Shown: piece by piece, positions 1 through 64,000 of the stretch
How positions within the stretch are numbered: the first letter of the stretch is position 1
How the letters are laid out: every line of letters begins with the position of its first letter
Source: Candidatus Omnitrophota bacterium
GTDB lineage: Bacteria > Omnitrophota > Gorgyraeia > Zapsychrales > Zapsychraceae
Direction: 5' to 3'
DNA length: 64,000 bases
NCBI GenBank assembly: GCA_003528115.1
Contig: DOGZ01000023.1
Coordinates: 24,231 to 88,230, forward strand
Notes under the pieces: generated by a model
Told to the model about the DNA's origin: nothing
The model's database searches: none
The model's input: only the letters and a program-made list of their open reading frames with translations
Made by a program: the position numbers and the translations under genes

Positions 1-2
1 GC

Positions 3-3000
3 GTCACCAGCTTTGGGATTGAGGCCAAGGATAAGGCGATTATGGAGTTCCAACCGGCTAATAAATCTTACCGGCAGACGGCCTTAAAAGGTTTCCGGAC
101 TTTCATTAAGGTAAAATCCGGGGCAGACACGATTTATTGGGAACCCTTCCAAAACTATTTGTTGGGGACGGACTTCAAGAAGAAACAGAAACTTTATATC
201 ACGGCCCATGATCTCACGCTGGAGGAGACGAATTTTGATTTGGGCCTGATCATCCGGGTGAATTATTTTACACTGCCTGAGGAACCCTATGCGGCGCTGG
301 TCCGGCGCGTTTCGATCCGCAATATCGGCAAGACGTCTTGTCAGGTCGAGCTGATCGACGGTCTTCCCATGATCGTTCCGTACGGTTTAAAGGATTGGGC
401 CATTAAGAATATGGCGCGCACCGTTGAGGCCTGGGTGAAGGTCCGCAATCTCAAGAAGAACGCGCCGTATTATCAACTTAATGTGGAGGTTTCGGATAAG
501 CCGGAGGTGACCCATATCAAGGAAGGGAATTTTTATTTTAGTTTTGATCCTGACGCGGACAGCCAGAAGCCCTTGCCGTCGATTGTCGAGGCCTCCTGTG
601 TCTTTGGACAGGCCGTTGATTTTATTGCCCCGGTGAATTTTCTGGCGGAGACCTTTCAAATGCCGGATCAACAGCAGACGAGCAACCGCACGCCGTCGGC
701 GATGAGTTATATTCAATACACGCTGGCGCCGCATCAAGAAAAAGAAATTGTGTCGTTTCTGGGATACGCCCGCAGCGAAGACCAGCTCAACCGCATTGTG
801 AAACAAGTTTCCAAGGCCAAGTTTATCCATCGGAAGGCGGACCGTAACAGGGAGATCATTGAGGAAATCAAGAATTTTGCCTTGACCAAGAGCGCCTCGG
901 ATGAGTTCAATTTATACGCCGGCCACACGTTTCTTGATAATATTTTAAGGGGCGGACTGCCCATTACGGTGAAGACCCAAACCGGACACGTGACGTTCAA
1001 TGTTTACAGCCGCAAGCACGGAGACTTGGAACGGGATTACAATTATTTTGTCGTCGCTCCGACATTTTACTCCCAGGGAAACGGCAACTACCGGGATGTG
1101 AATCAGAACCGCCGTAATGATGTCTGGTTCAACAGGGATGTCAGGGACAGCCATTTGATTAATTTCTTGAGTTTGATTCAGACCGACGGGTACAATCCGC
1201 TTATTGTCAAAGGGGCCACGTTCCGCGTCGAGGATCCGAAAAAGCTGGACGCTATTCTGAAAAGTTGTCTGAAGGGCGAGGACCTGTTACGGGTCAAAGA
1301 ATTTCTGCAAAAGGAATTTCTTCCCGGGGCTCTGCTGGAATATGTCATCCAGAATCAAATCGAATTGAAGATCCCCCTGGAACAGATGTTCAGTCAGATT
1401 TTGGGCATTTGCGTCAAGCAGGAGTCCGCGGATCATGGCGAGGGATTTTGGACCGACCATTGGACCTACAATTTGGATCTCATCGAGAGTTATTTGGCGC
1501 TGTTCCCGGAAGATTTAGGGCGGCTTTTGATGGAGACAAAAGCCTTCAGTTTTTATCAGAATTCCCATTATGTCCTGCCGCGCGCGCAGCGGTATATCCT
1601 GACGGACAAAGGGGTGCGGCAGTATCATTCTGTTGCCGAACCTGACGACGAAGAGAAGGAAAAGAGGAAAAACAAGGATAAGGTTGTGCGGATTAAGAAT
1701 GGCCAAGGGGCGGTTTATTACACGTATTTGACGGGCAAACTCCTCTGCCTGATTGCCAATAAAGCCGCCAGCTTTGATCCCAGCGGAGTCGGGATTGAGA
1801 TGGAGGCGGACAAACCCAATTGGTATGATGCCATAAACGGACTTCCCGGGCTTTTAGGTTCTTCTGTTTCCGAGATGGTCGAATTAAAGAGACTCAGTGT
1901 GTTTGTATCGGAGGCTTTAAAACAAATGGGCGCGCAAGACAGTTTGAAGATCCCCGTCTTTGAAGAATTGGCCTCTTTTGTCACAGGTCTCACGCATGTC
2001 TTGTCGACGGAAGCGAACCCGTTGGTCTATTGGAACAAGGCCAATGATCTCAAGGAGCATTACCGTCATAGGGTGCGCGGCGGCATTGACGGCCGGGAGA
2101 CCACGATGCGTGGCGCTGAAATCCAGATTTTTTTGAACCTTGTTATACAAAGATCACAAAAGGCGATGGAGGCGGCAAGAAATAATGACGGATTTTTGGC
2201 CACCTATTTTTATCATGAAGTCACGGAGCATGTCGTCCTGGATAAAGGCGTCGAAGGGACGAAGCATTTTGTCAGACCGGTCAAATTCAAACGTCATGCC
2301 TTGCCCCTGTTTTTGGAAGGCTATGTCCATGCTTTGAGGACTGTCGGCAATGAAGATCAGGCGCGCGCGTTGTACAAACAAGTGCGTCAGAGCCCCCTGT
2401 TTGACCGCGCGTTAAAGATGTACAAGGTCAACGCGGATTTATCCAAAGAGTCTGAGGAAATTGGACGGACACGGATTTTCCCGGCCGGCTGGTTAGAAAA
2501 TGAGTCGATCTGGCTTCATATGGAATACAAATTTATCCTGGAGCTTTTGCGTAATGGCCTTTATGAGGAGTTTTATGAAAATTTCCGTAACGTGCTTATT
2601 CCTTTCCTGAAGGCCGAGACGTATGGCCGCAGTATCCTGGAGAATTCCTCTTTTCTGGCCAGCAGTGCCCATGAAGACGCGTCCATTCACGGCCAGGGAT
2701 TTGTCGCCCGTCTTTCAGGGAGTACGGCGGAGTTTTTGCATTTATGGATTTTGATGAACGTCGGCCGCAGGCCGTTTTCTTTGAATGCCGAAGGAAAGCT
2801 GATCCTGCAATTGGCGCCGGTCCTGGCCGGATGGTTGTTCACGGACAAGAAATCCAGGATTTCTTTCTTTGATCGGAATCAAAAATGGCAGGCCATTGAA
2901 TTGCCGGAAAATGTTTATGCCTTTAATCTGCTCGGTTCCACCCTTGTTGTTTATCATAATCCGACGCGGGCTGATACCTTCGGCAAGAATAAAGTCAGCA

Positions 3001-3131
3001 TCCACAAGATTCGGCTGATTTATCCAAAAGTCAAACAGCCCGTGACGATCCTCTCCCCGATCATTCCTGAAGTCCATGCGAAGGACATCCGTGATAGAAA
3101 ACTCGAACGCATAGATGTCTATTTTGAATAA
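3..3131 (+). CDS. Large (at least 1029 aa) conserved protein, putative (alpha/alpha)6-barrel glycoside hydrolase/phosphorylase (GH94/GH15-like). The 5' end probably runs off the window.
   Basis: The reading frame is open from the window edge; the first ATG is at 42. A 'NGNYRDVNQNRRNDVWF' segment resembles the G-x-RD-x-Q-D catalytic segment of GH94-type phosphorylases. Family assignment is from memory and not searched. Confidence 0.4.
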   Translation, partial: VTSFGIEAKDKAIMEFQPANKSYRQTALKGFRTFIKVKSGADTIYWEPFQNYLLGTDFKKKQKLYITAHDLTLEETNFDLGLIIRVNYFTLPEEPYAALVRRVSIRNIGKTSCQVELIDGLPMIVPYGLKDWAIKNMARTVEAWVKVRNLKKNAPYYQLNVEVSDKPEVTHIKEGNFYFSFDPDADSQKPLPSIVEASCVFGQAVDFIAPVNFLAETFQMPDQQQTSNRTPSAMSYIQYTLAPHQEKEIVSFLGYARSEDQLNRIVKQVSKAKFIHRKADRNREIIEEIKNFALTKSASDEFNLYAGHTFLDNILRGGLPITVKTQTGHVTFNVYSRKHGDLERDYNYFVVAPTFYSQGNGNYRDVNQNRRNDVWFNRDVRDSHLINFLSLIQTDGYNPLIVKGATFRVEDPKKLDAILKSCLKGEDLLRVKEFLQKEFLPGALLEYVIQNQIELKIPLEQMFSQILGICVKQESADHGEGFWTDHWTYNLDLIESYLALFPEDLGRLLMETKAFSFYQNSHYVLPRAQRYILTDKGVRQYHSVAEPDDEEKEKRKNKDKVVRIKNGQGAVYYTYLTGKLLCLIANKAASFDPSGVGIEMEADKPNWYDAINGLPGLLGSSVSEMVELKRLSVFVSEALKQMGAQDSLKIPVFEELASFVTGLTHVLSTEANPLVYWNKANDLKEHYRHRVRGGIDGRETTMRGAEIQIFLNLVIQRSQKAMEAARNNDGFLATYFYHEVTEHVVLDKGVEGTKHFVRPVKFKRHALPLFLEGYVHALRTVGNEDQARALYKQVRQSPLFDRALKMYKVNADLSKESEEIGRTRIFPAGWLENESIWLHMEYKFILELLRNGLYEEFYENFRNVLIPFLKAETYGRSILENSSFLASSAHEDASIHGQGFVARLSGSTAEFLHLWILMNVGRRPFSLNAEGKLILQLAPVLAGWLFTDKKSRISFFDRNQKWQAIELPENVYAFNLLGSTLVVYHNPTRADTFGKNKVSIHKIRLIYPKVKQPVTILSPIIPEVHAKDIRDRKLERIDVYFE

Positions 3132-3684
3132 GAGATTCCGGGGCCATGGCTGGGGCGGGCGGGCCGTAAGCGTGGGCTTGTTGATCGCGTCTTACGTTGG
3201 TTCCAACGGCCTATTTTCAGCGGCGGCGGACACGCCACCGACCCTGGAGGCCGCGGCGTACTGTAAGAAATCTTATGAAGAAGAGGGGACGTGTCCGGAA
3301 AGGATATGTTCCCTCGCGTGCGCGTCCGGCATTCAGAAACCGGGTTGCGTCTTGAGCTGTGAACTTAAACCCTGTGTGGAAATCAGCGTTGAAGACTGCC
3401 CGTTGGATTCCTGTATTATTCTGACGGGGTGTCGGAATGCCGCCAAGGTCTGTTATTATCCATCCAACTCAGAAATCCCTGTCTGTGGTGATTTGGCTTA
3501 TTTTGGTGACGACAGGGAGTGTTGTAAAGGATTGGTGAAACGCTGCGGCATTGAATTCCTCGATGGTCGTTGTGAAATGTCCGGTGAGAAATCCATTTAC
3601 AGTGTCCCCATCTGCATCCCCTGCGGCAACGGTATCTGCAATCAATTTGAAAATAAATGCAACTGCCCCGAAGATTGCGGGTAA
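3115..3684 (+). CDS. Small secreted cysteine-rich protein (about 22 Cys in about 150 mature residues) with an N-terminal signal peptide
   Basis: The N-terminus 'RAVSVGLLIASYVGSNGLFSAAADT' looks like a signal peptide with an AxA-type cleavage site. Dense C-x(n)-C spacing continues to the C-terminus 'CNQFENKCNCPEDCG'. No family recognised. Confidence 0.5.
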   Translation: MSILNKRFRGHGWGGRAVSVGLLIASYVGSNGLFSAAADTPPTLEAAAYCKKSYEEEGTCPERICSLACASGIQKPGCVLSCELKPCVEISVEDCPLDSCIILTGCRNAAKVCYYPSNSEIPVCGDLAYFGDDRECCKGLVKRCGIEFLDGRCEMSGEKSIYSVPICIPCGNGICNQFENKCNCPEDCG

Positions 3685-3715
3685 CGCCCAATTTTAATCA
3701 TGTCCATTTACAGAA

Positions 3716-4861
3716 TTAAAGCATTTGGACGATTTCTTCCGCCGCGCGATGGCTGGCGCCGGCGGCGCCGAGGGACTCTTTGACCTTGGTAAGCTCTGAT
3801 TTGATGGCGCTGATTTTAATTTCATCGGTGAAAATGCCCTTCAGTTCAGAGGCGATGTTCTGTCCCGTGGCTTGAAACTGGACACACTCCGGCACGATCC
3901 TTTGGCCGGCCACGATGTTCACCAGACCGATGTCGCGGATTTTGACAAAACATTTGGCCAGGACCCATGTCAGGAAGGAGGTCTTGTAAAGGACGACCAT
4001 GGGTTTACGCAGAAGGGCGGTTTCTAAGGTGGCTGTTCCGGAGGTGACCATGCACAGATCGCACGCGTTGATCCCGTCGTAAGTCTGGTTTTCAAGAATG
4101 GGAACGCGCAGAGAGGATGGCGCCAGGGTTGATTCGATGAGGACCTTGTCGATGGACGGGGCTTTGAGAATCAGAAACTGGATCATGGGGAATTCATCTC
4201 TGAGCAGGCGCGCGGCCTCCAGCATCAGGGGGAGGTGCCGTTCGACTTCCTTTGCTCTGGATCCGGGCAGAAGACCGATGGTGAGTTTATACTCCTGAAG
4301 ACCCAATGAACTGAGGAGGTCATTTTTTTCGGTTTTGATTTCTACGCCGTCCACCAGAGGATGGCCGACAAACCGGACTTCCATCCCGAACTTGGCGTAA
4401 AAATCTTTTTCGAATTGAAAAAGAACGAGCATCTTATCAATGTATTTTTTAATCTGAAATACGCGGTTTTTTTTCCAGGCCCACACCTGCGGGCTGATGT
4501 AGTAGATGATCTTGACGCGGCGGTGGCGGCGTTTGATTTCGCGGGCCAGGCGCAGATTGAACCCCGGGTAATCCACAAGGATGACGGCGGCGGGCGCGGT
4601 GTTTTTGATTTTCTTGAGAATCAGATCAAAGGATTTCTTGATTTCTCTGTAATGTTTCAGGACTTCAACAAATCCGACGACGGCCAGGCGTGTTAAATCC
4701 TGATAAAGTTCAACCCCGCGTTCTTGCATCCGAGGGCCGCCCAAGCCGGAGAACGTAAAGCCCAGTTCAAGCTCCTGGATCGCCTTAACCAGATGGGCCG
4801 CGTGCATATCCCCGGAATCCTCACCGGCAACGATGATGATATGTTTGGAAGAAGAATTCAT
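3716..4861 (-). CDS. lpxB: Lipid-A-disaccharide synthase
   Basis: N-terminal 'IIIVAGEDSGDMHAAHLVKAI' GT19 signature, about 380 aa. Confidence 0.85.
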   Translation of the reverse strand: MNSSSKHIIIVAGEDSGDMHAAHLVKAIQELELGFTFSGLGGPRMQERGVELYQDLTRLAVVGFVEVLKHYREIKKSFDLILKKIKNTAPAAVILVDYPGFNLRLAREIKRRHRRVKIIYYISPQVWAWKKNRVFQIKKYIDKMLVLFQFEKDFYAKFGMEVRFVGHPLVDGVEIKTEKNDLLSSLGLQEYKLTIGLLPGSRAKEVERHLPLMLEAARLLRDEFPMIQFLILKAPSIDKVLIESTLAPSSLRVPILENQTYDGINACDLCMVTSGTATLETALLRKPMVVLYKTSFLTWVLAKCFVKIRDIGLVNIVAGQRIVPECVQFQATGQNIASELKGIFTDEIKISAIKSELTKVKESLGAAGASHRAAEEIVQML

Positions 4862-4877
4862 GACAGGAATACGAGCG

Positions 4878-5831
4878 TTATCGCCTACTTTCCGCCAGCG
4901 GGTTGTTTTCTAAATTTTTCCAAATAAGGCGGCTGATCTGTAAGGCCACTTCAAGGGCCGCCTTACCTTCCTGACCAGAAACAAGCGGGGTCTTATTTTC
5001 CCGGAGGCAGTCGATAAAGTGTTCTATTTCTTTTTTAAGCGGCTCCTCTTTTTCAATCGGGAGGCTGTGTTTGAGAATCTGGTTGTCGGACTTCTTGTAA
5101 ATAAAGGCTTCTTGTTTGACGTAGTCCAAGGAAATATAGGTGTCTTTTTGGAAGATGCGGATTTTGCGCATGACTTCATCCGACACACGGCTCGCTGTTA
5201 AATTACAGACGCAGCCGTTCTCAAACGTCAGCCGAACGCTGGCAATGTCCTCAAGCGGCGTCAGGACCGGGACCCCGATGGCTTGAACGTCTTTAAGAGG
5301 GCCTTGAAGGACGCCTAAAATAATGTCGATGTCATGGATCATTAAATCCATGACCACTCCAATGTCGAGCGAGCGGTTCGGAAACTGATTCAGGCGGTGG
5401 CATTCGATAAAGAGGGGTCGATGGGTGAAATGTTTGATGGATTGAAAGGCCGCGTTAAATCGTTCGACGTGGCCTACCTGGATTTTGACGGAGTGTTTTT
5501 GGGCGAGTTGGATCAGTTCTTCCGCCTGCGCCAGGGTTGTTGTCATAGGCTTCTCGATAAAGGTGTGGATGCGGTGTGCCAGGAAAAACTTGGCCACCGC
5601 GTGATGGGATTCGGTGGGAACACAGATGTTGACGGCATCGATCCGGCCGACAAGCGACGCGGGGTCTTGAACAAAAGGGATGTTGTAATGGCCGGCCAAT
5701 CTTTGGGTGCGTTCTTCTTTAATATCGCAGATACCGACAATCTCCACCTTGTCGCTTAATTCAGAGAGGACCTTGAGATGTTTGGACCCCAAATGGCCGA
5801 TGCCGACAATCGCTATTTTGACTTTGTTCAT
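4878..5831 (-). CDS. Gfo/Idh/MocA-family NAD(P)-dependent oxidoreductase (possible GnnA-like UDP-GlcNAc 3-dehydrogenase)
   Basis: N-terminal Rossmann 'KIAIVGIGHLGSKH'. About 317 aa, co-directional and adjacent to lpxB. Confidence 0.6.
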   Translation of the reverse strand: MNKVKIAIVGIGHLGSKHLKVLSELSDKVEIVGICDIKEERTQRLAGHYNIPFVQDPASLVGRIDAVNICVPTESHHAVAKFFLAHRIHTFIEKPMTTTLAQAEELIQLAQKHSVKIQVGHVERFNAAFQSIKHFTHRPLFIECHRLNQFPNRSLDIGVVMDLMIHDIDIILGVLQGPLKDVQAIGVPVLTPLEDIASVRLTFENGCVCNLTASRVSDEVMRKIRIFQKDTYISLDYVKQEAFIYKKSDNQILKHSLPIEKEEPLKKEIEHFIDCLRENKTPLVSGQEGKAALEVALQISRLIWKNLENNPLAESRR

Positions 5832-5924
5832 AGGGCAGAGTAAAGAAGATGAGGGATAGCTTAGGAGTATAAGAATCCTTACACTCAGGTATCATCATAA
5901 TTGGTGTGCAATATAACAAACGCC

Positions 5925-5953
5925 TCGACAAATGTCAATCGATATGCTAGAAT
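5925..5953 (+). promoter_or_regulatory. Putative sigma70 promoter for msbA: -35 TCGACA, 17-nt spacer, -10 TAGAAT
   Basis: Read directly from the sequence, about 60 nt upstream of the msbA ATG. Lies in the divergent intergenic region shared with the lpxB operon. Confidence 0.45.
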
Positions 5954-6011
5954 CCGCCTTCTTTTGAACACGTAAGCCCTCATGTCGTAACTTAAATGGG
6001 CCCAAATACTC

Positions 6012-7805
6012 ATGGAAAATTATTTAAAATTACTGCGGTTTTTAAGGGGGCACCGGAAACTGTTTTCCGTAGCTGTGGCCACGATGTTTGTCGCCAGCTT
6101 TTTCGAAGTGTTTCAGTTGTCGCTCCTGGTCCCGATGGTGGATGTTATTTTTACCCATAAAAAAATCGTCCTTCCCAACGCCCTGCCTCATTTTATTGAA
6201 AATTTGGTTAATCATCTCAACAGCATGGATCCGGCGCGCTTGTTCCCGCTGTTCATCGGGGGGTTCGTCGTTCTTCTTTTATTCAAGAATATTCTCATGT
6301 TCGGTTACCAGTATTTTATGGGGGACGTTTCGCAGAGAATCATGAGGGACATCCGCCTTCAACTGTATGAGAAAATACAGAGTTTATCCCTGGATTATTT
6401 CAGTGAAAAAAGGACCGGGGAACTGGTCTCCCGCATTACCCATGATGTCAATGTCGTTGAGAATGCTGTTTCTTATGGTGTGACAGATCTCTTCCGTCAG
6501 ACGTTTATTATTTTTATGTGGATCGGGACGGCCTTTACGATTGATTCCCATGCCGCGTTTATCATTTTCATCGTCCTGCCGCTTATCGTCTTTCCTATGA
6601 GTAAGATCGGGAAGCGCCTGCGCAAGATATCTAAAGGGACTCAGGAGAAGATGGCGGATATCAACACCCTTTTGCTTGAGACGATTTCCGGCGTAAAATT
6701 AGTCAAGGCTTTTTGCACCGAGGCTTACGAGACAAACCGCTTCAGGGGGCAAAACCACGATTATTATAAATTGAGGATGAAATCGATCAAGAGGCTTATC
6801 CTTATTTCTCCGATCACGGAAATCATCGGAGGGATCTGCGGGGTGGCGCTCATTTTATGGTTTGGCCGGAGGTTGATGGGCGGGGAGTTGTCGTTTGGGG
6901 TTTTTATATTGTTTTTCGCTTCTGTGATGTCCATCATCAGCCCGATCAAAAAGCTTGGCAATGTCAACGCCCTGACGCAGCAGGCGCTGGTGGCCAATGA
7001 GCGTATCTATGATATTTTGAACGCTGAACCAACGGTTAAAGAAAAAATCAATGCGATCTCCGTTCAAGAGATGAAGGCGCAGATTCGGTTTGAAGGCGTT
7101 CGTTTTCATTATGATGAAAAATCAGGGGATGTTTTAAAAGATATTAATTTTGAGGTCCGCAAAGGGGAACTGGTGGCTATCGTAGGTCCGACAGGGACGG
7201 GGAAGACTACGCTGGTCAATTTGATTCCGCGATTTTATGATCCGACCGAAGGCGCGGTGAAAATGGACGGTGTCAACTTGAAGGAAGTCGCGTTTTTATC
7301 CTTGCGTGATCAAATTGGTATTGTGACTCAGGAGACCATCTTATTTAATGATACCGTCCGGGCCAATATTGCCTACGGACATAGACATGCCACGCAATCG
7401 GAGATTGAAGAGGCGGCTCAAAAAGCTTTTGCCCACCCGTTTATTCAGAAGATGCCCAAGAGGTACGAGACCATTATCGGCGATCGCGGTTTTCGTTTGT
7501 CCGGGGGGGAAAAACAGCGCGTATCTATTGCCCGGGCTATTTTAAAAAATCCCCCGATCCTTATTTTAGATGAGGCGACGTCGCAGTTGGACTCGGAATC
7601 AGAAAAATATATTCAAGAGGCCTTGGATGAGCTGATGCGCGGACGGACCGTGGTCGCGATCGCCCACCGGTTATCGACGATTAAAAAGGCGGACAAAATA
7701 GTTGTTTTGGAAAGCGGGAACATCGTTGGCCTGGGGCGTCATGAAGCGCTGCTCGAAACATGTCCCCTTTATCAAAGGCTTTACAGAATGCAGTTTCAGG
7801 CGTAG
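6012..7805 (+). CDS. msbA: Lipid A/phospholipid export ABC transporter (fused permease and ATPase)
   Basis: Six-TM N-terminal half; Walker A 'GPTGTGKTT'; ABC signature 'LSGGEKQRVSIARA'; Walker B 'ILILDEAT'; 597 aa; next to lpxB. Confidence 0.75.
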   Translation: MENYLKLLRFLRGHRKLFSVAVATMFVASFFEVFQLSLLVPMVDVIFTHKKIVLPNALPHFIENLVNHLNSMDPARLFPLFIGGFVVLLLFKNILMFGYQYFMGDVSQRIMRDIRLQLYEKIQSLSLDYFSEKRTGELVSRITHDVNVVENAVSYGVTDLFRQTFIIFMWIGTAFTIDSHAAFIIFIVLPLIVFPMSKIGKRLRKISKGTQEKMADINTLLLETISGVKLVKAFCTEAYETNRFRGQNHDYYKLRMKSIKRLILISPITEIIGGICGVALILWFGRRLMGGELSFGVFILFFASVMSIISPIKKLGNVNALTQQALVANERIYDILNAEPTVKEKINAISVQEMKAQIRFEGVRFHYDEKSGDVLKDINFEVRKGELVAIVGPTGTGKTTLVNLIPRFYDPTEGAVKMDGVNLKEVAFLSLRDQIGIVTQETILFNDTVRANIAYGHRHATQSEIEEAAQKAFAHPFIQKMPKRYETIIGDRGFRLSGGEKQRVSIARAILKNPPILILDEATSQLDSESEKYIQEALDELMRGRTVVAIAHRLSTIKKADKIVVLESGNIVGLGRHEALLETCPLYQRLYRMQFQA

Positions 7806-7855
7806 CACGGTGTACCCACAGGCGCCGTTGTCCCCCATACCCGCTTAAATAAATA

Positions 7856-7884
7856 GTTGCAAAGAAAATAAATATTGAGTATAC
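7856..7884 (+). promoter_or_regulatory. Putative sigma70 promoter for the rpsB-tsf operon: -35 TTGCAA, 17-nt spacer, -10 TATACT
   Basis: Read directly from the sequence. Followed by a structured leader of about 160 nt. Confidence 0.45.
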
Positions 7885-7984
7885 TACGTCAACTTAAATC
7901 AGGATTAACAACAATATTATGCGGATTTTATTCTGGTTGAAGAATATCTATGAAGCATAATATTCACCAATGACGGACGGTGGT

Positions 7985-8008
7985 CGTCTGAGAAATAACT
8001 CTCAGACG
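7985..8008 (+). promoter_or_regulatory. Stable stem-loop in the rpsB 5' leader (CGTCTGAGA / TCTCAGACG). Candidate S2 autoregulatory leader element.
   Basis: A perfect 9-bp inverted repeat with a 6-nt loop, about 40 nt upstream of the rpsB start. rpsB leaders are autoregulated by S2 in many bacteria. Confidence 0.35.
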
Positions 8009-8047
8009 TTTGACCGAAAGTCATTGCGCGACACAAACGGAGGAAAC

Positions 8048-8848
8048 ATGGTTGAAGAATTAGTCAAAAAACTTCTCGAAGCCGGGGTCCATTTCGGGCA
8101 TCAAACAAGACGCTGGAATCCAAGAATGAAAAGATTCATTTTTGGTGAAAGAAGCGGCATTTATATCATTGACCTGGAGAAAACGGTCGAATGCTTGAAC
8201 GCGGCCAGAGATTTTATGCGTGATGTCACGGCCAAAGGAGGCAAGGTTCTTTTTGTCGGAACCAAGAAGCAGGCGCAAATTATTATTGAAGAGGAAGCCA
8301 TCAAGTCCGGGATGTTTTATGTGAAGAATCGCTGGCTGGGCGGTTTATTAACCAATTTTCAAACGGTTAAAAAATCCATTGAAAGATTAAAAGCTATTGA
8401 AAAAATGGCGCAAGATGGGGTTTTGGAACACTTGAAAAAGAAAGAGGTTTCCCGTTTAACCAAAGAGAAAGAAAAACTTTTGCTTAATCTGGGAGGAATT
8501 CGGGATATGCAGAAACTTCCGGATGTGTTGTACCTCATTGATCCGAAGAAAGAAGATATCGCGGTTAAAGAGGCGAAGAAGTTGAATATCAAAATTGTAG
8601 GGATGGTCGATACAAATTGTGATCCGGACAATATTGATTATCCCATTCCCGGGAATGACGACGCCTTAAAATCCATCCGTTTCATCACATCTCTTGTCGC
8701 GGAAAGTGTCAGAGAAGGCAGAAAAGAGTATATGACGAGTGAAGTGGCGACCAAAAAAGATGGACAAACAGAACCTCAGACGCCCTTGAAGGAGAGCGCC
8801 GTTCCCCTCGAGTCTTCAACGGTTTCACCCAATCCTTCTGAAAACTAA
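8048..8848 (+). CDS. rpsB: 30S ribosomal protein S2
   Basis: '[33 protein letters not shown]' is an S2 signature. Start moved to the ATG at 8048, which is preceded by GGAGGA. The upstream in-frame extension from 7970 was rejected. Confidence 0.9.
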
Positions 8849-8971
8849 GTGTTGAAAAGAATATTCGTTGAGGTTATTGTTGCATCCGGAGTGGCCCCGG
8901 ATCCGCGTTGATGACAACACAATGGAAATTTATAGACGCCCGCTATTTTTGCGAAAGTCACTAGAAAGGGT

Positions 8972-9508
8972 ATGTTAATGGAAATTTCAGTTGATTCGAT
9001 AAAAGAGTTGCGTGAGATGACCTCGTGCGGTGTGATCGAGTGTAAAAAAGCCCTGCAGGAGGCCAATGGCGACATGGTGAAAGCTAAAGAGATTCTCCAG
9101 CGCAGAGGGCTGGAAATCGCGGCGAAAAAAGGGAGCCGCCTGGCCAAAGAGGGACGGATTGAGGCGTACATTCATCCCGGATCTAAAATCGGAGTCTTGG
9201 TGGAGGTCAATTGTGAAACGGACTTCGTCGCCAAGAATGAAGATTTTTGCAAATTCACCAAAGATTTAGCCATGCAGATCGCGGCGGCCCATCCGAAGTA
9301 TATCAAAAGAGAAGACGTCAGTGAGGATGTTTTGAAAGAACAGGACGATCGGGAGACGTTTATCAAGGAAAAATGTCTCGTGGAACAGCCGTTTGTGAAA
9401 GATCCCAAAAAGACGATTCAGGATTGTATCAATGCCTTGATCGCCAGTATTGGGGAGAATATTTACATTAGCCGTTTTGCCAGATACAAGGTCAACGAAA
9501 TTGAATAA
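8972..9508 (+). CDS. tsf: Elongation factor Ts (short form)
   Basis: N-terminal UBA-like '[37 protein letters not shown]'. The start could be the second Met at 8978. Confidence 0.85.
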
Positions 9509-10220
9509 GAAACCGATCTATAAACGGATACTGCTGAAATTAAGCGGTGAAGCCTTGTTGGGGAGCCAGCAACACGGGATTGATGCCGAGACCTGCGCTT
9601 CGCTGGCTCATCAAATCAAAGAAATACGCGCCTTGGGGATCAAGATAGCCATGGTTGTCGGTGGAGGAAATATATTCCGTGGCCAGGTGGAATCCAAGCG
9701 TTTTGGATTAGATCGTTCCGTGGCCGATTATATGGGGATGTTAGCGACGGTCCTTAACGGTCTGGCCTTGCAGAACGCCTTGGAACAAATCGATGTCCCA
9801 ACCCGCGTCATGACGGCGATACAGATTTCGGCGATCGCTGAACCTTATATTCGCCGGCGTGCGATTCGTCATTTAGAGAAGGACCGGGTTGTGATCTTTG
9901 TGGCAGGAACCGGAAATCCTTATTTTACGACAGATACAGCCGCCGCCCTCAGGGCCAAGGAGGTGGGCGCGGATGTGATTTTGAAGGCGACCAAAGTGGA
10001 TGGGGTTTATTCCTCGGATCCTTTTGTCGATAAAACCGCCAAGCGGTATAAGAAGTTGAAATTTATCGATGTGTTGAAAAGAAATTTAAGAGTCATGGAC
10101 TCAACGGCTATTAGTATGTGCATGGACAATGGATTGCCTATTGTGGTTTTTAATATATTTGAGAAAGGAAATCTCAGGAAGGCCGTGATGGGACAAAAGA
10201 TTGGAACGGTTGTTCAATAA
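9501..10220 (+). CDS. pyrH: Uridylate (UMP) kinase
   Basis: '[12 protein letters not shown]...[11 protein letters not shown]' signature. The likely start is TTG at 9501, just before the tsf stop. The long ATG ORF from 9450 overlaps tsf. Confidence 0.85.
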
Positions 10221-10233
10221 TGGGGGCATAAAC

Positions 10234-10797
10234 ATGATCGCGAAAGAAATAGTCCAACAAACAGAAGCAAACATGAAAAAGGCTCTTGAATCCGCTAGAC
10301 GGGAGTTCTCTGAGGTCCGAACCGGGCGAGCTCATCCAGGCTTGATTGAGGGGATGCACGTTGATTATTTTGGGACCTCCACGCTTTTAAAACAGCTCGC
10401 GTCGATTTCCGTCCCGGATCCGCGGACGGTGCTGATCCAGCCTTGGGATATCTCCGTTATTCCTGAATTGGAAAAAACGATAACAAATTCGAATCTCGGG
10501 GCCACATCGACGAATGATGGGAAGGTCGTACGATTATCGATTCCTCTGCTTTCAGAAGAACGCCGAGAAGAATTGAAGAAAGTTGTCAAGGACATGGCTG
10601 AGAAATCCCGGATTTCTTTAAGAACGATCCGGCGTGAGGCGAATGATAAGATTAAAAAAATGGAGTCGGATAAGACGATTCCCGAGGATGAAGGGTTCAA
10701 GGTTCATGATGCTATCCAGAAATTGACGGATAAATATATTGTGGAAATAGACAGATTATTGGAAGAGAAGAGTAAGGCGTTAATGGAGCGCGGGTAA
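10234..10797 (+). CDS. frr: Ribosome recycling factor
   Basis: 'EVRTGRAHPGLIEGMHVDYFGTSTLLKQLASISVPD' signature. Conserved rpsB-tsf-pyrH-frr order. Confidence 0.9.
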   Translation: MIAKEIVQQTEANMKKALESARREFSEVRTGRAHPGLIEGMHVDYFGTSTLLKQLASISVPDPRTVLIQPWDISVIPELEKTITNSNLGATSTNDGKVVRLSIPLLSEERREELKKVVKDMAEKSRISLRTIRREANDKIKKMESDKTIPEDEGFKVHDAIQKLTDKYIVEIDRLLEEKSKALMERG

Positions 10798-10935
10798 GAG
10801 GGATGATCCCGGTGGTTCGTATTGGCTAACCTATACCTGATCCTGTGTTTTGTGGCTGTATGTCGAGAGAGCAGCGGATGTTGTCATAAGGCGGATGGCC
10901 AAACGTGAAATTCTTAGTGTATAAAAATTAATTTT

Positions 10936-11011
10936 GACCCACTAGCTCATCCGGTAGAGCACTGCCCTTTTAAGGCAGTTGTGCCGCGTTCGAGTCGCGG
11001 GTGGGTCACCA
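10936..11011 (+). tRNA. tRNA-Lys (anticodon UUU), CCA encoded
   Basis: Cloverleaf by eye: acceptor GACCCAC/GTGGGTC, anticodon stem CTGCC/GGCAG with loop CTTTTAA, T-arm CCGCG-TTCGAGT-CGCGG, then ACCA. Confidence 0.85.
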
Positions 11012-11055
11012 GATTTTATAGAGCAATCTCCGCAACCTTAAGGAAGATTTTCCAA

Positions 11056-11137
11056 GGGCGGATGGCGGAATTGGTAGACGCGCATGCCTTAGGAGCATGT
11101 GGGGAAACTCATGGAGGTTCAAGTCCTCTTCCGCCCA
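11056..11137 (+). tRNA. tRNA-Leu (anticodon UAG), long variable arm, CCA not encoded
   Basis: Acceptor GGGCGGA/TCCGCCC, D-arm GCGGAATTGGTAGACGC, anticodon stem CATGC/GCATG with loop CTTAGGA, T-loop GGTTCAAGTCC. Confidence 0.8.
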
Positions 11138-11271
11138 CTGCGACTTGAAATCATCTTTTTCTAGGGGAAGATAAAGAAAAAGTGATTGGTCTGTTTAAGA
11201 AACAAAATAGTATTTGTTTTTCTTATTTAAAAAGTTAAAATCAGCACATAACTTTTTTATTAAAAATGTCT

Positions 11272-11345
11272 GCGGCGGTAATTCAGTTGGCTAGAATGCC
11301 ACCTTGCCAAGGTGGATGTCGTGGGTTCAAATCCCATCCGCCGCT
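11272..11345 (+). tRNA. tRNA-Gly (anticodon GCC)
   Basis: Acceptor GCGGCGG/CCGCCGC, anticodon stem CCACC/GGTGG with loop TTGCCAA, T-loop GGTTCAAATCC. Confidence 0.85.
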
Positions 11346-11409
11346 TTTAGAATTTTTGTAGTTGGTATGACAGACATCCAATGAATGGGCTTTCTTAAGG
11401 AGGCATTTA

Positions 11410-11886
11410 ATGAAAATCAGTGATTTCCTTTCTGCCAAGGCGGTTTCGGCTAACCTGATGAGCACGACCAAGGCGGACGTTATATCCGAACTGGTTGATC
11501 TGCTTGTCAACGCCGGTTCGATTGATAAAAAACACAAGAAAAAAACTTTGGAAATATTAATGGCCAGGGAAGCCTTGGGTTCAACCGCGATCGGCCAAGG
11601 GATCGCGATTCCGCATGGGAAATGCGATTGTGTTCAAAAATTAGTCGGTTGTCTGGGAATTAGTAAGAGCGGGATAAATTTCGATTCTTTAGACGGCGAG
11701 CCTGCCTATATTTTCTTCTTGCTCGTTGCCCCCATTGATTCCGCTGGGCCTCACCTCAAGGCGTTAGCCAGAATTTCTCGTCTATTAAAAGATAAATATA
11801 TCCGAGAAAGTTTCAAGGCCGTAACCGATGAAAAGGGTATCCTGAAGATTATTCAACAAGAAGATGGGCGACTATCTAAACCATAA
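11410..11886 (+). CDS. ptsN: PTS EIIA(Ntr)-type nitrogen regulatory protein
   Basis: 'MAREALGSTAIGQGIAIPHGK' active-site region with the phosphorylatable His; 158 aa. Confidence 0.75.
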   Translation: MKISDFLSAKAVSANLMSTTKADVISELVDLLVNAGSIDKKHKKKTLEILMAREALGSTAIGQGIAIPHGKCDCVQKLVGCLGISKSGINFDSLDGEPAYIFFLLVAPIDSAGPHLKALARISRLLKDKYIRESFKAVTDEKGILKIIQQEDGRLSKP

Positions 11887-11888
11887 GC

Positions 11889-13130
11889 ATGCCGAAAAAT
11901 CCTATTAAGTGGTTATACCCAGGCATGAGGGTTAAGCGGTGGCTGTTCACGTCTCTGCTGGGGGTCGTTATTGTCGGTGTCGGGGCGGTATTGACGGCGG
12001 AACCATATTCATTTGTCAGTGCCTTTGGCGTTGTGTGGATATTATGCGGTTTGATTTTGATTGTGATGGGCGTGGGGAAAATGATAGTCTCGCTGCTTAC
12101 CTTGTTTCTCCCTAAAGGCGAACGAGAATTAGTTAATATCCTCTATCAGCGTCGATATTTAGAGCGTGGCCCCAAAATTGTTGCCATCGGCGGCGGTCAC
12201 GGTCTTTCACATCTTATATTTGGATTAAAAGAATACACCTCCAATATCACGGCTATTGTGACTGTGGCCGACAGCGGTGGATCCTCTGGCCGTTTGCGGG
12301 AAGAGTTTAACATTGTCGCGCCGGGGGATATTCGCAACTGTTTGGTGGCTTTGGCGGATGCCCCGGCCTTGATGGGGGAACTTTTCCAATTCCGTTTTTC
12401 CAAGGACTCAGAATTAAAAGGGCATAATTTTGGAAATTTGTTTTTAACCGCCATGGTTCAATTGACCAACGGCGATTTTGAACGCGCAGTCAAAGAGACA
12501 AGCAAGGTCCTGGCCATACGCGGCAAAGTGGTCCCATCGACGGTGAGTAATGTTCATCTTGTGGCAGAATATTGGGATGGGACAAAAACAGAAGGGGAGG
12601 CCGCGATCCCCAATTCCAACTCAAGGATTAAACGTCTTTCGTTGACCCCTCAAGAGGTTTATCCGACGAAGGACGCCCTGGCGGCCATTGATGAGGCGGA
12701 CATTATTATTTTAGGCCCGGGAAGTTTATACACCAGTGTGATCCCGAATTTGATTATTCAGGGGATGGATGAGGCAATCGCCAGAGCCTATGCTTTTAAG
12801 ATTTATGTGTGTAATGTCATGACCCAGCATGGAGAAACGGATGGCTATTCCGCGAGTGATCATGTCAAGGCCATCATTGAACATTCTCAAGCGGGAGTCA
12901 TGGACGCGTGTTTGATTAATAACGCCGAAGCCCCAACCGATGCCCTCGGGCGGTATAAAAATGAGGCGTCTTTTCCTGTCAAGGCGGATACGGAGCGCAT
13001 TCGGGCTATGGGGTACAAAGTCGTGGCCACCGATTTGCTGGGGGTCACGGATTATGTCCGTCATGACTCTAAAAAACTCATCAATGAGCTCATTAAGTTG
13101 ATTGAAACGCATCGGGTGATTAAGAGATGA
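11889..13130 (+). CDS. YvcK/CofD-family (UPF0052, gluconeogenesis factor-like) protein with an about 95-aa N-terminal two-helix membrane anchor
   Basis: 'PKIVAIGGGHGLSHL...IVTVADSGGSSGRLREEFNIVAPGDIRNCLVALAD' is a YvcK/CofD signature. The first about 95 aa are strongly hydrophobic. Confidence 0.7.
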   Translation: MPKNPIKWLYPGMRVKRWLFTSLLGVVIVGVGAVLTAEPYSFVSAFGVVWILCGLILIVMGVGKMIVSLLTLFLPKGERELVNILYQRRYLERGPKIVAIGGGHGLSHLIFGLKEYTSNITAIVTVADSGGSSGRLREEFNIVAPGDIRNCLVALADAPALMGELFQFRFSKDSELKGHNFGNLFLTAMVQLTNGDFERAVKETSKVLAIRGKVVPSTVSNVHLVAEYWDGTKTEGEAAIPNSNSRIKRLSLTPQEVYPTKDALAAIDEADIIILGPGSLYTSVIPNLIIQGMDEAIARAYAFKIYVCNVMTQHGETDGYSASDHVKAIIEHSQAGVMDACLINNAEAPTDALGRYKNEASFPVKADTERIRAMGYKVVATDLLGVTDYVRHDSKKLINELIKLIETHRVIKR

Positions 13131-13185
13131 GTCCCGGGAGAGGGAGAGATCGACGGAGTGACGTGAGAGAGTGGAAGAATCTTCT

Positions 13186-13455
13186 ATGCCAGTGATTGAA
13201 AAAGAAATTGTCATTAAAAATAGCCAGGGACTGCACGCCCGGCCCGCGGCTCTGTTTATTCAGATTGCCACGAAATATAATTCCAAGGTGACGATCCAAA
13301 AGGGCCATGAAAAGGTGGACGGTAAATCAATTATGGGGATATTAACGTTGGGCGCCCAGAGGAACAGCAAAGTGATTGTGACGGCCGATGGCGAAGACGC
13401 GCAGGCGGTTTTGTCTGAATTAGAACAATTATTAACCAGTGAACAAAACTCATGA
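13186..13455 (+). CDS. ptsH: Phosphocarrier protein HPr (or NPr)
   Basis: '[13 protein letters not shown]' His15 region and '[12 protein letters not shown]' Ser46 region. Start taken at MPVIEK. Confidence 0.85.
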
Positions 13456-15218
13456 ATGAAATCGTTTTAAAGGGAATTCCGGCGGCCCCCGGGGTAGCGG
13501 TGGGTGCGGCTTTTATTTTAGACAAACAGGATTTTATTGTCGCCCCGCGCGCCATAATGGAAAAAGAGGTCCCGATCGAAATCGCGCGGTTTGAAGAGGC
13601 CCTCATCAAGACAAGAGAAGAAATCGCCGAGATTCAGAAAAAAATCAGCTCAGAGATGTCCGGGAAACACGCGCAGATTTTCGACGCCCATCTCTTGGTC
13701 CTGGAAGACAGGGCCCTTGTCGAAGAAGTCATCAAGCGCGTTAAATCGGACAAGCTATGCGCGGAATATATTTTTTCTGAAGTCTTAAAGAAATACATCA
13801 AGATTTTCTCCACCATCGAGGATGAATATTTAAGAGAACGGGTCAGCGATGTTGGTGACGTCGGCCGGCGGGTCTTAAAAAATCTTATGGATGAAAATAA
13901 GCTTCATGAGTTTGAGAATATAACCGAGGAGTTGATTATCATCAGTCATGATTTGTCGCCTTCGGATACGGCCAGTATGTACAATAAAAACATTATCGCC
14001 TTCGCGACGGACATCGGCGGCAGGACGTCGCATACGGCGATCATGGCGAAATCTCTCGGCGTCCCGGCTATCGTCGGGCTGAAAGACGCGACCTTGCGCA
14101 TTCATAACCAGGATAATATTATCGTTGACGGCCGCAAGGGCCTGCTGATTATTCATCCCACCGAGGAGACAAGAAGATTTTACCGCAAGGCCCAGACGCG
14201 TATTATTGAATTTCGCGATCAGTTCCAGGAAATTAAGGATGTGCCGGCCAGGACTCTTGATGGTAAAGAGATTACGCTTCTGGCGAATTTGGAATTGCCC
14301 GAAGAAATTCCCGCCATTTTGAAACATGGGGCCAGCGGGATCGGATTATATCGGACAGAATATTTTTACATGAATCGTGTCGATTTGCCTTCGGAAGATG
14401 AGCAGTTCGAGGCGTATAAATATGTCGCGCAAGCCATCGCCCCCAAGCCCGTGACGATCCGTAGTCTTGATTTGGGCGGAGATAAATTCACTTCGAGCCT
14501 GCAAATCCCCCGGGATATGTATCCTTGCCTGGGCTGGCGCGCCATCCGTTTTTGTCTGGCTCGTCCTGATATTTTTAAAACGCAATTAAGGGCGATCTTA
14601 AGAGCTTCGGCGTATGGAATCATTCGTTTGATGTATCCCATGATCTCCGGGCCCGGCGAATTTCGTCAGGCCAATATTATTCTGGAAGAGGTCAAGAGTA
14701 ATTTGAGAGAAGAGAAAATCCCTTTTGACGAAAAGATGCAGGTCGGGGCGATGATTGAAGTCCCTTCAGCCGCGATGACAGCGGATTTATTAGCTAAAGA
14801 GGCGGATTTTTTTAGTATTGGCACCAATGACCTCATCCAATACACGCTGGCGGTCGATCGCGTGAATGAGCAGACGGCTAGTCTGTATGAGCCGGGACAT
14901 CCGGCGGTTCTGCGTCTGATCAAAAACACCATTGACGCGGCGCATCAGGCGAACATCGGGGTGGGCCTCTGCGGAGAGATGTCCAGCGAACCGTGCTTGG
15001 CGCTCATATTATTGGGATTAAATCTTGGGGAATTCAGTATGTCGTCGATCAATATTCTCCAGATAAAAAAAATGATACTCAGCGTGAGCTTGAAAGACGC
15101 CCAGAGATTAGCGGAGGATGTTCTTAAATTATCGACGGGCCAGGAGGTTGAGGAATTAAGCCGGTCCAGACTCAAAGAATTGGCTCCGGATGTCCTGAGC
15201 ATGGATAGGGGAGAATAG
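13452..15218 (+). CDS. ptsI: Phosphoenolpyruvate-protein phosphotransferase (PTS Enzyme I)
   Basis: '[21 protein letters not shown]' phospho-His domain, PEP-utilising C-terminal domain, 588 aa. Confidence 0.85.
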
Positions 15219-15227
15219 GTTTAATCA

Positions 15228-16019
15228 ATGAAAGCATTGATATTGGCCGCGGGATATGGAACGCGATTATACGCTTTAGGGGAAAACACGCCTAAGGCCC
15301 TGTTGCCGATCCAGGATAAACCTCTGGTCAACTATATTCTGGATAAAATTGAGAAATTGCCTGGATTAGATGAGGTTTTGCTGGTCACAAATAATAAATT
15401 TTATCCGGTCTTTGAGGATTGGGCCAAGAAACTTCGGGAATCTATTCAAGGGGGCGCGGGGCCGGGAAAGCCCTCATTTTCGTTGCCCGTGCGGGTCGTC
15501 AACGACGGGACAAACACCCCTGAAGAGCGGTTGGGTTCCATCGGGGACATTGATTTTGTTTTACGGCAGACCTCGCTTAACGATGACCTCCTGGTGGTCG
15601 GCGGCGATAATTTGTTTGATTATAAGTTGGATGAATACATTGTTTTCGCGAAAGAGCGGTCTCCGGCGGTAACCATCGGATTATATGATATTAAGAATCG
15701 GGAAGAGGCCAAGAAGTTTGGGGTGGTGGATTTGGATCCCCGGAAAAGAATTGTAAGCTTTCAAGAGAAACCGGCGCTCCCGAAGACAACGCTGATCGCG
15801 ATGTGTTTTTATTATTTCCCCAAGAAATCTCTGGGGTTGGTTTCGGCGTATTTGAGCGAAACGGTTAAATCAGACGCGGCCGGTGATTATATCCGATGGT
15901 TGCATCAAGAAAATCCTGTCTATGGTTTTCAATTTACAGGAAAATGGTACGATATTGGAAGTTTGGAGGCCTACCAAGAGGCCCAAGAGAATTTCATTCG
16001 GAGGGGCTCAGCCCGGTAA
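15228..16019 (+). CDS. Sugar-phosphate nucleotidyltransferase (NTP_transferase family)
   Basis: 'MKALILAAGYGTRLYALGENTPKALLPI' matches the G-x-G-T-R-L nucleotide-binding motif. Substrate unknown. Confidence 0.6.
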   Translation: MKALILAAGYGTRLYALGENTPKALLPIQDKPLVNYILDKIEKLPGLDEVLLVTNNKFYPVFEDWAKKLRESIQGGAGPGKPSFSLPVRVVNDGTNTPEERLGSIGDIDFVLRQTSLNDDLLVVGGDNLFDYKLDEYIVFAKERSPAVTIGLYDIKNREEAKKFGVVDLDPRKRIVSFQEKPALPKTTLIAMCFYYFPKKSLGLVSAYLSETVKSDAAGDYIRWLHQENPVYGFQFTGKWYDIGSLEAYQEAQENFIRRGSAR

Positions 16020-16060
16020 AATATTAAAATTACATTCACATAGAGAAAGGACGGTTAGAG

Positions 16061-17230
16061 GTGAAAGGACGACGTTTAATTACATCAGAATCAGTGGGAA
16101 ATGGGCATCCTGATAAAGTCTGCGATCAAATATCGGACGCTGTCTTAGATTCCGTTTTGCGCGAGGATCCGAAAGGGCGGGTCGCCTGTGAGACGTTTGT
16201 CTCCATGGGGTTGGTCATTGTCGGAGGGGAGATCACCACAACGACCTACGTTGATGTGCATAAGTTGGTTCGTAAAGTTTTAAAAGACATAGGATACACC
16301 CATCAAAAATATGGATTTGACGCCAATACCTGTTCCATTTTGAACGCGATCAACAGCCAATCGCCGGATATCGCCCAGGGCGTGGACGCGGGCGGCGCCG
16401 GGGATCAGGGGATCATGTTTGGATACGCGACGGATGAAACGCCGGAATTGATGCCGTTGCCGATTACCTTGGCCCATAAATTGGTCAAACGCGTGGAAGA
16501 TGTCAGGACATCAGGAACGTTGAGTTATTTGGGGCCGGACTGCAAAAGCCAGGTCACGGTCGAATATCAAGATGACAAACCCATGCGCGTGGATGCCGTT
16601 GTCTTGGCCTGTCAGCATACGGAAGATATTTTGGATAAAACGGGCAAGAAGATCACGGAGAAGGCGAGAAAAGAAATTATTGAGACGGTCGCTCAACCCA
16701 TCGTCGGCAAATGGGCGGACAGTAAGACAAAATATTATGTGAACGAGACGGGCAAGTTTGTCATCGGAGGCCCGCAGTCTGATACGGGGGTCACGGGCCG
16801 CAAGATTGTTGTCGACACCTACGGCGGGACCGTTTCTCACGGCGGCGGGGCCTTCTCGGGAAAAGATCCGACTAAGGTTGACCGCTCCGCGGCGTACATG
16901 GCACGATATGTCACCAAAAACATTGTCGCGGCCAAGCTCGCTAAAAAATGTTTGATCCAGTTCAGCTATGTCATCGGGAGGGCTGAGCCGGTGAGTGTCA
17001 TGGTGGAAACGTACGGAACCGGTGAGGTTTCTGACGAGAGACTGGTAGAACTCGTTTGTAAACATTTTGACTTAACCCCCCGCGGGATTATCAAGCACCT
17101 GGATTTATTAAAGCCGCATTATCTAAAAACCGCGACTTACGGCCATTTTGGCAGGGATGAATTCCCCTGGGAAAAAACAGATAAAGCTGAAATTTTAAGA
17201 AAAGAAGCCTTAGCGGCTGTGTCACGATAG
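16061..17230 (+). CDS. metK: S-adenosylmethionine synthetase
   Basis: '[23 protein letters not shown]' and '[19 protein letters not shown]' signatures; GTG start. Confidence 0.9.
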
Positions 17231-17242
17231 TGGGGAGGGGAT

Positions 17243-18559
17243 ATGCGTACCACGACAACATCGTTTCAAGATTTTAAAGTGAAAGATTTAAGCCTGGGGG
17301 AATGGGGCCGCAAAGAGATTATGATCGCGGAAACCGAAATGCCCGGGTTGATGGCCTTGCGTAAAGAGTTTGGTCCGTCGAAACCTTTAAGAGGCGCGAG
17401 GATTGCCGGCTGTATCCACATGACGATTCAGACCGCGGTTCTTGTGGAGACCCTGATTGAATTGGGGGCCGAGGTGCGGTGGTCGTCTTGCAATATCTTC
17501 TCGACGCAAGATCACGCGGCGGCCGGGCTGGTTAAAGCCGGCATTTCGGTCTTTGCCTGGAAAGGGGAAACTCTGGAAGAATACGATTGGTGCGTGGAAC
17601 AGACCATCAAGTGGCCGGACGGCAAGGGGCCGAATTTGCTTTTGGATGACGGCGGGGATCTCACCCGCATGGTCCATGATAAATTCCCCGAACTTCTGGA
17701 ACAGATCCGGGGGATTTCCGAAGAGACAACGACCGGCGTTCACCGGCTGGCGGATATGTACGCCAGGGGAGAACTGAAGATCCCGGCGATTAATGTTAAT
17801 GATTCCGTGACCAAATCCAAATTTGATAATTTATACGGATGTCGGGAGTCATTGCTGGACGGCATCAAACGGGCAACGGATATCATGATTGCCGGGAAAA
17901 TATGCGTCGTGGCCGGGTATGGCGATGTGGGGAAAGGGTGCGCCCACGCTTTTCGCGGTATGGGCGGCCGTGTGATCGTGACGGAAATCGATCCGATCTG
18001 CGCCCTCCAGGCGGCCATGGAAGGTTTTGAGGTCAAGAAAATGGAGTACGCGGCAAAGGTCGGCGATATTTTTGTCACGGCCACAGGCTGTTGCGATGTC
18101 ATCCGTCCTGAGCACATGGATGTGATGAAGCATAACGCTGTTATCTGTAACATCGGTCATTTTGATTTGGAAATCAACGTCGCGTATCTGAATAACCGCA
18201 AGGATATCAAAAAGATTGAAATCAAGCCGCAGGTGGATCAATACTCCTATCCCAACGGCAAACAGCTCATCGTTCTGGCTGAGGGAAGACTGGTGAATCT
18301 TGGCTGCGCCACGGGACATCCTTCTTTCGTCATGAGCAATTCATTCACCAATCAGGTCCTGGCTCAAATGGAACTCTGGCAAAACAGCCATCGGTATGAA
18401 AAAAAAGTGTATATCCTGCCCAAGCACCTCGATGAAAGAGTGGCCAGACTTCATTTGCAAAAGGTCGGCGTGGAACTGGATACTCTGAATAAGACCCAGG
18501 CCGAGTATTTGAATATAAAAGTTGAGGGACCGTATAAACCCGATCATTACCGGTATTGA
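17243..18559 (+). CDS. ahcY: Adenosylhomocysteinase
   Basis: 438 aa with NAD-binding '[13 protein letters not shown]'. Conserved pairing with metK. Confidence 0.85.
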
Positions 18560-18586
18560 TTCTTTAAAGTTGAAAGGGACTGCATT

Positions 18587-19579
18587 ATGCCAAAAATTTA
18601 CTATGATAAAGACGCGGATCTCAATGTCTTTAAAGATAAAGTGATTGCCGTTATCGGCTATGGGATTCAGGGGCGCGGTCAGGCCTTAAGCCTGCGCGAC
18701 AGTGGTTTGAATGTGATTGTCAGCCAACGCGAAGGCGGGCCGAATTATGAACAGGCCAAGAAGGACGGCTTTGTCCCCGTGGAAGCCAACAAAGCGGCGA
18801 AAAAGGCCGACGTCATCATGATCCTGACCCAGGACCATGTTCAGGCTCAACTGTATAAGAAATTCATCAAACGAAATTTAGAGAAGGGAAAATCCCTGGC
18901 CTTTTCTCATGGCTTTAATATCCATTTTAAGCAGATCATCCCTTCGATGGATGTGGACGTCTGGATGATCGCGCCCAAAGGCCCCGGGGCTTTAGTGCGT
19001 CGGCAATACGAAGAGGGCAAAGGCGTCCCGTGTCTTGTGGCGATTCATCAGGACGCGACGGGACAAGCGCTGAAATACGCCTTGGCCTATGCCAAAGGGA
19101 TCGGCGGAACCCGGGCGGGGGTCATTGAGACCACGTTTAAGGAAGAGACCGAGACGGACCTTTTCGGCGAACAGGTTGTTTTGTGCGGCGGAACGAGTGC
19201 CTTGATTAAGGCTGGGTTTGAGACGCTTGTGGAGGCCGGCTATCATCCGGAGATCGCGTATTTTGAATGCCTGCATGAGTTGAAGCTCATTGTGGATTTG
19301 ATTTATGAAGACGGGATCCGGGGTATGCGCAAACGGGTTTCCGATACGGCGGAATATGGAGATTACTCCCGGGGGCCGAGAATTATTAATGACCGGACCC
19401 GGAAAGAAATGAAGAAAATTCTGGCCGAGATTCAATCCGGTAAATTCGCTAAGGAGTGGATCCGTGAAAATAAGAACGGCCGTCCGCGTTTTAATCAGTA
19501 TCGTAAAGATTCTGAGAATCATCCGATAGAAGAAGTCGGCAGCCAGTTGAGGGCCATGATGCCTTGGATGAAGAAATGA
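18587..19579 (+). CDS. ilvC: Ketol-acid reductoisomerase
   Basis: '[28 protein letters not shown]' N-terminal Rossmann region; 330 aa. Confidence 0.9.
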
Positions 19580-19663
19580 AGTCTTCTACTACATTCCCGA
19601 CGGCAAGCCGCGGGGTAGCCGAAAAGCCATGAACCGCTGAGGGACATCCTCGGCGTTAGAGAA

Positions 19664-19711
19664 TAGACAATGGGCGTGAAGGTCTCAAGGGGCTGATCGC
19701 CCATTGTTGTC
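19664..19711 (+). promoter_or_regulatory. Long imperfect hairpin (GACAATGGGCG ... CGCCCATTGTTGTC) between ilvC and the downstream methyltransferase. Possible terminator or attenuator without a U-tract.
   Basis: An 11-bp stem with a 21-nt loop, read from the sequence. Confidence 0.3.
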
Positions 19712-19750
19712 TTCACTGATTCCGTTGGCCGTTGGGGGATAGCTGGGACT

Positions 19751-20368
19751 ATGAAACTGCATTTAGGTTGCGGCACAAAGAAACTGGAAGGCTGGATCAA
19801 TATTGATTCCGTCAAGGCCTGTGAACCGGACCTGGTGCATGATATCAGCACGCCCTTGCCGTTTAAGGATTTATCCATGGACGAGGTCTTAGCCGAAGAT
19901 CTCCTGGAGCACTTTGACAAATATGCCCGGTACGTTGTTTTTTATGAATGGATAAGGGTCATGAAAATCGGCGGGCGTTTGACGCTTCAAGTCCCTAACT
20001 TTAAAAAGATTCTTTATAAATATTTCAAGTTCGGTTATGATAATTTTGTCGATTTTATTTTTGGGGAAAATCTTTGGGAGTCCCGAGTCTACATCGGGCA
20101 TTTCGGTAATCACAAGTGGGGATACAGCGAGAAGAGCCTGCGGGAGTTTGTCGCCGTGTTCGGGATTAAGAACGTTGAAATAAAGACTATCGGTCTGAAC
20201 CTGAGGCTGGTCGGCGAGAAAATAGAACACAAGACCCTGGATCAGTTGGATGGCGTAAAAATTTACTCCCACGCCAATAGCCATGGCACCGGCACCCCGG
20301 AGGTTTCGCTAAAATTTGCCCGGGAGCGGATAAGAATATTCCAGGCAAATCAGGAAGGACGCGGATAA
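19751..20368 (+). CDS. Class I SAM-dependent methyltransferase (Methyltransf_11/23-like)
   Basis: 'LHLGCGTKKLEGWINID' glycine-rich SAM motif I. Sits between ilvC and leuA. Confidence 0.5.
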   Translation: MKLHLGCGTKKLEGWINIDSVKACEPDLVHDISTPLPFKDLSMDEVLAEDLLEHFDKYARYVVFYEWIRVMKIGGRLTLQVPNFKKILYKYFKFGYDNFVDFIFGENLWESRVYIGHFGNHKWGYSEKSLREFVAVFGIKNVEIKTIGLNLRLVGEKIEHKTLDQLDGVKIYSHANSHGTGTPEVSLKFARERIRIFQANQEGRG

Positions 20369-20414
20369 AAGGGAGTGACAACCGAAAATCATTGTTGGAA
20401 TCAGGAAAAAAATT

Positions 20415-21944
20415 ATGTCTGAACAAAATAGAGTCTTAATCTTTGATACAACCCTGCGCGACGGGGAACAGGCCCCGGGGGCGAGCATGAACGAAAAAGA
20501 AAAATTGGAAATCGCTTACGCCCTGGAGCGGCTGGGGGTGGATATTATCGAGGCGGGCTTCCCCGTGATTTCCGAAGGAGACTTCAATTCGGTTCAATCC
20601 GTCGCGAAACATATTAAAGGCAGTATTGTCTGCGGCCTGGCGCGTTCTATGAAAGCGGATATTGACGCGGCGGCTGAAGCCTTGGCCGCGGCCAGGAAGA
20701 AACGCATTCATGTCTTTTTGGCGACCTCCAAGATCCATATGCGTTTTAAATTAAAGAAAACCCAGGAGGAAATTTTGAAGATGGCCGTCGATGCCGTCAA
20801 GTACGCCAGGAAAAAAGTCGAAGATATCGAATTTTCTCCGGAAGACGCCTCCCGGACGGAACGCGAATTTCTGTATCGAATTCTGGAAGAAGTGATTAAG
20901 GCCGGCGCCACCACGGTCAACATTCCGGACACCGTGGGTTACAGCGTGCCCGCGGAATATGCCCAGTTGATTGGGGACATCAAGAATCATGTCCCGAATA
21001 TTCATAAGGCTGTGATCTCCGTCCACTGCCATGATGACTTGGGGGTCAGTGTGGCCAATTCTCTGGCGGCGATTAAGAACGGAGCCCGGCAAGTGGAATG
21101 TACCATCAATGGGATCGGCGAGCGTGCCGGTAACGCGTCCATGGAAGAAATCGTTATGGCGTTAAAGACCCGCTCAGATTTCTTTGGATGTACCACAGGC
21201 ATCCATACCCAGGAGATCTGCCGGATTTCGCGGCTGGTCAGCAAATGCACCGGGTTTGTCGTCGCGCCCAATAAAGCTATTGTGGGTCATAACGCCTTCC
21301 GTCATGAGGCCGGCATTCATCAGGATGGTATTTTAAAAGAACGCTCCACGTATGAAATCATGCGTCCGGAAGATGTCGGTTTTATGGGGACAGGCCTGGT
21401 CTTGGGCAAACACTCGGGCCGGCACGCCTTTAAAGACCGTCTGAAGATGCTGGGTATTGAATTGAAGGACAAAGGATTGGATGAGGCCTTTGATCGTTTT
21501 AAACGCGTGGCGGATAAGAAAAAACAAGTTTATGATGAAGACCTGATCGTCATCGTTGAAGATGAATTGAAAGCCTTTCAAAAAACGTGGAACTTAGTCA
21601 GTCTTATCTTTCAGAGCGGGACCAATATAAAACCGGACGTGCGTGTTGTCTTGAAATCCAAGGGCGAGACGTACGAGAAAAGCTCTTCCGGCGACGGTCC
21701 GGTGGATGCCTGTTATAAGGCGATTGACGCGGTCACGAAGGTCAAGGGTGAACTGCTGGACTATTCGATCCAGTCCGTCACCCAGGGGAAAGACGCCATG
21801 GGCGAGGTCACGGTTAAGGTAAAATTCAAGGACAGGAATATCATCGCTCGCGGGACAAGCACGGATATTTTAGAGGCCTCCGCCAAGGCGTATATTAACG
21901 CGGTGAATAAACTTCTCTCACAGCAGGCGGATGGGAAATCGTAA
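20415..21944 (+). CDS. leuA: 2-isopropylmalate synthase
   Basis: 'IFDTTLRDGEQAPG' and 'HCHDDLGVSVANSLAAIKNGA' signatures; 509 aa. Confidence 0.9.
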   Translation: MSEQNRVLIFDTTLRDGEQAPGASMNEKEKLEIAYALERLGVDIIEAGFPVISEGDFNSVQSVAKHIKGSIVCGLARSMKADIDAAAEALAAARKKRIHVFLATSKIHMRFKLKKTQEEILKMAVDAVKYARKKVEDIEFSPEDASRTEREFLYRILEEVIKAGATTVNIPDTVGYSVPAEYAQLIGDIKNHVPNIHKAVISVHCHDDLGVSVANSLAAIKNGARQVECTINGIGERAGNASMEEIVMALKTRSDFFGCTTGIHTQEICRISRLVSKCTGFVVAPNKAIVGHNAFRHEAGIHQDGILKERSTYEIMRPEDVGFMGTGLVLGKHSGRHAFKDRLKMLGIELKDKGLDEAFDRFKRVADKKKQVYDEDLIVIVEDELKAFQKTWNLVSLIFQSGTNIKPDVRVVLKSKGETYEKSSSGDGPVDACYKAIDAVTKVKGELLDYSIQSVTQGKDAMGEVTVKVKFKDRNIIARGTSTDILEASAKAYINAVNKLLSQQADGKS

Positions 21945-22006
21945 TCTTTTAAGAATTCTTCTCGGAAGGCAGCCCCACCAGGTAACCGTGGGGTTTCCTT
22001 TTACAC

Positions 22007-22879
22007 ATGTCTATGAAAGACTATCAAGCCATTTATGGGATTATCGGCAATCCTTTGGGGCATAGTTTGTCTCCTTTAATGCATAATGCGGCGTTCAAGG
22101 AATTAGGGGTGGATGCCGTCTATAAAGCGTTCCCGCTTGAGGCCGATGATGTTCAAGACTTTTTTAAAAAACTGAAGGAAAAGGCGTGTCCTATTTTCGG
22201 TTTAAATGTCACCGTTCCTTACAAAGAGGTGGTCCTGGAGTATGTGGACGCTCTCGCTCCTCTCGCGGAGAAAATAGGCGCGGTCAACACGATTGTGGTG
22301 ACCCAAGACCGCCGGTTGATCGGGTATAATACCGACGCGCCTGGATTCTTAGCCCATCTGACCGAACTCCAATTTAATTTGACCGACAAGCGCGTGGCCA
22401 TCCTTGGGGCCGGCGGATCCGCCCGCGCGATCCTGGCGATCCTTTGTTTGATTCCTGAGCGGCCGCAATCCATCCGGATTTATAACCGGACTTCCTCCCG
22501 GGTGGATCAGCTCATCGCCGATCTTCAGAGCCGGATTGATTTGAGTATCGTGGAAACGGTCGAGCACGTGGAGGATTTAAATATTGAATTGGCGGATCTG
22601 CTTATTAACACAACGTCGATGGGTTTAAAAGAAGAGGATCCCTGTCTGGTGGAAGAAAGTTTTTTTCATCCCGATATGCTGGTCTATGATTTAATCTATA
22701 ATCCCCCGGAAACTCTTTTGTTGAAAATGGCCAAAGAACGCGGGACCCAGACCTCGAATGGATTAGGAATGTTATATTATCAGGGAGTTTTGTCTTTACA
22801 ACATTGGGCGAATCTTCAGTTGGATGACAGGGTGAAAGAAAAAATGTGGGAAGCCATTCACAAAAGGACAGCGAAATGA
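22007..22879 (+). CDS. aroE: Shikimate dehydrogenase
   Basis: 'YGIIGNPLGHSLSPLMHNAAF' signature; 290 aa. Confidence 0.85.
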   Translation: MSMKDYQAIYGIIGNPLGHSLSPLMHNAAFKELGVDAVYKAFPLEADDVQDFFKKLKEKACPIFGLNVTVPYKEVVLEYVDALAPLAEKIGAVNTIVVTQDRRLIGYNTDAPGFLAHLTELQFNLTDKRVAILGAGGSARAILAILCLIPERPQSIRIYNRTSSRVDQLIADLQSRIDLSIVETVEHVEDLNIELADLLINTTSMGLKEEDPCLVEESFFHPDMLVYDLIYNPPETLLLKMAKERGTQTSNGLGMLYYQGVLSLQHWANLQLDDRVKEKMWEAIHKRTAK

Positions 22880-23709
22880 TGGACACAAGCGTTATCGGCC
22901 CCTTTATTTTTATTTTAGGTTCAATCGTCGGGAGTTTTCTCAATGTCTGCATAGTCCGTCTCCCGCATGAGAAGTCCGTGGTTTATCCCGGTTCTCATTG
23001 CGTTCAGTGCAAAAAGCCGATTTCCTGGTTCGACAATATCCCTTTGATCAGTTATCTCCTCCTCAGAGGGCGTTGCCGCTATTGTCAGCAAAAAATTTCT
23101 TTTCGGTATTTTTTTGTTGAATGCCTGACGGCGATGATTTTTCTTGGATTCTATCTTTATTTTGGATTGACGATGCTTCTGCTCCCGTATCTTTTCATGG
23201 TCAGCGGGTTTATTGTCGCGACCCTTGTGGACTTCGAACACCGGATCATCCCGGATGAGGTCAGCGTCGGTGGAATTGGCCTTGGTCTTGTTTTGAGTTT
23301 ATTTCTGCCGGAAATGCATGGAATTCATTCTGAGGCCATTCAGGTCAAGTATCCCGTTTTGGCCGCCCACTTTTTATCTCTGGGCTATTCTTTGTTAGGC
23401 GTCCTAGCCGGCGGGGGATTAATCTATGCCATGGGTGTTTTAGGGGACTTCCTCTTTAAGAAAGAATCCATGGGCGGCGGTGATGTGAAGCTTCTGGCCA
23501 TGGTGGGCGCGTTCTTGGGATGGAAATTGGCTGTTTTATCCTTCTTCATCGCCCCGGTCTTAGGCGCTGTTTACGGAGTTATTGAAAAAATCCGGACCAA
23601 GGATTCAACCATCGCGTACGGCCCGTTTCTTGTTTTTGGCGCTCTCATCAGTCTGTTTTGGGGGGAGCGTATCCTCGCGTGGGTCATGAGCGGCTACGGG
23701 TTGTATTAA
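22876..23709 (+). CDS. pilD: Prepilin leader peptidase / N-methyltransferase (A24 family)
   Basis: Cys-rich cytoplasmic loop 'HCVQCKKPISWFDNIPLISYLLLRGRCRYC' and a multi-TM body. The start overlaps the aroE stop. Confidence 0.8.
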   Translation: MMDTSVIGPFIFILGSIVGSFLNVCIVRLPHEKSVVYPGSHCVQCKKPISWFDNIPLISYLLLRGRCRYCQQKISFRYFFVECLTAMIFLGFYLYFGLTMLLLPYLFMVSGFIVATLVDFEHRIIPDEVSVGGIGLGLVLSLFLPEMHGIHSEAIQVKYPVLAAHFLSLGYSLLGVLAGGGLIYAMGVLGDFLFKKESMGGGDVKLLAMVGAFLGWKLAVLSFFIAPVLGAVYGVIEKIRTKDSTIAYGPFLVFGALISLFWGERILAWVMSGYGLY

Positions 23710-23762
23710 ACGTCTTAGTGATCCGGTTCCCAATTCCTAAAATAAAATATATATCTCCTATC

Positions 23763-23800
23763 CCGTTTTCCGTTTTCCCGTATTTTATTCCCCCGTTTTC
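23763..23800 (+). repeat. Three direct copies of CCGTTTTC (plus a CCGTATTTT variant) immediately upstream of the aroK -35 box
   Basis: Read from the sequence. Candidate activator-binding or UP-like element. Confidence 0.4.
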
Positions 23801-23808
23801 TTGAAAAA

Positions 23809-23837
23809 TTGACACCCCGGTTCGCCTGTGTTAGAAT
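23809..23837 (+). promoter_or_regulatory. Near-consensus sigma70 promoter for aroK: -35 TTGACA, 17-nt spacer, -10 TAGAAT
   Basis: Perfect -35, 5/6 match at -10, optimal spacing. The -10 ends 6 nt before the aroK ATG, so the mRNA is predicted to be leaderless or nearly so. Confidence 0.55.
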
Positions 23838-23843
23838 CGGCCC

Positions 23844-24359
23844 ATGAAAATTTCGAATATTGCCCTGATCGGATTTATGGGGGTGGGGAAATCCATGGTC
23901 GGCAGCCGGCTGGCGCAGCTTTTGAAGAAAAGAGTTATATCGACGGATAATCTTATTGAAAAAAGAGAGCGGCGGTCCATTGCCGAGATATTTCGGGACA
24001 GCGGTGAACCGTATTTTAGAAAATTAGAAAAGGCCGTTGTTCAAGAGATTTCTCAAGAGGAGGACGTCATCATCGATTGCGGCGGCGGTGTTCCGTTGGA
24101 TGCCGGGAACATGGAGCGATTGAAGAGGAATTTTACGGTGGTGTATTTACGGGCGTCCGCGGAATTTATTTTTGAGAATTTAAAAAGAACCAAAAAACGT
24201 CCCTTGCTTGACGTCCCCGACCCTCAGGCCAAGATAAAAGAGCTCCTTGAGAAACGCGAGCCCTTTTACCGCGAAGCGGATATTGTGTTGGATACAAATA
24301 ATAAAAGCATCGAACAGATCTCTGAGGATATTTTGAAGATACTTAATCGCCCTGAGTGA
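23844..24359 (+). CDS. aroK: Shikimate kinase
   Basis: 'IALIGFMGVGKSMVG' Walker A; 171 aa. Confidence 0.85.
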   Translation: MKISNIALIGFMGVGKSMVGSRLAQLLKKRVISTDNLIEKRERRSIAEIFRDSGEPYFRKLEKAVVQEISQEEDVIIDCGGGVPLDAGNMERLKRNFTVVYLRASAEFIFENLKRTKKRPLLDVPDPQAKIKELLEKREPFYREADIVLDTNNKSIEQISEDILKILNRPE

Positions 24360-24441
24360 TCATTGGTGTACCCTTGACACGCCCCCTGTCTATTGAATAA
24401 CCATTCCCCGTATTTCCCCAATAAATAAGGTTGGATAAAAG

Positions 24442-25626
24442 ATGACTGAATTAGACGCCTTATTGGTTCTTAATGCCGTCGCGGGAGTAGGGAACATCCG
24501 CGTAAGAAAATTGGTTGAGCAGTACGGCTCCGCCCATAAACTGTTTTCGCTGGACGAAGCTGAGTTGAGGGAAAATGGCGTCCCTCAGCCCGCCGTTCAG
24601 AATATTTTGAATTTCCCTAGAGACAATTTCCTGAAAAACGAATATAATCTCATCACGCAAAAGAAGGTTAAACTCGTGGACTATCGGGATGAGTCCTATC
24701 CGGTGAATCTTCGCGGTATTCCCGATGCCCCCATCGTTCTTTATGTCCGCGGGAGCATACTTAAGGACAATGAAGCTTCGATCGCTATTGTCGGATCAAG
24801 ACGTTGTTCCCTCTATGGATCATCTGTTTCCGGGCAGTTTGCCGGACGTCTCGCGGAGCTCGGTTTTTGTGTGGTCTCTGGTCTGGCCAGGGGAATCGAT
24901 ACGGCGGCGCATCAAGGGGCGTTGAAGGCCAAGGGGCAAACTCAGGCGGTGATGGGATGCGGTTTGGCGCAGATCTACCCTCCGGAAAACAAGAATTTGT
25001 TTGAAGAAATTTCAGAAAAAGGGGCCGTCATTTCAGAGTTTTCCATGGAGACGCCTCCGGCGCCGTATAACTTTCCTCGACGAAACAGGGTCATTAGCGG
25101 TTTATCCTGGGGGGTGGTGGTCGTGGAAGCGGCGCTTCGAAGCGGGGCGTTAATTACCGCCGATTGCGCTTTGGAACAAGGCCGGGATGTTTTTGCCGTT
25201 CCTGGAAAGGTGGATAATCCGGGGTCCTGGGGCGCGCATAATCTGATCAAACAGGGCGCCAAGTTGGTCAGTTCTGTGGAGGACATTCTGGAAGAACTGG
25301 AACTCCCCTTAACAAGGTTTCTGGAAGAGAGAAAGGCGCGGGCAGGACAGGACATCCCTCAGGACAAGGAGCTTCCTAATCTTATGCCCTCGAACCCTTT
25401 TGTAACTTCTGCCGCTCATGGAAACTGTTTGGAGGCGTTGCCGTCTGAAGGGGAATTAACGGAAGAGGAAAATGCCGTTTATCGTCATTTGAGCGACAGT
25501 CCCGTTCACGTGGATGAGTTGAGTTTACGGTGCGCCCGACCCGCCGCGTTCATAGGTTCTGTTTTGCTTCAATTGGAACTCAAACGGGTAGTCAAGCAAC
25601 TGCCCGGGAAATTGTTTGTAAAATAA
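24442..25626 (+). CDS. dprA: DNA-processing protein A (Smf)
   Basis: 'IVGSRRCSLYGSSVSGQFAGRLAELGFCVVSGLARGIDTAAHQGAL' Rossmann-like DprA core; 394 aa; conserved position upstream of topA. Confidence 0.85.
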   Translation: MTELDALLVLNAVAGVGNIRVRKLVEQYGSAHKLFSLDEAELRENGVPQPAVQNILNFPRDNFLKNEYNLITQKKVKLVDYRDESYPVNLRGIPDAPIVLYVRGSILKDNEASIAIVGSRRCSLYGSSVSGQFAGRLAELGFCVVSGLARGIDTAAHQGALKAKGQTQAVMGCGLAQIYPPENKNLFEEISEKGAVISEFSMETPPAPYNFPRRNRVISGLSWGVVVVEAALRSGALITADCALEQGRDVFAVPGKVDNPGSWGAHNLIKQGAKLVSSVEDILEELELPLTRFLEERKARAGQDIPQDKELPNLMPSNPFVTSAAHGNCLEALPSEGELTEEENAVYRHLSDSPVHVDELSLRCARPAAFIGSVLLQLELKRVVKQLPGKLFVK

Positions 25627-25661
25627 ATTAATAATGATATTTGTTCAGTGAAGGTATCGAT

Positions 25662-27677
25662 ATGACAAAAGCAATCGTTATTGTTGAATCTCCGGCTAAG
25701 GTTAAGACCATTAATAAAATTCTGGGGAAAAATTATAAGGTCGTGTCTTCCATGGGGCATCTGGTTGACCTGCCCAAATCGACGTTAGGCGTTGATATTG
25801 AGAAAAATTTCCAGCCGTCGTTCATTGTTGTCCGCAGCAAGCAAAAAATTCTTACCAATTTAAAGAAAGAAAGCAAAAGCGCCAAGGAAATTTATGTGGC
25901 CACGGATCCTGACCGGGAAGGTGAGGCCATCGGCTGGAATTTAATCAATCATATCGGCGAAGGTAAGAAAGTCTTTCGGGTGACTTTTCAAGAAATCACC
26001 AAAGAAGCCGTGCTCAAGGCCTTTGAGAAGCCCCGGGAGTTTGATATCAAGAAAATCGATGCCCAGGTGGCCAGACGGATTCTTGACCGGATTGTCGGGT
26101 ATAAAATCAGCCCGATCCTTTGGAAAAAGGTCGGTTCCCGTTTGAGTGCCGGGCGTGTCCAGTCCGTGGCCCTGCGCCTCATCGTGGAACGGGAGCGGGA
26201 GATTAAGCGGTTTGTCCCCAAGGAGTATTGGCAGATCCTGGTCGATCTTAAGAAGCCGGACCGTGAGGATATCCTGAGTGCCTCTTTGGAGAAATACGAT
26301 AATGAGAAATTGGAACTGGGATCCAAACAGATCACCGACGCCCTGCTCGAGAAGATGAAAGGGGAGCGTTTCATCGTTTCGGATATCGCCCAGAGAGAAA
26401 TCAAGCGTAAAGCCTCGCCGCCTTTGATTACCAGTACCCTGCAGCAAGAGGCCTTTAACAAATTGAAGTTTAACGCCAACAAAACCATGATGATCGCCCA
26501 GCAGCTTTATGAAGGCATGGAAGTCGGTGACGGGGAATCCGTCGGGCTGATCACGTACATGAGAACAGACTCGGTCAACATCTCGCAAGAGGCGATGGGG
26601 AAAGTGCGGCAATTTATTAAGACCCAGTATGGAGATAACTATTTGCCGGACACCCCGAATGTCTATAAATCCAAGAAGTCAGCCCAGGAGGCCCATGAGG
26701 CTATCCGTCCCTCCGATGTCTTACGCGGACCCGAGACCCTGAAAAAGATCCTGGATGCGGATCAATACAAGCTCTATGAAATCATTTGGAATAGATTTGT
26801 CAGTTCCCAGATGGTGCCGGCCGTGTATCAATCTAAAAAAATAGAAATCACGGCGGGGAAATTTCTTTTCGGGGTCAACGGCTCAACGCTTCTTTTTGAC
26901 GGTTTTCTCACCCTCGAACGTGAGGAGAAAGAAGAGGAAAAGAAACTCGATTTCTCTCATTACCAGAAGGGGGATCATTTGGAGTTAAAGGAGATTAAAC
27001 CCTCCCAGCATTTTACGAAGCCGCCGCCTCGTTTTTCGGACGCGAGTTTGGTCAAGGCCCTGGAAGAAGACGGCATCGGACGTCCCAGCACCTACGCCTC
27101 GATTATTCAAACGCTGGCTTTCCGCAATTATGTGCTCCGTGACCGGGGCTATTTCACGCCGACGGAACTGGGGATAACGATTTGCGATTTGCTGGTGGAA
27201 TATTTTCCCAAAGTTCTCGATGTGGGGTTCACGGCGCGCATGGAAGAGAACCTGGACCTGGTCGAAGAAGGAAAGTTGGAGTACCCCAAACTCCTCCAGG
27301 AGTTTTATCAGCCCTTTAAAGGGGAGTTGGATCACGCGGAGAACACGATTGTCAAGACGCACAACTTTATTGACAAGAAGTGCCCTGAATGCGGACGGCA
27401 GATGGCTGTGAAGTGGGGCCGGCGGGGAAAGTTTTTAAGTTGTTCAGGCTTCCCGCAGTGTAAATTCGCCCAGCCTATTACTTCAGGCATCAAATGCCCT
27501 CAAGAAGGATGCGGCGGGGAATTGGTCAAACGGCAATCCAAAAAAGGCATGCCGTTTTACGGCTGCAGCCATTATCCCAAATGCACGTATGTCAGCTCCA
27601 AGCCGCCGGAAATCGTCGACGAGGCCGGCAGCGGGAGTTCCCAGGGAGAAAAGAAAGACGCGGGCGCTGAGACATGA
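25662..27677 (+). CDS. topA: DNA topoisomerase I with C-terminal zinc ribbons
   Basis: TOPRIM N-terminus 'AIVIVESPAKVKTINKILG'; C-terminal 'CPECG...CSGFPQC', 'CPQEGCGG...CSHYPKC'. Start at MTKAIV. Confidence 0.9.
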   Translation: MTKAIVIVESPAKVKTINKILGKNYKVVSSMGHLVDLPKSTLGVDIEKNFQPSFIVVRSKQKILTNLKKESKSAKEIYVATDPDREGEAIGWNLINHIGEGKKVFRVTFQEITKEAVLKAFEKPREFDIKKIDAQVARRILDRIVGYKISPILWKKVGSRLSAGRVQSVALRLIVEREREIKRFVPKEYWQILVDLKKPDREDILSASLEKYDNEKLELGSKQITDALLEKMKGERFIVSDIAQREIKRKASPPLITSTLQQEAFNKLKFNANKTMMIAQQLYEGMEVGDGESVGLITYMRTDSVNISQEAMGKVRQFIKTQYGDNYLPDTPNVYKSKKSAQEAHEAIRPSDVLRGPETLKKILDADQYKLYEIIWNRFVSSQMVPAVYQSKKIEITAGKFLFGVNGSTLLFDGFLTLEREEKEEEKKLDFSHYQKGDHLELKEIKPSQHFTKPPPRFSDASLVKALEEDGIGRPSTYASIIQTLAFRNYVLRDRGYFTPTELGITICDLLVEYFPKVLDVGFTARMEENLDLVEEGKLEYPKLLQEFYQPFKGELDHAENTIVKTHNFIDKKCPECGRQMAVKWGRRGKFLSCSGFPQCKFAQPITSGIKCPQEGCGGELVKRQSKKGMPFYGCSHYPKCTYVSSKPPEIVDEAGSGSSQGEKKDAGAET

Positions 27678-28534
27678 ATCGGTATATTGAGAAATTTGTC
27701 AACTATTTGGATGTGGAGAGAAATTATTCCAGACACACCATTCTCAATTACAGTCTTGATTTGGAAGATTTCTTTAAGTTTCTCGATAAGGTCGCCCTGG
27801 AGAAGTGTGATTATTTGTTCCTGAGAAAGTATCTTGCCTATTTGAGAGAGAAGCAGCATCGACCTAGATCGCTTGCCCGAAAACTTTCTTCCTTAAGAAG
27901 TTTTTTCAGGTTTCTTCTCCGGGAAGGACTTCTGAAGAATAATCCCGCTTTATTGATGATGTCGCCGAAACTGGATAAGACATTGCCGAAATTCTTAACG
28001 GAAGAAGAAATGGCGCGATTTATTGAGTCCGCTTCCGACGGAAAGCCGCTGAGCCGCAGGGACAGGGCCATGATGGAAACCCTGTACAGCACCGGGATCA
28101 GGGTGAGTGAACTGGTTGGGATGAATGTCCATGATGTGGATTTCATTGGGAATACGGTGAAGGTATTCGGCAAAGGGAAAAAGGAACGGATTGTTCCTAT
28201 CGGCGATAAAGCCTTGGGGGCGATGAGAGATTATTTGCAGGACCGCCTCCATCAGCCGGGCGCCCTGTTTCTCGACAAGAAAGGAAATCGTTTATCCGAT
28301 AGAGGCGTTCGGAGGATTCTCCAGAAATATATCCACGCGGGCAGTCTTCAAACCCATGTCTCACCGCATGTGTTCCGTCATTCCTTCGCGACGCATCTGC
28401 TCAACCGGGGGGCCGACCTGCGGTGTGTTCAGGAATTGCTGGGTCACGCTAATCTTTCAACGACGCAAATATATACTCATGTCACGACCGACCGGCTGAA
28501 AAAAGTATATGACCAGGCCCATCCCAGGGCGTAA
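27674..28534 (+). CDS. xerC: Tyrosine recombinase XerC/XerD
   Basis: C-terminal 'HVFRHSFATHLLNRGADLRCVQELLGHANLSTTQIYTHV' catalytic motif with Tyr; 286 aa. Confidence 0.8.
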   Translation: MNRYIEKFVNYLDVERNYSRHTILNYSLDLEDFFKFLDKVALEKCDYLFLRKYLAYLREKQHRPRSLARKLSSLRSFFRFLLREGLLKNNPALLMMSPKLDKTLPKFLTEEEMARFIESASDGKPLSRRDRAMMETLYSTGIRVSELVGMNVHDVDFIGNTVKVFGKGKKERIVPIGDKALGAMRDYLQDRLHQPGALFLDKKGNRLSDRGVRRILQKYIHAGSLQTHVSPHVFRHSFATHLLNRGADLRCVQELLGHANLSTTQIYTHVTTDRLKKVYDQAHPRA

Positions 28535-28566
28535 TGCTGCCTATCATCAAGGGTTGAACAAATCGT

Positions 28567-29829
28567 ATGCGGTTCATTTTTGACATCATTTTTGTGGTCT
28601 ATGCCTTAGTGTATTTTCCTTATGTGATGCTTCAGAGGAAATGGCATAAGGATTTTCCCCAGCGTCTCGGCTGCTGGCCCGCGGCCTTGAGGAGCGCGTT
28701 TAAACAGAAAGACAATATCTGGGTCCACGCGGTCAGTGTCGGCGAGGTCGAGGCGTCTTTACCTTTGATTAAAAGGATTAAGGAATCCTTCCCGGCGTAC
28801 GGAATGATTTGCTCCACCGTGACACCAACAGGCTATCGTCTCGCCAGGGAGAGATTGCAAGATCAGGGACTTGTTATTTATGCCCCGCTGGATTTTAGCT
28901 GGATGACGCGCAAACTCGTCCATCTCATCCGGCCTAAAATGTACGTTGTGGTGGAAACAGAAATTTGGCCGAATATGTTCTTGGCGCTCCAAAGCCGGGG
29001 CGTGCCGATCGTCCTGGTGAACGGCCGTATTTCGGACAAGGCCTTCAGAAACTATCAAAAGATTTCTTTTCTCCTGAGAAGGATCCTGCGTGGTGTGAGC
29101 CATTTTTGCATGCAATCTTCCCTCGATGCGCGGCGGATCCTAACGCTCGGTGCCCCGCAAGAAAGGGTCAGCGTCGTGGGCCATTTGAAGTTTGATAACC
29201 TGCCGCCGCCTGCCGCGGATTTACCCAAAATAAATTTTGGAAAAGACGACAGGCTTCTCATCGCCGGCAGCACGCATCCGGGAGAGGAGGAAATCCTTCT
29301 TAAAATTTATAAAAAGCTGGTTGCCGAGTTCAAAACGATACGATTAGTCCTCGCCCCCCGCCATGTGGAGCGGACGCAGGATGTTGTCAGGCTGGTGGAA
29401 GACCTGGGATTTAAGGCGGTTAAGTTTTCGCGTGCCGCCGATGTCCGATTGACGGCCGATTCCGTCGTTGTTGTCGACACCATAGGACAGTTGCGGACTT
29501 TGTACAATTGGGCGGAGGTTGTTTTTGTGGGAAAATCGCTCACCGTCCCCGGCGGACAGAACATCATCGAACCGGCCTTTTACGGCAAGCCGGTTTTTGT
29601 CGGACCCCACACGCGGAATTTTCGTGACGTGGTGGCGTTGTTTTTACAAGAACAGGCGCTTGTTCAAGTCCGGGATGCCGATGAATTATTCTTTGCTTTA
29701 AAGGAATTTCTTCGGGATCCGAACCCGAGGACACAAATGGGGCTTCGGGCGCAAGCCGTCGTTCAAAAATATCAGGGTGCGACCGCCCGCACGATTAAAA
29801 TCCTTTCAACCTTTCTTGGCCGGGAATAA
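28567..29829 (+). CDS. waaA: 3-deoxy-D-manno-octulosonic acid (Kdo) transferase
   Basis: N-terminal TM anchor plus 'WVHAVSVGEVEASLPLIKRIK' GT30 signature; 420 aa. Confidence 0.85.
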   Translation: MRFIFDIIFVVYALVYFPYVMLQRKWHKDFPQRLGCWPAALRSAFKQKDNIWVHAVSVGEVEASLPLIKRIKESFPAYGMICSTVTPTGYRLARERLQDQGLVIYAPLDFSWMTRKLVHLIRPKMYVVVETEIWPNMFLALQSRGVPIVLVNGRISDKAFRNYQKISFLLRRILRGVSHFCMQSSLDARRILTLGAPQERVSVVGHLKFDNLPPPAADLPKINFGKDDRLLIAGSTHPGEEEILLKIYKKLVAEFKTIRLVLAPRHVERTQDVVRLVEDLGFKAVKFSRAADVRLTADSVVVVDTIGQLRTLYNWAEVVFVGKSLTVPGGQNIIEPAFYGKPVFVGPHTRNFRDVVALFLQEQALVQVRDADELFFALKEFLRDPNPRTQMGLRAQAVVQKYQGATARTIKILSTFLGRE

Positions 29830-29839
29830 GAGGAAGAAC

Positions 29840-30928
29840 ATGAGCGTGAGGCATTTCCTGTATTTGGTGGCGACGGATCAGAAAAAGGGATGGGGAATTC
29901 AGGTCTTGAAATCCGTCTTAGGCCTGTTGTCCTGCCTTTATGGTTTCGTGGTTCTGATCATTGGGTGGGCTTACCGCGGGGGCTTGTTTAGAACCATCCG
30001 TCTGGCCAGACCAGTTGTGAGTGTCGGCAACATGACTTTGGGAGGCGTGGGCAAAACGCCCCTTGTGGAATTGATCGCCGCGGCCTTAAAAGAGAAGAAC
30101 ATCAAACCGGTTGTTCTCATCCGCGGGTATATGAGTCCAATATGTTCGCGGAAGTCAGGAGTTGGGCGCAGGTCCTTAAGCGATGAAGCCCGGATGCTGG
30201 TCGCTTCTTTGGGGGATGTGCCGGTCTTGGTCGGGGCGGACAGAGTGAAGAATGCCGTCAATTTTTTGAAAGGGCACACCGCGGATATTTTCTTGTTGGA
30301 TGACGGGTTTCAGCACCGGCGGATTTTCAGGCAGTTGGATATTGTGGCGATTGACGCGACCGATCCTTGGGGGAACGGATGTTTGATCCCTCGTGGTATT
30401 TTGAGAGAACCTTTCAGGGCCTTGCGCCGGGCGCACATGGTGGTGTTAACCAAGACGGACTTAGGCGGGTCCAACGTCCCTCAGATCAAGGCGCGGTTAC
30501 AAACGTTAGGCCTCACCCTCCCGGTCATCGAGACCATTCATCAGCCCTGCGCCCTTGTGGATGTGCGTTTGAAGACAACGACGTCGATGTCTTTCCTTAA
30601 AGGAAAAACAATTTGTTCTTTTTGCAGTATTGGACATCCCAAGACGTTTGAAATGACGCTGGTGAATTTGGGGGCGCAGTTAGCAAAAAGTTTTTCTTTT
30701 ATTGACCATCATGTGTATGAAGAAGACGATATCGCGCGGATCGCCCGGTATTGTCAGGCCGACGGGATCGATACGGTGGTGACCACACAGAAAGACGCGG
30801 TCAAACTGGAACAGTGGTTACGGTTCTTCCCGGCGTCTTTTAAAGTTTTATCCTTGCAGATCAAGATATCGATTGTCAAAGGGAAGGAAGAATTCTTTGA
30901 AAGAATTGATCATCTACTACAGCGCTAG
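29840..30928 (+). CDS. lpxK: Tetraacyldisaccharide 4'-kinase
   Basis: 'VSVGNMTLGGVGKTPLVELIA' P-loop. Start moved to the ATG at 29840; the ORF track's 29777 start overlaps waaA. Confidence 0.85.
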   Translation: MSVRHFLYLVATDQKKGWGIQVLKSVLGLLSCLYGFVVLIIGWAYRGGLFRTIRLARPVVSVGNMTLGGVGKTPLVELIAAALKEKNIKPVVLIRGYMSPICSRKSGVGRRSLSDEARMLVASLGDVPVLVGADRVKNAVNFLKGHTADIFLLDDGFQHRRIFRQLDIVAIDATDPWGNGCLIPRGILREPFRALRRAHMVVLTKTDLGGSNVPQIKARLQTLGLTLPVIETIHQPCALVDVRLKTTTSMSFLKGKTICSFCSIGHPKTFEMTLVNLGAQLAKSFSFIDHHVYEEDDIARIARYCQADGIDTVVTTQKDAVKLEQWLRFFPASFKVLSLQIKISIVKGKEEFFERIDHLLQR

Positions 30929-32861
30929 ACTTTTTGGTCTGGTCATCCAATCCTTGCCGTTGCCCGTGGCCCTCTGGACGGGAAAGTTTCTCGGCATGAT
31001 GGTCTATTACGTCGACGCGCGGCATAAGGCCTTGGCCTATGCCAATCTGAAAATGGCCTTTAGCCGTTTAAGGTCATCGGATGAGTTAAAGCGAATCACC
31101 AAGATTCTGTTTCAGAATTATGGACGGAATTTGATTGAATTGTTCCGCATGCCGCTGCTGACTCCGTCTAAGTTCGCGGAATTGGTCAAGATTGAAGGAA
31201 AGGAAAACATCTCTGAGGCGTTGAAGCAAGGCAAGGGACTGATTTTGATTGCCATGCATTTTGGAAGCTGGGAGATGGCCAGCGTTTCGTGCGGTTTACT
31301 GGATCATCCGTACAAGGTCATTGTCAAACCGCAAGTGAAATATTCTAAACTCGATGAGCTGCTCAATTCTTACCGGGCCTGCGGGGGGTCGGTCATTCTT
31401 TCCAAAGGATTGGGGACGCGGGACTTTGTGAAAAGTTTAAAGAACAATGAAGTCATCGGCATGGTGGTGGATCAAGGGGGCAAGGATGGTGTCCTGGTGC
31501 CGTTTTTCAGCCGGCAGGCATCGATGTCCTCAGGGGCCATCCGTATGGGATTGAAGTGGGGCGTGCCGTTATGCTTCTCTATTATTATCCGGGAAAACGG
31601 CGCGCACCACCGGATGATCATTAATAAACCTCTTGAGCTGGAAAATACCGGAGACATGGAAAAAGATGTTGTGACGAACTTAACAAAGATCGCCGGGATC
31701 ATGGAACGGTATATCACCGAGTATCCGTCGGAATACATGTGGTTCTATAAAATCTGGAAGTATTCGAAAGAGGCGCATATCACCCTTCTCAGTGACGGAA
31801 AGACTGGTCATCTGCGGCAATCCGAGACGGTGGCGCGGATGATGCAGAAGGCTTTGGCGGAAAGAAGGATCGCCTCAACGGTTCAAACCGTTCAGGTGAA
31901 TTTCAAGAATAAGTTTGCCGCGAGAATTTTTTCTCTCATGAGTCTTCTTTCGCGTCCTTTCTTGCATCAGGGCCGGCTGCAATGTCTGAAATGGTTTCTG
32001 ACCGAGAAGTCTTTAAAAGATGTCATGGCCGCGAAGGCGGATTTTATTGTCTCCTGCGGCTCCTCCATCGCCGGGGTGAATCATCTTTTGTCTCAGGATC
32101 ATAATGCCAAAAGCCTGGTGGTCCTTAAGCCGGGTCTCTTGGGATATGACCGGTTTGATTTGGTCCTATTGCCCCAGCATGATGTCTCGCGTCAAGACAG
32201 GAGCAGGAAACGCGTCGCTGTCACGGTCGCGGCGCCGAATTTGGTTAATGAAGAGTATCTGAAAGAACAATCCGTTTTGCTTTTGAACCGGTTTTCGCAT
32301 CTGAAGAGCCATACAAGAATGAAGATAGGCCTTTTTATCGGCGGCAATTCGAAAAACGTTTATTTGAGCGAGCCTCAGATAAGGGTATTGATTCACCAGA
32401 TCAAGCAGATCGCTCAAGAAATGAACGCGGATATCCTGGTGACGACGTCCCGCAGGACCCCGGGGCATCTTGAGCAACTGCTTCACGCGGAATTGAAGAA
32501 ATTTCCCCGATGTCCTTTGCTGATATTGGCTAACAAGGATAATATCCCGGAGGCTGTCGGCGGGATTCTGGGGTTGTCGGATATCGTCGTGGTGTCGGGG
32601 GACAGCATCTCCATGATCTCTGAGGCCGCGGCTTCAGGGAAAGACACCATTGTTTTTTCTCCGGAAAGCCGCGGAGGTTTCTGGAAAGGGACGGACAAGC
32701 ATAAAGTGTTTATTGAAAAACTTTATACCCAGGGATTTATTTTATCCGCCGAGGCGGGAAGTGTCGCGCAAACCATCAATGACGTTTTCAAGAACAAGAT
32801 CCATACAAAGAAAATCGAAGACCAGCAGATTATTCTCAACGCGGTGCGGGAAGCTATTTAA
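30873..32861 (+). CDS. Two-domain protein: N-terminal LpxL/HtrB-family lipid A late acyltransferase fused to a C-terminal ELM1/COG3660-like GT-B-fold domain
   Basis: The N-half has 'LIAMHFGSWEMA' (HX4E/D acyltransferase motif) and a LABLAT-like layout. The C-half has 'ILVTTSRRTP' and 'VVVSGDSISMISEAAASGKDTIVF', resembling the Mito_fiss_Elm1/COG3660 family. Assignment from memory. Confidence 0.55.
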   Translation: MSKGRKNSLKELIIYYSARLFGLVIQSLPLPVALWTGKFLGMMVYYVDARHKALAYANLKMAFSRLRSSDELKRITKILFQNYGRNLIELFRMPLLTPSKFAELVKIEGKENISEALKQGKGLILIAMHFGSWEMASVSCGLLDHPYKVIVKPQVKYSKLDELLNSYRACGGSVILSKGLGTRDFVKSLKNNEVIGMVVDQGGKDGVLVPFFSRQASMSSGAIRMGLKWGVPLCFSIIIRENGAHHRMIINKPLELENTGDMEKDVVTNLTKIAGIMERYITEYPSEYMWFYKIWKYSKEAHITLLSDGKTGHLRQSETVARMMQKALAERRIASTVQTVQVNFKNKFAARIFSLMSLLSRPFLHQGRLQCLKWFLTEKSLKDVMAAKADFIVSCGSSIAGVNHLLSQDHNAKSLVVLKPGLLGYDRFDLVLLPQHDVSRQDRSRKRVAVTVAAPNLVNEEYLKEQSVLLLNRFSHLKSHTRMKIGLFIGGNSKNVYLSEPQIRVLIHQIKQIAQEMNADILVTTSRRTPGHLEQLLHAELKKFPRCPLLILANKDNIPEAVGGILGLSDIVVVSGDSISMISEAAASGKDTIVFSPESRGGFWKGTDKHKVFIEKLYTQGFILSAEAGSVAQTINDVFKNKIHTKKIEDQQIILNAVREAI

Positions 32862-32999
32862 CTCTTTAGCAGGCGCTTGGAAAGAGCGGCAACGCCAGGG
32901 AATCAATTCTTGCCCGCGGGCAAGAATTCAGACAGCCGCCGGCTGGCAACGCGGCATGAACCTGACTGGAATAAAATTTCTTAAAGCGGAAGCGTTTCT

Positions 33000-35099
33000 A
33001 TGAAAATATTACAAATACTTCCTGAATTGAACGTCGGAGGCGTGGAGACCGGGACTCTGGATTTCGCCAAGTATCTGGTCGCCCATGGGCATCAGTCTTT
33101 GGTTGTCTCTCACGGGGGCAAGTTAGTGGCCGAACTCGAGAGGGCGGGAAGCCGGCATTATGTTTTGCCGGTCCACCAAAAATCATTTTTATCCATAGTG
33201 AAGCAGATTAAACCTCTTCGAAAAATCATTCTGGAGGAAAAGGTCGATATCGTTCACGCCCGTTCCCGCGTCCCGGCCTGGATCGCTTACTTTGCCTGCC
33301 GCAAGACAGACGCCTCTTTTATCACGACCTGTCATGGTTATTATAAAAATTATTTATTCAGTCAGGTGATGGGTTGGGCCAAGTTGGTCATTGCCCCGAG
33401 CAAGGTGATCGCGCGTCACATGATGGATGATTTTCATGTCTTCCCGGAGCAAATCCGGTGCATTCCCAGGAGCGTCGATTGGGAGAAATTTTCCATTCCC
33501 AGGACGCCGAAGACGGGAGGCGAGCCGCGCATCATAACGATCGTTGGACGCGTAACGCCTCTGAAAGGCCATGTCTATTTTATCAAGGCCATGGCCAAAG
33601 TGATTCGGTCCATGCCTCATATTAAGGTGTGGATTGTCGGCGATGCCCCGGCCAAGAAGGAATTTTATAAACGGGAAGTTGAGGTGTTGATTCGCCGTCT
33701 GGGGATACAAGACTATGTGGAGTTCTTAGGTAACCGTCAGGATATTCCTCAGCTTTTGTCCAAGACCGATGTGTTGGTGTTATCGACGATCACGCAGGAA
33801 GCCTTTGGCCGCGTGATTTTGGAGGCCCAGGCCGCGGGGGTCCCGGTTGTGGCCACCAAGGTCGGCGGCGTGGTGGATATTATTGATGAAGGCAAGACAG
33901 GGCTTCTGGTCCAGCCCAAAGACACCGAGGCCATGGCCGGGGAAGTGATGCGGCTGCTCAAAGATCCATTATTGGTTCAACAGATCACCGCGCAGGCGCA
34001 GAAGAAACTTAAAGAAGAATTTACGATTGACAAAATGGCCTCCCGGACCCTCGAGGCGTATCAGGAACTTGCCACGGTGAAGAATATCTTCGTTATCAAA
34101 TTAAGCGCCCTGGGGGATGTAATTCTCATTACAGCCTCGCTAAAGGCGTTACGGCACCAATTCCCCAAGGCCAGGATCTATTGTCTAGTGGGAAAGGATG
34201 TCGTGAAGATCCTGCAGAGCTGCCCGTATCTGGACGGTCTCATCGTTTACGATCAGAAGGATAAAGGATGGTGGGACATATTTAAGTTTTCTTCCAAGGT
34301 GCGGGCGTATAAGTTTGATCAAGTGATCGATTTTCAAAACAGCCGTCGCAGCCATGTGTTAGCATTTTTGAGTTTTGCCAGAGACACGTATGGGTTTCAT
34401 AATGGGAAATGGAGTTTCTTGCTGACACGGCCTGTTTCCGGTTACCGGAATGATATCCCTCCGGTGGAGCACCAGTTCCAGATTCTGGAGAAATTGGGGA
34501 TTTCTTATAAGACCGCTCATCCATTCCTTGAGCTTTGGCCGTCGGAAAAAGACCGTCAATATGCTCAAAAATTACTGGACGCCGAGTGGCTGGGAAACAG
34601 CAAGAACATGGTGGGCATCAATATCGCCGCTTCAGCCAAATGGCAAACCAAGAATTGGCCTGTGGAACACGTCGCGAAATTGTGTGATCTTCTTTCGAGC
34701 AAGAACATCCGGGTCGTGTTAACGGGCATGGCGAAAGATAAAATCCTGGTGAAAAAGGTTTTATCCCTGACCCATGCCAAGCCGGCGGATCTGACCGGCA
34801 AGACGGATATTTTACAGCTCGCGGCGCTGATCAAAAAATGTAAAGTTTTTGTCACGCCGGATTCGGCACCGCTTCATGTGGCCGCGGCCATGAAAGTCCC
34901 TTGTATCGCTTTCTTTGGGCCGACGGATTCAAAACGCCACATCCCCCCGGCCAAGAAAATGATTGTTTTCGAGAAGAAACCCGCCTGTGCCCCTTGTTAC
35001 AGTTCGCGATGCAAGATAGGAACGCATGCCTGTCTGCAGGACATCACGCCGGAAGAAGTCGCTGAGGCCATTGAGACACTGATCGGAGAACATCCTTGA
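33000..35099 (+). CDS. Fusion of a GT4 glycosyltransferase (N-terminal) and a GT9 heptosyltransferase-family domain (C-terminal)
   Basis: GT4-like N-terminus 'KILQILPELNVGGVETGTLDFAKYL...EAFGRVILEAQAAGVPVVATKVGG'. C-half 'IFVIKLSALGDVILITASLKALRHQFPKARI' and 'DSAPLHVAAAM' are GT9 hallmarks. 699 aa. Confidence 0.7.
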   Translation: MKILQILPELNVGGVETGTLDFAKYLVAHGHQSLVVSHGGKLVAELERAGSRHYVLPVHQKSFLSIVKQIKPLRKIILEEKVDIVHARSRVPAWIAYFACRKTDASFITTCHGYYKNYLFSQVMGWAKLVIAPSKVIARHMMDDFHVFPEQIRCIPRSVDWEKFSIPRTPKTGGEPRIITIVGRVTPLKGHVYFIKAMAKVIRSMPHIKVWIVGDAPAKKEFYKREVEVLIRRLGIQDYVEFLGNRQDIPQLLSKTDVLVLSTITQEAFGRVILEAQAAGVPVVATKVGGVVDIIDEGKTGLLVQPKDTEAMAGEVMRLLKDPLLVQQITAQAQKKLKEEFTIDKMASRTLEAYQELATVKNIFVIKLSALGDVILITASLKALRHQFPKARIYCLVGKDVVKILQSCPYLDGLIVYDQKDKGWWDIFKFSSKVRAYKFDQVIDFQNSRRSHVLAFLSFARDTYGFHNGKWSFLLTRPVSGYRNDIPPVEHQFQILEKLGISYKTAHPFLELWPSEKDRQYAQKLLDAEWLGNSKNMVGINIAASAKWQTKNWPVEHVAKLCDLLSSKNIRVVLTGMAKDKILVKKVLSLTHAKPADLTGKTDILQLAALIKKCKVFVTPDSAPLHVAAAMKVPCIAFFGPTDSKRHIPPAKKMIVFEKKPACAPCYSSRCKIGTHACLQDITPEEVAEAIETLIGEHP

Positions 35100-36202
35100 A
35101 CATCCTTTTTCTAACAACGCATCTGAATACCGGCGGCATAACAACCTATCTTCTGACGTTGACGAAGGGATTGGTGCGCCGCGGATGTTCTGTGCACGTG
35201 GCCTCATGCGGCGGAAATAGGGAAGAGGCATTCATTGCAAGCGGGGTAAGACTTCTCAACATCAACATCCGCACCAAGTCGGAACTCTCCCCGCGACTAT
35301 ATCTGGCCCTGCCTCATCTCAGGCGCTACGTCAAGGAACACAATATCGAAATCATTCACGCCCATACGCGGATCACGCAGGTGATGGGGCGATTGTTAAA
35401 GACTCTGACGCGCAGGCCGTATGTGTCCACGTGTCATGGGTATTTTAAACCGCGCTTTTCCCGCAGGATTTTTCCGTGTTGGGGAGACGCGGTGATCGCG
35501 ATCAGTCAGGCTGTTTGTGATCATCTTAAAAAGGACTTTGGCGTCAAGAAGGAGAAGACGGCCTTGATCCCGAGCGGTTTGGACTTAGAGGCGTTTCCCC
35601 TCATTGATGAGGAAAAAAGGAAGAGGAACCGTCGGCGTTTGGGGTTAAGCGATGAACCCCTCATCGGCATCGTCGCGCGGCTGTCGGATGTCAAGGGACA
35701 GGATATTTTGATTAAGGCGATGAAAAAAGTCATCGAAAGAATCCCGCGGGCCAGGCTTTTGATCGCGGGGGAAGGAAAGTGGGAATCCTCCTTGAAAGAC
35801 CTCGCGCGCAGTTTAGGGTTAACAGACCATGTCCTATTTTACGCCGGCGTAAACGAGACTGTCGACAGCTTATCGATGTTGGATGTCTTTGCCATGCCGT
35901 CGCGTTCCGAAGGGCTGGGTCTGTCGGTGATGGAGGCCCAGGCCTGCGGCCTGCCGGTGGCGGCTTCGCGCGTCGGCGGGATTCCGAGTCTCATTGAAGA
36001 CGGCCAAACCGGTTTTCTAGTGGAACCTGAAAATCCGGATGCCCTTGCCGGGGCTTTAGTGAAAATTCTCGAGAATCCGGGTCTGGCCAAGCGCGTGGGA
36101 TCGGCGGCCAGAAAGTTTATTGAAGAAAATTGTTCGTCGGATAAGATGGTGGATAAGACGTTAGCCTTGTACAAAGGCGTTATAGACAAGAGACATGAAT
36201 AA
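35096..36202 (+). CDS. Glycosyltransferase family 4
   Basis: 'ILFLTTHLNTGGITTYLLTL' and 'SEGLGLSVMEAQACGLPVAASRVGGIPSLIEDGQTGFLV' (E-x7-E region). Confidence 0.75.
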   Translation: MNILFLTTHLNTGGITTYLLTLTKGLVRRGCSVHVASCGGNREEAFIASGVRLLNINIRTKSELSPRLYLALPHLRRYVKEHNIEIIHAHTRITQVMGRLLKTLTRRPYVSTCHGYFKPRFSRRIFPCWGDAVIAISQAVCDHLKKDFGVKKEKTALIPSGLDLEAFPLIDEEKRKRNRRRLGLSDEPLIGIVARLSDVKGQDILIKAMKKVIERIPRARLLIAGEGKWESSLKDLARSLGLTDHVLFYAGVNETVDSLSMLDVFAMPSRSEGLGLSVMEAQACGLPVAASRVGGIPSLIEDGQTGFLVEPENPDALAGALVKILENPGLAKRVGSAARKFIEENCSSDKMVDKTLALYKGVIDKRHE

Positions 36203-37208
36203 TATCCTGGTGGTCAATGTCAATTGGCTGGGCGATGTGATCTTTTCCTCCCCGGTTTTTAGAGCTCTGAAAGAGGCCTATCCCCAGGCGAGGATCATCT
36301 GCCTGGCGGTACCCCGGGTCAAGGAGATCCTTGAGAGTATTCCATTTATCGATGAGATTATTATCTATGATGAGAAAGGCAAACACGCCTCGCTCACGGC
36401 CAAGCTGGGGTTGATTTATTCCTTGAGGAAAAAAAAATTTGATATTGCCTTTTTATTGCATCGTTCCCTGACACGGGCATTGTTTGTTTTCCTGGCGGGG
36501 ATCCCTCGGCGGGTGGGTTACGATACCAAAGGCCGGGGCTTTTTTTTGACGCACAAGGTTAAGCCGCTGGCGGGAGAGGCGCACCGCTCCGATCATTACC
36601 TCCATGTGATCGAGTCTTACGGCATTTCCGTCCGCGACCGTCGGACACAATTAAACGTGACCTCCCAGTCCAAGGAGGAGGTCTCGGGGATGCTGACTGC
36701 CGAGAATGTCCGGCCCGAAGATGAAATAGTTGTCATTAACCCCGGCGGGAATTGGGATCTGAAACGCTGGCCCGTTGAAAACTTCGCGAAACTGGTGGAT
36801 CATTTGATGAATGAGGGGCGTTGGAAAGTTGTGATCGCCGGAGCGCCTCAAGATGTCCCTCTGTTTGAGACCATCATCTCCCATAGCAAAGACAAACCCA
36901 TCAACCTGACGGGAAAGACGACCCTCAAGCAACTCATGGCCCTCATGCAGCGGGCCAGACTGGTGATCTCAGCCGATTCCGGGCCGTTGCATCTGGCCAG
37001 CAGTGTCGGTACGGACGTGATCGGCATCTTCGGCCCCACGCGTCCGGAAATCACCGGCCCCCGCGGATCGGGCCGCGGCGCGATCCTCCAGCATGACGTC
37101 GGCTGCAACCGCAAGGCGTGTTACCATTTAAAATGTCCGGATAATATCTGTATGAAATCCATCAGTGTGGAAGATGTGCTTACCAAGTTCAATAAGATCA
37201 TAGAATAA
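36195..37208 (+). CDS. GT9 heptosyltransferase-family glycosyltransferase (WaaF/WaaC-like)
   Basis: 'ILVVNVNWLGDVIFSSPVFRALKEAYPQARI' and 'DSGPLHLASSVGTDVIGIFGPT' signatures. Confidence 0.75.
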   Translation: MNNILVVNVNWLGDVIFSSPVFRALKEAYPQARIICLAVPRVKEILESIPFIDEIIIYDEKGKHASLTAKLGLIYSLRKKKFDIAFLLHRSLTRALFVFLAGIPRRVGYDTKGRGFFLTHKVKPLAGEAHRSDHYLHVIESYGISVRDRRTQLNVTSQSKEEVSGMLTAENVRPEDEIVVINPGGNWDLKRWPVENFAKLVDHLMNEGRWKVVIAGAPQDVPLFETIISHSKDKPINLTGKTTLKQLMALMQRARLVISADSGPLHLASSVGTDVIGIFGPTRPEITGPRGSGRGAILQHDVGCNRKACYHLKCPDNICMKSISVEDVLTKFNKIIE

Positions 37209-37456
37209 CCCCTTTCACTTCCTCAGCAAAGGCCGGTAAATATTCCATTGACGATACCGTTTTACAAATGCGGCATATGACCCGGTCTCTCAGTCTAGAG
37301 AATTTTGTTTACAATGAGGACGATTGCAAGGCGATGACCGTGCTTTTGGATTGTCTGCGGCCGCAGGCGGATGCTTATTTTCTATTGACAAATGGAGACG
37401 CTGTGGTAAGTTGTGTATGTAAATAAAGTGTACTAAAGTTATTTCAAAGATAACCT

Positions 37457-38257
37457 ATGCTACAATATAATACATCAAAAACTTTTGGGCCCATTGAGAC
37501 CAATATCATCGCTCGTTTAACATACGAGAAAAAGTTGATCGTCACCATAGAGGATCTCGATCAACTATTTAAACTTGGTCCAGAGGACAGAAAGCAGATT
37601 GTTTTCAGGCTCAAAAGGAAAAAAATACTAAACCCTATAAAGCGCGGCGTCTATGCCTTTTCCCCGCTTGAAGCCGGCCCGGAAGGGACAGGGATTGATG
37701 AACTGCTTATTCCTCCGCTTTTTTTCCCTAAAAAAAATTATTATGTCGGTTATTCAACTATGTTTAATTACTACGGTTTTTCAGAGCAACTTTTTCAGAC
37801 TGTATATGTTCTTAATACGACCTTACGTATGGAAAGAATAATTTGCGGCATTTCCTATAAGTTCATAAGAATTCCGGAAAGCCGCATCTATGGGCAGGAA
37901 ATTATTAAAGTGAAAAATACGGATGTCCTCGTTAGTTCTAAAGAGAGGACGCTCATTGATCTTCTCTATTTTAACAAGCCGGTTGGCGGCATTAATAGTG
38001 CCGCCCGGATTTTCAAACAAGTTGTTGAAGAAAAAAAATGTGATATCAGGAAGCTTGTTCAAGACGCCGCGCGCTTTTCGAATATCACGACTAGAAAACG
38101 CATCGGTTTGATTCTTGATGATTTAGGCGTCGCCGATACCGCTCTTAGGCCGCTTATCAAAAGTGTAGCGAAAACCGCGCTGAGTTCGTTTAGCGGATCG
38201 CGTAAAGGAACACTCAATAAAAAATGGAGAGTCCTTGTCAATGATTCACAAAGATAA
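37457..38257 (+). CDS. abiEi: AbiEi-family antitoxin / transcriptional regulator (type IV TA, abortive infection)
   Basis: N-terminal wHTH followed by 'IKRGVYAF' (the conserved R-G-x-Y) and a C-terminal 'YYVGYSTMFNYYGFSEQ' region. AT-rich (visibly lower GC than neighbours). Overlaps the downstream toxin gene by 23 nt. Confidence 0.65.
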   Translation: MLQYNTSKTFGPIETNIIARLTYEKKLIVTIEDLDQLFKLGPEDRKQIVFRLKRKKILNPIKRGVYAFSPLEAGPEGTGIDELLIPPLFFPKKNYYVGYSTMFNYYGFSEQLFQTVYVLNTTLRMERIICGISYKFIRIPESRIYGQEIIKVKNTDVLVSSKERTLIDLLYFNKPVGGINSAARIFKQVVEEKKCDIRKLVQDAARFSNITTRKRIGLILDDLGVADTALRPLIKSVAKTALSSFSGSRKGTLNKKWRVLVNDSQR

Positions 38258-39119
38258 AGAGGAATTTATAAAAATTCTTGAGAGAGCATCCAGGAAAAAG
38301 GAATTCTTATTGCCTCAATTGGAGAAAGATTATTACTTAACATTGATTCTCTCCCGGGTCCATGAGCTTTCAGAAGACCTCATTTTTAAAGGGGGGACAT
38401 GCCTGAATAAAATTTATTACGCGTATTATCGTTTGAGCGAAGATCTTGATTTTAGTATAAAGCTCCCGCAGTACGAAGCGACGCGCGGCGAAAGACGCAA
38501 GTGTATCCAGCCGGTGAAGGATAATATAAAGAAATTTGTGGAGCCATTCGATATCAGGATTGATGATTCGGGCAATCCCGGGCGTAATGAATCCAAGCAG
38601 TATGTATATTATTTCGTTTATCAATCAGCTCTGCGCCAGGTCGAAGCAAAAATTAAATTTGAAATCAGCCTCAGGTATAATCCGATTCACGCGACAGAGA
38701 AGCGTCCAGTCCAGCATCATTTTTTGCATCCTTTTACCGGAGAGCCGTTATTTGATGGAGGCAAGGTTAATTGTTTATCCTTAAAAGAGATTGTGAGTGA
38801 AAAGCTCCGGGCCGCGGCTTTAAGGGAGACAATCGCGCCGCGCGATTTTTATGATCTTGATTTTATTTTGCGTAGTAAATTCAATCTTGCGGATCAGGAG
38901 GTTATCGATCTTTTTAAGAAAAAGATTGAGGAAGATGGCGGAGATCCGGAATTAGCAAAGTATCGCGCCAATCTCGGGCGGTCCAATGATGAAATTAAGG
39001 ATATGCGTTCACGGATTGAAAATGAATTATTTGACGCATTAACACCGGGTGAACGTGAGCATTTTGATCTCGACCAAGCGTTGGTGAGAATCAATGAGGC
39101 TTTAAAAGGGCTAAAGTAA
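38235..39119 (+). CDS. abiEii: AbiEii/AbiGii-family nucleotidyltransferase toxin (DUF1814)
   Basis: 'FKGGTCLNKIYYAYYRLSEDLDFS' matches the KGGTAL...RFSEDIDF core of AbiEii nucleotidyltransferases. 294 aa. Confidence 0.7.
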   Translation: MSMIHKDKEEFIKILERASRKKEFLLPQLEKDYYLTLILSRVHELSEDLIFKGGTCLNKIYYAYYRLSEDLDFSIKLPQYEATRGERRKCIQPVKDNIKKFVEPFDIRIDDSGNPGRNESKQYVYYFVYQSALRQVEAKIKFEISLRYNPIHATEKRPVQHHFLHPFTGEPLFDGGKVNCLSLKEIVSEKLRAAALRETIAPRDFYDLDFILRSKFNLADQEVIDLFKKKIEEDGGDPELAKYRANLGRSNDEIKDMRSRIENELFDALTPGEREHFDLDQALVRINEALKGLK

Positions 39120-39207
39120 TGACGCCGGTGGGTCGTGCGGATGAGAAATCTGATTTTGAGAGGGTTTTAGAAAGGTTTAATCAGATATTCGCGGACAAGA
39201 AATTTAA

Positions 39208-39453
39208 TTCAAACGCCCGCCGGACACTTTGAAAGGTTCGGAAAAGAGTTCGGATAAGATTTTTGCGGTAAGCAGGAAGAACGGTAGCATTAGCGCAACA
39301 CAGTTAGCGCGGATTTTAGGTGTTTCTCCAAGGGCGATAAAAAAACAGATCGCCAATTTGAGATCTTTTGGAGTTTTAAAGCACGTTGGCGGTCGTAAGA
39401 TGGGGCAATGGGAAATCATCGATAAAAATAACCTTTCCGTTCCTGGACCATAA
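39208..39453 (+). pseudogene. C-terminal wHTH fragment of a COG2865-type (AlbA_2-HATPase_c_4-wHTH) putative regulator; truncated remnant
   Basis: 'ATQLARILGVSPRAIKKQIANLRSFGVLKHVGGRKMGQWEII' matches the C-terminal wHTH of COG2865 proteins. The reading frame opens only 7 codons upstream, after a stop. Confidence 0.5.
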
Positions 39454-39736
39454 AAGTCTTGACGATATTGTTTCCGACGCGACCGACCTCACCGCCGCCG
39501 CGATCGACGCCTGCCGCGATGTCGGGAAGGGGAAGGTCAAGTGATCGCCTTGTTGAGAGGTCTATAAAAAGGATTAGTTCAAATGAACGGTCAATGGATG
39601 GGGCAATACACCGAAGGGCGAATGCGCGAATGCGGGACACAATACTTATTTCGGAAATCAACGTGCCAGGTACTTTCGCAGGGGACAGGTTGAAGGTTGA
39701 CCGAGTAGGCTCCCTTCGGCAGGAAAATCGAAGAAT

Positions 39737-39940
39737 ATGTTCAAAGAATCCGAAACAATCGAGTTCAAGAAATCCACCGCCCAGGTTAAGGCGGGGGTCC
39801 TTTCACCTGTGGCCATGCTCAACAAACATGGCCGGGGAGAGGAAATCAATCCGGGAGATTTCTTTATCGGCCATAAGAAGTCGATGAAATTGGATAGTTT
39901 CAAATATGCACGTAACGCCATCAGACAAATCACGCATTAA
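39737..39940 (+). pseudogene. N-terminal fragment of an AlbA_2 (Schlafen-like, COG2865) domain gene; disrupted after about 30 codons
   Basis: 'ESETIEFKKS' is the classic AlbA_2 N-terminal motif. The sequence diverges soon after and stops at 67 aa, overlapping the next heptosyltransferase start. Confidence 0.45.
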
Positions 39941-40937
39941 AAAAATACTCGTCATCTCATTGTCGAACATCGGGGATGTGATTTTGACGTTTCCGGTTAT
40001 TGACATCTTAAAGACCGAGCTGCCTGCCGCCGCGTTGTCCCTGGTGATTGGGCCCAAGGCCCAGTCGCTGTTTAACGGCAATCCGTATCTGGATAAGGTT
40101 TATATTTATCATAAGAAACAATCTCCATTAGACATTTTGCCATGGATTTGGAAGTTACGAAAACAACGGTTTGATTTGGTTGTAGACCTGCGCAATACGG
40201 CCATCCCTTTGATGATCGCCCCCCAATTCAGGACTCCGTTATGGACGGCAAAGTCAGAAACGCTGCATATGAAGGAAAAGCATCTCAAAAGGCTGGGAAC
40301 GGTTTTTCCCAATACGTCGAGACTGGATCGATCGTATGCCTTGTTTATCCCTCCCATCGAGGTGCAATATGTCCGACGATTGATTGGTGATGAAATGGGG
40401 CATGACCAGAAATATGTTGTGGTGGCGCCGGGGGCGGCCGATCGGGCCAAGAGATGGATCGAAGAGGGGTTTGCCGAGGTCTGTGATCAGTTGGTCGGAT
40501 CGGAACATTTGAAGGTCGTGTTTGTGGGAGACGAGCAGGACCAAAAAGTCGCGGCAAGGATCGCCGAGAAAATGAGCGAGCCCTCGGTTAATTTATGCGG
40601 CCGGGTGAGCCTTATCCAGTTGGCCGAGGTGTTGAAACATTGTCATTTGGCGATCGGTAATGACAGCGCGCCGATGCATCTGGCCAGTTATCTGGATCGT
40701 CCTGTCCTGACGATTTTTGGCCCAACGGATCCGCGGAAATACGGCCCGTGGAGTACAAAGGCCGCCTTTATTCAGGGCCGGGCGGATTGCCGGGCCTGCC
40801 GGGATCCGGATCATATCAAAGATCATGATTGTATTCGCTCGGTGACTGGCTCCGATGTCCTCAAGGCCATCAAGTTCACTCCGGATGGTGTTGAATTTGT
40901 TAGTGGTATTCGAAAGAGCAATGAAGAAGAATTTTAA
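39906..40937 (+). CDS. GT9 heptosyltransferase-family glycosyltransferase
   Basis: 'ILVISLSNIGDVILTFPVIDILKTELPAAAL' and 'DSAPMHLASYLDRPVLTIFGPTD' signatures. Confidence 0.75.
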   Translation: MHVTPSDKSRIKKILVISLSNIGDVILTFPVIDILKTELPAAALSLVIGPKAQSLFNGNPYLDKVYIYHKKQSPLDILPWIWKLRKQRFDLVVDLRNTAIPLMIAPQFRTPLWTAKSETLHMKEKHLKRLGTVFPNTSRLDRSYALFIPPIEVQYVRRLIGDEMGHDQKYVVVAPGAADRAKRWIEEGFAEVCDQLVGSEHLKVVFVGDEQDQKVAARIAEKMSEPSVNLCGRVSLIQLAEVLKHCHLAIGNDSAPMHLASYLDRPVLTIFGPTDPRKYGPWSTKAAFIQGRADCRACRDPDHIKDHDCIRSVTGSDVLKAIKFTPDGVEFVSGIRKSNEEEF

Positions 40938-41985
40938 AAATATTCTTATCGTCCGAACCGATCGCATCGGCGATGTTATCCTGACAACCCCGTCGATCGC
41001 CGCTTTACGCAAGGCCTATCCCGAGGCCAGGATCTCGGTGCTGGTCTCGCCGGGCACGCGGGATCTTATCGCCGGTAACCCCTATATTGATGAAGTCCTG
41101 GTCGATGACGGGAAAAAGGCTCATCGGGGGTTGTCTGGTTTTTTAAGATTAGTTACTGCATTGAAAAAAAAACATTTTGATCTGGCGGTCGTGTTTCATA
41201 CCAAGAAAAGGACAAATTTGTTGTGCGTTCTTGCGGGCATTCCTTACAGGCTCGGTTACAAGAATGACAAGTTGGGATTTTTCCTGACGCATCCCGTGGA
41301 AGATACCCGTCATCGAGGTGAAAAACATGAGGCGCAATACTGCCTGGACCTGCTGAATCATTTGGGGATAGAGGCTGAAGAGATCGAGGTACATATTTCT
41401 CTTCAGAAAGAATCAGAGGCGTGGGCGCGTCAATGGCTTTCCCAAAACCATGTCGCCGCGGACGACCGTCTTGTGGCGGTTCATCCCGGGGCCAGTGATC
41501 CTTCCAAGCGATGGCCGGAGGCTTGTTTCGCGGATTTGATTGGACGGCTTTTGGAGCGGTATCACGGAAAAGTTGTCCTGATTGGCGACACCCAAATTCA
41601 TGAAACGGCCGGCAAGATTCTCGCTAAAATTCCTGGGGTAAGCATGGGGCATCCGGGAAGGGTGTTCGATCTTACCGGTCAAACTTCGGTGAGTCAGTTG
41701 GCCAGTTTGTTGAAACGGTGTAACCTTTTGATTTCCAATGATTCAGGCCCGGTTCATGTCGCGGCCGGGGTGGGGACAGCCGTGGTCTCGATCTTCACCC
41801 GCAATCAAGCCGGGATCAATCCAGAACGATGGAGGCCTTTAGGGAAGAAAACCCGGGTGATCAGCGCGCCTTATAATGATAAAGTCTCTTTTGCCAAGGC
41901 CGGAAACGCTCCTTCTCATGATTCGGAAATGATTACGACCGAACAGGTTTTAGAAGCTGTTGACGCCCTATTTAAACTATGCTAG
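40921..41985 (+). CDS. GT9 heptosyltransferase-family glycosyltransferase
   Basis: 'ILIVRTDRIGDVILTTPSIAALRKAYPEARI' and 'DSGPVHVAAGVGTAVVSIF'. Start moved to MKKNF at 40921, overlapping the upstream gene by 17 nt. Confidence 0.75.
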   Translation: MKKNFKNILIVRTDRIGDVILTTPSIAALRKAYPEARISVLVSPGTRDLIAGNPYIDEVLVDDGKKAHRGLSGFLRLVTALKKKHFDLAVVFHTKKRTNLLCVLAGIPYRLGYKNDKLGFFLTHPVEDTRHRGEKHEAQYCLDLLNHLGIEAEEIEVHISLQKESEAWARQWLSQNHVAADDRLVAVHPGASDPSKRWPEACFADLIGRLLERYHGKVVLIGDTQIHETAGKILAKIPGVSMGHPGRVFDLTGQTSVSQLASLLKRCNLLISNDSGPVHVAAGVGTAVVSIFTRNQAGINPERWRPLGKKTRVISAPYNDKVSFAKAGNAPSHDSEMITTEQVLEAVDALFKLC

Positions 41986-42185
41986 AATCGGGCGCTTTTG
42001 TCAGGCCATTTTGCCATTCCTTCGATAATTATAAGGATTTTTTCGTTTGGCGATCTGCCTTGCCACAACATCCGGCGATCGCTCTAGGTGCGTACACCGT
42101 ACGTCTCGCGGAGTTTATCCCGGGACTCCCCGGGTTGCTGCGCGCGCCTCATCTAAACGGGAAAATCCTGTAAGGGATAAATGAG

Positions 42186-43217
42186 ATGAATCCATATACG
42201 AAGATTATTTCCAGGTTTTGTAAGAAGAAAATTCTTGTCGTAGGGGATGTTATTTTGGATCAATATATTCAGGGAAGCGTCTCGCGCATATCTCCCGAGG
42301 CGCCGGTCCCGATTGTTTTGGAAGAAAGGTTTTTTTACACACCCGGCGGAGCCGCGAATGTGGCCGGCAATTTACATTGTTTGGGGGCCGAGGTATCTCT
42401 GGTCGGGAGGATCGGGCATGATGCGCAAGGAGAAATTTTTAAGAAAGAATTAAAAAAGAACGCGATCAGCACCAGCGGTATCTTTGTCGATAAAAAACTG
42501 CCGACTATCACCAAGACCCGGGTCATCGCCCATCATCAACAGATCGTCCGGATCGACCGGGAAAAGAGTCATCTCGATGGGGATCCGTCGGTTAGACATA
42601 AAATCTTTCATTTTATCCAAAAGCATATGGAGGCGTTTGACGCGGTGATCCTTTCCGATTACGGCAAGGGACTGATCACGGCTGACCTGGTGCGTTTCGT
42701 TGTCAACTTGGCCCTGGAACAGAAGAAGATCATCGCCGTCGATCCCAAGGTCGAACATTTTAATTACTATCAAAAAGTGACAGCCATAACCCCGAATCTT
42801 AAAGAAACAGAAAACGCTATTCGTAATATCAAGATTACTTCCCGCAGCGGGTCTAAACTGGCTATTCATAGCGATAAGCTTCAAAGCGATGAGGACATCG
42901 ATTTGGCTGGAGAGGAATTGCTGAAGTTTCTGGAGCTGGAATCCCTGTTGATAACCTTAGGGGAGCGCGGCATGCGGCTTTTTGAGAAGGGGAAAAAGAA
43001 ATCTGTTTCTATCAACACCAAGGCGCGGGAGGTTTATGATGTCTCCGGCGCCGGGGACACCGTCATCGCGGTATTTACTTTAAGCCTGGCCGCCGGCGCC
43101 ACAAAACACCAGGCGGCAGATCTAGCTAACTTCGCGGCCGGGATTGTTGTTGGGAAACTTGGCGCTGTGGCCGTGACTAAGCCGGAACTTTTGGATGCCG
43201 TGAAGGATGGCGTATGA
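42186..43217 (+). CDS. hldE: D-glycero-beta-D-manno-heptose-7-phosphate kinase (HldE domain I / RfaE1, PfkB family), stand-alone
   Basis: 'ILVVGDVILDQYIQGSVSRISPEAPVPIV' and C-terminal 'DVSGAGDTVIAVF' (PfkB motif). 343 aa, with no adenylyltransferase domain. Confidence 0.75.
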   Translation: MNPYTKIISRFCKKKILVVGDVILDQYIQGSVSRISPEAPVPIVLEERFFYTPGGAANVAGNLHCLGAEVSLVGRIGHDAQGEIFKKELKKNAISTSGIFVDKKLPTITKTRVIAHHQQIVRIDREKSHLDGDPSVRHKIFHFIQKHMEAFDAVILSDYGKGLITADLVRFVVNLALEQKKIIAVDPKVEHFNYYQKVTAITPNLKETENAIRNIKITSRSGSKLAIHSDKLQSDEDIDLAGEELLKFLELESLLITLGERGMRLFEKGKKKSVSINTKAREVYDVSGAGDTVIAVFTLSLAAGATKHQAADLANFAAGIVVGKLGAVAVTKPELLDAVKDGV

Positions 43218-43957
43218 AGGTCATTGGTGTGATTCCGGCGCGATGGGGTTCAACCCGCTTTGAAGGCAAGGTGCTTGCCAAGATTTCAGGTAAACCCATG
43301 ATCCAGCATGTCTGGGAGCGCGCCGGCCAAAGCCGTCGGCTGGATGAACTGATCATTGCCTGCGACGATAAGAGGGTCTTGGAAGCAGCCCAACAATTTG
43401 GGGCCACGGCTGTTTTGACATCCCCGGATCATCCGTCAGGTTCTGACAGGATTGCCGAGGCGGTGGCGCAGAGGGATGTCGATATCGTGATTAATATCCA
43501 GGGAGATGAACCCCTGATTCAATCGTCGGTCATTGATGACTTGGCCCGGGCGTTGCTGGAGGATCCGTCTTGTGTGATGGCCACGGCGATTAAGGTGCTT
43601 GATAAGAAAGAAGAATTGTTGAGCCCCAACGTGGTCAAGGTGGTGGTGGATAAAGACAATAATGCCTTGTATTTCTCGAGGTCTGTGATCCCGTATAACC
43701 GCGATGATCAAACCATAACGTATTATAAGCATCTGGGGATTTACGCGTATCGCAAAGATTTTCTTTTTACCTTCAAGGAGCTGCCGAAGTCTCTTCTTGA
43801 AAAGGCCGAGAAACTGGAACAGCTCAGGGTCCTGGAATCCGGTTTTAAGATCAAAACCGTTGTGACGGATATTGAGACCGTCGGGGTCGATACGCCGGAG
43901 GATTTGGCGTGTGTGGAGTGGTTATTGAAGGATAGAGAACAAAAGTTAAAAGAATAG
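43214..43957 (+). CDS. kdsB: 3-deoxy-manno-octulosonate cytidylyltransferase (CMP-Kdo synthetase)
   Basis: 'VIGVIPARWGSTRFEGKVLAKISGKPMIQHV' signature. Confidence 0.85.
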   Translation: MKVIGVIPARWGSTRFEGKVLAKISGKPMIQHVWERAGQSRRLDELIIACDDKRVLEAAQQFGATAVLTSPDHPSGSDRIAEAVAQRDVDIVINIQGDEPLIQSSVIDDLARALLEDPSCVMATAIKVLDKKEELLSPNVVKVVVDKDNNALYFSRSVIPYNRDDQTITYYKHLGIYAYRKDFLFTFKELPKSLLEKAEKLEQLRVLESGFKIKTVVTDIETVGVDTPEDLACVEWLLKDREQKLKE

Positions 43958-43968
43958 GACTTTGAATC

Positions 43969-44799
43969 ATGGTGAAGGTAAAGACAGTCCAAGTTAACGG
44001 TATTCAATTCGGCGGCGGACAGCCGTTTGTTCTCATCGCGGGTCCGTGTGTCATTGAGAGCAAGGCGATGACTTTAAAGATTGCCGCCTCCTTGAAGGCC
44101 ATAACCGAGAAGGTCAACGTCCCTTTTATTTTTAAAGCCAGTTATGATAAGGCCAACCGGACCTCTGTTACGTCATTCCGCGGGCCAGGGTTATCCAAGG
44201 GATTAGAAGTTTTGCGGGAGGTCAAAGAACGGTTGAAAATCCCTGTCTTGAGTGATGTGCATGGCGTTGAAGAGGTGGCGCCGGCGGCCAGGGTATTGGA
44301 TATCCTTCAAATTCCCGCTTTCTTGTGCCGTCAGACAGATCTTCTGCTTGAGACGGGAAAGAGCGGAAAAGTCGTCAATATCAAAAAAGGTCAATTCCTG
44401 GCGCCGTGGGACATGTCCCAGGCTGTTAGGAAAATTGAATCGACGGGCAACAGGCAAATCCTTTTGACGGAAAGGGGCGTCAGTTTTGGATATAACAATT
44501 TGGTCACTGATTTTCGATCCCTGGCCATCTTGCGGCAGACGGGATATCCCGTGGTCTATGACGTTACCCACAGTGTGCAACAGCCCGGCGGTCTGGGGAC
44601 AGCTTCCGGCGGTCAAAGTGAATATATTCCTTTGTTATCCCGCTGCGCCGTGGCGGCCGGTTGTGACGCGATTTTTATGGAAGTGCACATCAATCCGAAA
44701 AAGGCGCTCTCGGACGGGCCGAATATGCTGGCGTTAAGGCAACTTGAGAAGCTTCTTTTGAATTTGAAAGCCATTGATGCCGTGGTGAAGAAGATATGA
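43969..44799 (+). CDS. kdsA: 2-dehydro-3-deoxyphosphooctonate aldolase (Kdo8P synthase)
   Basis: 'FVLIAGPCVIES' and DAHP/Kdo8P synthase fold; 276 aa. Confidence 0.85.
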   Translation: MVKVKTVQVNGIQFGGGQPFVLIAGPCVIESKAMTLKIAASLKAITEKVNVPFIFKASYDKANRTSVTSFRGPGLSKGLEVLREVKERLKIPVLSDVHGVEEVAPAARVLDILQIPAFLCRQTDLLLETGKSGKVVNIKKGQFLAPWDMSQAVRKIESTGNRQILLTERGVSFGYNNLVTDFRSLAILRQTGYPVVYDVTHSVQQPGGLGTASGGQSEYIPLLSRCAVAAGCDAIFMEVHINPKKALSDGPNMLALRQLEKLLLNLKAIDAVVKKI

Positions 44800-45755
44800 C
44801 GCTGAATAAAGCCAAAGAAATCATTTTAATTGAATCCCAAGCATTAAAAGATTTAGCTCTGAGAATCGATGATAATTTCTTAAAGGCGATAGAGTTGATT
44901 TTAAAATGCAAGGGCCGTGTGATTGTCAGTGGCATGGGCAAGACCGGTATTATCGGACGCAAGATCGCTTCGACTTTTTCCTCAACGGGAACGCCAAGCA
45001 TCTGGATGCACAGCGCTGAGGCCGTTCATGGGGACTTGGGACAGGTGACGAAACAGGATGTCTTGATTCTGATCTCGAACAGCGGGGAAACGGAAGAAAC
45101 AAAGCGTCTCCTCCCGCTGATCAAGAAAGTCAGGGTCAAAATTATAGCCATGACAGGCAACAGGAACTCGACGTTGGCCCAGGTCAGTGATGTTGTTTTA
45201 GATGTCTCGGTCAAAAAAGAAGGCTGTCCGTTGGGCCTGGCGCCTATGGCGTCAACCACGACAACGCTTGTGATGGGCGACGCGTTGGCGGCGTGTTTGA
45301 TTATTCGAAAAGGATTTAAAAAGGAAGATTTCGCGTTTTATCATCCCGGCGGGTCTTTAGGCCGGCAACTCCTTTTAACGGTGGAAGACATCATGCGCAA
45401 GGGGCCGCGTTTTGCTAGAGTCCAGGAACATGTCAAAGTGAAGGATGTCCTTTTGCATATCACGCGGTCGCGCTGCGGTTCAGCGTGTGTTTTAGACAAA
45501 CGGGAAAAATGTATCGGTATCTTTACGGACGGGGATCTGCGCCGTCATATCGAATCCGATGACCGCCTCCTGGATCGCGCGGTCAAAGAAGTCATGACGA
45601 GGAATCCCACAACGATTTCTAAAGACAAACTGGCGGTCGAGGCGTTAAGAATTTTGCAAGAGAAAAAGATTGATGAGTTGCCGGTGGTGGACAAGAGAAA
45701 CAGGCTCGTTGGGCTCTTAGACGTCCAGGATCTTTTGAAAGCGGGTTTGGTGTGA
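44796..45755 (+). CDS. kdsD: Arabinose-5-phosphate isomerase (SIS plus tandem CBS)
   Basis: 'RVIVSGMGKTGIIGRKIASTFSSTGTPSIWMHSAEAVHGDLG' SIS domain and a C-terminal CBS pair. Confidence 0.8.
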   Translation: MTLNKAKEIILIESQALKDLALRIDDNFLKAIELILKCKGRVIVSGMGKTGIIGRKIASTFSSTGTPSIWMHSAEAVHGDLGQVTKQDVLILISNSGETEETKRLLPLIKKVRVKIIAMTGNRNSTLAQVSDVVLDVSVKKEGCPLGLAPMASTTTTLVMGDALAACLIIRKGFKKEDFAFYHPGGSLGRQLLLTVEDIMRKGPRFARVQEHVKVKDVLLHITRSRCGSACVLDKREKCIGIFTDGDLRRHIESDDRLLDRAVKEVMTRNPTTISKDKLAVEALRILQEKKIDELPVVDKRNRLVGLLDVQDLLKAGLV

Positions 45756-46276
45756 AAATTTCTGATTTGAAAAACAAAATAAAGAATATAAAATTGATTG
45801 TCCTTGATGTGGATGGGGTTTTGACGAATGGAAAGATTAATATGGATTCCAAGGGGGAAGAAATTAAAGTTTTTGATGTGCAGGACGGTTATGGATTAGT
45901 CCTTTTTAAAAAGGCGGGTTTTAAAACGGCAATCCTTTCGGCGCGTTCAGCCGCGGCGGTAACCGCCCGGGCGCATGATCTAAAAATTGACAAAGTCTAC
46001 CAGGATGCCTATCCTAAAATAAATGCGTATAACTGTCTGTTGCGGGATTTTCAACTGACGGATGAGGAAGTTTGTTTTATAGGAGATGATCTGCCTGATT
46101 TGGCGGTTCTCAGGAGAGTGGGGCTGGCCGTGGGGGTCCCCAACGCGGTTAAGGAAGTGCATGAAGTGGCGCATTATGTGACTCAAAACGCGGGAGGCGC
46201 GGGGGCGGTCAGGGAAGTTGTCGAATTAATTTTAAAGACGCAGGGGAAATGGGAGGAGATCCTTCAATCGCTATGA
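45752..46276 (+). CDS. kdsC: Kdo8P phosphatase (HAD family)
   Basis: 'LIVLDVDGVLTNGKI' HAD motif I; 174 aa. Confidence 0.8.
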   Translation: MKISDLKNKIKNIKLIVLDVDGVLTNGKINMDSKGEEIKVFDVQDGYGLVLFKKAGFKTAILSARSAAAVTARAHDLKIDKVYQDAYPKINAYNCLLRDFQLTDEEVCFIGDDLPDLAVLRRVGLAVGVPNAVKEVHEVAHYVTQNAGGAGAVREVVELILKTQGKWEEILQSL

Positions 46277-47121
46277 GAAATATTTTTTGGTATTCAATGA
46301 GAATAGGGGTTTTGACAGGAGTATTGGCGGCCGTCGGGGCCGTTTCGGTTCACGCCGCGGATGATGAGCTTCAGCAGAAATTCCAAGGGTTCAATCTCCA
46401 GGGTTACGCCGACAACGGAGATAAGGCCTGGGATGTGAAAGGGGACACGGCGGATGTCAAGGGCAGCGAGATTGAAATCACCAATGTGGTGGCCAACAGC
46501 TACGGCGAACAGAAAGTAAACGTCACTGCTGAAAAAGGCGTCATCGATCAGGCCAGTGGGAATATGCAACTTAATAAAGATGTGGTCATTACAAGCGAGC
46601 AAGGGGCGCAAATTTTAACGGATTCATTGCAGTGGAGCCGAAACGATGATCTGGTTACGACGGAAGATAACGTGACGATCACGGACGACAATTTTTCTGT
46701 GCGGGGCAAAGGGATGGAGGCGCGGCCGGGATTAAAGAACGCCAAAATTCATGAGGATGTGACGGTCATGGTGGATACGGAACCTGAAAAGGAGCTGAAT
46801 AAAATCCTGACGATTACGTCGGACGGGCCCATGGTGATGGATCAGGCCAAAGGTTTCGCGATGTTTCAGGATAATGTGGTGGCCGTTCAGGAAGACCAGA
46901 CGCTCAAGGCCGATAAAATGGAGATTTTTTTTGATTTGGAGAACAATAAAATTAAAGAGCTTGTCTGCAGCGGTCACGTGATGGTGGAAAAAGGAGAAAA
47001 CAGGACGTATGCGGAGAAGGCTGTCTACAATGCCGTCAATCAAAAAATCACGCTTTCAGGCCGGCCTAAATTGATCATGTTGACAGAGGGAAAAGATGCC
47101 ATTACATCTCTTGGAAACTAA
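46249..47121 (+). CDS. LPS-transport periplasmic protein with two tandem OstA-like beta-jellyroll modules (LptC-like followed by LptA-like)
   Basis: N-terminal hydrophobic anchor or signal 'MRIGVLTGVLAAVGAVSVHA'. The first module ends near '...SLQWSRNDDLVTTEDNVTITDDNF'; the second is '...ADKMEIFFDLENNKIKELVCSGHVMVEKGENRTYAEKAVYNAVNQKITLSGRPKL'. Sits between kdsC and lptB as in the E. coli yrb cluster. Confidence 0.6.
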   Translation: MGGDPSIAMRNIFWYSMRIGVLTGVLAAVGAVSVHAADDELQQKFQGFNLQGYADNGDKAWDVKGDTADVKGSEIEITNVVANSYGEQKVNVTAEKGVIDQASGNMQLNKDVVITSEQGAQILTDSLQWSRNDDLVTTEDNVTITDDNFSVRGKGMEARPGLKNAKIHEDVTVMVDTEPEKELNKILTITSDGPMVMDQAKGFAMFQDNVVAVQEDQTLKADKMEIFFDLENNKIKELVCSGHVMVEKGENRTYAEKAVYNAVNQKITLSGRPKLIMLTEGKDAITSLGN

Positions 47122-47824
47122 AAATTTAGTCAAGACGTACGGCAGCCGGACGATTGTGGATAATCTGAGCATCACCGTCGGACGTTCGGAAATTGTCGGG
47201 CTGTTGGGACCCAACGGGGCCGGCAAGACCACCACGTTTTATATGGCGGTCGGTATTGTGAAACCTAATGAGGGACAAATCTTTTTTGATCACGAAGATA
47301 TTACAAGGAAATCGATTCATGAACGCAGCCGTTTAGGGATGGGTTATCTGGCGCAAGAATCGTCCATTTTTCGTAAGCTGACGGTCGAAGAAAATATCAT
47401 GGCCATTTTGGAGACGCTTCCGATCAGTCTCAGTGAGAGGAAGAGAAGGCTGGAATCTTTACTGGAAGAACTGAACATCGCCCATCTGGCCAAAAGTAAG
47501 GCGTACACTTTGTCCGGCGGGGAACGGCGTCGTCTGGAGATCACCCGGGCGTTGGTCACTAATCCGTCTTTTTTATTGTTGGACGAACCCTTCTCAGGGA
47601 TCGATCCTATTGTCGTCGCCGAGGCCCAGGAAATTATCCGCGATTTGAAAGCGAGAGGGTTAGGGATACTTTTGACGGATCATAATGTCCGGGAAACCCT
47701 TTCGATCACGGACCGGTCCTATTTGATTGCCAACGGCAGGATCCTGATCTCCGGGACGGCGGAGGATTTGATCAACGATCCTGAAGCCAGAAAGATTTAT
47801 TTAGGCGAGAAATTTAAAATGTAG
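47096..47824 (+). CDS. lptB: LPS export ABC transporter ATP-binding protein
   Basis: Walker A 'GPNGAGKTT', signature 'LSGGERRRLEITRAL'; 242 aa. Confidence 0.85.
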   Translation: MPLHLLETKNLVKTYGSRTIVDNLSITVGRSEIVGLLGPNGAGKTTTFYMAVGIVKPNEGQIFFDHEDITRKSIHERSRLGMGYLAQESSIFRKLTVEENIMAILETLPISLSERKRRLESLLEELNIAHLAKSKAYTLSGGERRRLEITRALVTNPSFLLLDEPFSGIDPIVVAEAQEIIRDLKARGLGILLTDHNVRETLSITDRSYLIANGRILISGTAEDLINDPEARKIYLGEKFKM

Positions 47825-47846
47825 ACTCAGGGTTAAAGGAAGGCGG

Positions 47847-47875
47847 GACTTACGGAACGGGTGTGAACGTAAGTC
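47847..47875 (+). terminator. Hairpin GACTTACG-(13 nt)-CGTAAGTC, 23 nt after the lptB stop. Weak terminator candidate (no U-tract).
   Basis: Perfect 8-bp inverted repeat read from the sequence. Confidence 0.3.
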
Positions 47876-48003
47876 TTCAGGCTTAAGCATCCCTTGCCGG
47901 AAGGCGCCGAGGCATCCCGCCGAGGCATTAAGGGAATTCAGTCAATTCGGCTTATGTTCACAGATGTTCCATGAGTCATGTTGAGGAGGTTAGACAAGAA
48001 AGA

Positions 48004-48891
48004 ATGAAAGTAGAAGTCAAGAAAGTTGATCCTGTTAAAAGAGAATTAAGATTCGAAATTCCCAAAGAGCGCGTTTCACAAAAAATGGAAGAGGTTTATA
48101 AGAATCTGGAGAAAGTGGCCAAGGTCAAAGGCTTTCGTCCCGGTAAAGTCCCTCGTCATATTTTGGTTTCTCAGTATGGCGGGATCGCCCAGCAAGAGAC
48201 CATGAAGGATTTGATCCCGGAGGTTTATGAGGAAGGGATTAAGCGGGAAAATATAGCTCCGATTGATCTTCCCGAAATATTGGACGTAAATTTTAAAGAC
48301 GGCGCGCTGACTTTCACGGCAAAATTGGATATCAAACCCGAAGTCGTTGTTAAAGATTATAAAGAAATAAAGGTTAAAAGAAAAAGTTCTCAGGTCACGG
48401 AAGAAGAAATAAACAAGGTCTTGGAATATTATAAAAAGGGCCAGGGCAAAGAGGAGCAGGTGGTTCTCGATGACAATTTCGCCAGAGGGCTGGGCTATCC
48501 CAATCTGGAAGAATTCAAGAAAACACTCGTCCGCCAAATGGAGATGGATAAGGACCGGCAGAACCGTGCGGATATTGAGAATCAGGTTACGGAATATCTT
48601 TTGAGTAAGTCTAAGTTGGTCGTGCCCCAGAGTGTCATTAAGAAACAGCTTGAGCGACGGATCGCTGAGACCAAACAGAGGCTGAAATCCCATGGCATGA
48701 GTGAAGAAGATATTAAGAAGAATGAGGAACAGATCCACAAGGACCTCGAGCAGGCGGTTGAACGGGATGTCAAGGCGTATTTCATTCTCGATAAAATCGC
48801 TCATATGGAAAAGATTGAAGCCAAAGAAAATGAGAATCTGCCGTCTAAAGTGATGGAGTTCCTTTTAAGAGAAGCCAAGTGGATTGAGTGA
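48004..48891 (+). CDS. tig: Trigger factor lacking the central PPIase (FKBP) domain
   Basis: N-domain 'VKGFRPGKVPRHILVSQYGGIAQQETMKDLIPEVYEEGIKRENIAPIDLPEI' parallels the E. coli TF ribosome-binding domain (GFRKGKVP motif). The C-terminal chaperone-arm-like region follows directly. Only about 296 aa, compared with about 430. Immediately upstream of clpP. Confidence 0.7.
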   Translation: MKVEVKKVDPVKRELRFEIPKERVSQKMEEVYKNLEKVAKVKGFRPGKVPRHILVSQYGGIAQQETMKDLIPEVYEEGIKRENIAPIDLPEILDVNFKDGALTFTAKLDIKPEVVVKDYKEIKVKRKSSQVTEEEINKVLEYYKKGQGKEEQVVLDDNFARGLGYPNLEEFKKTLVRQMEMDKDRQNRADIENQVTEYLLSKSKLVVPQSVIKKQLERRIAETKQRLKSHGMSEEDIKKNEEQIHKDLEQAVERDVKAYFILDKIAHMEKIEAKENENLPSKVMEFLLREAKWIE

Positions 48892-48975
48892 TGGTGTAAG
48901 ATTCTTAATAGGGAAAAGCCATTTTGGATAATGTTAACCTGTTGAAGCAAACTCAGTTGAAGGAGGCAAAAGGAT

Positions 48976-49578
48976 ATGGAACCTAAATCCCAACTTTTAG
49001 TTCCCATGGTCGTTGAAAAAACAGGGCAGGGTGAACGCGCTTATGATATTTATTCGCGGTTGCTGAAAGACCGTATTATTTTTATCGGGACGGCTATTGA
49101 TGACAATGTGGCGAATCTGATTATCGCGCAGTTGTTATTCTTACAGAGTGAAGACGCTACCAAAGACATCAATATTTACATTAACTCGCCGGGAGGATCC
49201 GTGACGGCGGGGCTGGCCATTTACGACACGATGCAGTTTGTCAAACCGGATGTTTGTACGTATTGCCTCGGGCAGGCCGCCAGTATGGGATCCCTTTTGT
49301 TGACCGCCGGGGCCAAAGGAAAGAGGTTCGCTTTGCCGTATTCACGCATTATGATCCACCAGCCGTGGGGGGGGATGCAGGGAACCGCCAGTGACATCTC
49401 CATTCATGCCAAGGAAATCCTCCGCATGAAAGATGAGTTGAACCGTTTGTTGGCCCGTCATTCAGGGAAGCCGGTGGAGAGAATCGAGAAAGATTCTGAC
49501 CGGGATTATTTCATGTCGGCCCATGAGGCGAAGGACTACGGTTTGATTGATGAGGTGATTTCGAACCCGAAGAAGTAA
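48976..49578 (+). CDS. clpP: ATP-dependent Clp protease proteolytic subunit
   Basis: '[27 protein letters not shown]' and the Ser-His-Asp triad context ('[11 protein letters not shown]', 'IMIHQP'). Confidence 0.9.
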
Positions 49579-49762
49579 GACAAGATTTCTTTGTCATGAG
49601 TCATTTCAAGCCATTGACTCATAACTCGCCGGATGAGGCGGTTAGAGTTTCGTTACCTGAATTCTTAAACATATTTTTAACAGATGTACAAAGTACGATA
49701 CTGTGTCCTTCTGTCAAGGACTGAGGCATCACAGTATTAATTTTCTTAGAAAGGGCATTCCC

Positions 49763-50902
49763 ATGAAACGCAATTTGCTTCTTACGCCAGGACCCACACA
49801 GCTCCCGCCGGAGATTTGCGCGTCTTTAGGCAAACCCATCATTCATCATCGCACCCCGCAGTTTCAGGACAATCTCAAGGAGGCGGTTGAGGGATTAAAG
49901 TTTTTATTTCAAACGAAGAATGATGTTTATATTTTAACTTCTTCCGGAACCGGAGGCATGGAGGCGGCTGTTTGTAATCTGCTCTCGCGGGGGGATAAAG
50001 CGATTACCGTTGAAGGGGGAAAGTTCGGCGAGCGCTGGACAGAGTTGTGCCGGACGTACGGCGTCGATACAAAAGTTATTGAGGTCCCTTGGGGGAAGGC
50101 CATCCAACCGGAAACCATTCAGCAGGCGTTAGAGAAGGACAAGGCCATCAAGGCTGTTTTTATCACGCTTTGCGAAACTTCCACCGGGGTCACGACGGAT
50201 GTCAAGGCCATCGCTTCGGTTGTGAAGAACACTCCGGCCGTGTTGGTTGTCGACGCGATCAGCGGTTTAGGGGTCATAGATCTGCAAACAGATTGTTGGT
50301 CGGTGGATGTGGTTGTCTCGGGATCACAAAAAGGTTTTATGTTGCCTCCGGGTTTGGCGTTTATTTCTGTGAGTCCCAAAGCCCTGCGGTTGGTTGAGCA
50401 GTCCCAGAGCCCGCGTTATTATTTTGATCTGCGGGAGGCTAAAAAGGCCGCCGAAAAAGCAGACACCCCGTATACGCCGGCAATCGGTATTGTGATTGCT
50501 TTAATGGAGAGCCTGCGTTGGATGAAAGAGACCGGGTTGGAAAATTTATTTTCCCATTATGCGCGTCTTGCCAAAGCCACGCGGGCCGCGGCCGAGTCGT
50601 TGGGATTAACCCTTTTTCCTGACCCGTCGTGTATCTCCAATGTCTTAACGACCATTAATCTGCCTCCGGGTGTTGACGGTGAGAAATTGGTCAAAAGGAT
50701 GAGGGATACTTATGGGATCTCTGTGGCGGGCGGGCAGGATCATTTAAAAGGGAAAATTATCAGGATCGCGCATATGGGATGTTTGGATGAATATGATATG
50801 CTCACGGGAATTTCCTGTTTGGAAAAGGTTCTGAAAGAAATGAAGTATTCTTTTACTTTGGGCGCTGGATTAAGCGCGGCACAAAAGGTGTTTAATGAGT
50901 AA
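49763..50902 (+). CDS. serC: Class V aminotransferase (phosphoserine / serine-glyoxylate aminotransferase-like)
   Basis: 'LLTPGPTQLPPEI' N-terminus typical of AGXT/SerC-like class V enzymes; PLP-Lys region 'SGSQKGFMLPPGLAF'. Adjacent to serA. Confidence 0.65.
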   Translation: MKRNLLLTPGPTQLPPEICASLGKPIIHHRTPQFQDNLKEAVEGLKFLFQTKNDVYILTSSGTGGMEAAVCNLLSRGDKAITVEGGKFGERWTELCRTYGVDTKVIEVPWGKAIQPETIQQALEKDKAIKAVFITLCETSTGVTTDVKAIASVVKNTPAVLVVDAISGLGVIDLQTDCWSVDVVVSGSQKGFMLPPGLAFISVSPKALRLVEQSQSPRYYFDLREAKKAAEKADTPYTPAIGIVIALMESLRWMKETGLENLFSHYARLAKATRAAAESLGLTLFPDPSCISNVLTTINLPPGVDGEKLVKRMRDTYGISVAGGQDHLKGKIIRIAHMGCLDEYDMLTGISCLEKVLKEMKYSFTLGAGLSAAQKVFNE

Positions 50903-50931
50903 GTGGTTTCATCCAAGTCGGAGTGTTTTCT

Positions 50932-52515
50932 ATGAAGATATTAATCAGTGATAAACTCGCTAAAGAAGGAATAGAGATATTAACAGCCGTTCCAGAGTTT
51001 CAGGTGGACTGTAAGTACGGCCTGAAGCCGGAGGAACTCAAAGGCATTATTAAAGATTATGACGCCCTGATTGTCCGCAGTGAAACCAAGGTCACCGCGG
51101 ATATTATTCAAGCGGCAGAGAAACTGAAAGTGATCGGGCGGGCTGGCGTGGGCCTGGATAACGTCGATTTAAAGGCGGCCACTCAAAAAGGCATTGTCGC
51201 GATGAACACCCCGGCCGGAAATACCACCTCTACCGCTGAGCATACAATGAGCCTGATCTTGTCTTTGTCCCGGAATATTCCCCAGGCCTGCGCGTCGATG
51301 AAGGCCGGGAAATGGGATAGAGCTAAATTCAGCGGCGTTGAACTTTACGGTAAGACGCTGGGGGTGATCGGTTTTGGACGAATCGGATCGACGGTGGCTA
51401 AATTTGCCAAGGCTTTCGGGATGACGGTCTTGGCCTATGATCCCTATCTCTCCCTGGAGATTGCGATCCAAAAAGGGGTAGAAATGGTTGAGCTCGAAGC
51501 CCTGCTCAAACGGTCGGATTACATTACGGTTCATATTCCTAAAAGTGTGGAGACAAGTAATCTGATCGGAGAAAAAGAATTCAATTTGATGAAAAAGAAT
51601 GTCCGCCTGATCAATTGCGCCCGGGGCGGTATTATCGACGAACAGGCCTTGGTCAAGGCGTTGGAGAGCGGAAGAATCGCCGGTTGCGCTTTGGATGTTT
51701 TTGAGAAGGAGCCGTTAGAGGCGCAGTCCCCGCTTTTGAAATTTGATCATTGTATTTCGACGCCCCATTTAGGCGCCTCGACCACAGAGGCCCAGGTGAA
51801 CGTCGCTATTGAAATTGCCGAGACGGTACGGGATGCCCTTTTAGGGAAAGGCATTATCAACGCGGCCAATTTCCCTTCGGTCGATGCCGAAGCTTACAGG
51901 GTCCTGGAGCCGTACATTAATTTGGCCTTCCGCATCGGAAAATTCGCAGGTCAATTGCTTCATGGCCGGATCAACGGAATCAAGATCGTGTATAGCGGGA
52001 TTGTCAATAATTACAAAGTGGCCCCGCTGAGTCTATCCGTCGTTAACGGTCTCTTGAAGCCTATATTGGGAGAGACGGTCAACTATATCAACGCCCTGGA
52101 TTTAGCTAAGGAACGGGCCATCAACGTTCAGGAGATCACCTCAAGCAAAGAAGAAGAATTCGTTAACTGCATAAAGGTGGAGATTACGACGGATAAAGAG
52201 ACGTTCAACATTTGGGGAACGTTATCAGGCAACAACAAACCGCGTATCGTTAAAATCAATGATGTTTACGTCGAAGCGATTCCCGACGGATATATGCTGT
52301 TTATTCATAACAACGACAAGCCTGGTCTCGTTGGCGCTGTGGGGACGATCCTGGCCGAAGGCCGTATCAATATTGCCGGCATCAGCTTGGGCCGTGAGGC
52401 GCTGAACGGTGAGGCGGTGAGCGTTGTGAATGTGGATAGTGTCGTGCCGGAAGAGACCATGCTGCGGCTTAAAAAGACAAAAGACGTTCTTTATATCAAG
52501 CTTCTAAAAGTTTGA
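50932..52515 (+). CDS. serA: D-3-phosphoglycerate dehydrogenase with C-terminal ACT domain
   Basis: 'GVIGFGRIGSTVAKFAKAFGMTV' NAD-binding region and long-form C-terminal ASB/ACT domains; 528 aa. Confidence 0.8.
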   Translation: MKILISDKLAKEGIEILTAVPEFQVDCKYGLKPEELKGIIKDYDALIVRSETKVTADIIQAAEKLKVIGRAGVGLDNVDLKAATQKGIVAMNTPAGNTTSTAEHTMSLILSLSRNIPQACASMKAGKWDRAKFSGVELYGKTLGVIGFGRIGSTVAKFAKAFGMTVLAYDPYLSLEIAIQKGVEMVELEALLKRSDYITVHIPKSVETSNLIGEKEFNLMKKNVRLINCARGGIIDEQALVKALESGRIAGCALDVFEKEPLEAQSPLLKFDHCISTPHLGASTTEAQVNVAIEIAETVRDALLGKGIINAANFPSVDAEAYRVLEPYINLAFRIGKFAGQLLHGRINGIKIVYSGIVNNYKVAPLSLSVVNGLLKPILGETVNYINALDLAKERAINVQEITSSKEEEFVNCIKVEITTDKETFNIWGTLSGNNKPRIVKINDVYVEAIPDGYMLFIHNNDKPGLVGAVGTILAEGRINIAGISLGREALNGEAVSVVNVDSVVPEETMLRLKKTKDVLYIKLLKV

Positions 52516-52560
52516 CGGGAAAATATCTCAAACAGCAATTTTTGGTAAGCCGGAGGCGGA

Positions 52561-53331
52561 TTGTTGATAAAAGATTCTTGGACCACGGCCTTCCAATGGG
52601 GTGTGCGGGATGGATTTAATCCCTGCGCGTTATCAACCATTTTGGTCTTTTTATTATTCGTCTCCTGGTTCGGCTCGACTCAAAGACGCGTGTTTCCCTT
52701 TGGGTTATTTTTTATTTTAGCGACCATGCGCGTCAACTATCAGTTACTCCGTGGTCAGTATGACCGGTTTTTGATCCGACCAGGAGTCAATGATGTTTTG
52801 CATGGGTTTACTTTGTGCTTGGGCTTGGTTTTTATGGTCATAGGGGTTGTGTATTTTATTCATTGGACGCGTGGGGGGAAAGCCCGCATGACCAGCCGAT
52901 GGCTCTTGCGCTTGCGGCGGCCCGCCTTCTTAAAAGAGCCGTTTCAAGAAAATGACGCCGGCCTGAAAAGGGAGGAGCGATGTGAGAAGAATGCAATCCT
53001 CAAGTGGATTATTTTGGCTATTTTATCGTCTGGCCTGGCAACAGTCATCGCCGGCTGGGGTTCTCAATGGCCGCAAAGTTATTGGGTCATCGCGACATAT
53101 TATTTTTTGATCCAAGGCGGCGACTTCAGCTCAGGCGCTTTATTCGCTTTTTTATACAGTGTGTCGTTCGCGTTGCCGCTTTTTACCGCTTGGCTGAGTA
53201 TTATTCTGATCGCCCGAAGGCACAAAACGCGTCCTTTCTCAGAAAGGTCAATGGCGTATTTAAGGATTTCTTTATCGGCCGTATTTCTGTCGACGGGCAT
53301 TGGTTTGGTGTATTTATTCATTAAAAGTTAG
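52561..53331 (+). CDS. Polytopic membrane protein, family uncertain (possible DsbD_2/CcdA-like)
   Basis: Six or more hydrophobic helices; 'GFNPCALS' in TM1; TTG start. No confident family. Confidence 0.35.
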   Translation: MLIKDSWTTAFQWGVRDGFNPCALSTILVFLLFVSWFGSTQRRVFPFGLFFILATMRVNYQLLRGQYDRFLIRPGVNDVLHGFTLCLGLVFMVIGVVYFIHWTRGGKARMTSRWLLRLRRPAFLKEPFQENDAGLKREERCEKNAILKWIILAILSSGLATVIAGWGSQWPQSYWVIATYYFLIQGGDFSSGALFAFLYSVSFALPLFTAWLSIILIARRHKTRPFSERSMAYLRISLSAVFLSTGIGLVYLFIKS

Positions 53332-53367
53332 GCGAAAATCCGCCGAGGGATGAGTAATTCCGGTTAA

Positions 53368-54651
<1,284 letters not shown>

Positions 54652-54813
54652 ACACGCTGGATTTTTTCTGGGGGGTTGTAGGGCGCAATATTTTATTCGT
54701 GGAAAATAATATTTTTTGTGTTGTATCTTGTGGCGCGGCTATGGTTTGTTAGTAAAATTCTTGACTTTAAAATTTTCGTATGTTACGGTGTACCATCAGA
54801 AAAGGAGGAAGGG

Positions 54814-55425
54814 ATGCGTAAAGAATTGCCGTTACATTTTTTATGGGTATTGGTTTTAATTATAGGTTTTTCGAGCAGTGGGTGCACGGTTATTTTCCAG
54901 AAAGGGAGACGGGCTGACCTCGATAAAATTTCCAAATTAAAGAATCAGTTGACTGATTTAGAAAGAGCCAAGTTAGAGCTGGAGGATCGTCTTAAGAATG
55001 AAATAGATGATAAAGAAGTTAAAGTCGATATGATGGATAAAGGCCTGGTGATCACCTTTGTCGCCGAGGTTCTTTTTGATTCCGGCAAGGATGAATTAAA
55101 GCCGGAATCTTTAGCGAAATTAGAAAAAGTTTCTGATGTCCTGAATACAACCGTCCGGGATTTTCTGGTTGGGGTTGAAGGGCACACGGATAATGTCCCT
55201 ATTAAATATTCCGGATGGAAATCGAATTGGGAATTGTCTACGGCCCGCGCCTTAAGCGTCCTTCATTTTCTCGTTGATACACAGGGACTCGAAGCTCAGC
55301 GTCTTTCGGCGACAGGGTACGGGGAGTATCATCCTGTGGCTTCTAATGAAGCAAAAGAAGACAGACAAAAGAATAGAAGAGTAGAAATCGTCATCCTTCC
55401 CAAGGCCACGAAGAAAGGGCGTTAA
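54814..55425 (+). CDS. OmpA/MotB-family peptidoglycan-binding lipoprotein (Pal-like)
   Basis: Lipobox 'FSSSGC'; C-terminal 'GHTDNVPI...NWELSTARALSV...NRRVEIVI' OmpA_C motif. Start at MRKEL, preceded by AGGAGG. Confidence 0.75.
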   Translation: MRKELPLHFLWVLVLIIGFSSSGCTVIFQKGRRADLDKISKLKNQLTDLERAKLELEDRLKNEIDDKEVKVDMMDKGLVITFVAEVLFDSGKDELKPESLAKLEKVSDVLNTTVRDFLVGVEGHTDNVPIKYSGWKSNWELSTARALSVLHFLVDTQGLEAQRLSATGYGEYHPVASNEAKEDRQKNRRVEIVILPKATKKGR

Positions 55426-55448
55426 TTTCGGGAATTGTTTCGTTAAAG

Positions 55449-55832
55449 TTGGAGTTGGCCGTGAGAGTTATTATGATTATAGTCGGGCTCTTGGTCATAG
55501 CGATTAGCTGCGGGTTGGCTTTCCGATATGGCCGGTATGCAACCAATGCCAGGGCAGATTTGGAGCAAGAACGATATCTTCGCATGGTCGCGGAAGAGAA
55601 TGTTCAGGCATTTCATGCTAAATTGGAAACTTTAGAGGCAGAATTAAAGCGCAGTCAAAACAAAATAAAGGCGGTTGAGAAAGTTGCTGAGCAGAACCAA
55701 GCGATCAACGTTGATCTTAAATCCCGATTGGATAAAATTTTAGAAATAAAAGACAGGTTAGAGGCCAAAATCAAAGAGTTGGAACATCTGTCTTCAACGA
55801 AGGATTTTTGCGCGATTTCCGGGGCGGCATAA
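55449..55832 (+). CDS. Small membrane-anchored coiled-coil protein (FtsB/LapA-like)
   Basis: One N-terminal TM helix, then about 90 aa of heptad-rich K/E sequence. Confidence 0.35.
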   Translation: MELAVRVIMIIVGLLVIAISCGLAFRYGRYATNARADLEQERYLRMVAEENVQAFHAKLETLEAELKRSQNKIKAVEKVAEQNQAINVDLKSRLDKILEIKDRLEAKIKELEHLSSTKDFCAISGAA

Positions 55833-55930
55833 ATTATTCCCTTTGAGTAATTATTGCCCTGCGCGGAATTAATGGACTCTTTCCTTACTTTTGCAGTCAT
55901 AGCATTCATGAATAAGGTTTATTTTGACAT

Positions 55931-55959
55931 GGGGGATAATGATCCCCCATTTTATTTCC
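55931..55959 (+). terminator. Rho-independent terminator: GGGGGAT-aatg-ATCCCCC followed by ATTTTATTTCC
   Basis: A 7-bp GC-rich stem plus a T-rich tract. It lies inside the ORF-track extension of uppS, which supports the later uppS start at 55969. Confidence 0.6.
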
Positions 55960-55968
55960 CCTTTTAAT

Positions 55969-56697
55969 ATGCCTGAGTTAATCAACAAAAATATTCCTCG
56001 TCATATTGCGATCATTATGGACGGGAACGGGCGTTGGGCCAAAAACCGGAAACTAACTCGTACTCAAGGGCATTGGGAAGGGGCCAAGCGTGTGGAGGAG
56101 CTTGTGGCCGTAGCGCAGGCTATGGACATTAAAGTTTTGACATTATATACGTTCTCAACAGAAAACTGGAGGAGGCCCAAGGCGGAAGTTTCGGTTTTAA
56201 TGAAAATGTTTGCCAATGTGCTTGATAAAAAAATTAAGAAATTGAAAGCGAATAATGTGAGGTTTCGAATGATCGGGAGAAAGGAAAGCATTCCCGATTT
56301 TGTTTTCCGCCGTCTTAAAGCGGTTATGGATGAAACAAAAGATAACACCGGATTGATTATGAATTTGGCTTTTAATTATGGTTCTCGTCAGGAAATAGTG
56401 GATGCCGTTCAAAGTATTGCCCGGGCTGTCCGGGATGGACAAATCGGTCTTGATGCGATAACGGAAGCGACCGTTAGTCAGGCCTTATATACCCGGGATC
56501 TCCCCGATCCGGATTTGCTCATTAGGACATCAGGGGAAAAAAGGATCAGCAATTTTCTTTTGTGGCAATTATCGTATGCCGAGTTGTATTTTACAGAAGT
56601 TTTATGGCCCGATTTTGGTGAAGATGAATTTAGAAAAGCGGTTGCCGATTACCAGCAGAGAGATCGCCGTTTTGGAAAAGTGGGAAATGCCCGTTAA
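55969..56697 (+). CDS. uppS: Undecaprenyl diphosphate synthase
   Basis: 'HIAIIMDGNGRWA' and 'TLYTFSTENWRRP' signatures. Confidence 0.9.
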   Translation: MPELINKNIPRHIAIIMDGNGRWAKNRKLTRTQGHWEGAKRVEELVAVAQAMDIKVLTLYTFSTENWRRPKAEVSVLMKMFANVLDKKIKKLKANNVRFRMIGRKESIPDFVFRRLKAVMDETKDNTGLIMNLAFNYGSRQEIVDAVQSIARAVRDGQIGLDAITEATVSQALYTRDLPDPDLLIRTSGEKRISNFLLWQLSYAELYFTEVLWPDFGEDEFRKAVADYQQRDRRFGKVGNAR

Positions 56698-56774
56698 ACG
56701 CAGGACATCCGTTTTGTGGGATGAGGAAATAATTTTTATGAATTTAGAAATCAGAAATCCGTTTGAGAATAAAT

Positions 56775-57608
56775 ATGAATAAAGATCGATTGATAAGTTC
56801 AACGATCATGATCCTATTAGTAACCGTTGCGATCCTCAATGATTGGCTTTTTATCTCCGTTCTTTTGGCGTTAACCATCGGCGGGCTCTATGAGTTCTTT
56901 TATTTAATTAAGAAAAAAGGGATCCCGATTTACAGTTATACCGGCATTATCATTGGGATCGTGATCCCTATTTCTATATTTGACCGTTTCGAATTAACGA
57001 AAAACTGGGAATTGCTTTTTATTGTTTTGGCCCTCCTCATGATTTTTCTGATGCAGTTTGCGCGTAAAGACAATACGAACGCGATCGTCGGCATTTCAAC
57101 GACGCTCTTCGGCATTTTGTATGTATCCTGGTTTTTTAGTTTTCTCATTAAAATCAGGTTCCTTCTGCCCGGGATGGAGGGAATCAAATTATTGGGTTTT
57201 ATTCTCCTCGTGACGAAGTGTGGAGACATCGGGGCTTTATTAATTGGGAGCCGATTTGGTAAACATCCTCTGCTTCCAAGGGTGAGTCCGAATAAGACCA
57301 TAGAAGGGAGTTTGGGGAGTTTTGCTTTCAGCACGATTGCGGCGGTATTAGGGAAATCTTTATTGCCGGAGGACCCGCATTTTTCGATAGGGCATATTGC
57401 GCTGATGGGCGCTTTCTTTGGAGGGCTCGGCCAGTTGGGAGACATGTCTGAATCTCTTATCAAGCGGGATTGCAACGTCAAGGATTCCGGAAAGATGCTG
57501 CCGGCTTTGGGCGGGGTTCTCGATGCCATAGATAGTCTTTTGTTTTCAGCGCCGGCGTTTTATTTTTATATTGCACCAATTCTTGAAGCCACAAAAAATG
57601 GGATGTAA
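56775..57608 (+). CDS. cdsA: Phosphatidate cytidylyltransferase
   Basis: Polytopic membrane protein with C-terminal 'SLIKRDCNVKDSGKMLPALGGVLDAIDS' CTP-transferase signature. Confidence 0.85.
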   Translation: MNKDRLISSTIMILLVTVAILNDWLFISVLLALTIGGLYEFFYLIKKKGIPIYSYTGIIIGIVIPISIFDRFELTKNWELLFIVLALLMIFLMQFARKDNTNAIVGISTTLFGILYVSWFFSFLIKIRFLLPGMEGIKLLGFILLVTKCGDIGALLIGSRFGKHPLLPRVSPNKTIEGSLGSFAFSTIAAVLGKSLLPEDPHFSIGHIALMGAFFGGLGQLGDMSESLIKRDCNVKDSGKMLPALGGVLDAIDSLLFSAPAFYFYIAPILEATKNGM

Positions 57609-58752
57609 GAGAGTAGTCATCCTCGGGTCAACAGGATCTATTGGGATAAATACTTTAAAAGTTATTGATCGGTTCCCGGGGAAATTTCAAATTGTTGGAT
57701 TGACGGCTTATAATAATGTTCAGTTGCTCGAGAAGCAAATTAACAAATATAAGCCGCCTTTTGTCGCTGTGCGCCCTGAACGTATGGAGGATCTTAAACA
57801 ACGGATCAACACGCGCGTGACAAAGATTCTGAATGTCGAGAAAGAACTTGAGAAGGTTGTCACGTTAAAATCTGTTGATATCGTTGTTATCGCCATGCGG
57901 GGGAGTGAGGCGTTAGCCCCTTTTTTAATCGCCTTGCGTGCCGGTAAGATGGTGGCCCCGGCGAATAAAGAGGCCTTGGTGATGGCCGGCGATATTATCA
58001 TGCGTGAATCTCATCGATATAAGGCGCCGATTATTCCTATTGATAGTGAGCAGAGCGCTATTTTTCAGTGTTTGGAGGGAAATAAACACCACGAGCTTAA
58101 AAAGATCCATTTGACCGCTTCGGGAGGCGCTTTGCTGGATGTGCCTCAAGAGCGGTTTGATCGATTGTCCATCAAACAGATTCTTCGACATCCCCGCTGG
58201 AGCATGGGACAGAAAATCACCGTTGATTCAGCCACTTTAATGAATAAGGGGTTTGAGGTTATTGAAGCCAAGTGGCTGTTTGATTTGGATGTCCAGGATA
58301 TTCAGGTCGTCATTCATCCGGAGGCGATTATTCATTCCATGGTTGAATTTGTGGATGGTTCGATTATCGCCCAGATGGGGGTGACGGATATGTGTCTCCC
58401 CATTCAATATGCCTTGACGTATCCACAGAGGCTCGGCTCAGGGTTGAAGTCTTTGGATTTTTTTCAAATAAAACAATTAACGTTTAGGAAGCCGGATTTT
58501 GATAAGTTCCCTTGTCTTTCATTGGCGATCTACGCGGCCCGCAGAGGAGGGACGCTCCCGTGTGTTTTAAACGCCGCGGATGAAGAGGCGGTTGGCGCTT
58601 TTCTCCAGAAAAGAATTAGTTTTACGGAGATTTATAAAATTGTTGAGGGAATTGTCATGAAACATACAATAGGGAAAAATCCGGACTTAGAAGAAATCTT
58701 GGACGCGGATCGTTGGGCCAGGGAAAAGACAAGAGAGGTTATGGATCAATAA
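57598..58752 (+). CDS. dxr: 1-deoxy-D-xylulose 5-phosphate reductoisomerase
   Basis: 'KRVVILGSTGSIGINTLKVI' signature; 385 aa. Confidence 0.9.
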   Translation: MGCKRVVILGSTGSIGINTLKVIDRFPGKFQIVGLTAYNNVQLLEKQINKYKPPFVAVRPERMEDLKQRINTRVTKILNVEKELEKVVTLKSVDIVVIAMRGSEALAPFLIALRAGKMVAPANKEALVMAGDIIMRESHRYKAPIIPIDSEQSAIFQCLEGNKHHELKKIHLTASGGALLDVPQERFDRLSIKQILRHPRWSMGQKITVDSATLMNKGFEVIEAKWLFDLDVQDIQVVIHPEAIIHSMVEFVDGSIIAQMGVTDMCLPIQYALTYPQRLGSGLKSLDFFQIKQLTFRKPDFDKFPCLSLAIYAARRGGTLPCVLNAADEEAVGAFLQKRISFTEIYKIVEGIVMKHTIGKNPDLEEILDADRWAREKTREVMDQ

Positions 58753-58754
58753 TT

Positions 58755-60140
58755 ATGCTCATTGAACACTTTTTTTCCAATATTCAGGGAACCATGGTTT
58801 TTATTCTATTTCTAGGTATTCTGGTGACCGTGCATGAGTGGGGACATTTTATCACGGCCAGGCGTCTGGGGGTAACCGTGGAACGATTCTCTTTCGGGTT
58901 TGGACCCAAGCTGTTTTCGAGGATGCATCAAGGGACCGAGTTCTTGGTTTGTCTTATCCCCTTAGGCGGATACGTGAAATTAGCCGGCGACGAGCGAACA
59001 ACTTCTAAAGGGCGACCGGATGAGTTATATTCCAAGCCTCCAGGCCTCAGGGCGCTTATTGTGTTGAACGGGCCGGTGGTTAATTTTATCTTGGCTTATA
59101 TCTGTTTTGTGCTCGTTTTTATGATCGGGTACCAAACAGATTCAGCCAAAGTGGGAGAAGTCTTGACCGGCTATCCGGCTCAAGAGGCGGGACTTCAACC
59201 TGGGGATAAAATTCTTGAGGTGGATGCCAAGCCGATTTATGGATGGGCCAAGCTTAAAATGAACATTGCGCAAACGACCCGTGACCAGATCCATTTAAAA
59301 ATTCTCAGAGACGGGCAGGAAATAACTAAGACGATTGTTCCGAAAATTATTAAGTCAAAAAATATATTTGGTCAGATGAGAGAACAGCGCAGCATTGGGA
59401 TTACGCCTTTCAACAATGAGATCGGAACTGTATTGAAGAATCTTCCCGCCGAAGGCGCCGGCCTGCGGGCAGGGGATAAGATTATTCAAGTGGATTCTCA
59501 AGAAGTCTCCGGATGGAGTGGTCTGCAAAAAAGCATTGCTGAATCCAAAGGGGATCGAATCACGTTAAAGATTTTAAGGGGCGGGCAGGACATAACGGTG
59601 GCGGTTGTCCCCAAGATTGATCGAATAAAAAGCAAGATCGGCCAGCCGGAGGAATTTCGTTCTATCGGCATCACCCCGGCCAGTGAGGTGGAAGTGTTCC
59701 AACTGGGCTTTGTCCCTTCTCTCAAGAAGGGATTTCAGGAACTGATTGAGTTAACCATCTTGACTTACCAGTCGCTTTATTATCTGGCCACAGGTTCCAT
59801 GACGGTCGAAGAGGGCGGGATCGGAGGGCCGGTTATTATTTTTACCATTGTTAAAGCCGCGGCGGAAATGGGACTGTCGCCGTTTTTATATATTCTGGCG
59901 GCAATCAGCGCCAGTCTGGCCATTTTTAATTTACTTCCGGTGATCCCTCTGGATGGAGGACACTTATTATTGTTTGGTATTGAAAAAATCCGTGGCCGAC
60001 CGTTGTCCCCCAGAATGGAAGAAAATATTGTGCGCGTTGGTTTCAGTTTGCTGATATTATTGGCGTTATTTGTGACCTACATGGATTTTGAAAAAATCGG
60101 CGTTATTGAAAAAATTAAAGGATTGCTTCATCTGGGTTAA
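58755..60140 (+). CDS. rseP: Site-2 zinc metalloprotease with two PDZ domains
   Basis: 'VHEWGHFITARRLG' HExxH motif; two PDZ modules ('GLQPGDKILEVD', 'GLRAGDKIIQVD'); C-terminal 'LLPVIPLDGGHLL'. Confidence 0.85.
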   Translation: MLIEHFFSNIQGTMVFILFLGILVTVHEWGHFITARRLGVTVERFSFGFGPKLFSRMHQGTEFLVCLIPLGGYVKLAGDERTTSKGRPDELYSKPPGLRALIVLNGPVVNFILAYICFVLVFMIGYQTDSAKVGEVLTGYPAQEAGLQPGDKILEVDAKPIYGWAKLKMNIAQTTRDQIHLKILRDGQEITKTIVPKIIKSKNIFGQMREQRSIGITPFNNEIGTVLKNLPAEGAGLRAGDKIIQVDSQEVSGWSGLQKSIAESKGDRITLKILRGGQDITVAVVPKIDRIKSKIGQPEEFRSIGITPASEVEVFQLGFVPSLKKGFQELIELTILTYQSLYYLATGSMTVEEGGIGGPVIIFTIVKAAAEMGLSPFLYILAAISASLAIFNLLPVIPLDGGHLLLFGIEKIRGRPLSPRMEENIVRVGFSLLILLALFVTYMDFEKIGVIEKIKGLLHLG

Positions 60141-60153
60141 ATAAATCCAGAGA

Positions 60154-61452
60154 ATGTTCCTGGCGTCGCCGGGTAATGAAAAGAGAGAGATGTTAGAAGA
60201 CATAAAAGAAAGGGTCCATCGTTACCTTATTAATGAGACGGAATTCCTTAAGGTCAAAGACAGAATGACCGAAGATCAACTCAGGAGTTTCGTTAATGAT
60301 GCCATCTTGGATCTTTGCCATCAGGAGAAGATCCGAATGGAGCCGGAGCATCGGCTTATCCTCGTCAGGACTCTTGTCAGCGCGATTATCAGTCTGGGCC
60401 CCTTAAGACCATTGATGGAAGATAAAGCGGTTACGGAAATCATGGTCAATGGATACAACCGTGTGTATATCCAGAAAGAGGGACGGATTTCTCTGACAGA
60501 TATTAAATTTGATGATAACCGTCATCTCCAACATACCATCCATAAGCTATTAACCGCGTCGGGATCGAACAAACGGCTGGATGAATCGTCTCCGTATGTC
60601 GATTTCTCGCTCACGGACGGATCCCGGGTGAACGTTATCCTGCCGCCTTGCTCATTAATTGGGCCTGTCATGACGATCCGTAAGTTTAAAGATGATATTG
60701 GGACCGTGGATGACTTGATCAGGCTTAAAGAACTCGATAAGCAGATCGCCGCGCTTCTCATCGGGGCCATGAAGGCCAAACTTAATGTGGTTTTTTGTGG
60801 ATCGACAGGGGCTGGAAAGACAACAGCCTTAAACGTATTTTCCCGTCATATCCCTTCGTATGAACGGATTGTGACTATTGAAGATACCCCCGAGCTGCAC
60901 CTCTTGCAGGAGCACGTCGTTTCGTTGGCTTCAAAACAGGCCAACATTGAAGGGAAGGGAGATATTTCTATTCGGGAGTTGTTTGTCAACTCTTTGCGCA
61001 TGCGCCCGGACCGCATTATCATGGGAGAAGTCCGCGGAGAAGAAATGTTGGATTTAATCCAGTCGATCAGCAGCGGGCACAGTGGTTCTCTGGCTGTCGT
61101 TCACGCCGAGACGCCGGAGGATTGTTTCAACCGGATGGTCACCATGAATTTAATGACAGGGATTCGTCTGAGCACTCAGGAAATTCAAAAGCAGGTAGCC
61201 AAAGCGATTGATCTGATTGTCCATATAGAATTATTTATGGATGGGCGGCGGCGTATCACGTATGTTACAGATGTTTCTTATGACGACAATACGGGGAAAG
61301 TTTTATTGCATGACATTTTCCAGTTTCATCAAAAAGGCGTGTCAGAACAGGGGGATATTATAGGGGAGTGGAGGATGGATAAAAGAAGGCCGTCTTTTAT
61401 GAAAAAGTTTGAAAAACGGCGGGTCATCCTTCCCGAGGGATTTTTTGAATAA
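60154..61452 (+). CDS. CpaF/TadA-type secretion ATPase (T2SS/T4SS-E family), orphan
   Basis: Walker A 'GSTGAGKTT'; 'IVTIEDTPELHL' Asp box; 'RPDRIIMGEVRGEE' Walker B/His box; about 430 aa. No other tad/cpa genes are nearby. Confidence 0.7.
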   Translation: MFLASPGNEKREMLEDIKERVHRYLINETEFLKVKDRMTEDQLRSFVNDAILDLCHQEKIRMEPEHRLILVRTLVSAIISLGPLRPLMEDKAVTEIMVNGYNRVYIQKEGRISLTDIKFDDNRHLQHTIHKLLTASGSNKRLDESSPYVDFSLTDGSRVNVILPPCSLIGPVMTIRKFKDDIGTVDDLIRLKELDKQIAALLIGAMKAKLNVVFCGSTGAGKTTALNVFSRHIPSYERIVTIEDTPELHLLQEHVVSLASKQANIEGKGDISIRELFVNSLRMRPDRIIMGEVRGEEMLDLIQSISSGHSGSLAVVHAETPEDCFNRMVTMNLMTGIRLSTQEIQKQVAKAIDLIVHIELFMDGRRRITYVTDVSYDDNTGKVLLHDIFQFHQKGVSEQGDIIGEWRMDKRRPSFMKKFEKRRVILPEGFFE

Positions 61453-61467
61453 GAGAGAGATGCGTAG

Positions 61468-62727
61468 ATGTATTGGTCTAAATTTTTTATCCCAACGTTG
61501 AAGGAAGACCCCATCGGAACAGAGGCCGTCAGTCATCGGCTGCTGTTACGGGCCGGATTAGTGCATATGTTGACTTCCGGGGTGTACTCGTATTTGCCTT
61601 TGGGCTTGAAGGTCCTGCGGCGTATTGAGCGTATTATTCGTGAGGAGATGGAGGCGGTCGGCGCGCGGGAACTCTTTTTGCCGTGTCTGCATCCGCTGGA
61701 GTTGTGGAAGAAAACAGGACGAGATCAAGTTCTCGCCGATGTTATGATCAAATTTCAAGACGGCCGAGGGCGGTCCATGTGTTTGGGGCCGACGCATGAG
61801 GAGGTCATTACGGATTTAGTTAAGGATTTCGTCAAGTCCTACCGTCAGCTCCCCGTGGTTTTGTATCAGATTCAAACAAAGTTCCGCGATGAGCTTCGTA
61901 CGCGATTTGGCATTGTCCGGGCCTGCGAGTTTATTATGAAAGACGCGTATAGCTTTGATCGCGACAAGGAAGGGTTAAAGAAAAATTATCAATTGATGTT
62001 TGAAGCCTATAAGAAAATCTTTGCGCGGTGCGGTTTAGACACGCTCATTCTGGAGGCGGATTCCGGGGCCATGGGCGGAGATGTCTCGCATGAGTTTATG
62101 GTGCCCGCTTCGATCGGAGAGGATCATGTCCTTTTGTGTCCTTCGTGTGGATTTCATAGCGGGCTTCATGGGCCAAAGGAAGAAGACGGCCTTTGTCCTC
62201 AATGCCGGAAAGCGACGCTGACAAAACAGGTGGCGATTGAACTGGGCCATATTTTTCAGTTGGGGACAAAATACAGCCTAGCCCAAGAAGCTTATTTTCT
62301 CGATGAAGATGGCCAGAAGAAACCGATGATTATGGGGTGTTACGGCATTGGCGTCAGCCGCGTTATCGCGGCGATTATCGAAAAAAGTCATGATGAAAAA
62401 GGCATCATCTGGCCGAGGCAAGTGACTCCTTTTGACATTGAGATCCTGCCGTTGCACGCCTCGGGGCAGGATGAAGAAATCGTCACTTTAGCATCTCGTT
62501 ATCACGACGAATTGACTCAGGCCGGATTTGATGTGCTGGTAGATGACCGGGAAGACACCCCGGGACGTAAATTTAACGACGCTGATCTCATCGGAATCCC
62601 GCTGCGCGTTATCATCGGAAGAAAAAATCTGGTCAATGGTAAGGTAGAAATCAAGAACCGGCAAACGCAAGAGGTGATTTTAGTTGATAAACATGAAGTT
62701 ATTAAAACGCTTTCTTCTTTTTTATAG
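61468..62727 (+). CDS. proS: Prolyl-tRNA synthetase, short bacterial-type lacking the INS editing domain; has an inserted CxxC...CxxC zinc-ribbon-like segment
   Basis: The N-terminus parallels E. coli ProS ('TLKE...VSHRLLLRAGL...LPLGLKVLRRIERIIREEM...ELW'). Only 419 aa. 'CPSCGFHSGLHGPKEEDGLCPQCRK' sits where INS would be. Confidence 0.75.
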   Translation: MYWSKFFIPTLKEDPIGTEAVSHRLLLRAGLVHMLTSGVYSYLPLGLKVLRRIERIIREEMEAVGARELFLPCLHPLELWKKTGRDQVLADVMIKFQDGRGRSMCLGPTHEEVITDLVKDFVKSYRQLPVVLYQIQTKFRDELRTRFGIVRACEFIMKDAYSFDRDKEGLKKNYQLMFEAYKKIFARCGLDTLILEADSGAMGGDVSHEFMVPASIGEDHVLLCPSCGFHSGLHGPKEEDGLCPQCRKATLTKQVAIELGHIFQLGTKYSLAQEAYFLDEDGQKKPMIMGCYGIGVSRVIAAIIEKSHDEKGIIWPRQVTPFDIEILPLHASGQDEEIVTLASRYHDELTQAGFDVLVDDREDTPGRKFNDADLIGIPLRVIIGRKNLVNGKVEIKNRQTQEVILVDKHEVIKTLSSFL

Positions 62728-62734
62728 GCAATGA

Positions 62735-63226
62735 ATGAAAAATAAAGATGCCGGAGACATCGCAAGACCCATGTTTGAAAATTTGACAGAACAAGTAAAA
62801 AACCTCATAATACCCTTCGCCGCGACATTGGACGTTGAGGTCATTGAGCTCAAGATCAGACGCCGGGGCAAATCTGTTCTCATTGAAGTTCTGGCGGATA
62901 AAGAACACGGCGGGATCACGATTGATGAATGCAGTTCGATCAATAAATTTTTGTCGAAGCAATTAGAAGAGGGGATAATGATTGATGGGGATTACATGGT
63001 TGATGTTTCCTCTCCCGGGTTGGATCGGCCGTTGCGGACTCAAAAAGATTTTCAAAGAGTTGTGGGCCGTGAAGTCAGATTTTATCTTTCACAGCCGCTG
63101 GAGAATAAGAGAGAGTTAGTAGGGGTCATAAAAGAGGTTTTAGAGAAAGGGATTGTTATTGATTCGAAGCAAAACCCTCTTACTGTTTCTCTGGAAACCA
63201 TTCAGAAGGCTGTGCAGGTAATATAA
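62735..63226 (+). CDS. rimP: Ribosome maturation factor RimP
   Basis: 'VDVSSPGLDRPL' RimP signature. Immediately upstream of nusA. Confidence 0.8.
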   Translation: MKNKDAGDIARPMFENLTEQVKNLIIPFAATLDVEVIELKIRRRGKSVLIEVLADKEHGGITIDECSSINKFLSKQLEEGIMIDGDYMVDVSSPGLDRPLRTQKDFQRVVGREVRFYLSQPLENKRELVGVIKEVLEKGIVIDSKQNPLTVSLETIQKAVQVI

Positions 63227-63369
63227 CAAATTAATAATTTAGACCTTAGTGCCGTGTTACCTAAATTATTTACAGAAGAACACAGTACAATACTGCGTAC
63301 ATTTGCAAATAAATATGTTCAAAACTCAGGTAACGAAGTATTAGTCTTTGATAAGGAAGGAATGAAGGT

Positions 63370-64000
63370 ATGGAAAGCAGTGAATTGTTGGGCATATTGG
63401 AACAATTGGAACGCGATAAAGGGATCCAAAAGGAAATCCTTATCGAGGCGGTAGAGGCGGCTGTTGCCTCCGCGGCCAAAAAATTATGGACCGTAGGCAA
63501 GGACGATGAGGTTCGCGTTGTCCTTAATACAAAAACAGGTAAGCTGACGGCTTATGCCGGTGAGCAGGAAATCCGTTCAAGCGAATTCGGCCGTATTGCC
63601 GCGCAAACAGCCAAACAGGTTGTGATTCAAAAAATCCGCGAGGCGGAAAAAGATGTGGTTTTTAATGAATACCACTCCAGGATCGGCGAAATCATTTCAG
63701 GGGGAGTTTACCGTTTTGAAAAGGGCAACATCATTATTGATCTCGGTAAGACAGAAGCGTGCATTCCCAAGAAGGAGCAGTCTGGCAAAGAAGAGTTCCG
63801 GCAGGGCGACAGGATACGGGCTTATCTTTTGGACGTTTCGCGTGAAAGCAGGGGGCCGCAGATCATTTTATCGCGAGCGCATCCGAATTTTGTCAAAAGG
63901 CTTTTCGAAATGGAGGTCCCGGAAATTTATGAAGGCATCGTGGAGATCAAATCTATATCCCGCGACGTAGGCGAAAGGACGAAAGTCGCGGTGTATTCCA
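63370..64000 (+). CDS. nusA: Transcription termination/antitermination factor NusA (N-terminal and S1 regions; 3' end beyond the window)
   Basis: Translated by hand from the ATG at 63370, after AAGGAAGG. The frame stays open to the window end. 'KGIQKEILIEAVEAAVASAAKK...' and the S1-like 'GEIISGGVYRFEKGNIIIDLGKTEACIPKKEQ' parallel NusA. It is missing from the ORF track because it has no in-window stop. Confidence 0.8.
   Translation, partial: MESSELLGILEQLERDKGIQKEILIEAVEAAVASAAKKLWTVGKDDEVRVVLNTKTGKLTAYAGEQEIRSSEFGRIAAQTAKQVVIQKIREAEKDVVFNEYHSRIGEIISGGVYRFEKGNIIIDLGKTEACIPKKEQSGKEEFRQGDRIRAYLLDVSRESRGPQIILSRAHPNFVKRLFEMEVPEIYEGIVEIKSISRDVGERTKVAVYS

Follow-up and report, generated by a model that had tools for sequence, protein, structure and literature searches.

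A conserved cysteine-rich protein with a predicted export signal, and the uncurated family it belongs to, beside lpxB in Omnitrophota

The window, that is, the whole 64,000-nucleotide stretch of Omnitrophota DNA analysed here (contig DOGZ01000023.1), carries near its 5′ end a short gene for a cysteine-rich protein, placed between a large enzyme gene and the convergent gene lpxB. The features of this locus are as follows.

42..3131, + strand: upstream neighbour, assigned by similarity as a GH161-family glycoside phosphorylase gene; 5′-truncated by the window; match to PDB 9qqk and 9h8v
3115..3684, + strand: gene of the Cys-rich, putatively exported protein; ORF of 189 aa with ATG start and stop codon at 3682-3684
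3115..3228, + strand: predicted Sec signal peptide, aa 1-38, with the putative cleavage site after A-A-A38 (heuristic)
3244..3474, + strand: N-terminal family-specific domain, predicted to be disulfide-rich; aa 44-120, 11 Cys, AlphaFold2 pLDDT 91-97
3475..3681, + strand: C-terminal module of ~65 aa; aa 121-189, 11 Cys, where conservation is highest
3613..3678, + strand: 22-aa mini-motif CxxCGxGxCxxxENxCNCPxDC; aa 167-188, source of a marginal DUF2180 match
3716..4861, - strand: lpxB (lipid-A-disaccharide synthase), convergent downstream neighbour; PF02684
4878..5831, - strand: Gfo/Idh/MocA oxidoreductase gene, co-oriented with lpxB; PF01408 and PF22725; found in 33 loci
6012..7805, + strand: msbA-like ABC exporter gene, first of the conserved msbA-rpsB-tsf-pyrH-frr string; PF00664 and PF00005; found in 38 loci

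The first-pass annotation of this DNA had described the 189-aa ORF at 3115-3684 (+) as a small secreted protein with about 22 cysteines, amounting to about 15% of its mature part, and with a start overlapping the end of the upstream enzyme gene. The ORF was confirmed with its ATG start; its first 17 nt (3115-3131) also form the end of the upstream ORF. The count is exactly 22 cysteines, a share of 11.6% for the full-length protein and of 14.6% for the mature part predicted to span D39-G189, and the numbers of residues between successive cysteines are 9, 4, 3, 8, 3, 4, 7, 4, 5, 6, 10, 11, 0, 6, 8, 13, 2, 4, 6, 1 and 3. Among the 55 long ORFs of the window, the mean cysteine content is 1.26% and the runner-up reaches 3.4%; the binomial P for the Cys-rich protein is ~7e-15. 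Its pI is 4.52. A promoter and terminator scan of positions 2700-4000 returned a number of sites not above that in shuffled sequence.

The N-terminus of the protein fits a Sec/SPase I signal, from which export and the cleavage site are predicted. Residues K6, R7, R9 and R16 precede the hydrophobic stretch A17-F34 (best 10-aa Kyte-Doolittle mean 2.21), behind which a small-x-small motif lies in the sequence S-A-A-A, followed by D39. A comparable hydrophobic N-terminus was detected heuristically in 114 of the 127 family members, and 17 of the 127, the Polyangiales copies among them, have a lipobox-like motif. Since the organism possesses the LPS genes lpxB, msbA and kdtA, an lpxL-like gene and GT9, the exported protein would reside in the periplasm or the outer envelope. 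Two candidate identities were rejected in the course of the analysis. A RiPP precursor does not agree with the absence of a maturase gene nearby, the length of 189 aa and the predicted Sec signal, and a haem or Fe-S protein does not agree with a mature part devoid of His, CxxCH and ferredoxin motifs and an n-region devoid of a twin-arginine (RR) pair.

To define the family, we searched for homologues and obtained 67, with lengths of 140-262 aa and identities of 41-58%. One of them is 100% identical; it is annotated as a 'hypothetical protein' and comes from a Candidatus Omnitrophica MAG (GCA_001804395.1, contig MHFX01000002.1; locus L054). In alignments of 35 and 67 sequences, 19-20 cysteine columns are invariant or nearly so. 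Because the 67 homologues retain these columns, the ORF is not an out-of-frame artefact, as the first-pass annotation had allowed; the gene is real and conserved, and represents a previously undescribed and uncurated family from uncultivated bacteria. We define this Omnitrophota two-domain Cys-rich family, with the window protein as its reference, by an N-terminal signal followed by ~145 aa with ~20 conserved Cys and the C-terminal signature CCxGLVKRCG...CxxCGxGxCxxFENxCNCPEDC, all of which the window protein possesses. When one genome per GTDB species was scanned, 53 loci emerged; almost all belong to Omnitrophota MAGs, a few to Polyangiales MAGs and one to a genome labelled Pseudomonadota. 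An exhaustive profile search, with sequences clustered at 50% identity, gave 473 clusters with E<=1e-3, of which 125 reached E<=1e-10 and 32 reached E<=1e-30, and no relative was found in viral contigs.

The earlier remark that the protein could not be placed in any family was borne out, in that Pfam, NCBIfam, PADLOC and PHROGs returned no match to the window protein at a threshold as permissive as E<=1. The models of chlamydial OmcA/OmcB, planctomycete YTV and the Myxococcus Cys-rich repeat did not match either, at E<=1 for the window protein or at E<=0.01 for the 67 members. A phage origin was rejected in view of the lack of PHROGs matches and of relatives in viral contigs. Across the 67 members the sole Pfam match at E<=0.01 was to DUF2180, an archaeal Cys-rich family, which recognised the terminal Cys motif of two members (27 bits vs a cut-off of 22) and left the window protein and the other 65 unmatched; DUF2180 is itself uncharacterised, so this match carries no functional information.

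Some relatives depart from the reference in form. The genome of locus L002 (HK-STAS-OMNI-4) encodes a 351-aa paralogue (L053 7869-8924), in which a signal-like N-terminus is followed by the C-terminal module only and then by a further ~250 aa that contain Cys and match no Pfam family. In the Polyangiales MAGs the family takes the form of lipoproteins with the lipobox LLSC (L050 846-7255; L051 233-1662), whose genes overlap by 4 nt with the end of a gene for a 1609-aa FG-GAP/DUF11 protein and are translationally coupled to it; in L050 the lipoprotein version is tandemly duplicated along with a fragment of the large FG-GAP/DUF11 gene.

Analysis of the domain tables revealed the full two-domain architecture in 136 of 216 sequences. 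The N-terminal domain, in which C50, C60, C65, C82, C87, C95, C100, C106 and C113 are conserved, is specific to the mostly Omnitrophota family, and the C-terminal module is a reusable extracellular building block with the consensus CGxLAYxGQDVECCxGLVKRCGxEFFDGxCDMxG..Y..PICIPCGNGICNQFENxCNCPEDC. BLAST comparison of the two domains with each other showed no internal duplication beyond the word 'CPxD'. The C-terminal module (profile positions ~110-179) occurs in 3-8 tandem copies in the proteins P0101, P0130 and P0194, and also singly within multidomain surface proteins, and the mini-motif (profile positions 157-178) occurs in 4-7 stand-alone copies in P0115, P0181 and P0202. Fusion partners of the whole domain or the module include SLH, Kre9_KNH Ig-like, CARDB, Gmad2, NosD beta-helix and Kazal domains; architectures of this kind are typical of the cell surface. 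The module has named carriers in Candidatus Altiarchaeia, an archaeon, and in Candidatus Paceibacterota, a bacterium.

The structure was predicted with AlphaFold2 from the 67-sequence alignment. The full-length model reached a pLDDT of 77.7, with residues 41-120 above 90, and the mature part alone reached 88.3 with a pTM of 0.76; the check suggested in the first-pass annotation, which named a low-confidence fold as a warning sign, thus returned a confident fold. The model has a single helix (aa 44-57), at the start of the N-terminal domain, followed by short beta-hairpins. The same annotation had seen a resemblance to knottin, EGF or defensin-like scaffolds. This likeness is unsupported, because no HMM of the knottin, EGF, Kazal or defensin families and no solved fold matched (the best hit of the family profile against PDB sequences had E 1.3) and because the model combines a helix with hairpins. 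No known family matches the Cys-rich protein, and no known fold does among those in the PDB.

Two ways in which so many cysteines might be used had to be weighed. The sequence patterns argue for disulfides. Of the 137 domains, 113 have an even Cys count and 85 have the modal number, 22; the odd counts mostly come from N-terminally trimmed alignments. Cysteines are also gained and lost in pairs: C69 and C78 are absent jointly in 21 of 27 loss cases, C106 and C144 in four of five, and an insertion in P0067 brings two extra Cys. Both signs sought in this sequence-pattern test, an even number and pairwise gain or loss, were thus found and indicate disulfides, so that the protein is probably held together by about 11 such bonds, while the joint loss of C106 and C144 suggests that these two form an inter-domain bond. 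The other way would be that the cysteines bind metal in Zn, Cu or Fe thiolate clusters, as in metallothionein, or serve as a sacrificial periplasmic thiol buffer in an anaerobe, and we consider it quite unlikely. The cysteine content of the mature part and the acidity of the domain would suit it, Omnitrophota are mostly anaerobes, two members marginally match the archaeal DUF2180, and four to six Cys of the 22-aa mini-motif could make a knuckle. However, cysteines are lost in pairs rather than in fours and their number is strongly even, the protein lacks His and its signal a twin-arginine pair, the apo fold is predicted with confidence (pLDDT 88.3), and extracellular proteins carry the module in tandem copies. 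As a separate observation, locus L054 encodes at 1-817, ~9 kb upstream of the Cys-rich gene and beside an AsmA-like gene, a 725-aa Thioredox_DsbH/Thioredoxin_7 protein.

We then turned to the gene upstream, which the first-pass annotation had read as encoding a 1029-aa GH94-like enzyme of (alpha/alpha)6 type, co-transcribed with the small gene. While the overlap between the two genes stood, the length did not: the gene is cut by the window edge, which leaves its first 71 codons outside, and the full gene in L054 (6715-10017) encodes 1100 aa. The family was also revised. The ORF matched PDB entries 9qqk ('GH161A') and 9h8v with E ~1e-199 over residues 1-936, had no Pfam model, and showed only a weak N-terminal match to the NCBIfam GH149 model; GH161 is related to GH94 and GH149. 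Full-length similarity places the protein in GH161, as a predicted glycoside phosphorylase. Its N-terminus is hydrophilic and without a signal peptide, and phosphorylases are normally cytoplasmic, which suggests that the enzyme stays in the cytoplasm while the small protein would be exported.

That the small protein might be an inhibitor, a binding module or a toxin partner of this enzyme was suggested by the 17-nt start/stop overlap in the window, and we found GH161 directly upstream, with an overlap or a gap of <200 nt, in eight loci. The wider survey told against such a partnership. GH161 lies upstream in just 12 of the 50 loci with a called ORF of the Cys-rich gene, and in several of these 12, genes for ExbB, ExbD or cyclophilin intervene. 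In a neighbour-joining tree of lpxB and msbA, loci of GH161 type are interleaved with those of the Bat type described below, on long branches. Neither a conserved pairing nor a common (predicted) compartment was thus found. The Cys-rich protein is not a dedicated GH161 partner; the proposal is largely refuted and we regard it as highly improbable.

The downstream side of the locus is far more constant. In 41 of the 53 loci the Cys-rich gene converges on lpxB and the Gfo/Idh/MocA gene, with msbA-rpsB-tsf beyond. Upstream, it is the last gene of a Bat (aerotolerance) operon in 35 of the 50 loci, where the order is DUF58, DUF4381, BatA, BatB, BatC, BatD, BatE and sometimes DUF4288, and where the Cys-rich gene often follows with a gap of 0-20 nt or an overlap of 4-8 nt. 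The identity of BatD was established by PF13584 and by homology to Bacteroides BatD. Conversely, when Omnitrophota Bat operons were sampled via BatD, the Cys-rich gene was present in two of seven and missing from five, and in two loci (L058 and L062) batE directly abuts lpxB. These results imply a backbone made up of the Bat operon and the convergent lpxB after it, with a junction that the Cys-rich gene, old and widespread as it is, occupies in some loci but not in others. In 12 loci, that of the window among them, no Bat operon precedes the gene, and no bat gene was found anywhere in the 64 kb.

According to one proposal, the Bat system acts in the periplasm and reducing agents can rescue it, its function being still elusive (PMC3557215). 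The Cys-rich protein could accordingly be imagined as an accessory subunit, ligand or substrate of the Bat envelope complex (MoxR-DUF58-BatA/B VWA-BatC-BatD-BatE), for example a periplasmic client bound by the VWA and TPR proteins, or a thiol-rich redox partner. Its position at the co-directional end of the operon, behind batE or behind batE plus DUF4288, and the tight spacing agree with this, as does the proposed site and chemistry of Bat action. On the other side stand the five of seven sampled operons that lack the gene, the 12 loci that lack the operon, and the other contexts in which the Polyangiales relatives and the module of CPR bacteria and archaea are found, so that we judge a Bat-specific role unlikely. 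The conserved position near the Bat operon and lpxB could nevertheless signal a more specific role than that of a general envelope component. A still more far-reaching combination, in which the protein would be at once the founding member of an undescribed disulfide-rich fold, whose C-terminal module builds extracellular proteins in Omnitrophota, CPR bacteria and Altiarchaeia, and, in Omnitrophota, a periplasmic thiol-rich client or redox partner of the Bat complex, appears rather improbable.

Several details of this region were recorded alongside. The synteny block of Omnitrophota comprises MoxR-DUF58-BatA-E, convergent lpxB and the Gfo/Idh/MocA gene, and msbA-rpsB-tsf-pyrH-frr (window 3716-9508; L001-L049 and L057-L063). 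Inserts at the batE/lpxB junction include, besides the Cys-rich gene, Pro_CA_2+DUF4914, a transglutaminase-like gene and small hypotheticals. In seven loci (L002, L003, L005, L006, L009, L013 and L020) a DUF4288 gene for ~140 aa lies between batE and the Cys-rich gene (e.g., L013 7510-7938) and overlaps the start of the latter in the longest-ORF calls, by 4-8 nt in five loci. In one Omnitrophota Bat operon, an FMN_red (flavin reductase) gene (L061 3361-3936) sits between batC and batD, possibly a hint of a redox link for Bat.

Taken together, we consider it reasonably probable that the Cys-rich protein is an exported, disulfide-knotted, acidic structural or ligand-binding envelope protein of diderm, LPS-bearing Omnitrophota, and a structural or binding role, generic as this description is, is the most likely one. 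The small protein would be exported by Sec and its signal peptide cut near the A38/D39 bond; in the periplasm or on the cell surface, some 11 intramolecular disulfides would lock a compact, acidic two-domain fold (pI ~4.5), giving a rigid, redox- and protease-resistant component of the envelope. In the C-terminal half, strongly conserved residues other than Cys (Y129, R143, D150, M155, F178, E179 and N183) suggest a specific though putative ligand, and may form its binding surface. The gene itself occupies a variable junction before lpxB, where in most loci a Bat operon ends.

A secreted antimicrobial or toxin-like peptide of the defensin, knottin or bacteriocin type, directed against prey or hosts, would also be small, secreted (as predicted here) and Cys-rich, and Omnitrophota are suspected predators or symbionts (bioRxiv 10.1101/2023.11.21.568195). 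However, net charge is negative in all 137 family domains, from -20 to -1 with a median of -9, which is opposite to the net positive mature charge of a cationic antimicrobial peptide; the family is thus not defensin-like. Moreover, there is no match in PADLOC, PHROGs or Pfam, the gene is single-copy, keeps its place in the synteny and has no neighbour that resembles an immunity gene, and none of its relatives occurs in viral contigs. Such an activity is very improbable.

The family was also compared with known systems. The chlamydial proteins OmcA and OmcB (Chlam_OMP3 and Chlam_OMP6) are small and large exported Cys-rich envelope proteins of a diderm lineage, in which disulfides confer rigidity on the envelope. 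They have no sequence match to the window protein at E<=1, and the Omnitrophota members lack a lipobox; furthermore, the even number and pairwise covariation of the cysteines suggest intramolecular rather than intermolecular bonds. EGF, granulin, knottin, Kazal and LDL-A modules share with the family, as modelled here, the general design of extracellular, tandem-capable beta-hairpin modules of 20-65 aa with 2-6 disulfides. The Myxococcus Cys-rich repeat (TIGR02232/DUF4215) is likewise a bacterial extracellular repeat, of CG[DN]G...E.C..D.. flavour, whereas neither the window protein nor its tandem-array relatives matched it in NCBIfam or Pfam. This repeat has been cited as weakly similar to Cys-rich extracellular proteins that were already noted in CPR genomes (e.g., Peribacteria) of the same aquifer (PMC4736985). 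The CPR proteins resemble the window protein in having a signal peptide (a predicted one in the window protein), a very high Cys content and a presumed disulfide-stabilised place on the surface of similar groundwater organisms, and the presence of the C-terminal module in Candidatus Paceibacterota and Candidatus Altiarchaeia proteins adds a link. They differ in being large (~1,655 aa, ~7% Cys) and in being described by composition only (PMC4736985), whereas the window protein is a 150-aa stand-alone protein of two domains with 14.6% Cys and a family-specific N-terminal domain, and the two share no curated domain model.

Secreted disulfide-rich envelope modules in uncultivated lineages are thus already known; what is new is the family and its modules, which are uncurated, and a predicted fold without a match in the PDB. 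If the present reading is true, it adds this family and fold, together with a short disulfide module from which surface proteins of uncultivated bacteria and archaea are repeatedly built. Envelope proteins now labelled 'hypothetical' in the genomes of Omnitrophota, CPR and DPANN-like organisms could then be annotated more easily; the protein might also serve as a compact, stable scaffold. The study corrects a tempting guilt-by-association inference, that of a GH161 partner, and describes the Bat operon, lpxB and msbA-rpsB-tsf as a conserved Omnitrophota block whose junction gathers accessory envelope genes. The Cys-rich family alone neither opens nor settles a major question.

The remainder of the window offered further observations. 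Its strand bias is extreme, as 53 of the 55 non-overlapping ORFs of >=150 aa lie on the + strand, and lpxB and the Gfo/Idh/MocA gene are the sole genes among them on the - strand. An LPS-core gene cluster with unusual fusions was noted at 28567-40937:

28567-29829: KdtA
30873-32861: lipid A acyltransferase fused to an ELM1-like domain
33000-35099: GT4+GT9 heptosyltransferase fusion
39906-40937: second GT9 gene

Closer to the Cys-rich gene, at 11410-15218, a CofD-like gene is flanked by the PTS components EIIA, HPr and enzyme I.

Follow-up and report, generated by a model that had tools for sequence, protein, structure and literature searches.

The fused gene and its neighbourhood

Within the 64-kb window, by which we mean the whole stretch of DNA analysed, from an uncultivated Omnitrophota bacterium, a single fused gene, lpxL::kdoT-like (30897..32861, + strand), follows waaA, which codes for a Kdo transferase of family GT30 (28567..29829, +), and lpxK, which codes for tetraacyldisaccharide 4′-kinase (29777..30928, +) and whose 3′ end it overlaps by 32-56 nt. 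This is the operon order that the initial annotation had described. The product of WaaA, Kdo2-lipid IVA, is the acceptor that both halves of the fusion would be expected to share. The open reading frame is uninterrupted from 30873 to 32861 on the forward strand (662 codons, without internal stops), and the single 662-aa frame reported at the outset is indeed open throughout, although translation probably begins not at the TTG at 30873 but at the TTG at 30897, yielding a protein of 654 aa: the latter codon is the likelier start because it is preceded by a purine run, GGAAGGAAG, and because the deposited protein is also 654 aa long.

Directly 3′ of the fused gene lies a second fusion gene, GT4::GT9 (33000..35099, +). 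Its GT4 half, a candidate for the next-step enzyme with a GnaT-like role, carries the motif EAFGRVILEA, to be compared with ETFGRTALEA of GnaT as decoded from published primers, the EX7E pattern being generic to GT4. The core-oligosaccharide operon also contains a GT4 gene (35096..36202, +) and a GT9 heptosyltransferase-II-like gene (36195..37208, +), and with kdsB, kdsA, kdsD and kdsC (43214..46276, +) the same supercluster encodes the whole pathway that supplies CMP-Kdo.

The fusion between the LpxL-family and ELM1 domains is genuine. No frameshift or stop codon divides the two halves into a pair of ordinary genes, a possibility which the initial annotation had itself raised, and the AF2 model of the full-length protein is confident (pTM 0.84). 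The fused frame is intact in 76 of the 77 species-level Omnitrophota loci in which both halves are present, and the fusion junction is conserved among them. A frameshift or two-gene artefact was considered for three seemingly unfused loci and rejected, since each is explained otherwise: in L006 and L052 the stop codon sits 5′ of the start codon, and the TAG of L033, which comes late (aa 614) and on a contig containing N, falls outside the inter-domain region. Every named fused protein belongs to Omnitrophota, while most metagenomic matches come without a taxon. Our literature searches found no work on fused forms of KdoT or ELM1, nor on Omnitrophota in connection with lpxB; what is new here is the LpxL::KdoT-like fusion and its conservation across the phylum.

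The GT4::GT9 gene is fused in all 70 species-level loci that reach far enough downstream, and GT4 is also found in L081 and L082. Its position is always 3′ of the ELM1 domain, regardless of the partner to which the latter is fused, and the rarer LpxK::ELM1 and GT9::ELM1 fusions precede the same GT4::GT9 gene. Such “Rosetta stone” fusions, with LpxL, LpxK and GT9, independently link the ELM1 family to Kdo-lipid A.

An acyltransferase and an ELM1-type domain in one protein

The N-terminal half is a late acyltransferase domain of the LpxL/LpxM family (30906..31760, +; ORF aa 12-296), as had been proposed, and matches PF03279 (Lip_A_acyltrans) over aa 12-296 with 152.1 bits and E = 2.5e-44 (gathering cut-off 22.3). 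Its HX4E catalytic motif, HFGSWE (31257..31274, +), shows no variation when homologues are aligned, and its counterpart in A. baumannii LpxM (5KN7), the closest solved relative of this domain, is HFGTWE. At the NCBIfam equivalog level, no model for LpxL, LpxM or LpxP reaches its cut-off, the best being NF006270 with 148.6 bits against 248, and we therefore leave the subtype and the acyl-chain specificity of this half unnamed.

The C-terminal half is a GT-B domain of the ELM1/GtrOC1/KdoT family (31770..32858, +; modelled domain, ORF aa 300-662). In the full ORF it matches PF06258 (Mito_fiss_Elm1) at aa 312-630 with 151.5 bits and E = 3.7e-44 (gathering cut-off 27), and as an isolated domain with 153.7 bits, while the modelled structure displays the GT-B fold with two Rossmann-like domains, so that the ELM1/COG3660 assignment made earlier holds. 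A profile search with the domain family yielded 3687 clusters at 50% identity, indicating that PF06258 is a large and diverse family; a sequence search of solved structures with the C-domain profile gave no match at E ≤ 10.

In A. baumannii, the family member A1S_2903 (GtrOC1) is genetically required for extension past Kdo2-lipid A (VanOtterloo et al., mBio 2024, PMC10936431), and the purified protein, renamed KdoT, functions as a CMP-Kdo transferase which adds KdoIII onto Kdo2-lipid IVA/A (JBC 2025, December, PMC12856342). Its local sequence, like that of GnaT, was decoded from published primers, and its likeness to the Omnitrophota domain was assessed at three short motifs: SDGKTGH versus SDGKAGH, PQHD versus PEHD, and ILVTTSRRTP versus ILTTSRRTP in KdoT. 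The first of these, in the beta1-alpha1 loop (31791..31811, +), corresponds to S7-D8-G-K-A-G-H13 of KdoT, and its D, G and H, together with the next Q, are family-invariant, as is the His-Asp pair of PQHD (32172..32183, +), the counterpart of P-E-H109-D110. Equivalents of the entire KdoT active-site cluster, D8, H13, H109 and D110, are thus present in the Omnitrophota domain, including the His which in KdoT was reported as unconserved beyond Acinetobacter (PMC12856342). The third motif includes TTSRRTP (aa 524-530; 32442..32462, +), equivalent to the SRRT motif by which KdoT positions its donor (ILTTSR179R180TP); its S, R, R and T do not vary among 118 representatives, and R528, the second Arg, is the counterpart of R180, which was found to be needed when the motif was functionally tested in KdoT (PMC12856342). 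In the C-terminal Rossmann half, the nucleotide-binding helix motif SGDSISMISEA (aa 575-585; 32595..32627, +), with family-invariant S, M and E, aligns with ‘aDSGPLHiA’ of GT9 and ‘TDSGGIQEEA’ of WecB. TTSRRTP and SGDSISMISEA are the two motifs from which the domain had originally been recognised, and both are found at these positions.

We compared the C-domain by hhalign with WaaA, GT9, GT4, LpxB, MurG and WecB, and found that the scores were near noise: 1.8% for WaaA, 0.2% for MurG and at best 27% for GT9, in the C-terminal half only, with 5% for the negative control. In Pfam, there were no matches to MurG/GT28, GT9 or GT30. Accordingly, no nearest glycosyltransferase family can be named by sequence. 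An older annotation of COG3660 would have the domain modify nucleotide sugars, in the manner of UDP-GlcNAc 2-epimerase/NeuC, to supply precursors for the neighbouring glycosyltransferases. Its likeness to the epimerase is, however, limited to the fold: Epimerase_2 (PF02350) gives no Pfam match to the C-domain even at E ≤ 10, the hhalign probability with WecB is 1.4%, and the position of the essential catalytic His213 of WecB (in GHRRE) is occupied by Ser. Since, moreover, the characterised family member KdoT acts in vitro as a transferase in the form of purified protein (PMC12856342), we consider an epimerase very unlikely.

The LpxK::ELM1 fusions would also fit a domain that takes the place of LpxB, the lipid A disaccharide synthase, without being its orthologue, because LpxB makes the substrate of LpxK; it is, besides, a GT-B enzyme of similar size. 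This proposal is effectively refuted by the presence of a canonical lpxB in the same window (3716..4861, −; PF02684, 339.6 bits). The C-domain itself lacks any LpxB signal (no match to PF02684 at E ≤ 10, hhalign probability 0.2%), and KdoT is inactive on lipid IVA devoid of Kdo (PMC12856342). The initial annotation had allowed that the C-terminal half might turn out to belong with LpxB or MurG; it has a Pfam match to neither, and an hhalign probability of 0.2% with each.

Proposed activity

The reading that we favour, with a probability of roughly 70%, is that of a bifunctional protein in which a late acyltransferase and a KdoT-like glycosyltransferase act on the same Kdo-bearing lipid A precursor, an extra Kdo being the best guess for the added sugar and GT4 acting next. 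Domain identities, motifs, fold, fusion and synteny were all computed here, while CMP-Kdo transfer is taken solely from the literature on the homologue. The fused enzyme would be anchored at the inner membrane on its cytoplasmic face, where the N-terminal half would use acyl-ACP as the donor of a secondary acyl chain for the Kdo2-lipid IVA made by WaaA, whose gene lies two genes upstream. Judging by its homology to KdoT, the C-terminal half most probably adds a further sugar onto the Kdo region of the same Kdo-bearing precursor, presumably from CMP-Kdo positioned by the SRRT arginines. The GT4 domain of the GT4::GT9 gene would add the following residue, as in the order of KdoT and then GnaT, and GT9 heptosyltransferases would then extend the core. 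Fused with no flexible linker between them, the acylation and glycosylation activities would be tied to a single site on the membrane at a fixed 1:1 stoichiometry. For the Omnitrophota protein, the donor, the acceptor, the order in which acylation and glycosylation occur, and any channelling between them are what we infer.

The prediction in the initial annotation that the COG3660 domain acts on Kdo/lipid A thus appears to be right, in that the ELM1 domain probably does act on Kdo-lipid A, with the donor sugar deduced by analogy; its description of this role as uncharacterised does not stand, since KdoT has been described (PMC10936431, PMC12856342). The fused protein is a new combination of known enzymes, not one of unknown function.

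A domain paralogous to KdoT could instead transfer a non-Kdo sugar, such as a hexose, hexuronic acid or heptose, or act at another inner-core position. Acinetobacter outer-core loci carry several PF06258 paralogues per genome, Omnitrophota polysaccharide clusters contain standalone ones, and both the size and diversity of the family and the restriction of the KdoT comparison to three short motifs leave room for such a difference. We nevertheless judge it rather unlikely, in view of the close motif match, extending to the His reported as unconserved outside Acinetobacter, of the fusion partner LpxL, which has the preferred acceptor of KdoT, Kdo2-lipid IVA (PMC12856342), of the CMP-Kdo pathway encoded in the same cluster, and of the GT4 that comes after the ELM1 domain as GnaT functionally comes after KdoT. 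Very unlikely, too, is a non-catalytic adaptor or scaffold for other LPS enzymes. Plant ELM1 serves to recruit a dynamin-related protein, and an assistive role of 2903 was raised as a possibility in the 2024 paper (PMC10936431), but the full nucleotide-binding constellation and the polar N-domain residues are invariant in all architectures, and purified KdoT is catalytically active alone (PMC12856342).

Beyond the bifunctional reading, we tentatively suggest that the protein may be a machine with two active sites, in which one Kdo2-lipid IVA is both acylated and glycosylated, or else that a non-Kdo donor may create a new inner-core linkage. If the former is true, ELM1 followed by GT4 would constitute an ancient conserved two-step inner-core module extending beyond Proteobacteria, and the natural fusion would solve the coupling problem of KdoT, which in vivo is inactive without downstream flux, with the coupling in A. 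baumannii still unexplained (PMC12856342). The latter would give an uncultivated phylum an inner-core linkage of a new kind.

The discovery of KdoT overturned the view of WaaA as the sole enzyme adding inner-core Kdo, and reports of KdoT have until now been confined to Acinetobacter and Rickettsia; here the same enzyme family forms part of the core lipid A operon across a whole candidate phylum in the PVC group. The phylum-wide fusion of ELM1 to a late acyltransferase expected to share its acceptor, with GT4 always next, supports the view that the split Kdo pathway is a general one. The fusion also offers a compact, ready-made construct for asking if the addition of KdoIII is coupled to late acylation, and database names such as “mitochondrial fission ELM1 family protein”, or just “lauroyltransferase”, would be corrected.

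Comparison with known systems

With the LpxL/LpxM late acyltransferases the Omnitrophota protein shares a full-length domain match, HX4E, a hydrophobic N-terminus and a place after waaA and lpxK, but differs from them in having an extra 360-aa C-terminal glycosyltransferase domain. WaaA (KdtA, GT30), a genuine copy of which is encoded two genes upstream of the fusion, represents a separate family, as the C-domain has no Pfam Glycos_transf_N match and an hhalign probability of 1.8%; in addition, KdoT-type enzymes do not start Kdo addition on lipid IVA (PMC12856342). Plant ELM1, the mitochondrial fission factor after which PF06258 is named, belongs to the same Pfam family, but is described as an adaptor by which DRP3A is recruited to mitochondria and has no reported role as a glycosyltransferase, whereas the bacterial domain has enzyme-like invariant residues and is set in an LPS operon.

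The likeness to KdoT comprises the Pfam family, the GT-B fold, the SDGKxGH, P-x-H-D and ILxTTSRRTP motifs with the second Arg, and a place in the lipid A/Kdo pathway in which a GT4 enzyme is the next step, putatively so in Omnitrophota. KdoT, however, is a standalone protein with the C-terminus ‘RVATYLLAKN’, whose gene opens the outer-core locus, away from lpxL and gnaT, and whose active-site positions are about 28-49 residues earlier. The Omnitrophota domain, in contrast, is about 360 aa long with insertions, comes from another phylum, is fused C-terminally to an LpxL-type acyltransferase, and adjoins its putative GT4 partner.

A two-domain gene in the lipopolysaccharide supercluster

The ORF at 30873-32861 (+ strand) runs for 662 codons without a stop, and Pfam places Lip_A_acyltrans (PF03279, 152 bits) at aa 12-296 and Mito_fiss_Elm1 (PF06258, 151.5 bits) at aa 312-630, with no further Pfam domain in the ORF. 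The union of LpxL-family and ELM1 domains in one frame, proposed in the initial annotation, is thus borne out, and the two motifs that it quoted, TTSRRTP and SGDSISMISEA, lie at aa 524-530 and 575-585. TTG at 30897 is a likelier start than 30873, since it is preceded by a GGAAGGAAG run and since a deposited 654-aa protein from Omnitrophica WOR_2 bacterium GWA2_45_18, 100% identical to the fusion product, begins there.

The gene sits in a large + strand LPS supercluster, and the window annotation confirms the suggested order waaA (28567-29829), lpxK (29777-30928), fusion gene. Further along the + strand lie a 699-aa GT4::GT9 fusion gene (33000-35099), a GT4 gene (35096-36202), a GT9 gene (36195-37208), an inserted AbiEi/AbiEii pair (37457-39119), two further GT9 genes (39906-41985), a PfkB sugar kinase gene (42186-43217), kdsB, kdsA, kdsD and kdsC (43214-46276), a 290-aa ORF with LptC (PF06835) and LptA/LptD_N (PF03968) matches, which appears to be an LptC::LptA fusion (46249-47121), and, just downstream, lptB (47096-47824). 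The AbiEi antitoxin/AbiEii toxin pair splits two core-operon GT9 genes (gap 37209-39905); the equivalent genes abut or overlap in other Omnitrophota loci, so the LPS operon has probably gained about 2.7 kb by an insertion specific to this strain.

Upstream of the supercluster, a canonical lpxB (3716-4861, - strand; PF02684, 339.6 bits), which excludes replacement of LpxB by the C-terminal domain of the fusion, adjoins a Gfo/Idh/MocA oxidoreductase gene (4878-5831, - strand) and a divergent MsbA-like ABC exporter gene (6012-7805). If GnnA-like, as it may be, the oxidoreductase would imply a GlcN3N lipid A backbone. The trigger factor at 47971-48891 is only 306 aa long, with Trigger_N and Trigger_C matches and no match to a PPIase (FKBP) domain, and may naturally lack the latter. 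No significant Pfam match was obtained for three ORFs: two overlapping ones at the window start (1029 aa, 42-3131; 189 aa, 3115-3684) and one farther downstream (256 aa, 52561-53331).

Conservation of the fusion and alternative architectures

Both Pfam domains recur in all 120 best database homologues (54-66% identity, 620-672 aa), among which every named protein comes from Omnitrophota; aligned with one another, they show conservation of both halves and of the junction (…YMWFYKIWKYS…SDGKTGHLRQS…), with no low-complexity linker. A locus scan with one genome per GTDB species yielded 193 loci, and the best 80, which were analysed, are all Omnitrophota (some being ENA MAGs labelled Planctomycetales) and share the order dprA-topA-xerC-waaA-lpxK-[lpxL::elm1]-[GT4::GT9]-GT4-GT9-GT9-GT9-pfkB-kdsB. 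A frameshift or stop separating two ordinary genes, as envisaged earlier, was not seen: a single frame crosses both halves in 76 of the 77 loci having both, the sole exception, on a contig that contains Ns, having a TAG late in the frame. The confident AF2 model of the whole protein (pLDDT 88.5, pTM 0.84; junction pLDDT ~89-95) suggests that the two-domain architecture is fixed.

The dprA to kdsB order (window 24442-43957; loci L001-L080) is nearly unchanged in about 80 species-level Omnitrophota genomes while protein identity drops to 31-40%, an unusually rigid tie of DNA-processing genes to an LPS operon. The GT4 and GT9 halves of the 33000-35099 gene are joined in frame in every one of 70 Omnitrophota loci, and the gene always comes directly after the ELM1/KdoT-like domain, whatever the fusion partner of the latter.

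A profile search over 1.84 billion cluster representatives returned 3687 ELM1-family members at E<=1e-3. Among the best 150, LpxL fusions account for 113 (87 full-length, 26 N-truncated), about 20 proteins of 348-370 aa look genuinely standalone, and a few have other N-terminal partners, namely LpxK::ELM1 (P0155, P0203 and the partial P0170) and GT9::ELM1 (P0253). All named fused proteins, the most divergent included, are from Omnitrophota. The GT4::GT9 gene directly follows both LpxK::ELM1 (locus L081) and GT9::ELM1 (locus L082), its GT4 half being 59% and 47% identical to that in the window, and the ELM1 domain less conserved (35% and 32%). The Omnitrophota MAG GCA_030698625.1 has two standalone paralogues (L085 8001-9074; L083 8001-9110) away from fusion-type loci. 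One belongs to a Wzm/Wzt/Wzy_C/GT2 polysaccharide cluster, where it overlaps the 3′ end, stop codon included, of the gene for an MsbA-like exporter; the other is surrounded by genes of unknown function and radical-SAM genes.

The two halves and their relation to KdoT

The nearest solved relative of the N-terminal half is A. baumannii LpxM (5KN7, E 2.6e-11), whose HFGTWE aligns with the catalytic motif HFGSWE, invariant among the homologues; none of the NCBIfam equivalog cut-offs for LpxL, LpxM and LpxP was reached. The C-terminal half alone matches only PF06258 in Pfam at E<=10, and a profile built from 20 such domains matched no PDB sequence. Its AF2 model (pLDDT 90.5, pTM 0.84) has two Rossmann-like halves, and its Foldseek matches, at 10-13% identity, are of a generic GT-B kind. 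When the domain was compared by local hhalign with LpxB, MurG and WecB profiles and with profiles of the WaaA, GT9 and GT4 genes from its own cluster, the results stayed near noise (best GT9, 27%; LpxK control, 5%), so that placement in the LpxB or MurG family, also contemplated in the initial annotation, finds no support. Alignments identify TTSRRTP and SGDSISMISEA as the nucleotide-binding signature of the C-terminal Rossmann half.

A. baumannii GtrOC1 was assigned to Mito_fiss_Elm1 by Kenyon and colleagues, who predicted it to be a glycosyltransferase joining inner and outer core. Deletion of this gene, A1S_2903, leaves Kdo2-lipid A, and its product adds KdoIII and GlcNAcA together with the GT4 enzyme LpsB (VanOtterloo et al. 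2024, PMC10936431). The purified enzyme, renamed KdoT (VanOtterloo, Voss and Trent, JBC December 2025, PMC12856342), adds KdoIII from CMP-Kdo to Kdo2-lipid IVA/A, prefers tetra-acylated to hexa-acylated acceptor and is inactive on lipid IVA without Kdo; LpsB, renamed GnaT, adds GlcNAcA afterwards, and homologues from other Acinetobacter species and Rickettsia complement a kdoT mutant. The same study drew attention to an invariant SRRT motif, whose second Arg, R180, is required; in it, the modelled active site was lined by D8, H13, H109 and D110, and His13 was stated to be unconserved outside Acinetobacter.

We decoded local KdoT sequence from the published mutagenesis primers and compared three short stretches with the window domain: MHIVYVSDGKAGHRSQ with HITLLSDGKTGHLRQ, VIPEHD with LLPQHD, and ILTTSRRTP with ILVTTSRRTP. 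The motif residues common to both are exactly those invariant in 118 family representatives of every architecture (D9, G13, H14, Q17, G97, H137, D138, G191, G192, S227, R228, R229, T230, S279, M282 and E285, domain numbering). The equivalent of KdoT His13 is ORF His313 (31809-31811), invariant in all 118 Omnitrophota-type representatives, including standalone, LpxK-fused and GT9-fused forms. Such invariance, and the catalytic activity of purified KdoT (PMC12856342), argue against a mere scaffold role for the domain. An epimerase-like role is likewise disfavoured: PF06258 is the sole Pfam match, the WecB comparison is near noise, Ser occupies the position of WecB His213, and KdoT is a transferase (PMC12856342).

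Predicted function and comparison with the Kdo pathway of Acinetobacter

The best reading of the protein is a bifunctional enzyme, LpxL-type acyltransferase and KdoT-type glycosyltransferase in one. Kdo2-lipid IVA, made by WaaA, is the substrate of both parent enzymes, which makes sense of the fusion; CMP-Kdo pathway genes lie in the same cluster. For the donor sugar, the reaction order and any channelling between the two steps, the assignments are inferences. The main live rival is a KdoT paralogue that uses another donor or acceptor, since PF06258 paralogues also occur in outer-core and O-antigen-like clusters. The earlier proposal that the ELM1 domain acts on Kdo/lipid A gains support from the published KdoT activity (PMC12856342), which makes its description as currently uncharacterised out of date. 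What is new here is the phylum-wide natural fusion and two rarer alternative ones, as neither the KdoT paper (PMC12856342) nor the other literature searched mentions fused forms or Omnitrophota. An LpxL::KdoT-like fusion would extend the split Kdo pathway beyond Proteobacteria, and the constant adjacency of ELM1 and then GT4 mirrors the KdoT-then-GnaT order of A. baumannii.

Follow-up and report, generated by a model that had tools for sequence, protein, structure and literature searches.

The roughly 2.7 kb of lower-GC DNA between the glycosyltransferase genes GT9a (36195–37208) and GT9b (39906–40937) is most likely a horizontally acquired mosaic that entered an LPS-core operon of otherwise conserved layout, at the short junction between GT9a and GT9b, in a single Omnitrophota lineage, and that carries an intact AbiE pair together with decayed pieces of COG2865 genes. 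We put the probability of this reading at about 85%. All positions are those of the window, the whole 64,000-nucleotide stretch of DNA that was analyzed. The islet and its flanks comprise the following features:

33000–35099: GT4–GT9 fusion, a GT9-domain gene on the flank of the islet
35096–36202: GT4 gene, among the flanking GT9-domain genes
36195–37208, + strand: GT9a, intact heptosyltransferase II (WaaF)-like gene flanking the islet upstream (Pfam Glyco_transf_9, 1.2e-41)
37209–37371, no strand assigned: Block A, filler preceding the AbiE cassette and containing a weak hairpin (37352–37369)
37372–37456, + strand: conserved abiE promoter and leader, from homology to independent AbiE loci
37457–38257, + strand: abiEi, predicted antitoxin and autorepressor, 266 aa, intact (Pfam AbiEi_1 and PADLOC AbiEi)
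38241–39119, + strand: abiEii, predicted DUF1814 nucleotidyltransferase toxin, 292 aa, intact (Pfam AbiEii and PADLOC)
39120–39208, + strand: non-coding 3' tail of the AbiE cassette, from nucleotide homology with loci L028/L029
39209–39500, + strand: Block C, 3' end of a COG2865 gene (last 81 codons and 47 nt of downstream DNA)
39501–39677, no strand assigned: Block D, non-coding stretch without matches
39678–39841, + strand: Block E, upstream region and first 35 codons of a COG2865 gene (AlbA_2 N-terminus, MFKESETIEFKKSTAQVKAGVLSPVAMLNKHGRGE)
39845–39886, + strand: Block F, 14 codons of a COG2865 HATPase_c_4 domain, fused in frame to Block E
39887–39935, no strand assigned: Block G, right islet junction, including the GT9b start codon (39906)
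39906–40937, + strand: GT9b, intact GT9 glycosyltransferase gene flanking the islet downstream (Pfam Glyco_transf_9, 2.9e-36)
40855/40921–41985: GT9-domain gene on the flank of the islet

The original prediction that four GT9 genes flank the insert was confirmed, one of them being the GT4–GT9 fusion. GT9a scored 186 bits against NCBIfam TIGR02195 (cut-off 134.6) and had orthologues in 26 Omnitrophota loci at 42–69% identity, with GT9b orthologues directly 3' of GT9a in the relatives. When synteny was compared, as had been proposed, the two genes were found to overlap or to lie no more than 77 bp apart in 20 of the 23 informative Omnitrophota loci, and AbiE was present at the junction in none of the 23. 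The three exceptions were one 153-bp gap lacking any ORF that reaches 45 aa, and two loci with unrelated inserts. In the closest relative (L001), the junction was occupied by HigBA, and in L022 by a GIY-YIG gene. The HigBA genes lie in the same orientation as the islet, and both are packed tightly against the start of GT9b, although HigBA belongs to another gene family and is not accompanied by debris. Because unrelated genes occupy the same site in relatives, the GT9a–GT9b junction looks like a permissive hot spot for selfish modules.

Direct repeats had been suggested to mark the islet boundaries at about 37.21 and 39.90 kb, but none above chance was found there. The best candidate for an insertion-site duplication close to the ends pairs 37248 with 39459 (13 of 15 nt matching); it was rejected, lying off the boundaries, with about five such matches expected by chance in 3.4 kb by our estimate. 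A search of the ORF list and of Pfam detected no recombinase gene in 33–44 kb, and the islet did not have the combination of a recombinase and att or attC-type boundary repeats that marks an integrase-mediated island or an integron cassette. The timing of the insertion and its exact ends were inferred from relatives at no more than 69% identity, because a same-species empty-site allele was not found.

The AbiE pair is intact and under purifying selection. Both products gave full-length HMM matches, and the ORFs lie at the coordinates described, with the short overlap that had been predicted measuring 17 nt; the genes are on the same strand with the antitoxin gene first, as in a two-gene AbiE operon. 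The proposed HMM searches on the translations supported both assignments. The abiEi product matched Pfam PF09407 (AbiEi_1) at 7.8e-9 over residues 90–221, above the cut-off, and PADLOC AbiEi at 7.4e-44 over residues 14–263, nearly its full length, and it thus has the AbiEi/COG5340 C-terminal neutralization domain of an antitoxin. The abiEii product matched Pfam AbiEii (PF08843) at 3.2e-32 and the PADLOC model at 4.3e-38. The dN/dS ratios were 0.14–0.15 for abiEi (against loci L030 and L028) and 0.06–0.09 for abiEii.

The true start of abiEii is the ATG at 38241, with GGAGAG 8 nt upstream, and its close homologues are all 292 aa long. All four DUF1814 motifs (I–IV, as defined in PMC3985639) that characterize the toxin are present, including G51–G52, R64, S66, D68, D70, K188–R195 and R201-D202-x-x-D205. 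S66, within R64-L-S66-E-D68-L-D70, precedes the first catalytic Asp by two residues, does not vary among 26 homologues and occupies the place of a phospho-acceptor. An AF2 model of AbiEii (pLDDT 76) matched MenT3/TglT, JHP933 and MenT4 with E-values from 2e-6 to 8e-5. For AbiEi, the single-sequence AF2 model was unusable (pLDDT 41.7), and a PDB sequence search returned one spurious match only. Pfam detected no N-terminal wHTH in the protein; its homologue from L028, at 87% aa identity, matched AbiEi_4 weakly (8.4e-4). No Shine–Dalgarno sequence precedes abiEi, and no convincing terminator was found 3' of abiEii. Homology of the cassette continues beyond abiEii as an 86% nucleotide match with L028/L029 up to 39209, while the L030 and L039 type stops at about 39130. 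A 37-aa ORF at 39119–39232 was considered as a gene; its nucleotides are conserved in L028 and its reading frame is not, so this region was treated as a non-coding tail.

Upstream of the pair, homology to independent AbiE loci begins at 37371–37383 in 11 different contexts. The predicted abiE promoter has a –35 element TTGACA at 37385–37390, a 16-nt spacer ending in TGn and a –10 element TAAGTT at 37407–37412, followed by a conserved leader that includes GTTAT-N7-ATAAC. In a 16-sequence alignment reaching down to about 65% gene identity, the TTGAC, TGnTAA and leader blocks were invariant. This strongly conserved region contains no long inverted repeat, only an imperfect palindrome of 5–7 bp without compensatory change, which was rejected as an AbiEi operator. 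To the left, Block A had no homology to relatives, AbiE-bearing loci or the rest of the window. Its hairpin, no more stable than shuffled sequence, was rejected as an intrinsic terminator, and a 52-aa ORF spanning Block A and the leader (37268–37426) had no Pfam or PADLOC match.

The islet is of foreign origin, as the original prediction held, because the cassette has counterparts with 86–91% nucleotide identity both on an ICE-like contig and within a restriction–modification (RM) island. Positions 37372–39130 are 91% identical to loci L030–33 and L037 (the ICE-like contig), which encode TrbI, TraV, TraG and a tyrosine integrase, and positions 37378–39209 are 86% identical to L028/29 (the type I RM island), where a type I RM system occurs together with a serine recombinase. 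The flanking housekeeping genes, in comparison, are at most 69% identical at the amino acid level to any relative found. Among 42 loci, the AbiE pair occurred in at least 28 distinct flank contexts, its commonest specific neighbors being RM genes and DUF1016. A prophage or viral origin of the module was rejected, since IMG/VR contained neither AbiEii relatives nor the 5'-fragment motif on viral contigs.

Composition was a weaker guide than had been proposed. The GC content in 200-bp windows drops to 0.35–0.45 over 37.3–38.4 kb, with values of about 0.5 on either side, so that the claims of an AT-rich segment and a non-uniform profile stand; the contrast, described as sharp, is moderate and not unique. 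The AbiE pair has a GC content of 0.41, equaled or undercut by only 0.6% of 1.66-kb windows (window mean 0.48, sd 0.025), and the lowest such window starts at 37401, overlapping the pair. GC3 is the lowest of 53 genes in abiEi (0.41, z –2.8) and third lowest in abiEii (0.43, z –2.4), against a mean of 0.553 ± 0.051. However, ompA-like and uppS housekeeping genes at 54.7–56.7 kb have a similarly low GC3, and low GC was rejected as proof of foreign origin. None of the outcomes named in advance as refuting the original prediction (missing HMM support, an even GC profile, identical gene content in all relatives) was observed.

The remainder of the islet consists largely of COG2865 remnants. Such remnants had been predicted and are real, but there are three pieces (39209–39453, 39737–39841 and 39845–39886) rather than two, and none amounts to a complete three-domain ORF. 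They align to the N-terminus, the HATPase_c_4 domain and the extreme C-terminal wHTH of COG2865 proteins (AlbA_2–HATPase_c_4–wHTH, named "ATP-binding protein" or "RNA-binding domain-containing protein" by PGAP), from which they differ in being non-functional pieces of 35, 14 and 81 codons, respectively, where the whole gene has about 450. They are remnants of at least one gene, and probably of two. A literature search for a role of COG2865 or HATPase_c_4 in defense gave nothing useful.

In Block C, the codons run from FKRPP through the wHTH to a stop at 39451–39453, with a called ORF of 74 aa at 39229–39453. It is 84% identical at the nucleotide level to positions 969–1261 of L132, where a 258-aa HATPase_c_4 ORF lies directly upstream, and its product aligned to the extreme C-terminus (385–447 of 447) of an AlbA_2–HATPase_c_4–HTH protein (E 1e-10), to a HATPase_c_4–wHTH ORF of L034 (E 5e-9) and to Pfam HTH_11 (1.1e-7). 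The cassette tail meets Block C (the B/C junction) at a 4-nt microhomology, AATT. Block D had no Pfam match in the frames tried and no nucleotide homology, and a second, degenerate wHTH copy in 39454–39736 was rejected as not significant at the nucleotide or protein level. Block E is 76–95% identical at the nucleotide level to copies in L034, L036 and L122, and its protein matches carry PF04326 (P0141, SLFN_AlbA_2, 4.8e-19). It forms a composite ORF with Block F at 39737–39940; P0213 shows the same kind of fusion. Aligned to VNPEDFFTGHEKSI of L034, Block F (INPGDFFIGHKKSM) scored 56, compared with 23.7 ± 4.1 for shuffled sequences, none of 500 reaching 56, and the nucleotide identity was 82% over 38 nt. 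An idea that AlbA_2 homology extends to 39937, so that the GT9b start codon was captured from the remnant, was withdrawn, since the ORF beyond codon 35 aligns to part of HATPase_c_4. Similarity to the GT9b orthologues of L001 and L003 begins again at 39936 (ATTAAAAAAAT, corresponding to IKKIL). Blocks A, D and G, about 390 bp in total, fall outside the assigned pieces.

As a separate observation, breakpoints and cassette insertions cluster just 3' of codon 35 in COG2865 genes. The islet could tentatively be seen as what is left, decayed and transferred, of a cassette array on a COG2865 "landing pad", in which DUF1016 nucleases, AbiE-like pairs and similar defense cassettes repeatedly enter just past codon 35. 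We consider this possible, with the odds against it, and it refines rather than contradicts the explanation given above. It draws on L034, where a 5' fragment is followed by DUF1016, a second 5' fragment, a DUF6577 and AbiEii-like pair and then the rest of the COG2865 gene; on L036, with two 5' fragments and a DUF1016 gene after each; on L127, where a 5' fragment, DUF1016 and a wHTH remnant follow each other; and on L122–126, where the same 5' fragment comes after an AbiE pair belonging to this subfamily (69% aa) in an integrase-bearing element beside smpB. AlbA_2 homology ends at reference residues 35–44 in 40 of 94 family matches, and in three of the four types of junction the leader ORF ends in a stop codon that overlaps the cargo start codon. 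However, the breakpoints are scattered over about 20 nt instead of falling at one nucleotide, the count of early breakpoints is inflated by the clustering of protein libraries, and no recombinase accompanies these loci consistently. AbiE and COG2865 are also not generally linked, because the AlbA_2 motif was absent near all 80 AbiE loci retrieved with AbiEii. A stronger version is doubtful: that the first 35 or so codons of this COG2865 (AlbA_2) subfamily serve both as a hot spot of recombination and as an expression "head" that is portable, with defense cassettes (DUF1016 nucleases, AbiE-like pairs, unknown genes) inserting directly behind it. In some cases the head would be duplicated and the cargo start would overlap the leader-ORF stop, giving rise to arrays and to many in-frame or out-of-frame deletion variants. 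The islet would then be a decayed, transferred fragment of one such array, whose retained head may now help to express GT9b. If true, the clustering at COG2865 5' ends would point to an undescribed way to assemble defense-gene arrays.

Other readings fared less well. That the AbiE pair is an inert relic without toxin–antitoxin or defense function is improbable: it is surrounded by pseudogene debris, abiEi lacks an upstream Shine–Dalgarno sequence and defense was not detected for one well-studied AbiE system, but both ORFs are full length and homologue-sized, the catalytic and regulatory residues are all intact, dN/dS is 0.06–0.15, the promoter is conserved and the sequence is identical in six assemblies. 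The original prediction also held the position in an LPS-core locus to be notable, the LPS core being a phage receptor. Functional coupling of the module to LPS-core synthesis would fit with its co-orientation with the operon, with the lack of a convincing terminator after abiEii and with two other loci, L100, where an AbiE pair lies between two GT4 genes, and L075, with a GT4 gene upstream. We nevertheless regard it as very unlikely. Besides HigBA and the GIY-YIG gene at the same junction, a DUF5678 and aspartyl-protease pair occupies the GT9b–GT9c junction in L017, pointing to a permissive site, and no enrichment of AbiE beside glycosyltransferases was visible: only 3 of 96 neighboring ORFs across 27 AbiE contexts were GT4 glycosyltransferases, RM genes and DUF1016 being the commonest specific neighbors. 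Less probable still is that the gene content is ancestral and was lost in relatives, as the missing empty-site allele might allow; 20 of 23 relatives from all over the clade have GT9a and GT9b side by side or overlapping, the three exceptions lack AbiE, the cassette has 86–91% nucleotide identity to copies in unrelated contexts against at most 69% amino acid identity between the flanks and relatives, and GC3 is atypical. An assembly or binning artefact might be suspected of a metagenome-assembled genome, but has a negligible chance here, as an 11-kb stretch containing the islet is identical in six assemblies from four sources (ENA, NCBI, JGI and Logan), with both junctions internal to the contigs (51–192 kb) in all of them. 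The islet is fixed in the population.

Under the preferred reading, an insertion of foreign DNA, the AbiE module would be the only intact cargo, complete in itself with abiEi, abiEii and a conserved sigma-70-type promoter. Judged by its homologues, AbiEii would stop growth as a DUF1814 nucleotidyltransferase, the likeliest mechanism being the addition of nucleotides to the 3' ends of tRNA, while the N-terminal DNA-binding domain of AbiEi would repress the operon and its C-terminal domain would neutralize the toxin, probably by inducing autophosphorylation of Ser66. The module may act as an abortive-infection defense, an addiction module or both; a role in phage defense is suggested by family membership. 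As to the entry route and the order of deletions, we infer that the COG2865 pieces are decayed leftovers of a larger defense-island fragment that arrived with or beside the AbiE pair, that the pieces were joined through illegitimate, microhomology-type recombination, and that the toxin–antitoxin pair survived because its loss is costly. The islet is a well-supported but ordinary case of the spread of a selfish module and reveals no new mechanism. It does provide a clean, fully dissected example of how a minimal toxin–antitoxin or defense operon (promoter, antitoxin and toxin) passes between chromosomes and mobile elements within a groundwater community. It also extends AbiE to the phylum Omnitrophota, in an uncultured member of which the operon was kept within an essential cell-envelope operon while the accompanying DNA decayed, and shows one operon junction repeatedly struck by different selfish modules.

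The closest characterized counterparts are the AbiE systems of Lactococcus lactis pNP40 and Streptococcus agalactiae (Dy et al. 2014, PMC3985639; 2026 preprint 10.64898/2026.01.19.700257). The bicistronic, overlapping antitoxin–toxin operon and the AbiEi_1 C-terminal domain of the antitoxin are shared, the DUF1814 motifs I–IV (hGG-x15-DxD, R-x-[ST]-x-D-x-D, KLxAxxxR and RDxxD) are in the same register, and the abiEii Ser occupies the position of phospho-acceptor T65 of S. agalactiae AbiEii, although similarity is detectable at the HMM level only. In contrast to those systems, the overlap is 17 nt instead of 4 nt, Pfam detects no N-terminal wHTH in the 266-aa antitoxin, the promoter lacks long inverted repeats and the host is an uncultured Omnitrophota bacterium. 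The original prediction called the pair a type IV system, which agrees with the 2014 classification; a 2026 preprint assigns AbiE to type VII. Phage protection has been demonstrated for some AbiE systems but not others, S. agalactiae AbiE giving none against 32 coliphages. The predicted AbiEii fold also matches the MenAT toxins of Mycobacterium tuberculosis, MenT3/TglT (Rv1045; TM 0.56–0.61, E 2e-6) and MenT4 (Rv2826c), at 12–18% identity; the mechanism of that family is tRNA 3'-end nucleotidylation under phosphorylation control. The cognate antitoxin here is of the two-domain COG5340/AbiEi type, like MenA4 and unlike MenA3.

The islet, an insert of about 2.7 kb between the GT9 genes GT9a and GT9b, is a case of a well-known kind, a horizontally acquired AbiE TA/Abi module in a chromosomal operon. 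It was found in a metagenome-assembled genome of Candidatus Omnitrophota, and the 11 kb around it are identical in six assemblies, among them NCBI GCA_001804395.1 (contig MHFX01000002.1). The surroundings form an LPS inner-core and Kdo operon, in which every gene lies on the + strand:

30873–32861, +, lipid A acyltransferase–ELM1 fusion, 662 aa
33000–35099, +, GT4–GT9 fusion, 699 aa
35096–36202, +, GT4
36195–37208, +, GT9a, above the TIGR02195 heptosyltransferase II cut-off
39906–40937, +, GT9b, directly downstream of the islet
about 40921–41985, +, GT9c
42186–43217, +, RfaE heptose-7-phosphate kinase domain
downstream of the RfaE kinase-domain gene, +, KdsB and KdsA

Both fusion genes (acyltransferase–ELM1-like and GT4–GT9) are conserved across Omnitrophota relatives. 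Elsewhere in the window, a three-tRNA cluster (Lys-TTT, Leu-TAG, Gly-GCC) lies at 10936–11345.

ORFs were found where the original prediction had placed them, and the assignment of two of these as AbiEi and AbiEii was supported by Pfam and PADLOC matches to both proteins: AbiEi_1 (7.8e-9) and the PADLOC AbiEi model (7.4e-44, residues 14–263) for the 266-aa abiEi product, and Pfam AbiEii (3.2e-32) and PADLOC (4.3e-38) for abiEii. No Pfam match was obtained for the N-terminal wHTH of AbiEi. The mechanical ORF list started abiEii at a TTG (38235). Since nearly all of the best 120 of 2,598 homologues are 291–292 aa long and begin MIHKDK, we placed the start at ATG 38241, giving a 17-nt overlap with abiEi.

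The pair had been described as apparently intact, and this description held. Each ORF is as long as its homologues, and AbiEii carries all four motifs as defined by Dy et al. 2014 (PMC3985639): motif I (G51-G52), motif II exactly 15 residues on (R64, D68, D70), motif III (KLRAAALR, 188–195) and motif IV (R201-D202-F-Y-D205). S66, which matches the position of the phospho-acceptor T65 described in a 2026 preprint (10.64898/2026.01.19.700257), is invariant in 26 homologues. Compared with mobile-element copies, dN/dS was 0.14–0.15 for abiEi and 0.06–0.09 for abiEii. The best PDB matches to an AF2 model of AbiEii (pLDDT 76, pTM 0.69) were MenT3/TglT, JHP933 and MenT4 (E 2e-6 to 8e-5, TM up to 0.61). 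By analogy with the family, AbiEii would block translation by nucleotidylation of tRNA 3' ends, and AbiEi would act as both promoter repressor and toxin neutraliser, the neutralisation now being attributed to induced autophosphorylation. Lactococcal AbiE is documented to protect against phages, and no protection by S. agalactiae AbiE was observed with 32 coliphages. Because protection is mixed among AbiE systems, a defence role is something we infer for this pair, for which addiction or stabilisation would be an equally good reading.

The AT-rich stretch noticed at 37.4–38.3 kb appeared in 200-bp windows as a fall in GC to 0.35–0.45 over 37.3–38.4 kb. The AbiE pair, with a GC of 0.41, ranks among the lowest-GC parts of the window, values this low or lower occurring in just 0.6% of 1.66-kb windows; the lowest-GC window of that size starts at 37401 and overlaps the pair, and the GC3 values of abiEi and abiEii rank first and third lowest among 53 genes. 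The contrast is moderate though real. Composition alone is not sufficient proof of foreign origin, because an OmpA-family gene and uppS (54718–56697) have similarly low GC3 (0.42–0.44).

The proposed horizontal acquisition was upheld by close copies in mobile-element and restriction-modification (RM) contexts. AbiEii has thousands of homologues, hundreds of them at 73–93% identity. In one group of loci (L030–33 and L037; 92% aa identity), the pair stands beside TrbI, TraV, a TraG-type coupling protein and a tyrosine integrase, followed by HTH_17 genes, and window positions 37372–39130 are 91% identical to this group by blastn. In a second group (L028/29; 93% aa), to which 37378–39209 are 86% identical, the pair's neighbours are a serine recombinase with DUF2924 and, immediately downstream, a type I RM system (hsdM, hsdS). 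Among 80 further metagenomic loci, homology began at 37371–37383 in eleven independent contexts and usually stopped a few bases from the abiEii stop. Where at least 800 bp were available on each side (42 loci), 28 unrelated left and 28 unrelated right flanks were counted, and neighbours in 27 contexts included HsdM (4), Eco57I-type methylases (3), DUF1016 (3) and Fic (2), plus housekeeping genes. The varied flanks and the restriction of homology to the pair indicate that the travelling unit is a minimal operon. Its left edge is a promoter (TTGACA, 37385–37390; a 16-nt spacer ending TGn; TAAGTT, 37407–37412), which is invariant in a 16-sequence alignment and followed by a conserved leader. No close copy of the pair was found on viral contigs. 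In the ICE-like L030 (6879–7337), the DNA after the cassette holds a 43-aa ORF that resembles an HTH_17 (excisionase-type) C-terminal region, and then an intact HTH_17 gene; there may have been two tandem copies, with the cassette inserted into one of them.

The original prediction that the insert splits the GT9 cluster was examined by synteny in 27 loci with GT9a relatives from species-representative genomes, 26 of them Omnitrophota-type operons (42–69% identity). All window proteins were mapped onto the fetched loci, of which 23 extend beyond GT9a. The order GT4–GT9 fusion, GT4, GT9a, GT9b, GT9c is kept in relatives, and in 20 of the 23 loci GT9b starts between −31 and +77 nt from the end of GT9a. 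None of the relatives compared has AbiE at this junction. From these two observations, we conclude that GT9a–GT9b adjacency is ancestral and the 2.7 kb lineage-specific; the insertion disrupted the close coupling of the two genes known from relatives. At the same junction, a HigB/HigA pair (11045–11652; Pfam HigB-like_toxin, 2.7e-20, and HTH_3) is found in L001, the closest relative, and a GIY-YIG nuclease gene (8216–8497) in L022; in L002 there is a 153-bp gap without any ORF of at least 45 aa. Unrelated selfish genes have entered this junction repeatedly, and it has the appearance of a permissive hot spot open to small selfish modules rather than of a site tied to AbiE. No recombinase gene was found, and a search for the suggested short direct repeats at the insertion boundaries gave none above chance expectation. 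At the neighbouring GT9b–GT9c junction of L017 (12026–12666), a further Omnitrophota locus, a DUF5678 gene (79 aa) and a retropepsin-like aspartyl protease gene (133 aa) are inserted as a pair.

The islet was thus confirmed and its interpretation supported, except for the significance attached to its placement in an LPS-core locus. The junction takes unrelated modules in relatives, GT4 glycosyltransferases make up only 3 of 96 ORFs neighbouring AbiE pairs elsewhere (in L100 and L075), and there is nothing in favour of a functional AbiE–LPS link. L100 (90–3933, on a 4.3-kb contig) has two GT4 genes with a same-subfamily AbiE pair (64% aa) packed tightly between them.

Outside the AbiE genes, the islet is a mosaic of the following segments, in which COG2865 denotes the AlbA_2–HATPase_c_4–wHTH gene family:

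37209–37371, block A, left of the AbiE cassette
about 90 nt after the abiEii stop, to 39208, cassette tail, still matching the L028 copy
about 39208–39500, block C, end of a COG2865 gene, 84% identical to L132 969–1261
39501–39677, block D, between blocks C and E
39678–39841, block E, COG2865 upstream region and first 35 codons
39845–39886, block F, 14 codons matching the HATPase_c_4 domain
39887–39935, block G, containing the GT9b start codon

The predicted COG2865 remnants are real, lying in blocks C, E and F, and are therefore three pieces, not two. Block C covers the final 81 codons, running from FKRPPDTLKG... across the wHTH, and 47 nt past the stop; it aligns to residues 385–447 of a 447-aa AlbA_2–HATPase_c_4–HTH protein (E 1e-10), and in L132 the HATPase_c_4 part lies directly upstream of the matching segment. 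The changeover from cassette tail to COG2865 falls at a common AATT, which fits illegitimate recombination. Block E has 76–95% nucleotide identity with copies in L034, L036 and L122, and its protein relatives carry PF04326. Block F scored 56 against 23.7 ± 4.1 for shuffles. Because HATPase_c_4 and not AlbA_2 follows codon 35, the ORF of blocks E and F represents an internally deleted gene that was later truncated. No match accounts for blocks A, D or G; homology with GT9b orthologues restarts at 39936.

A search with the AlbA_2 fragment returned mostly short ORFs, many on long contigs. The COG2865 5' segment (about 105 nt) is found repeatedly as a short leader ORF, immediately followed by varied cargo: DUF1016 nucleases, a DUF6577 and AbiEii-like pair, and a 253-aa gene of unknown type. 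L034 (6001–10223) has the segment twice, as an 85% direct repeat around a DUF1016/YhcG nuclease gene, and beyond copy two come the DUF6577 and AbiEii-like pair and then the remainder of the COG2865 gene; the two copies differ mainly by synonymous changes and so derive from different functional genes. In L036 (4668–7028), a DUF1016 gene comes after each of the two segments, and L127 (3475–4881) has segment, DUF1016 and wHTH remnant. In L122–126 (L122 515–2616), an AbiE pair of the subfamily found in the window precedes the segment in an integrase-bearing element beside smpB. The leader/cargo junctions lie within about 20 nt past the ...LNKHGRGE codons, spread and not confined to a single nucleotide, and the start codon of the cargo and the stop codon of the leader overlap in 3 of 4 junction types. 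The database proteins P0213, P0184 and P0167 are in-frame deletion variants anchored at that position. Homology to the full AlbA_2 domain stops at residues 35–44 in 40 of 94 family hits, a count from clustered protein libraries, which favour early breakpoints. No AlbA_2 motif was found near any of 80 AbiE loci retrieved via AbiEii. The pattern suggests either a recombination hot spot or a site of cassette insertion at the COG2865 5' end.

The database has many "mini" COG2865 proteins with internal deletions (P0213, P0184, P0167, P0208, P0206, P0215); some, for example, join the first 35 aa in frame to the second HATPase_c_4 half and the wHTH. P0213 lies directly downstream of hsdM (L134). In L036, an MNT-HEPN (nucleotidyltransferase/HEPN) toxin-antitoxin pair is bracketed by a 50-nt direct repeat (3400–3449 and 4595–4644, 96% identity) in a cassette-like layout, with the COG2865 5' fragments following immediately downstream. 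GC-rich palindromic mini-insertions (for example, CCTGCCTGCC...GGCAGGCAGG) occur at two recurrent positions within AlbA_2 5' fragments (L034, about 7340–7380; L036, about 4735–4760 and about 6080–6130) and may represent a small MITE/REP-like element.
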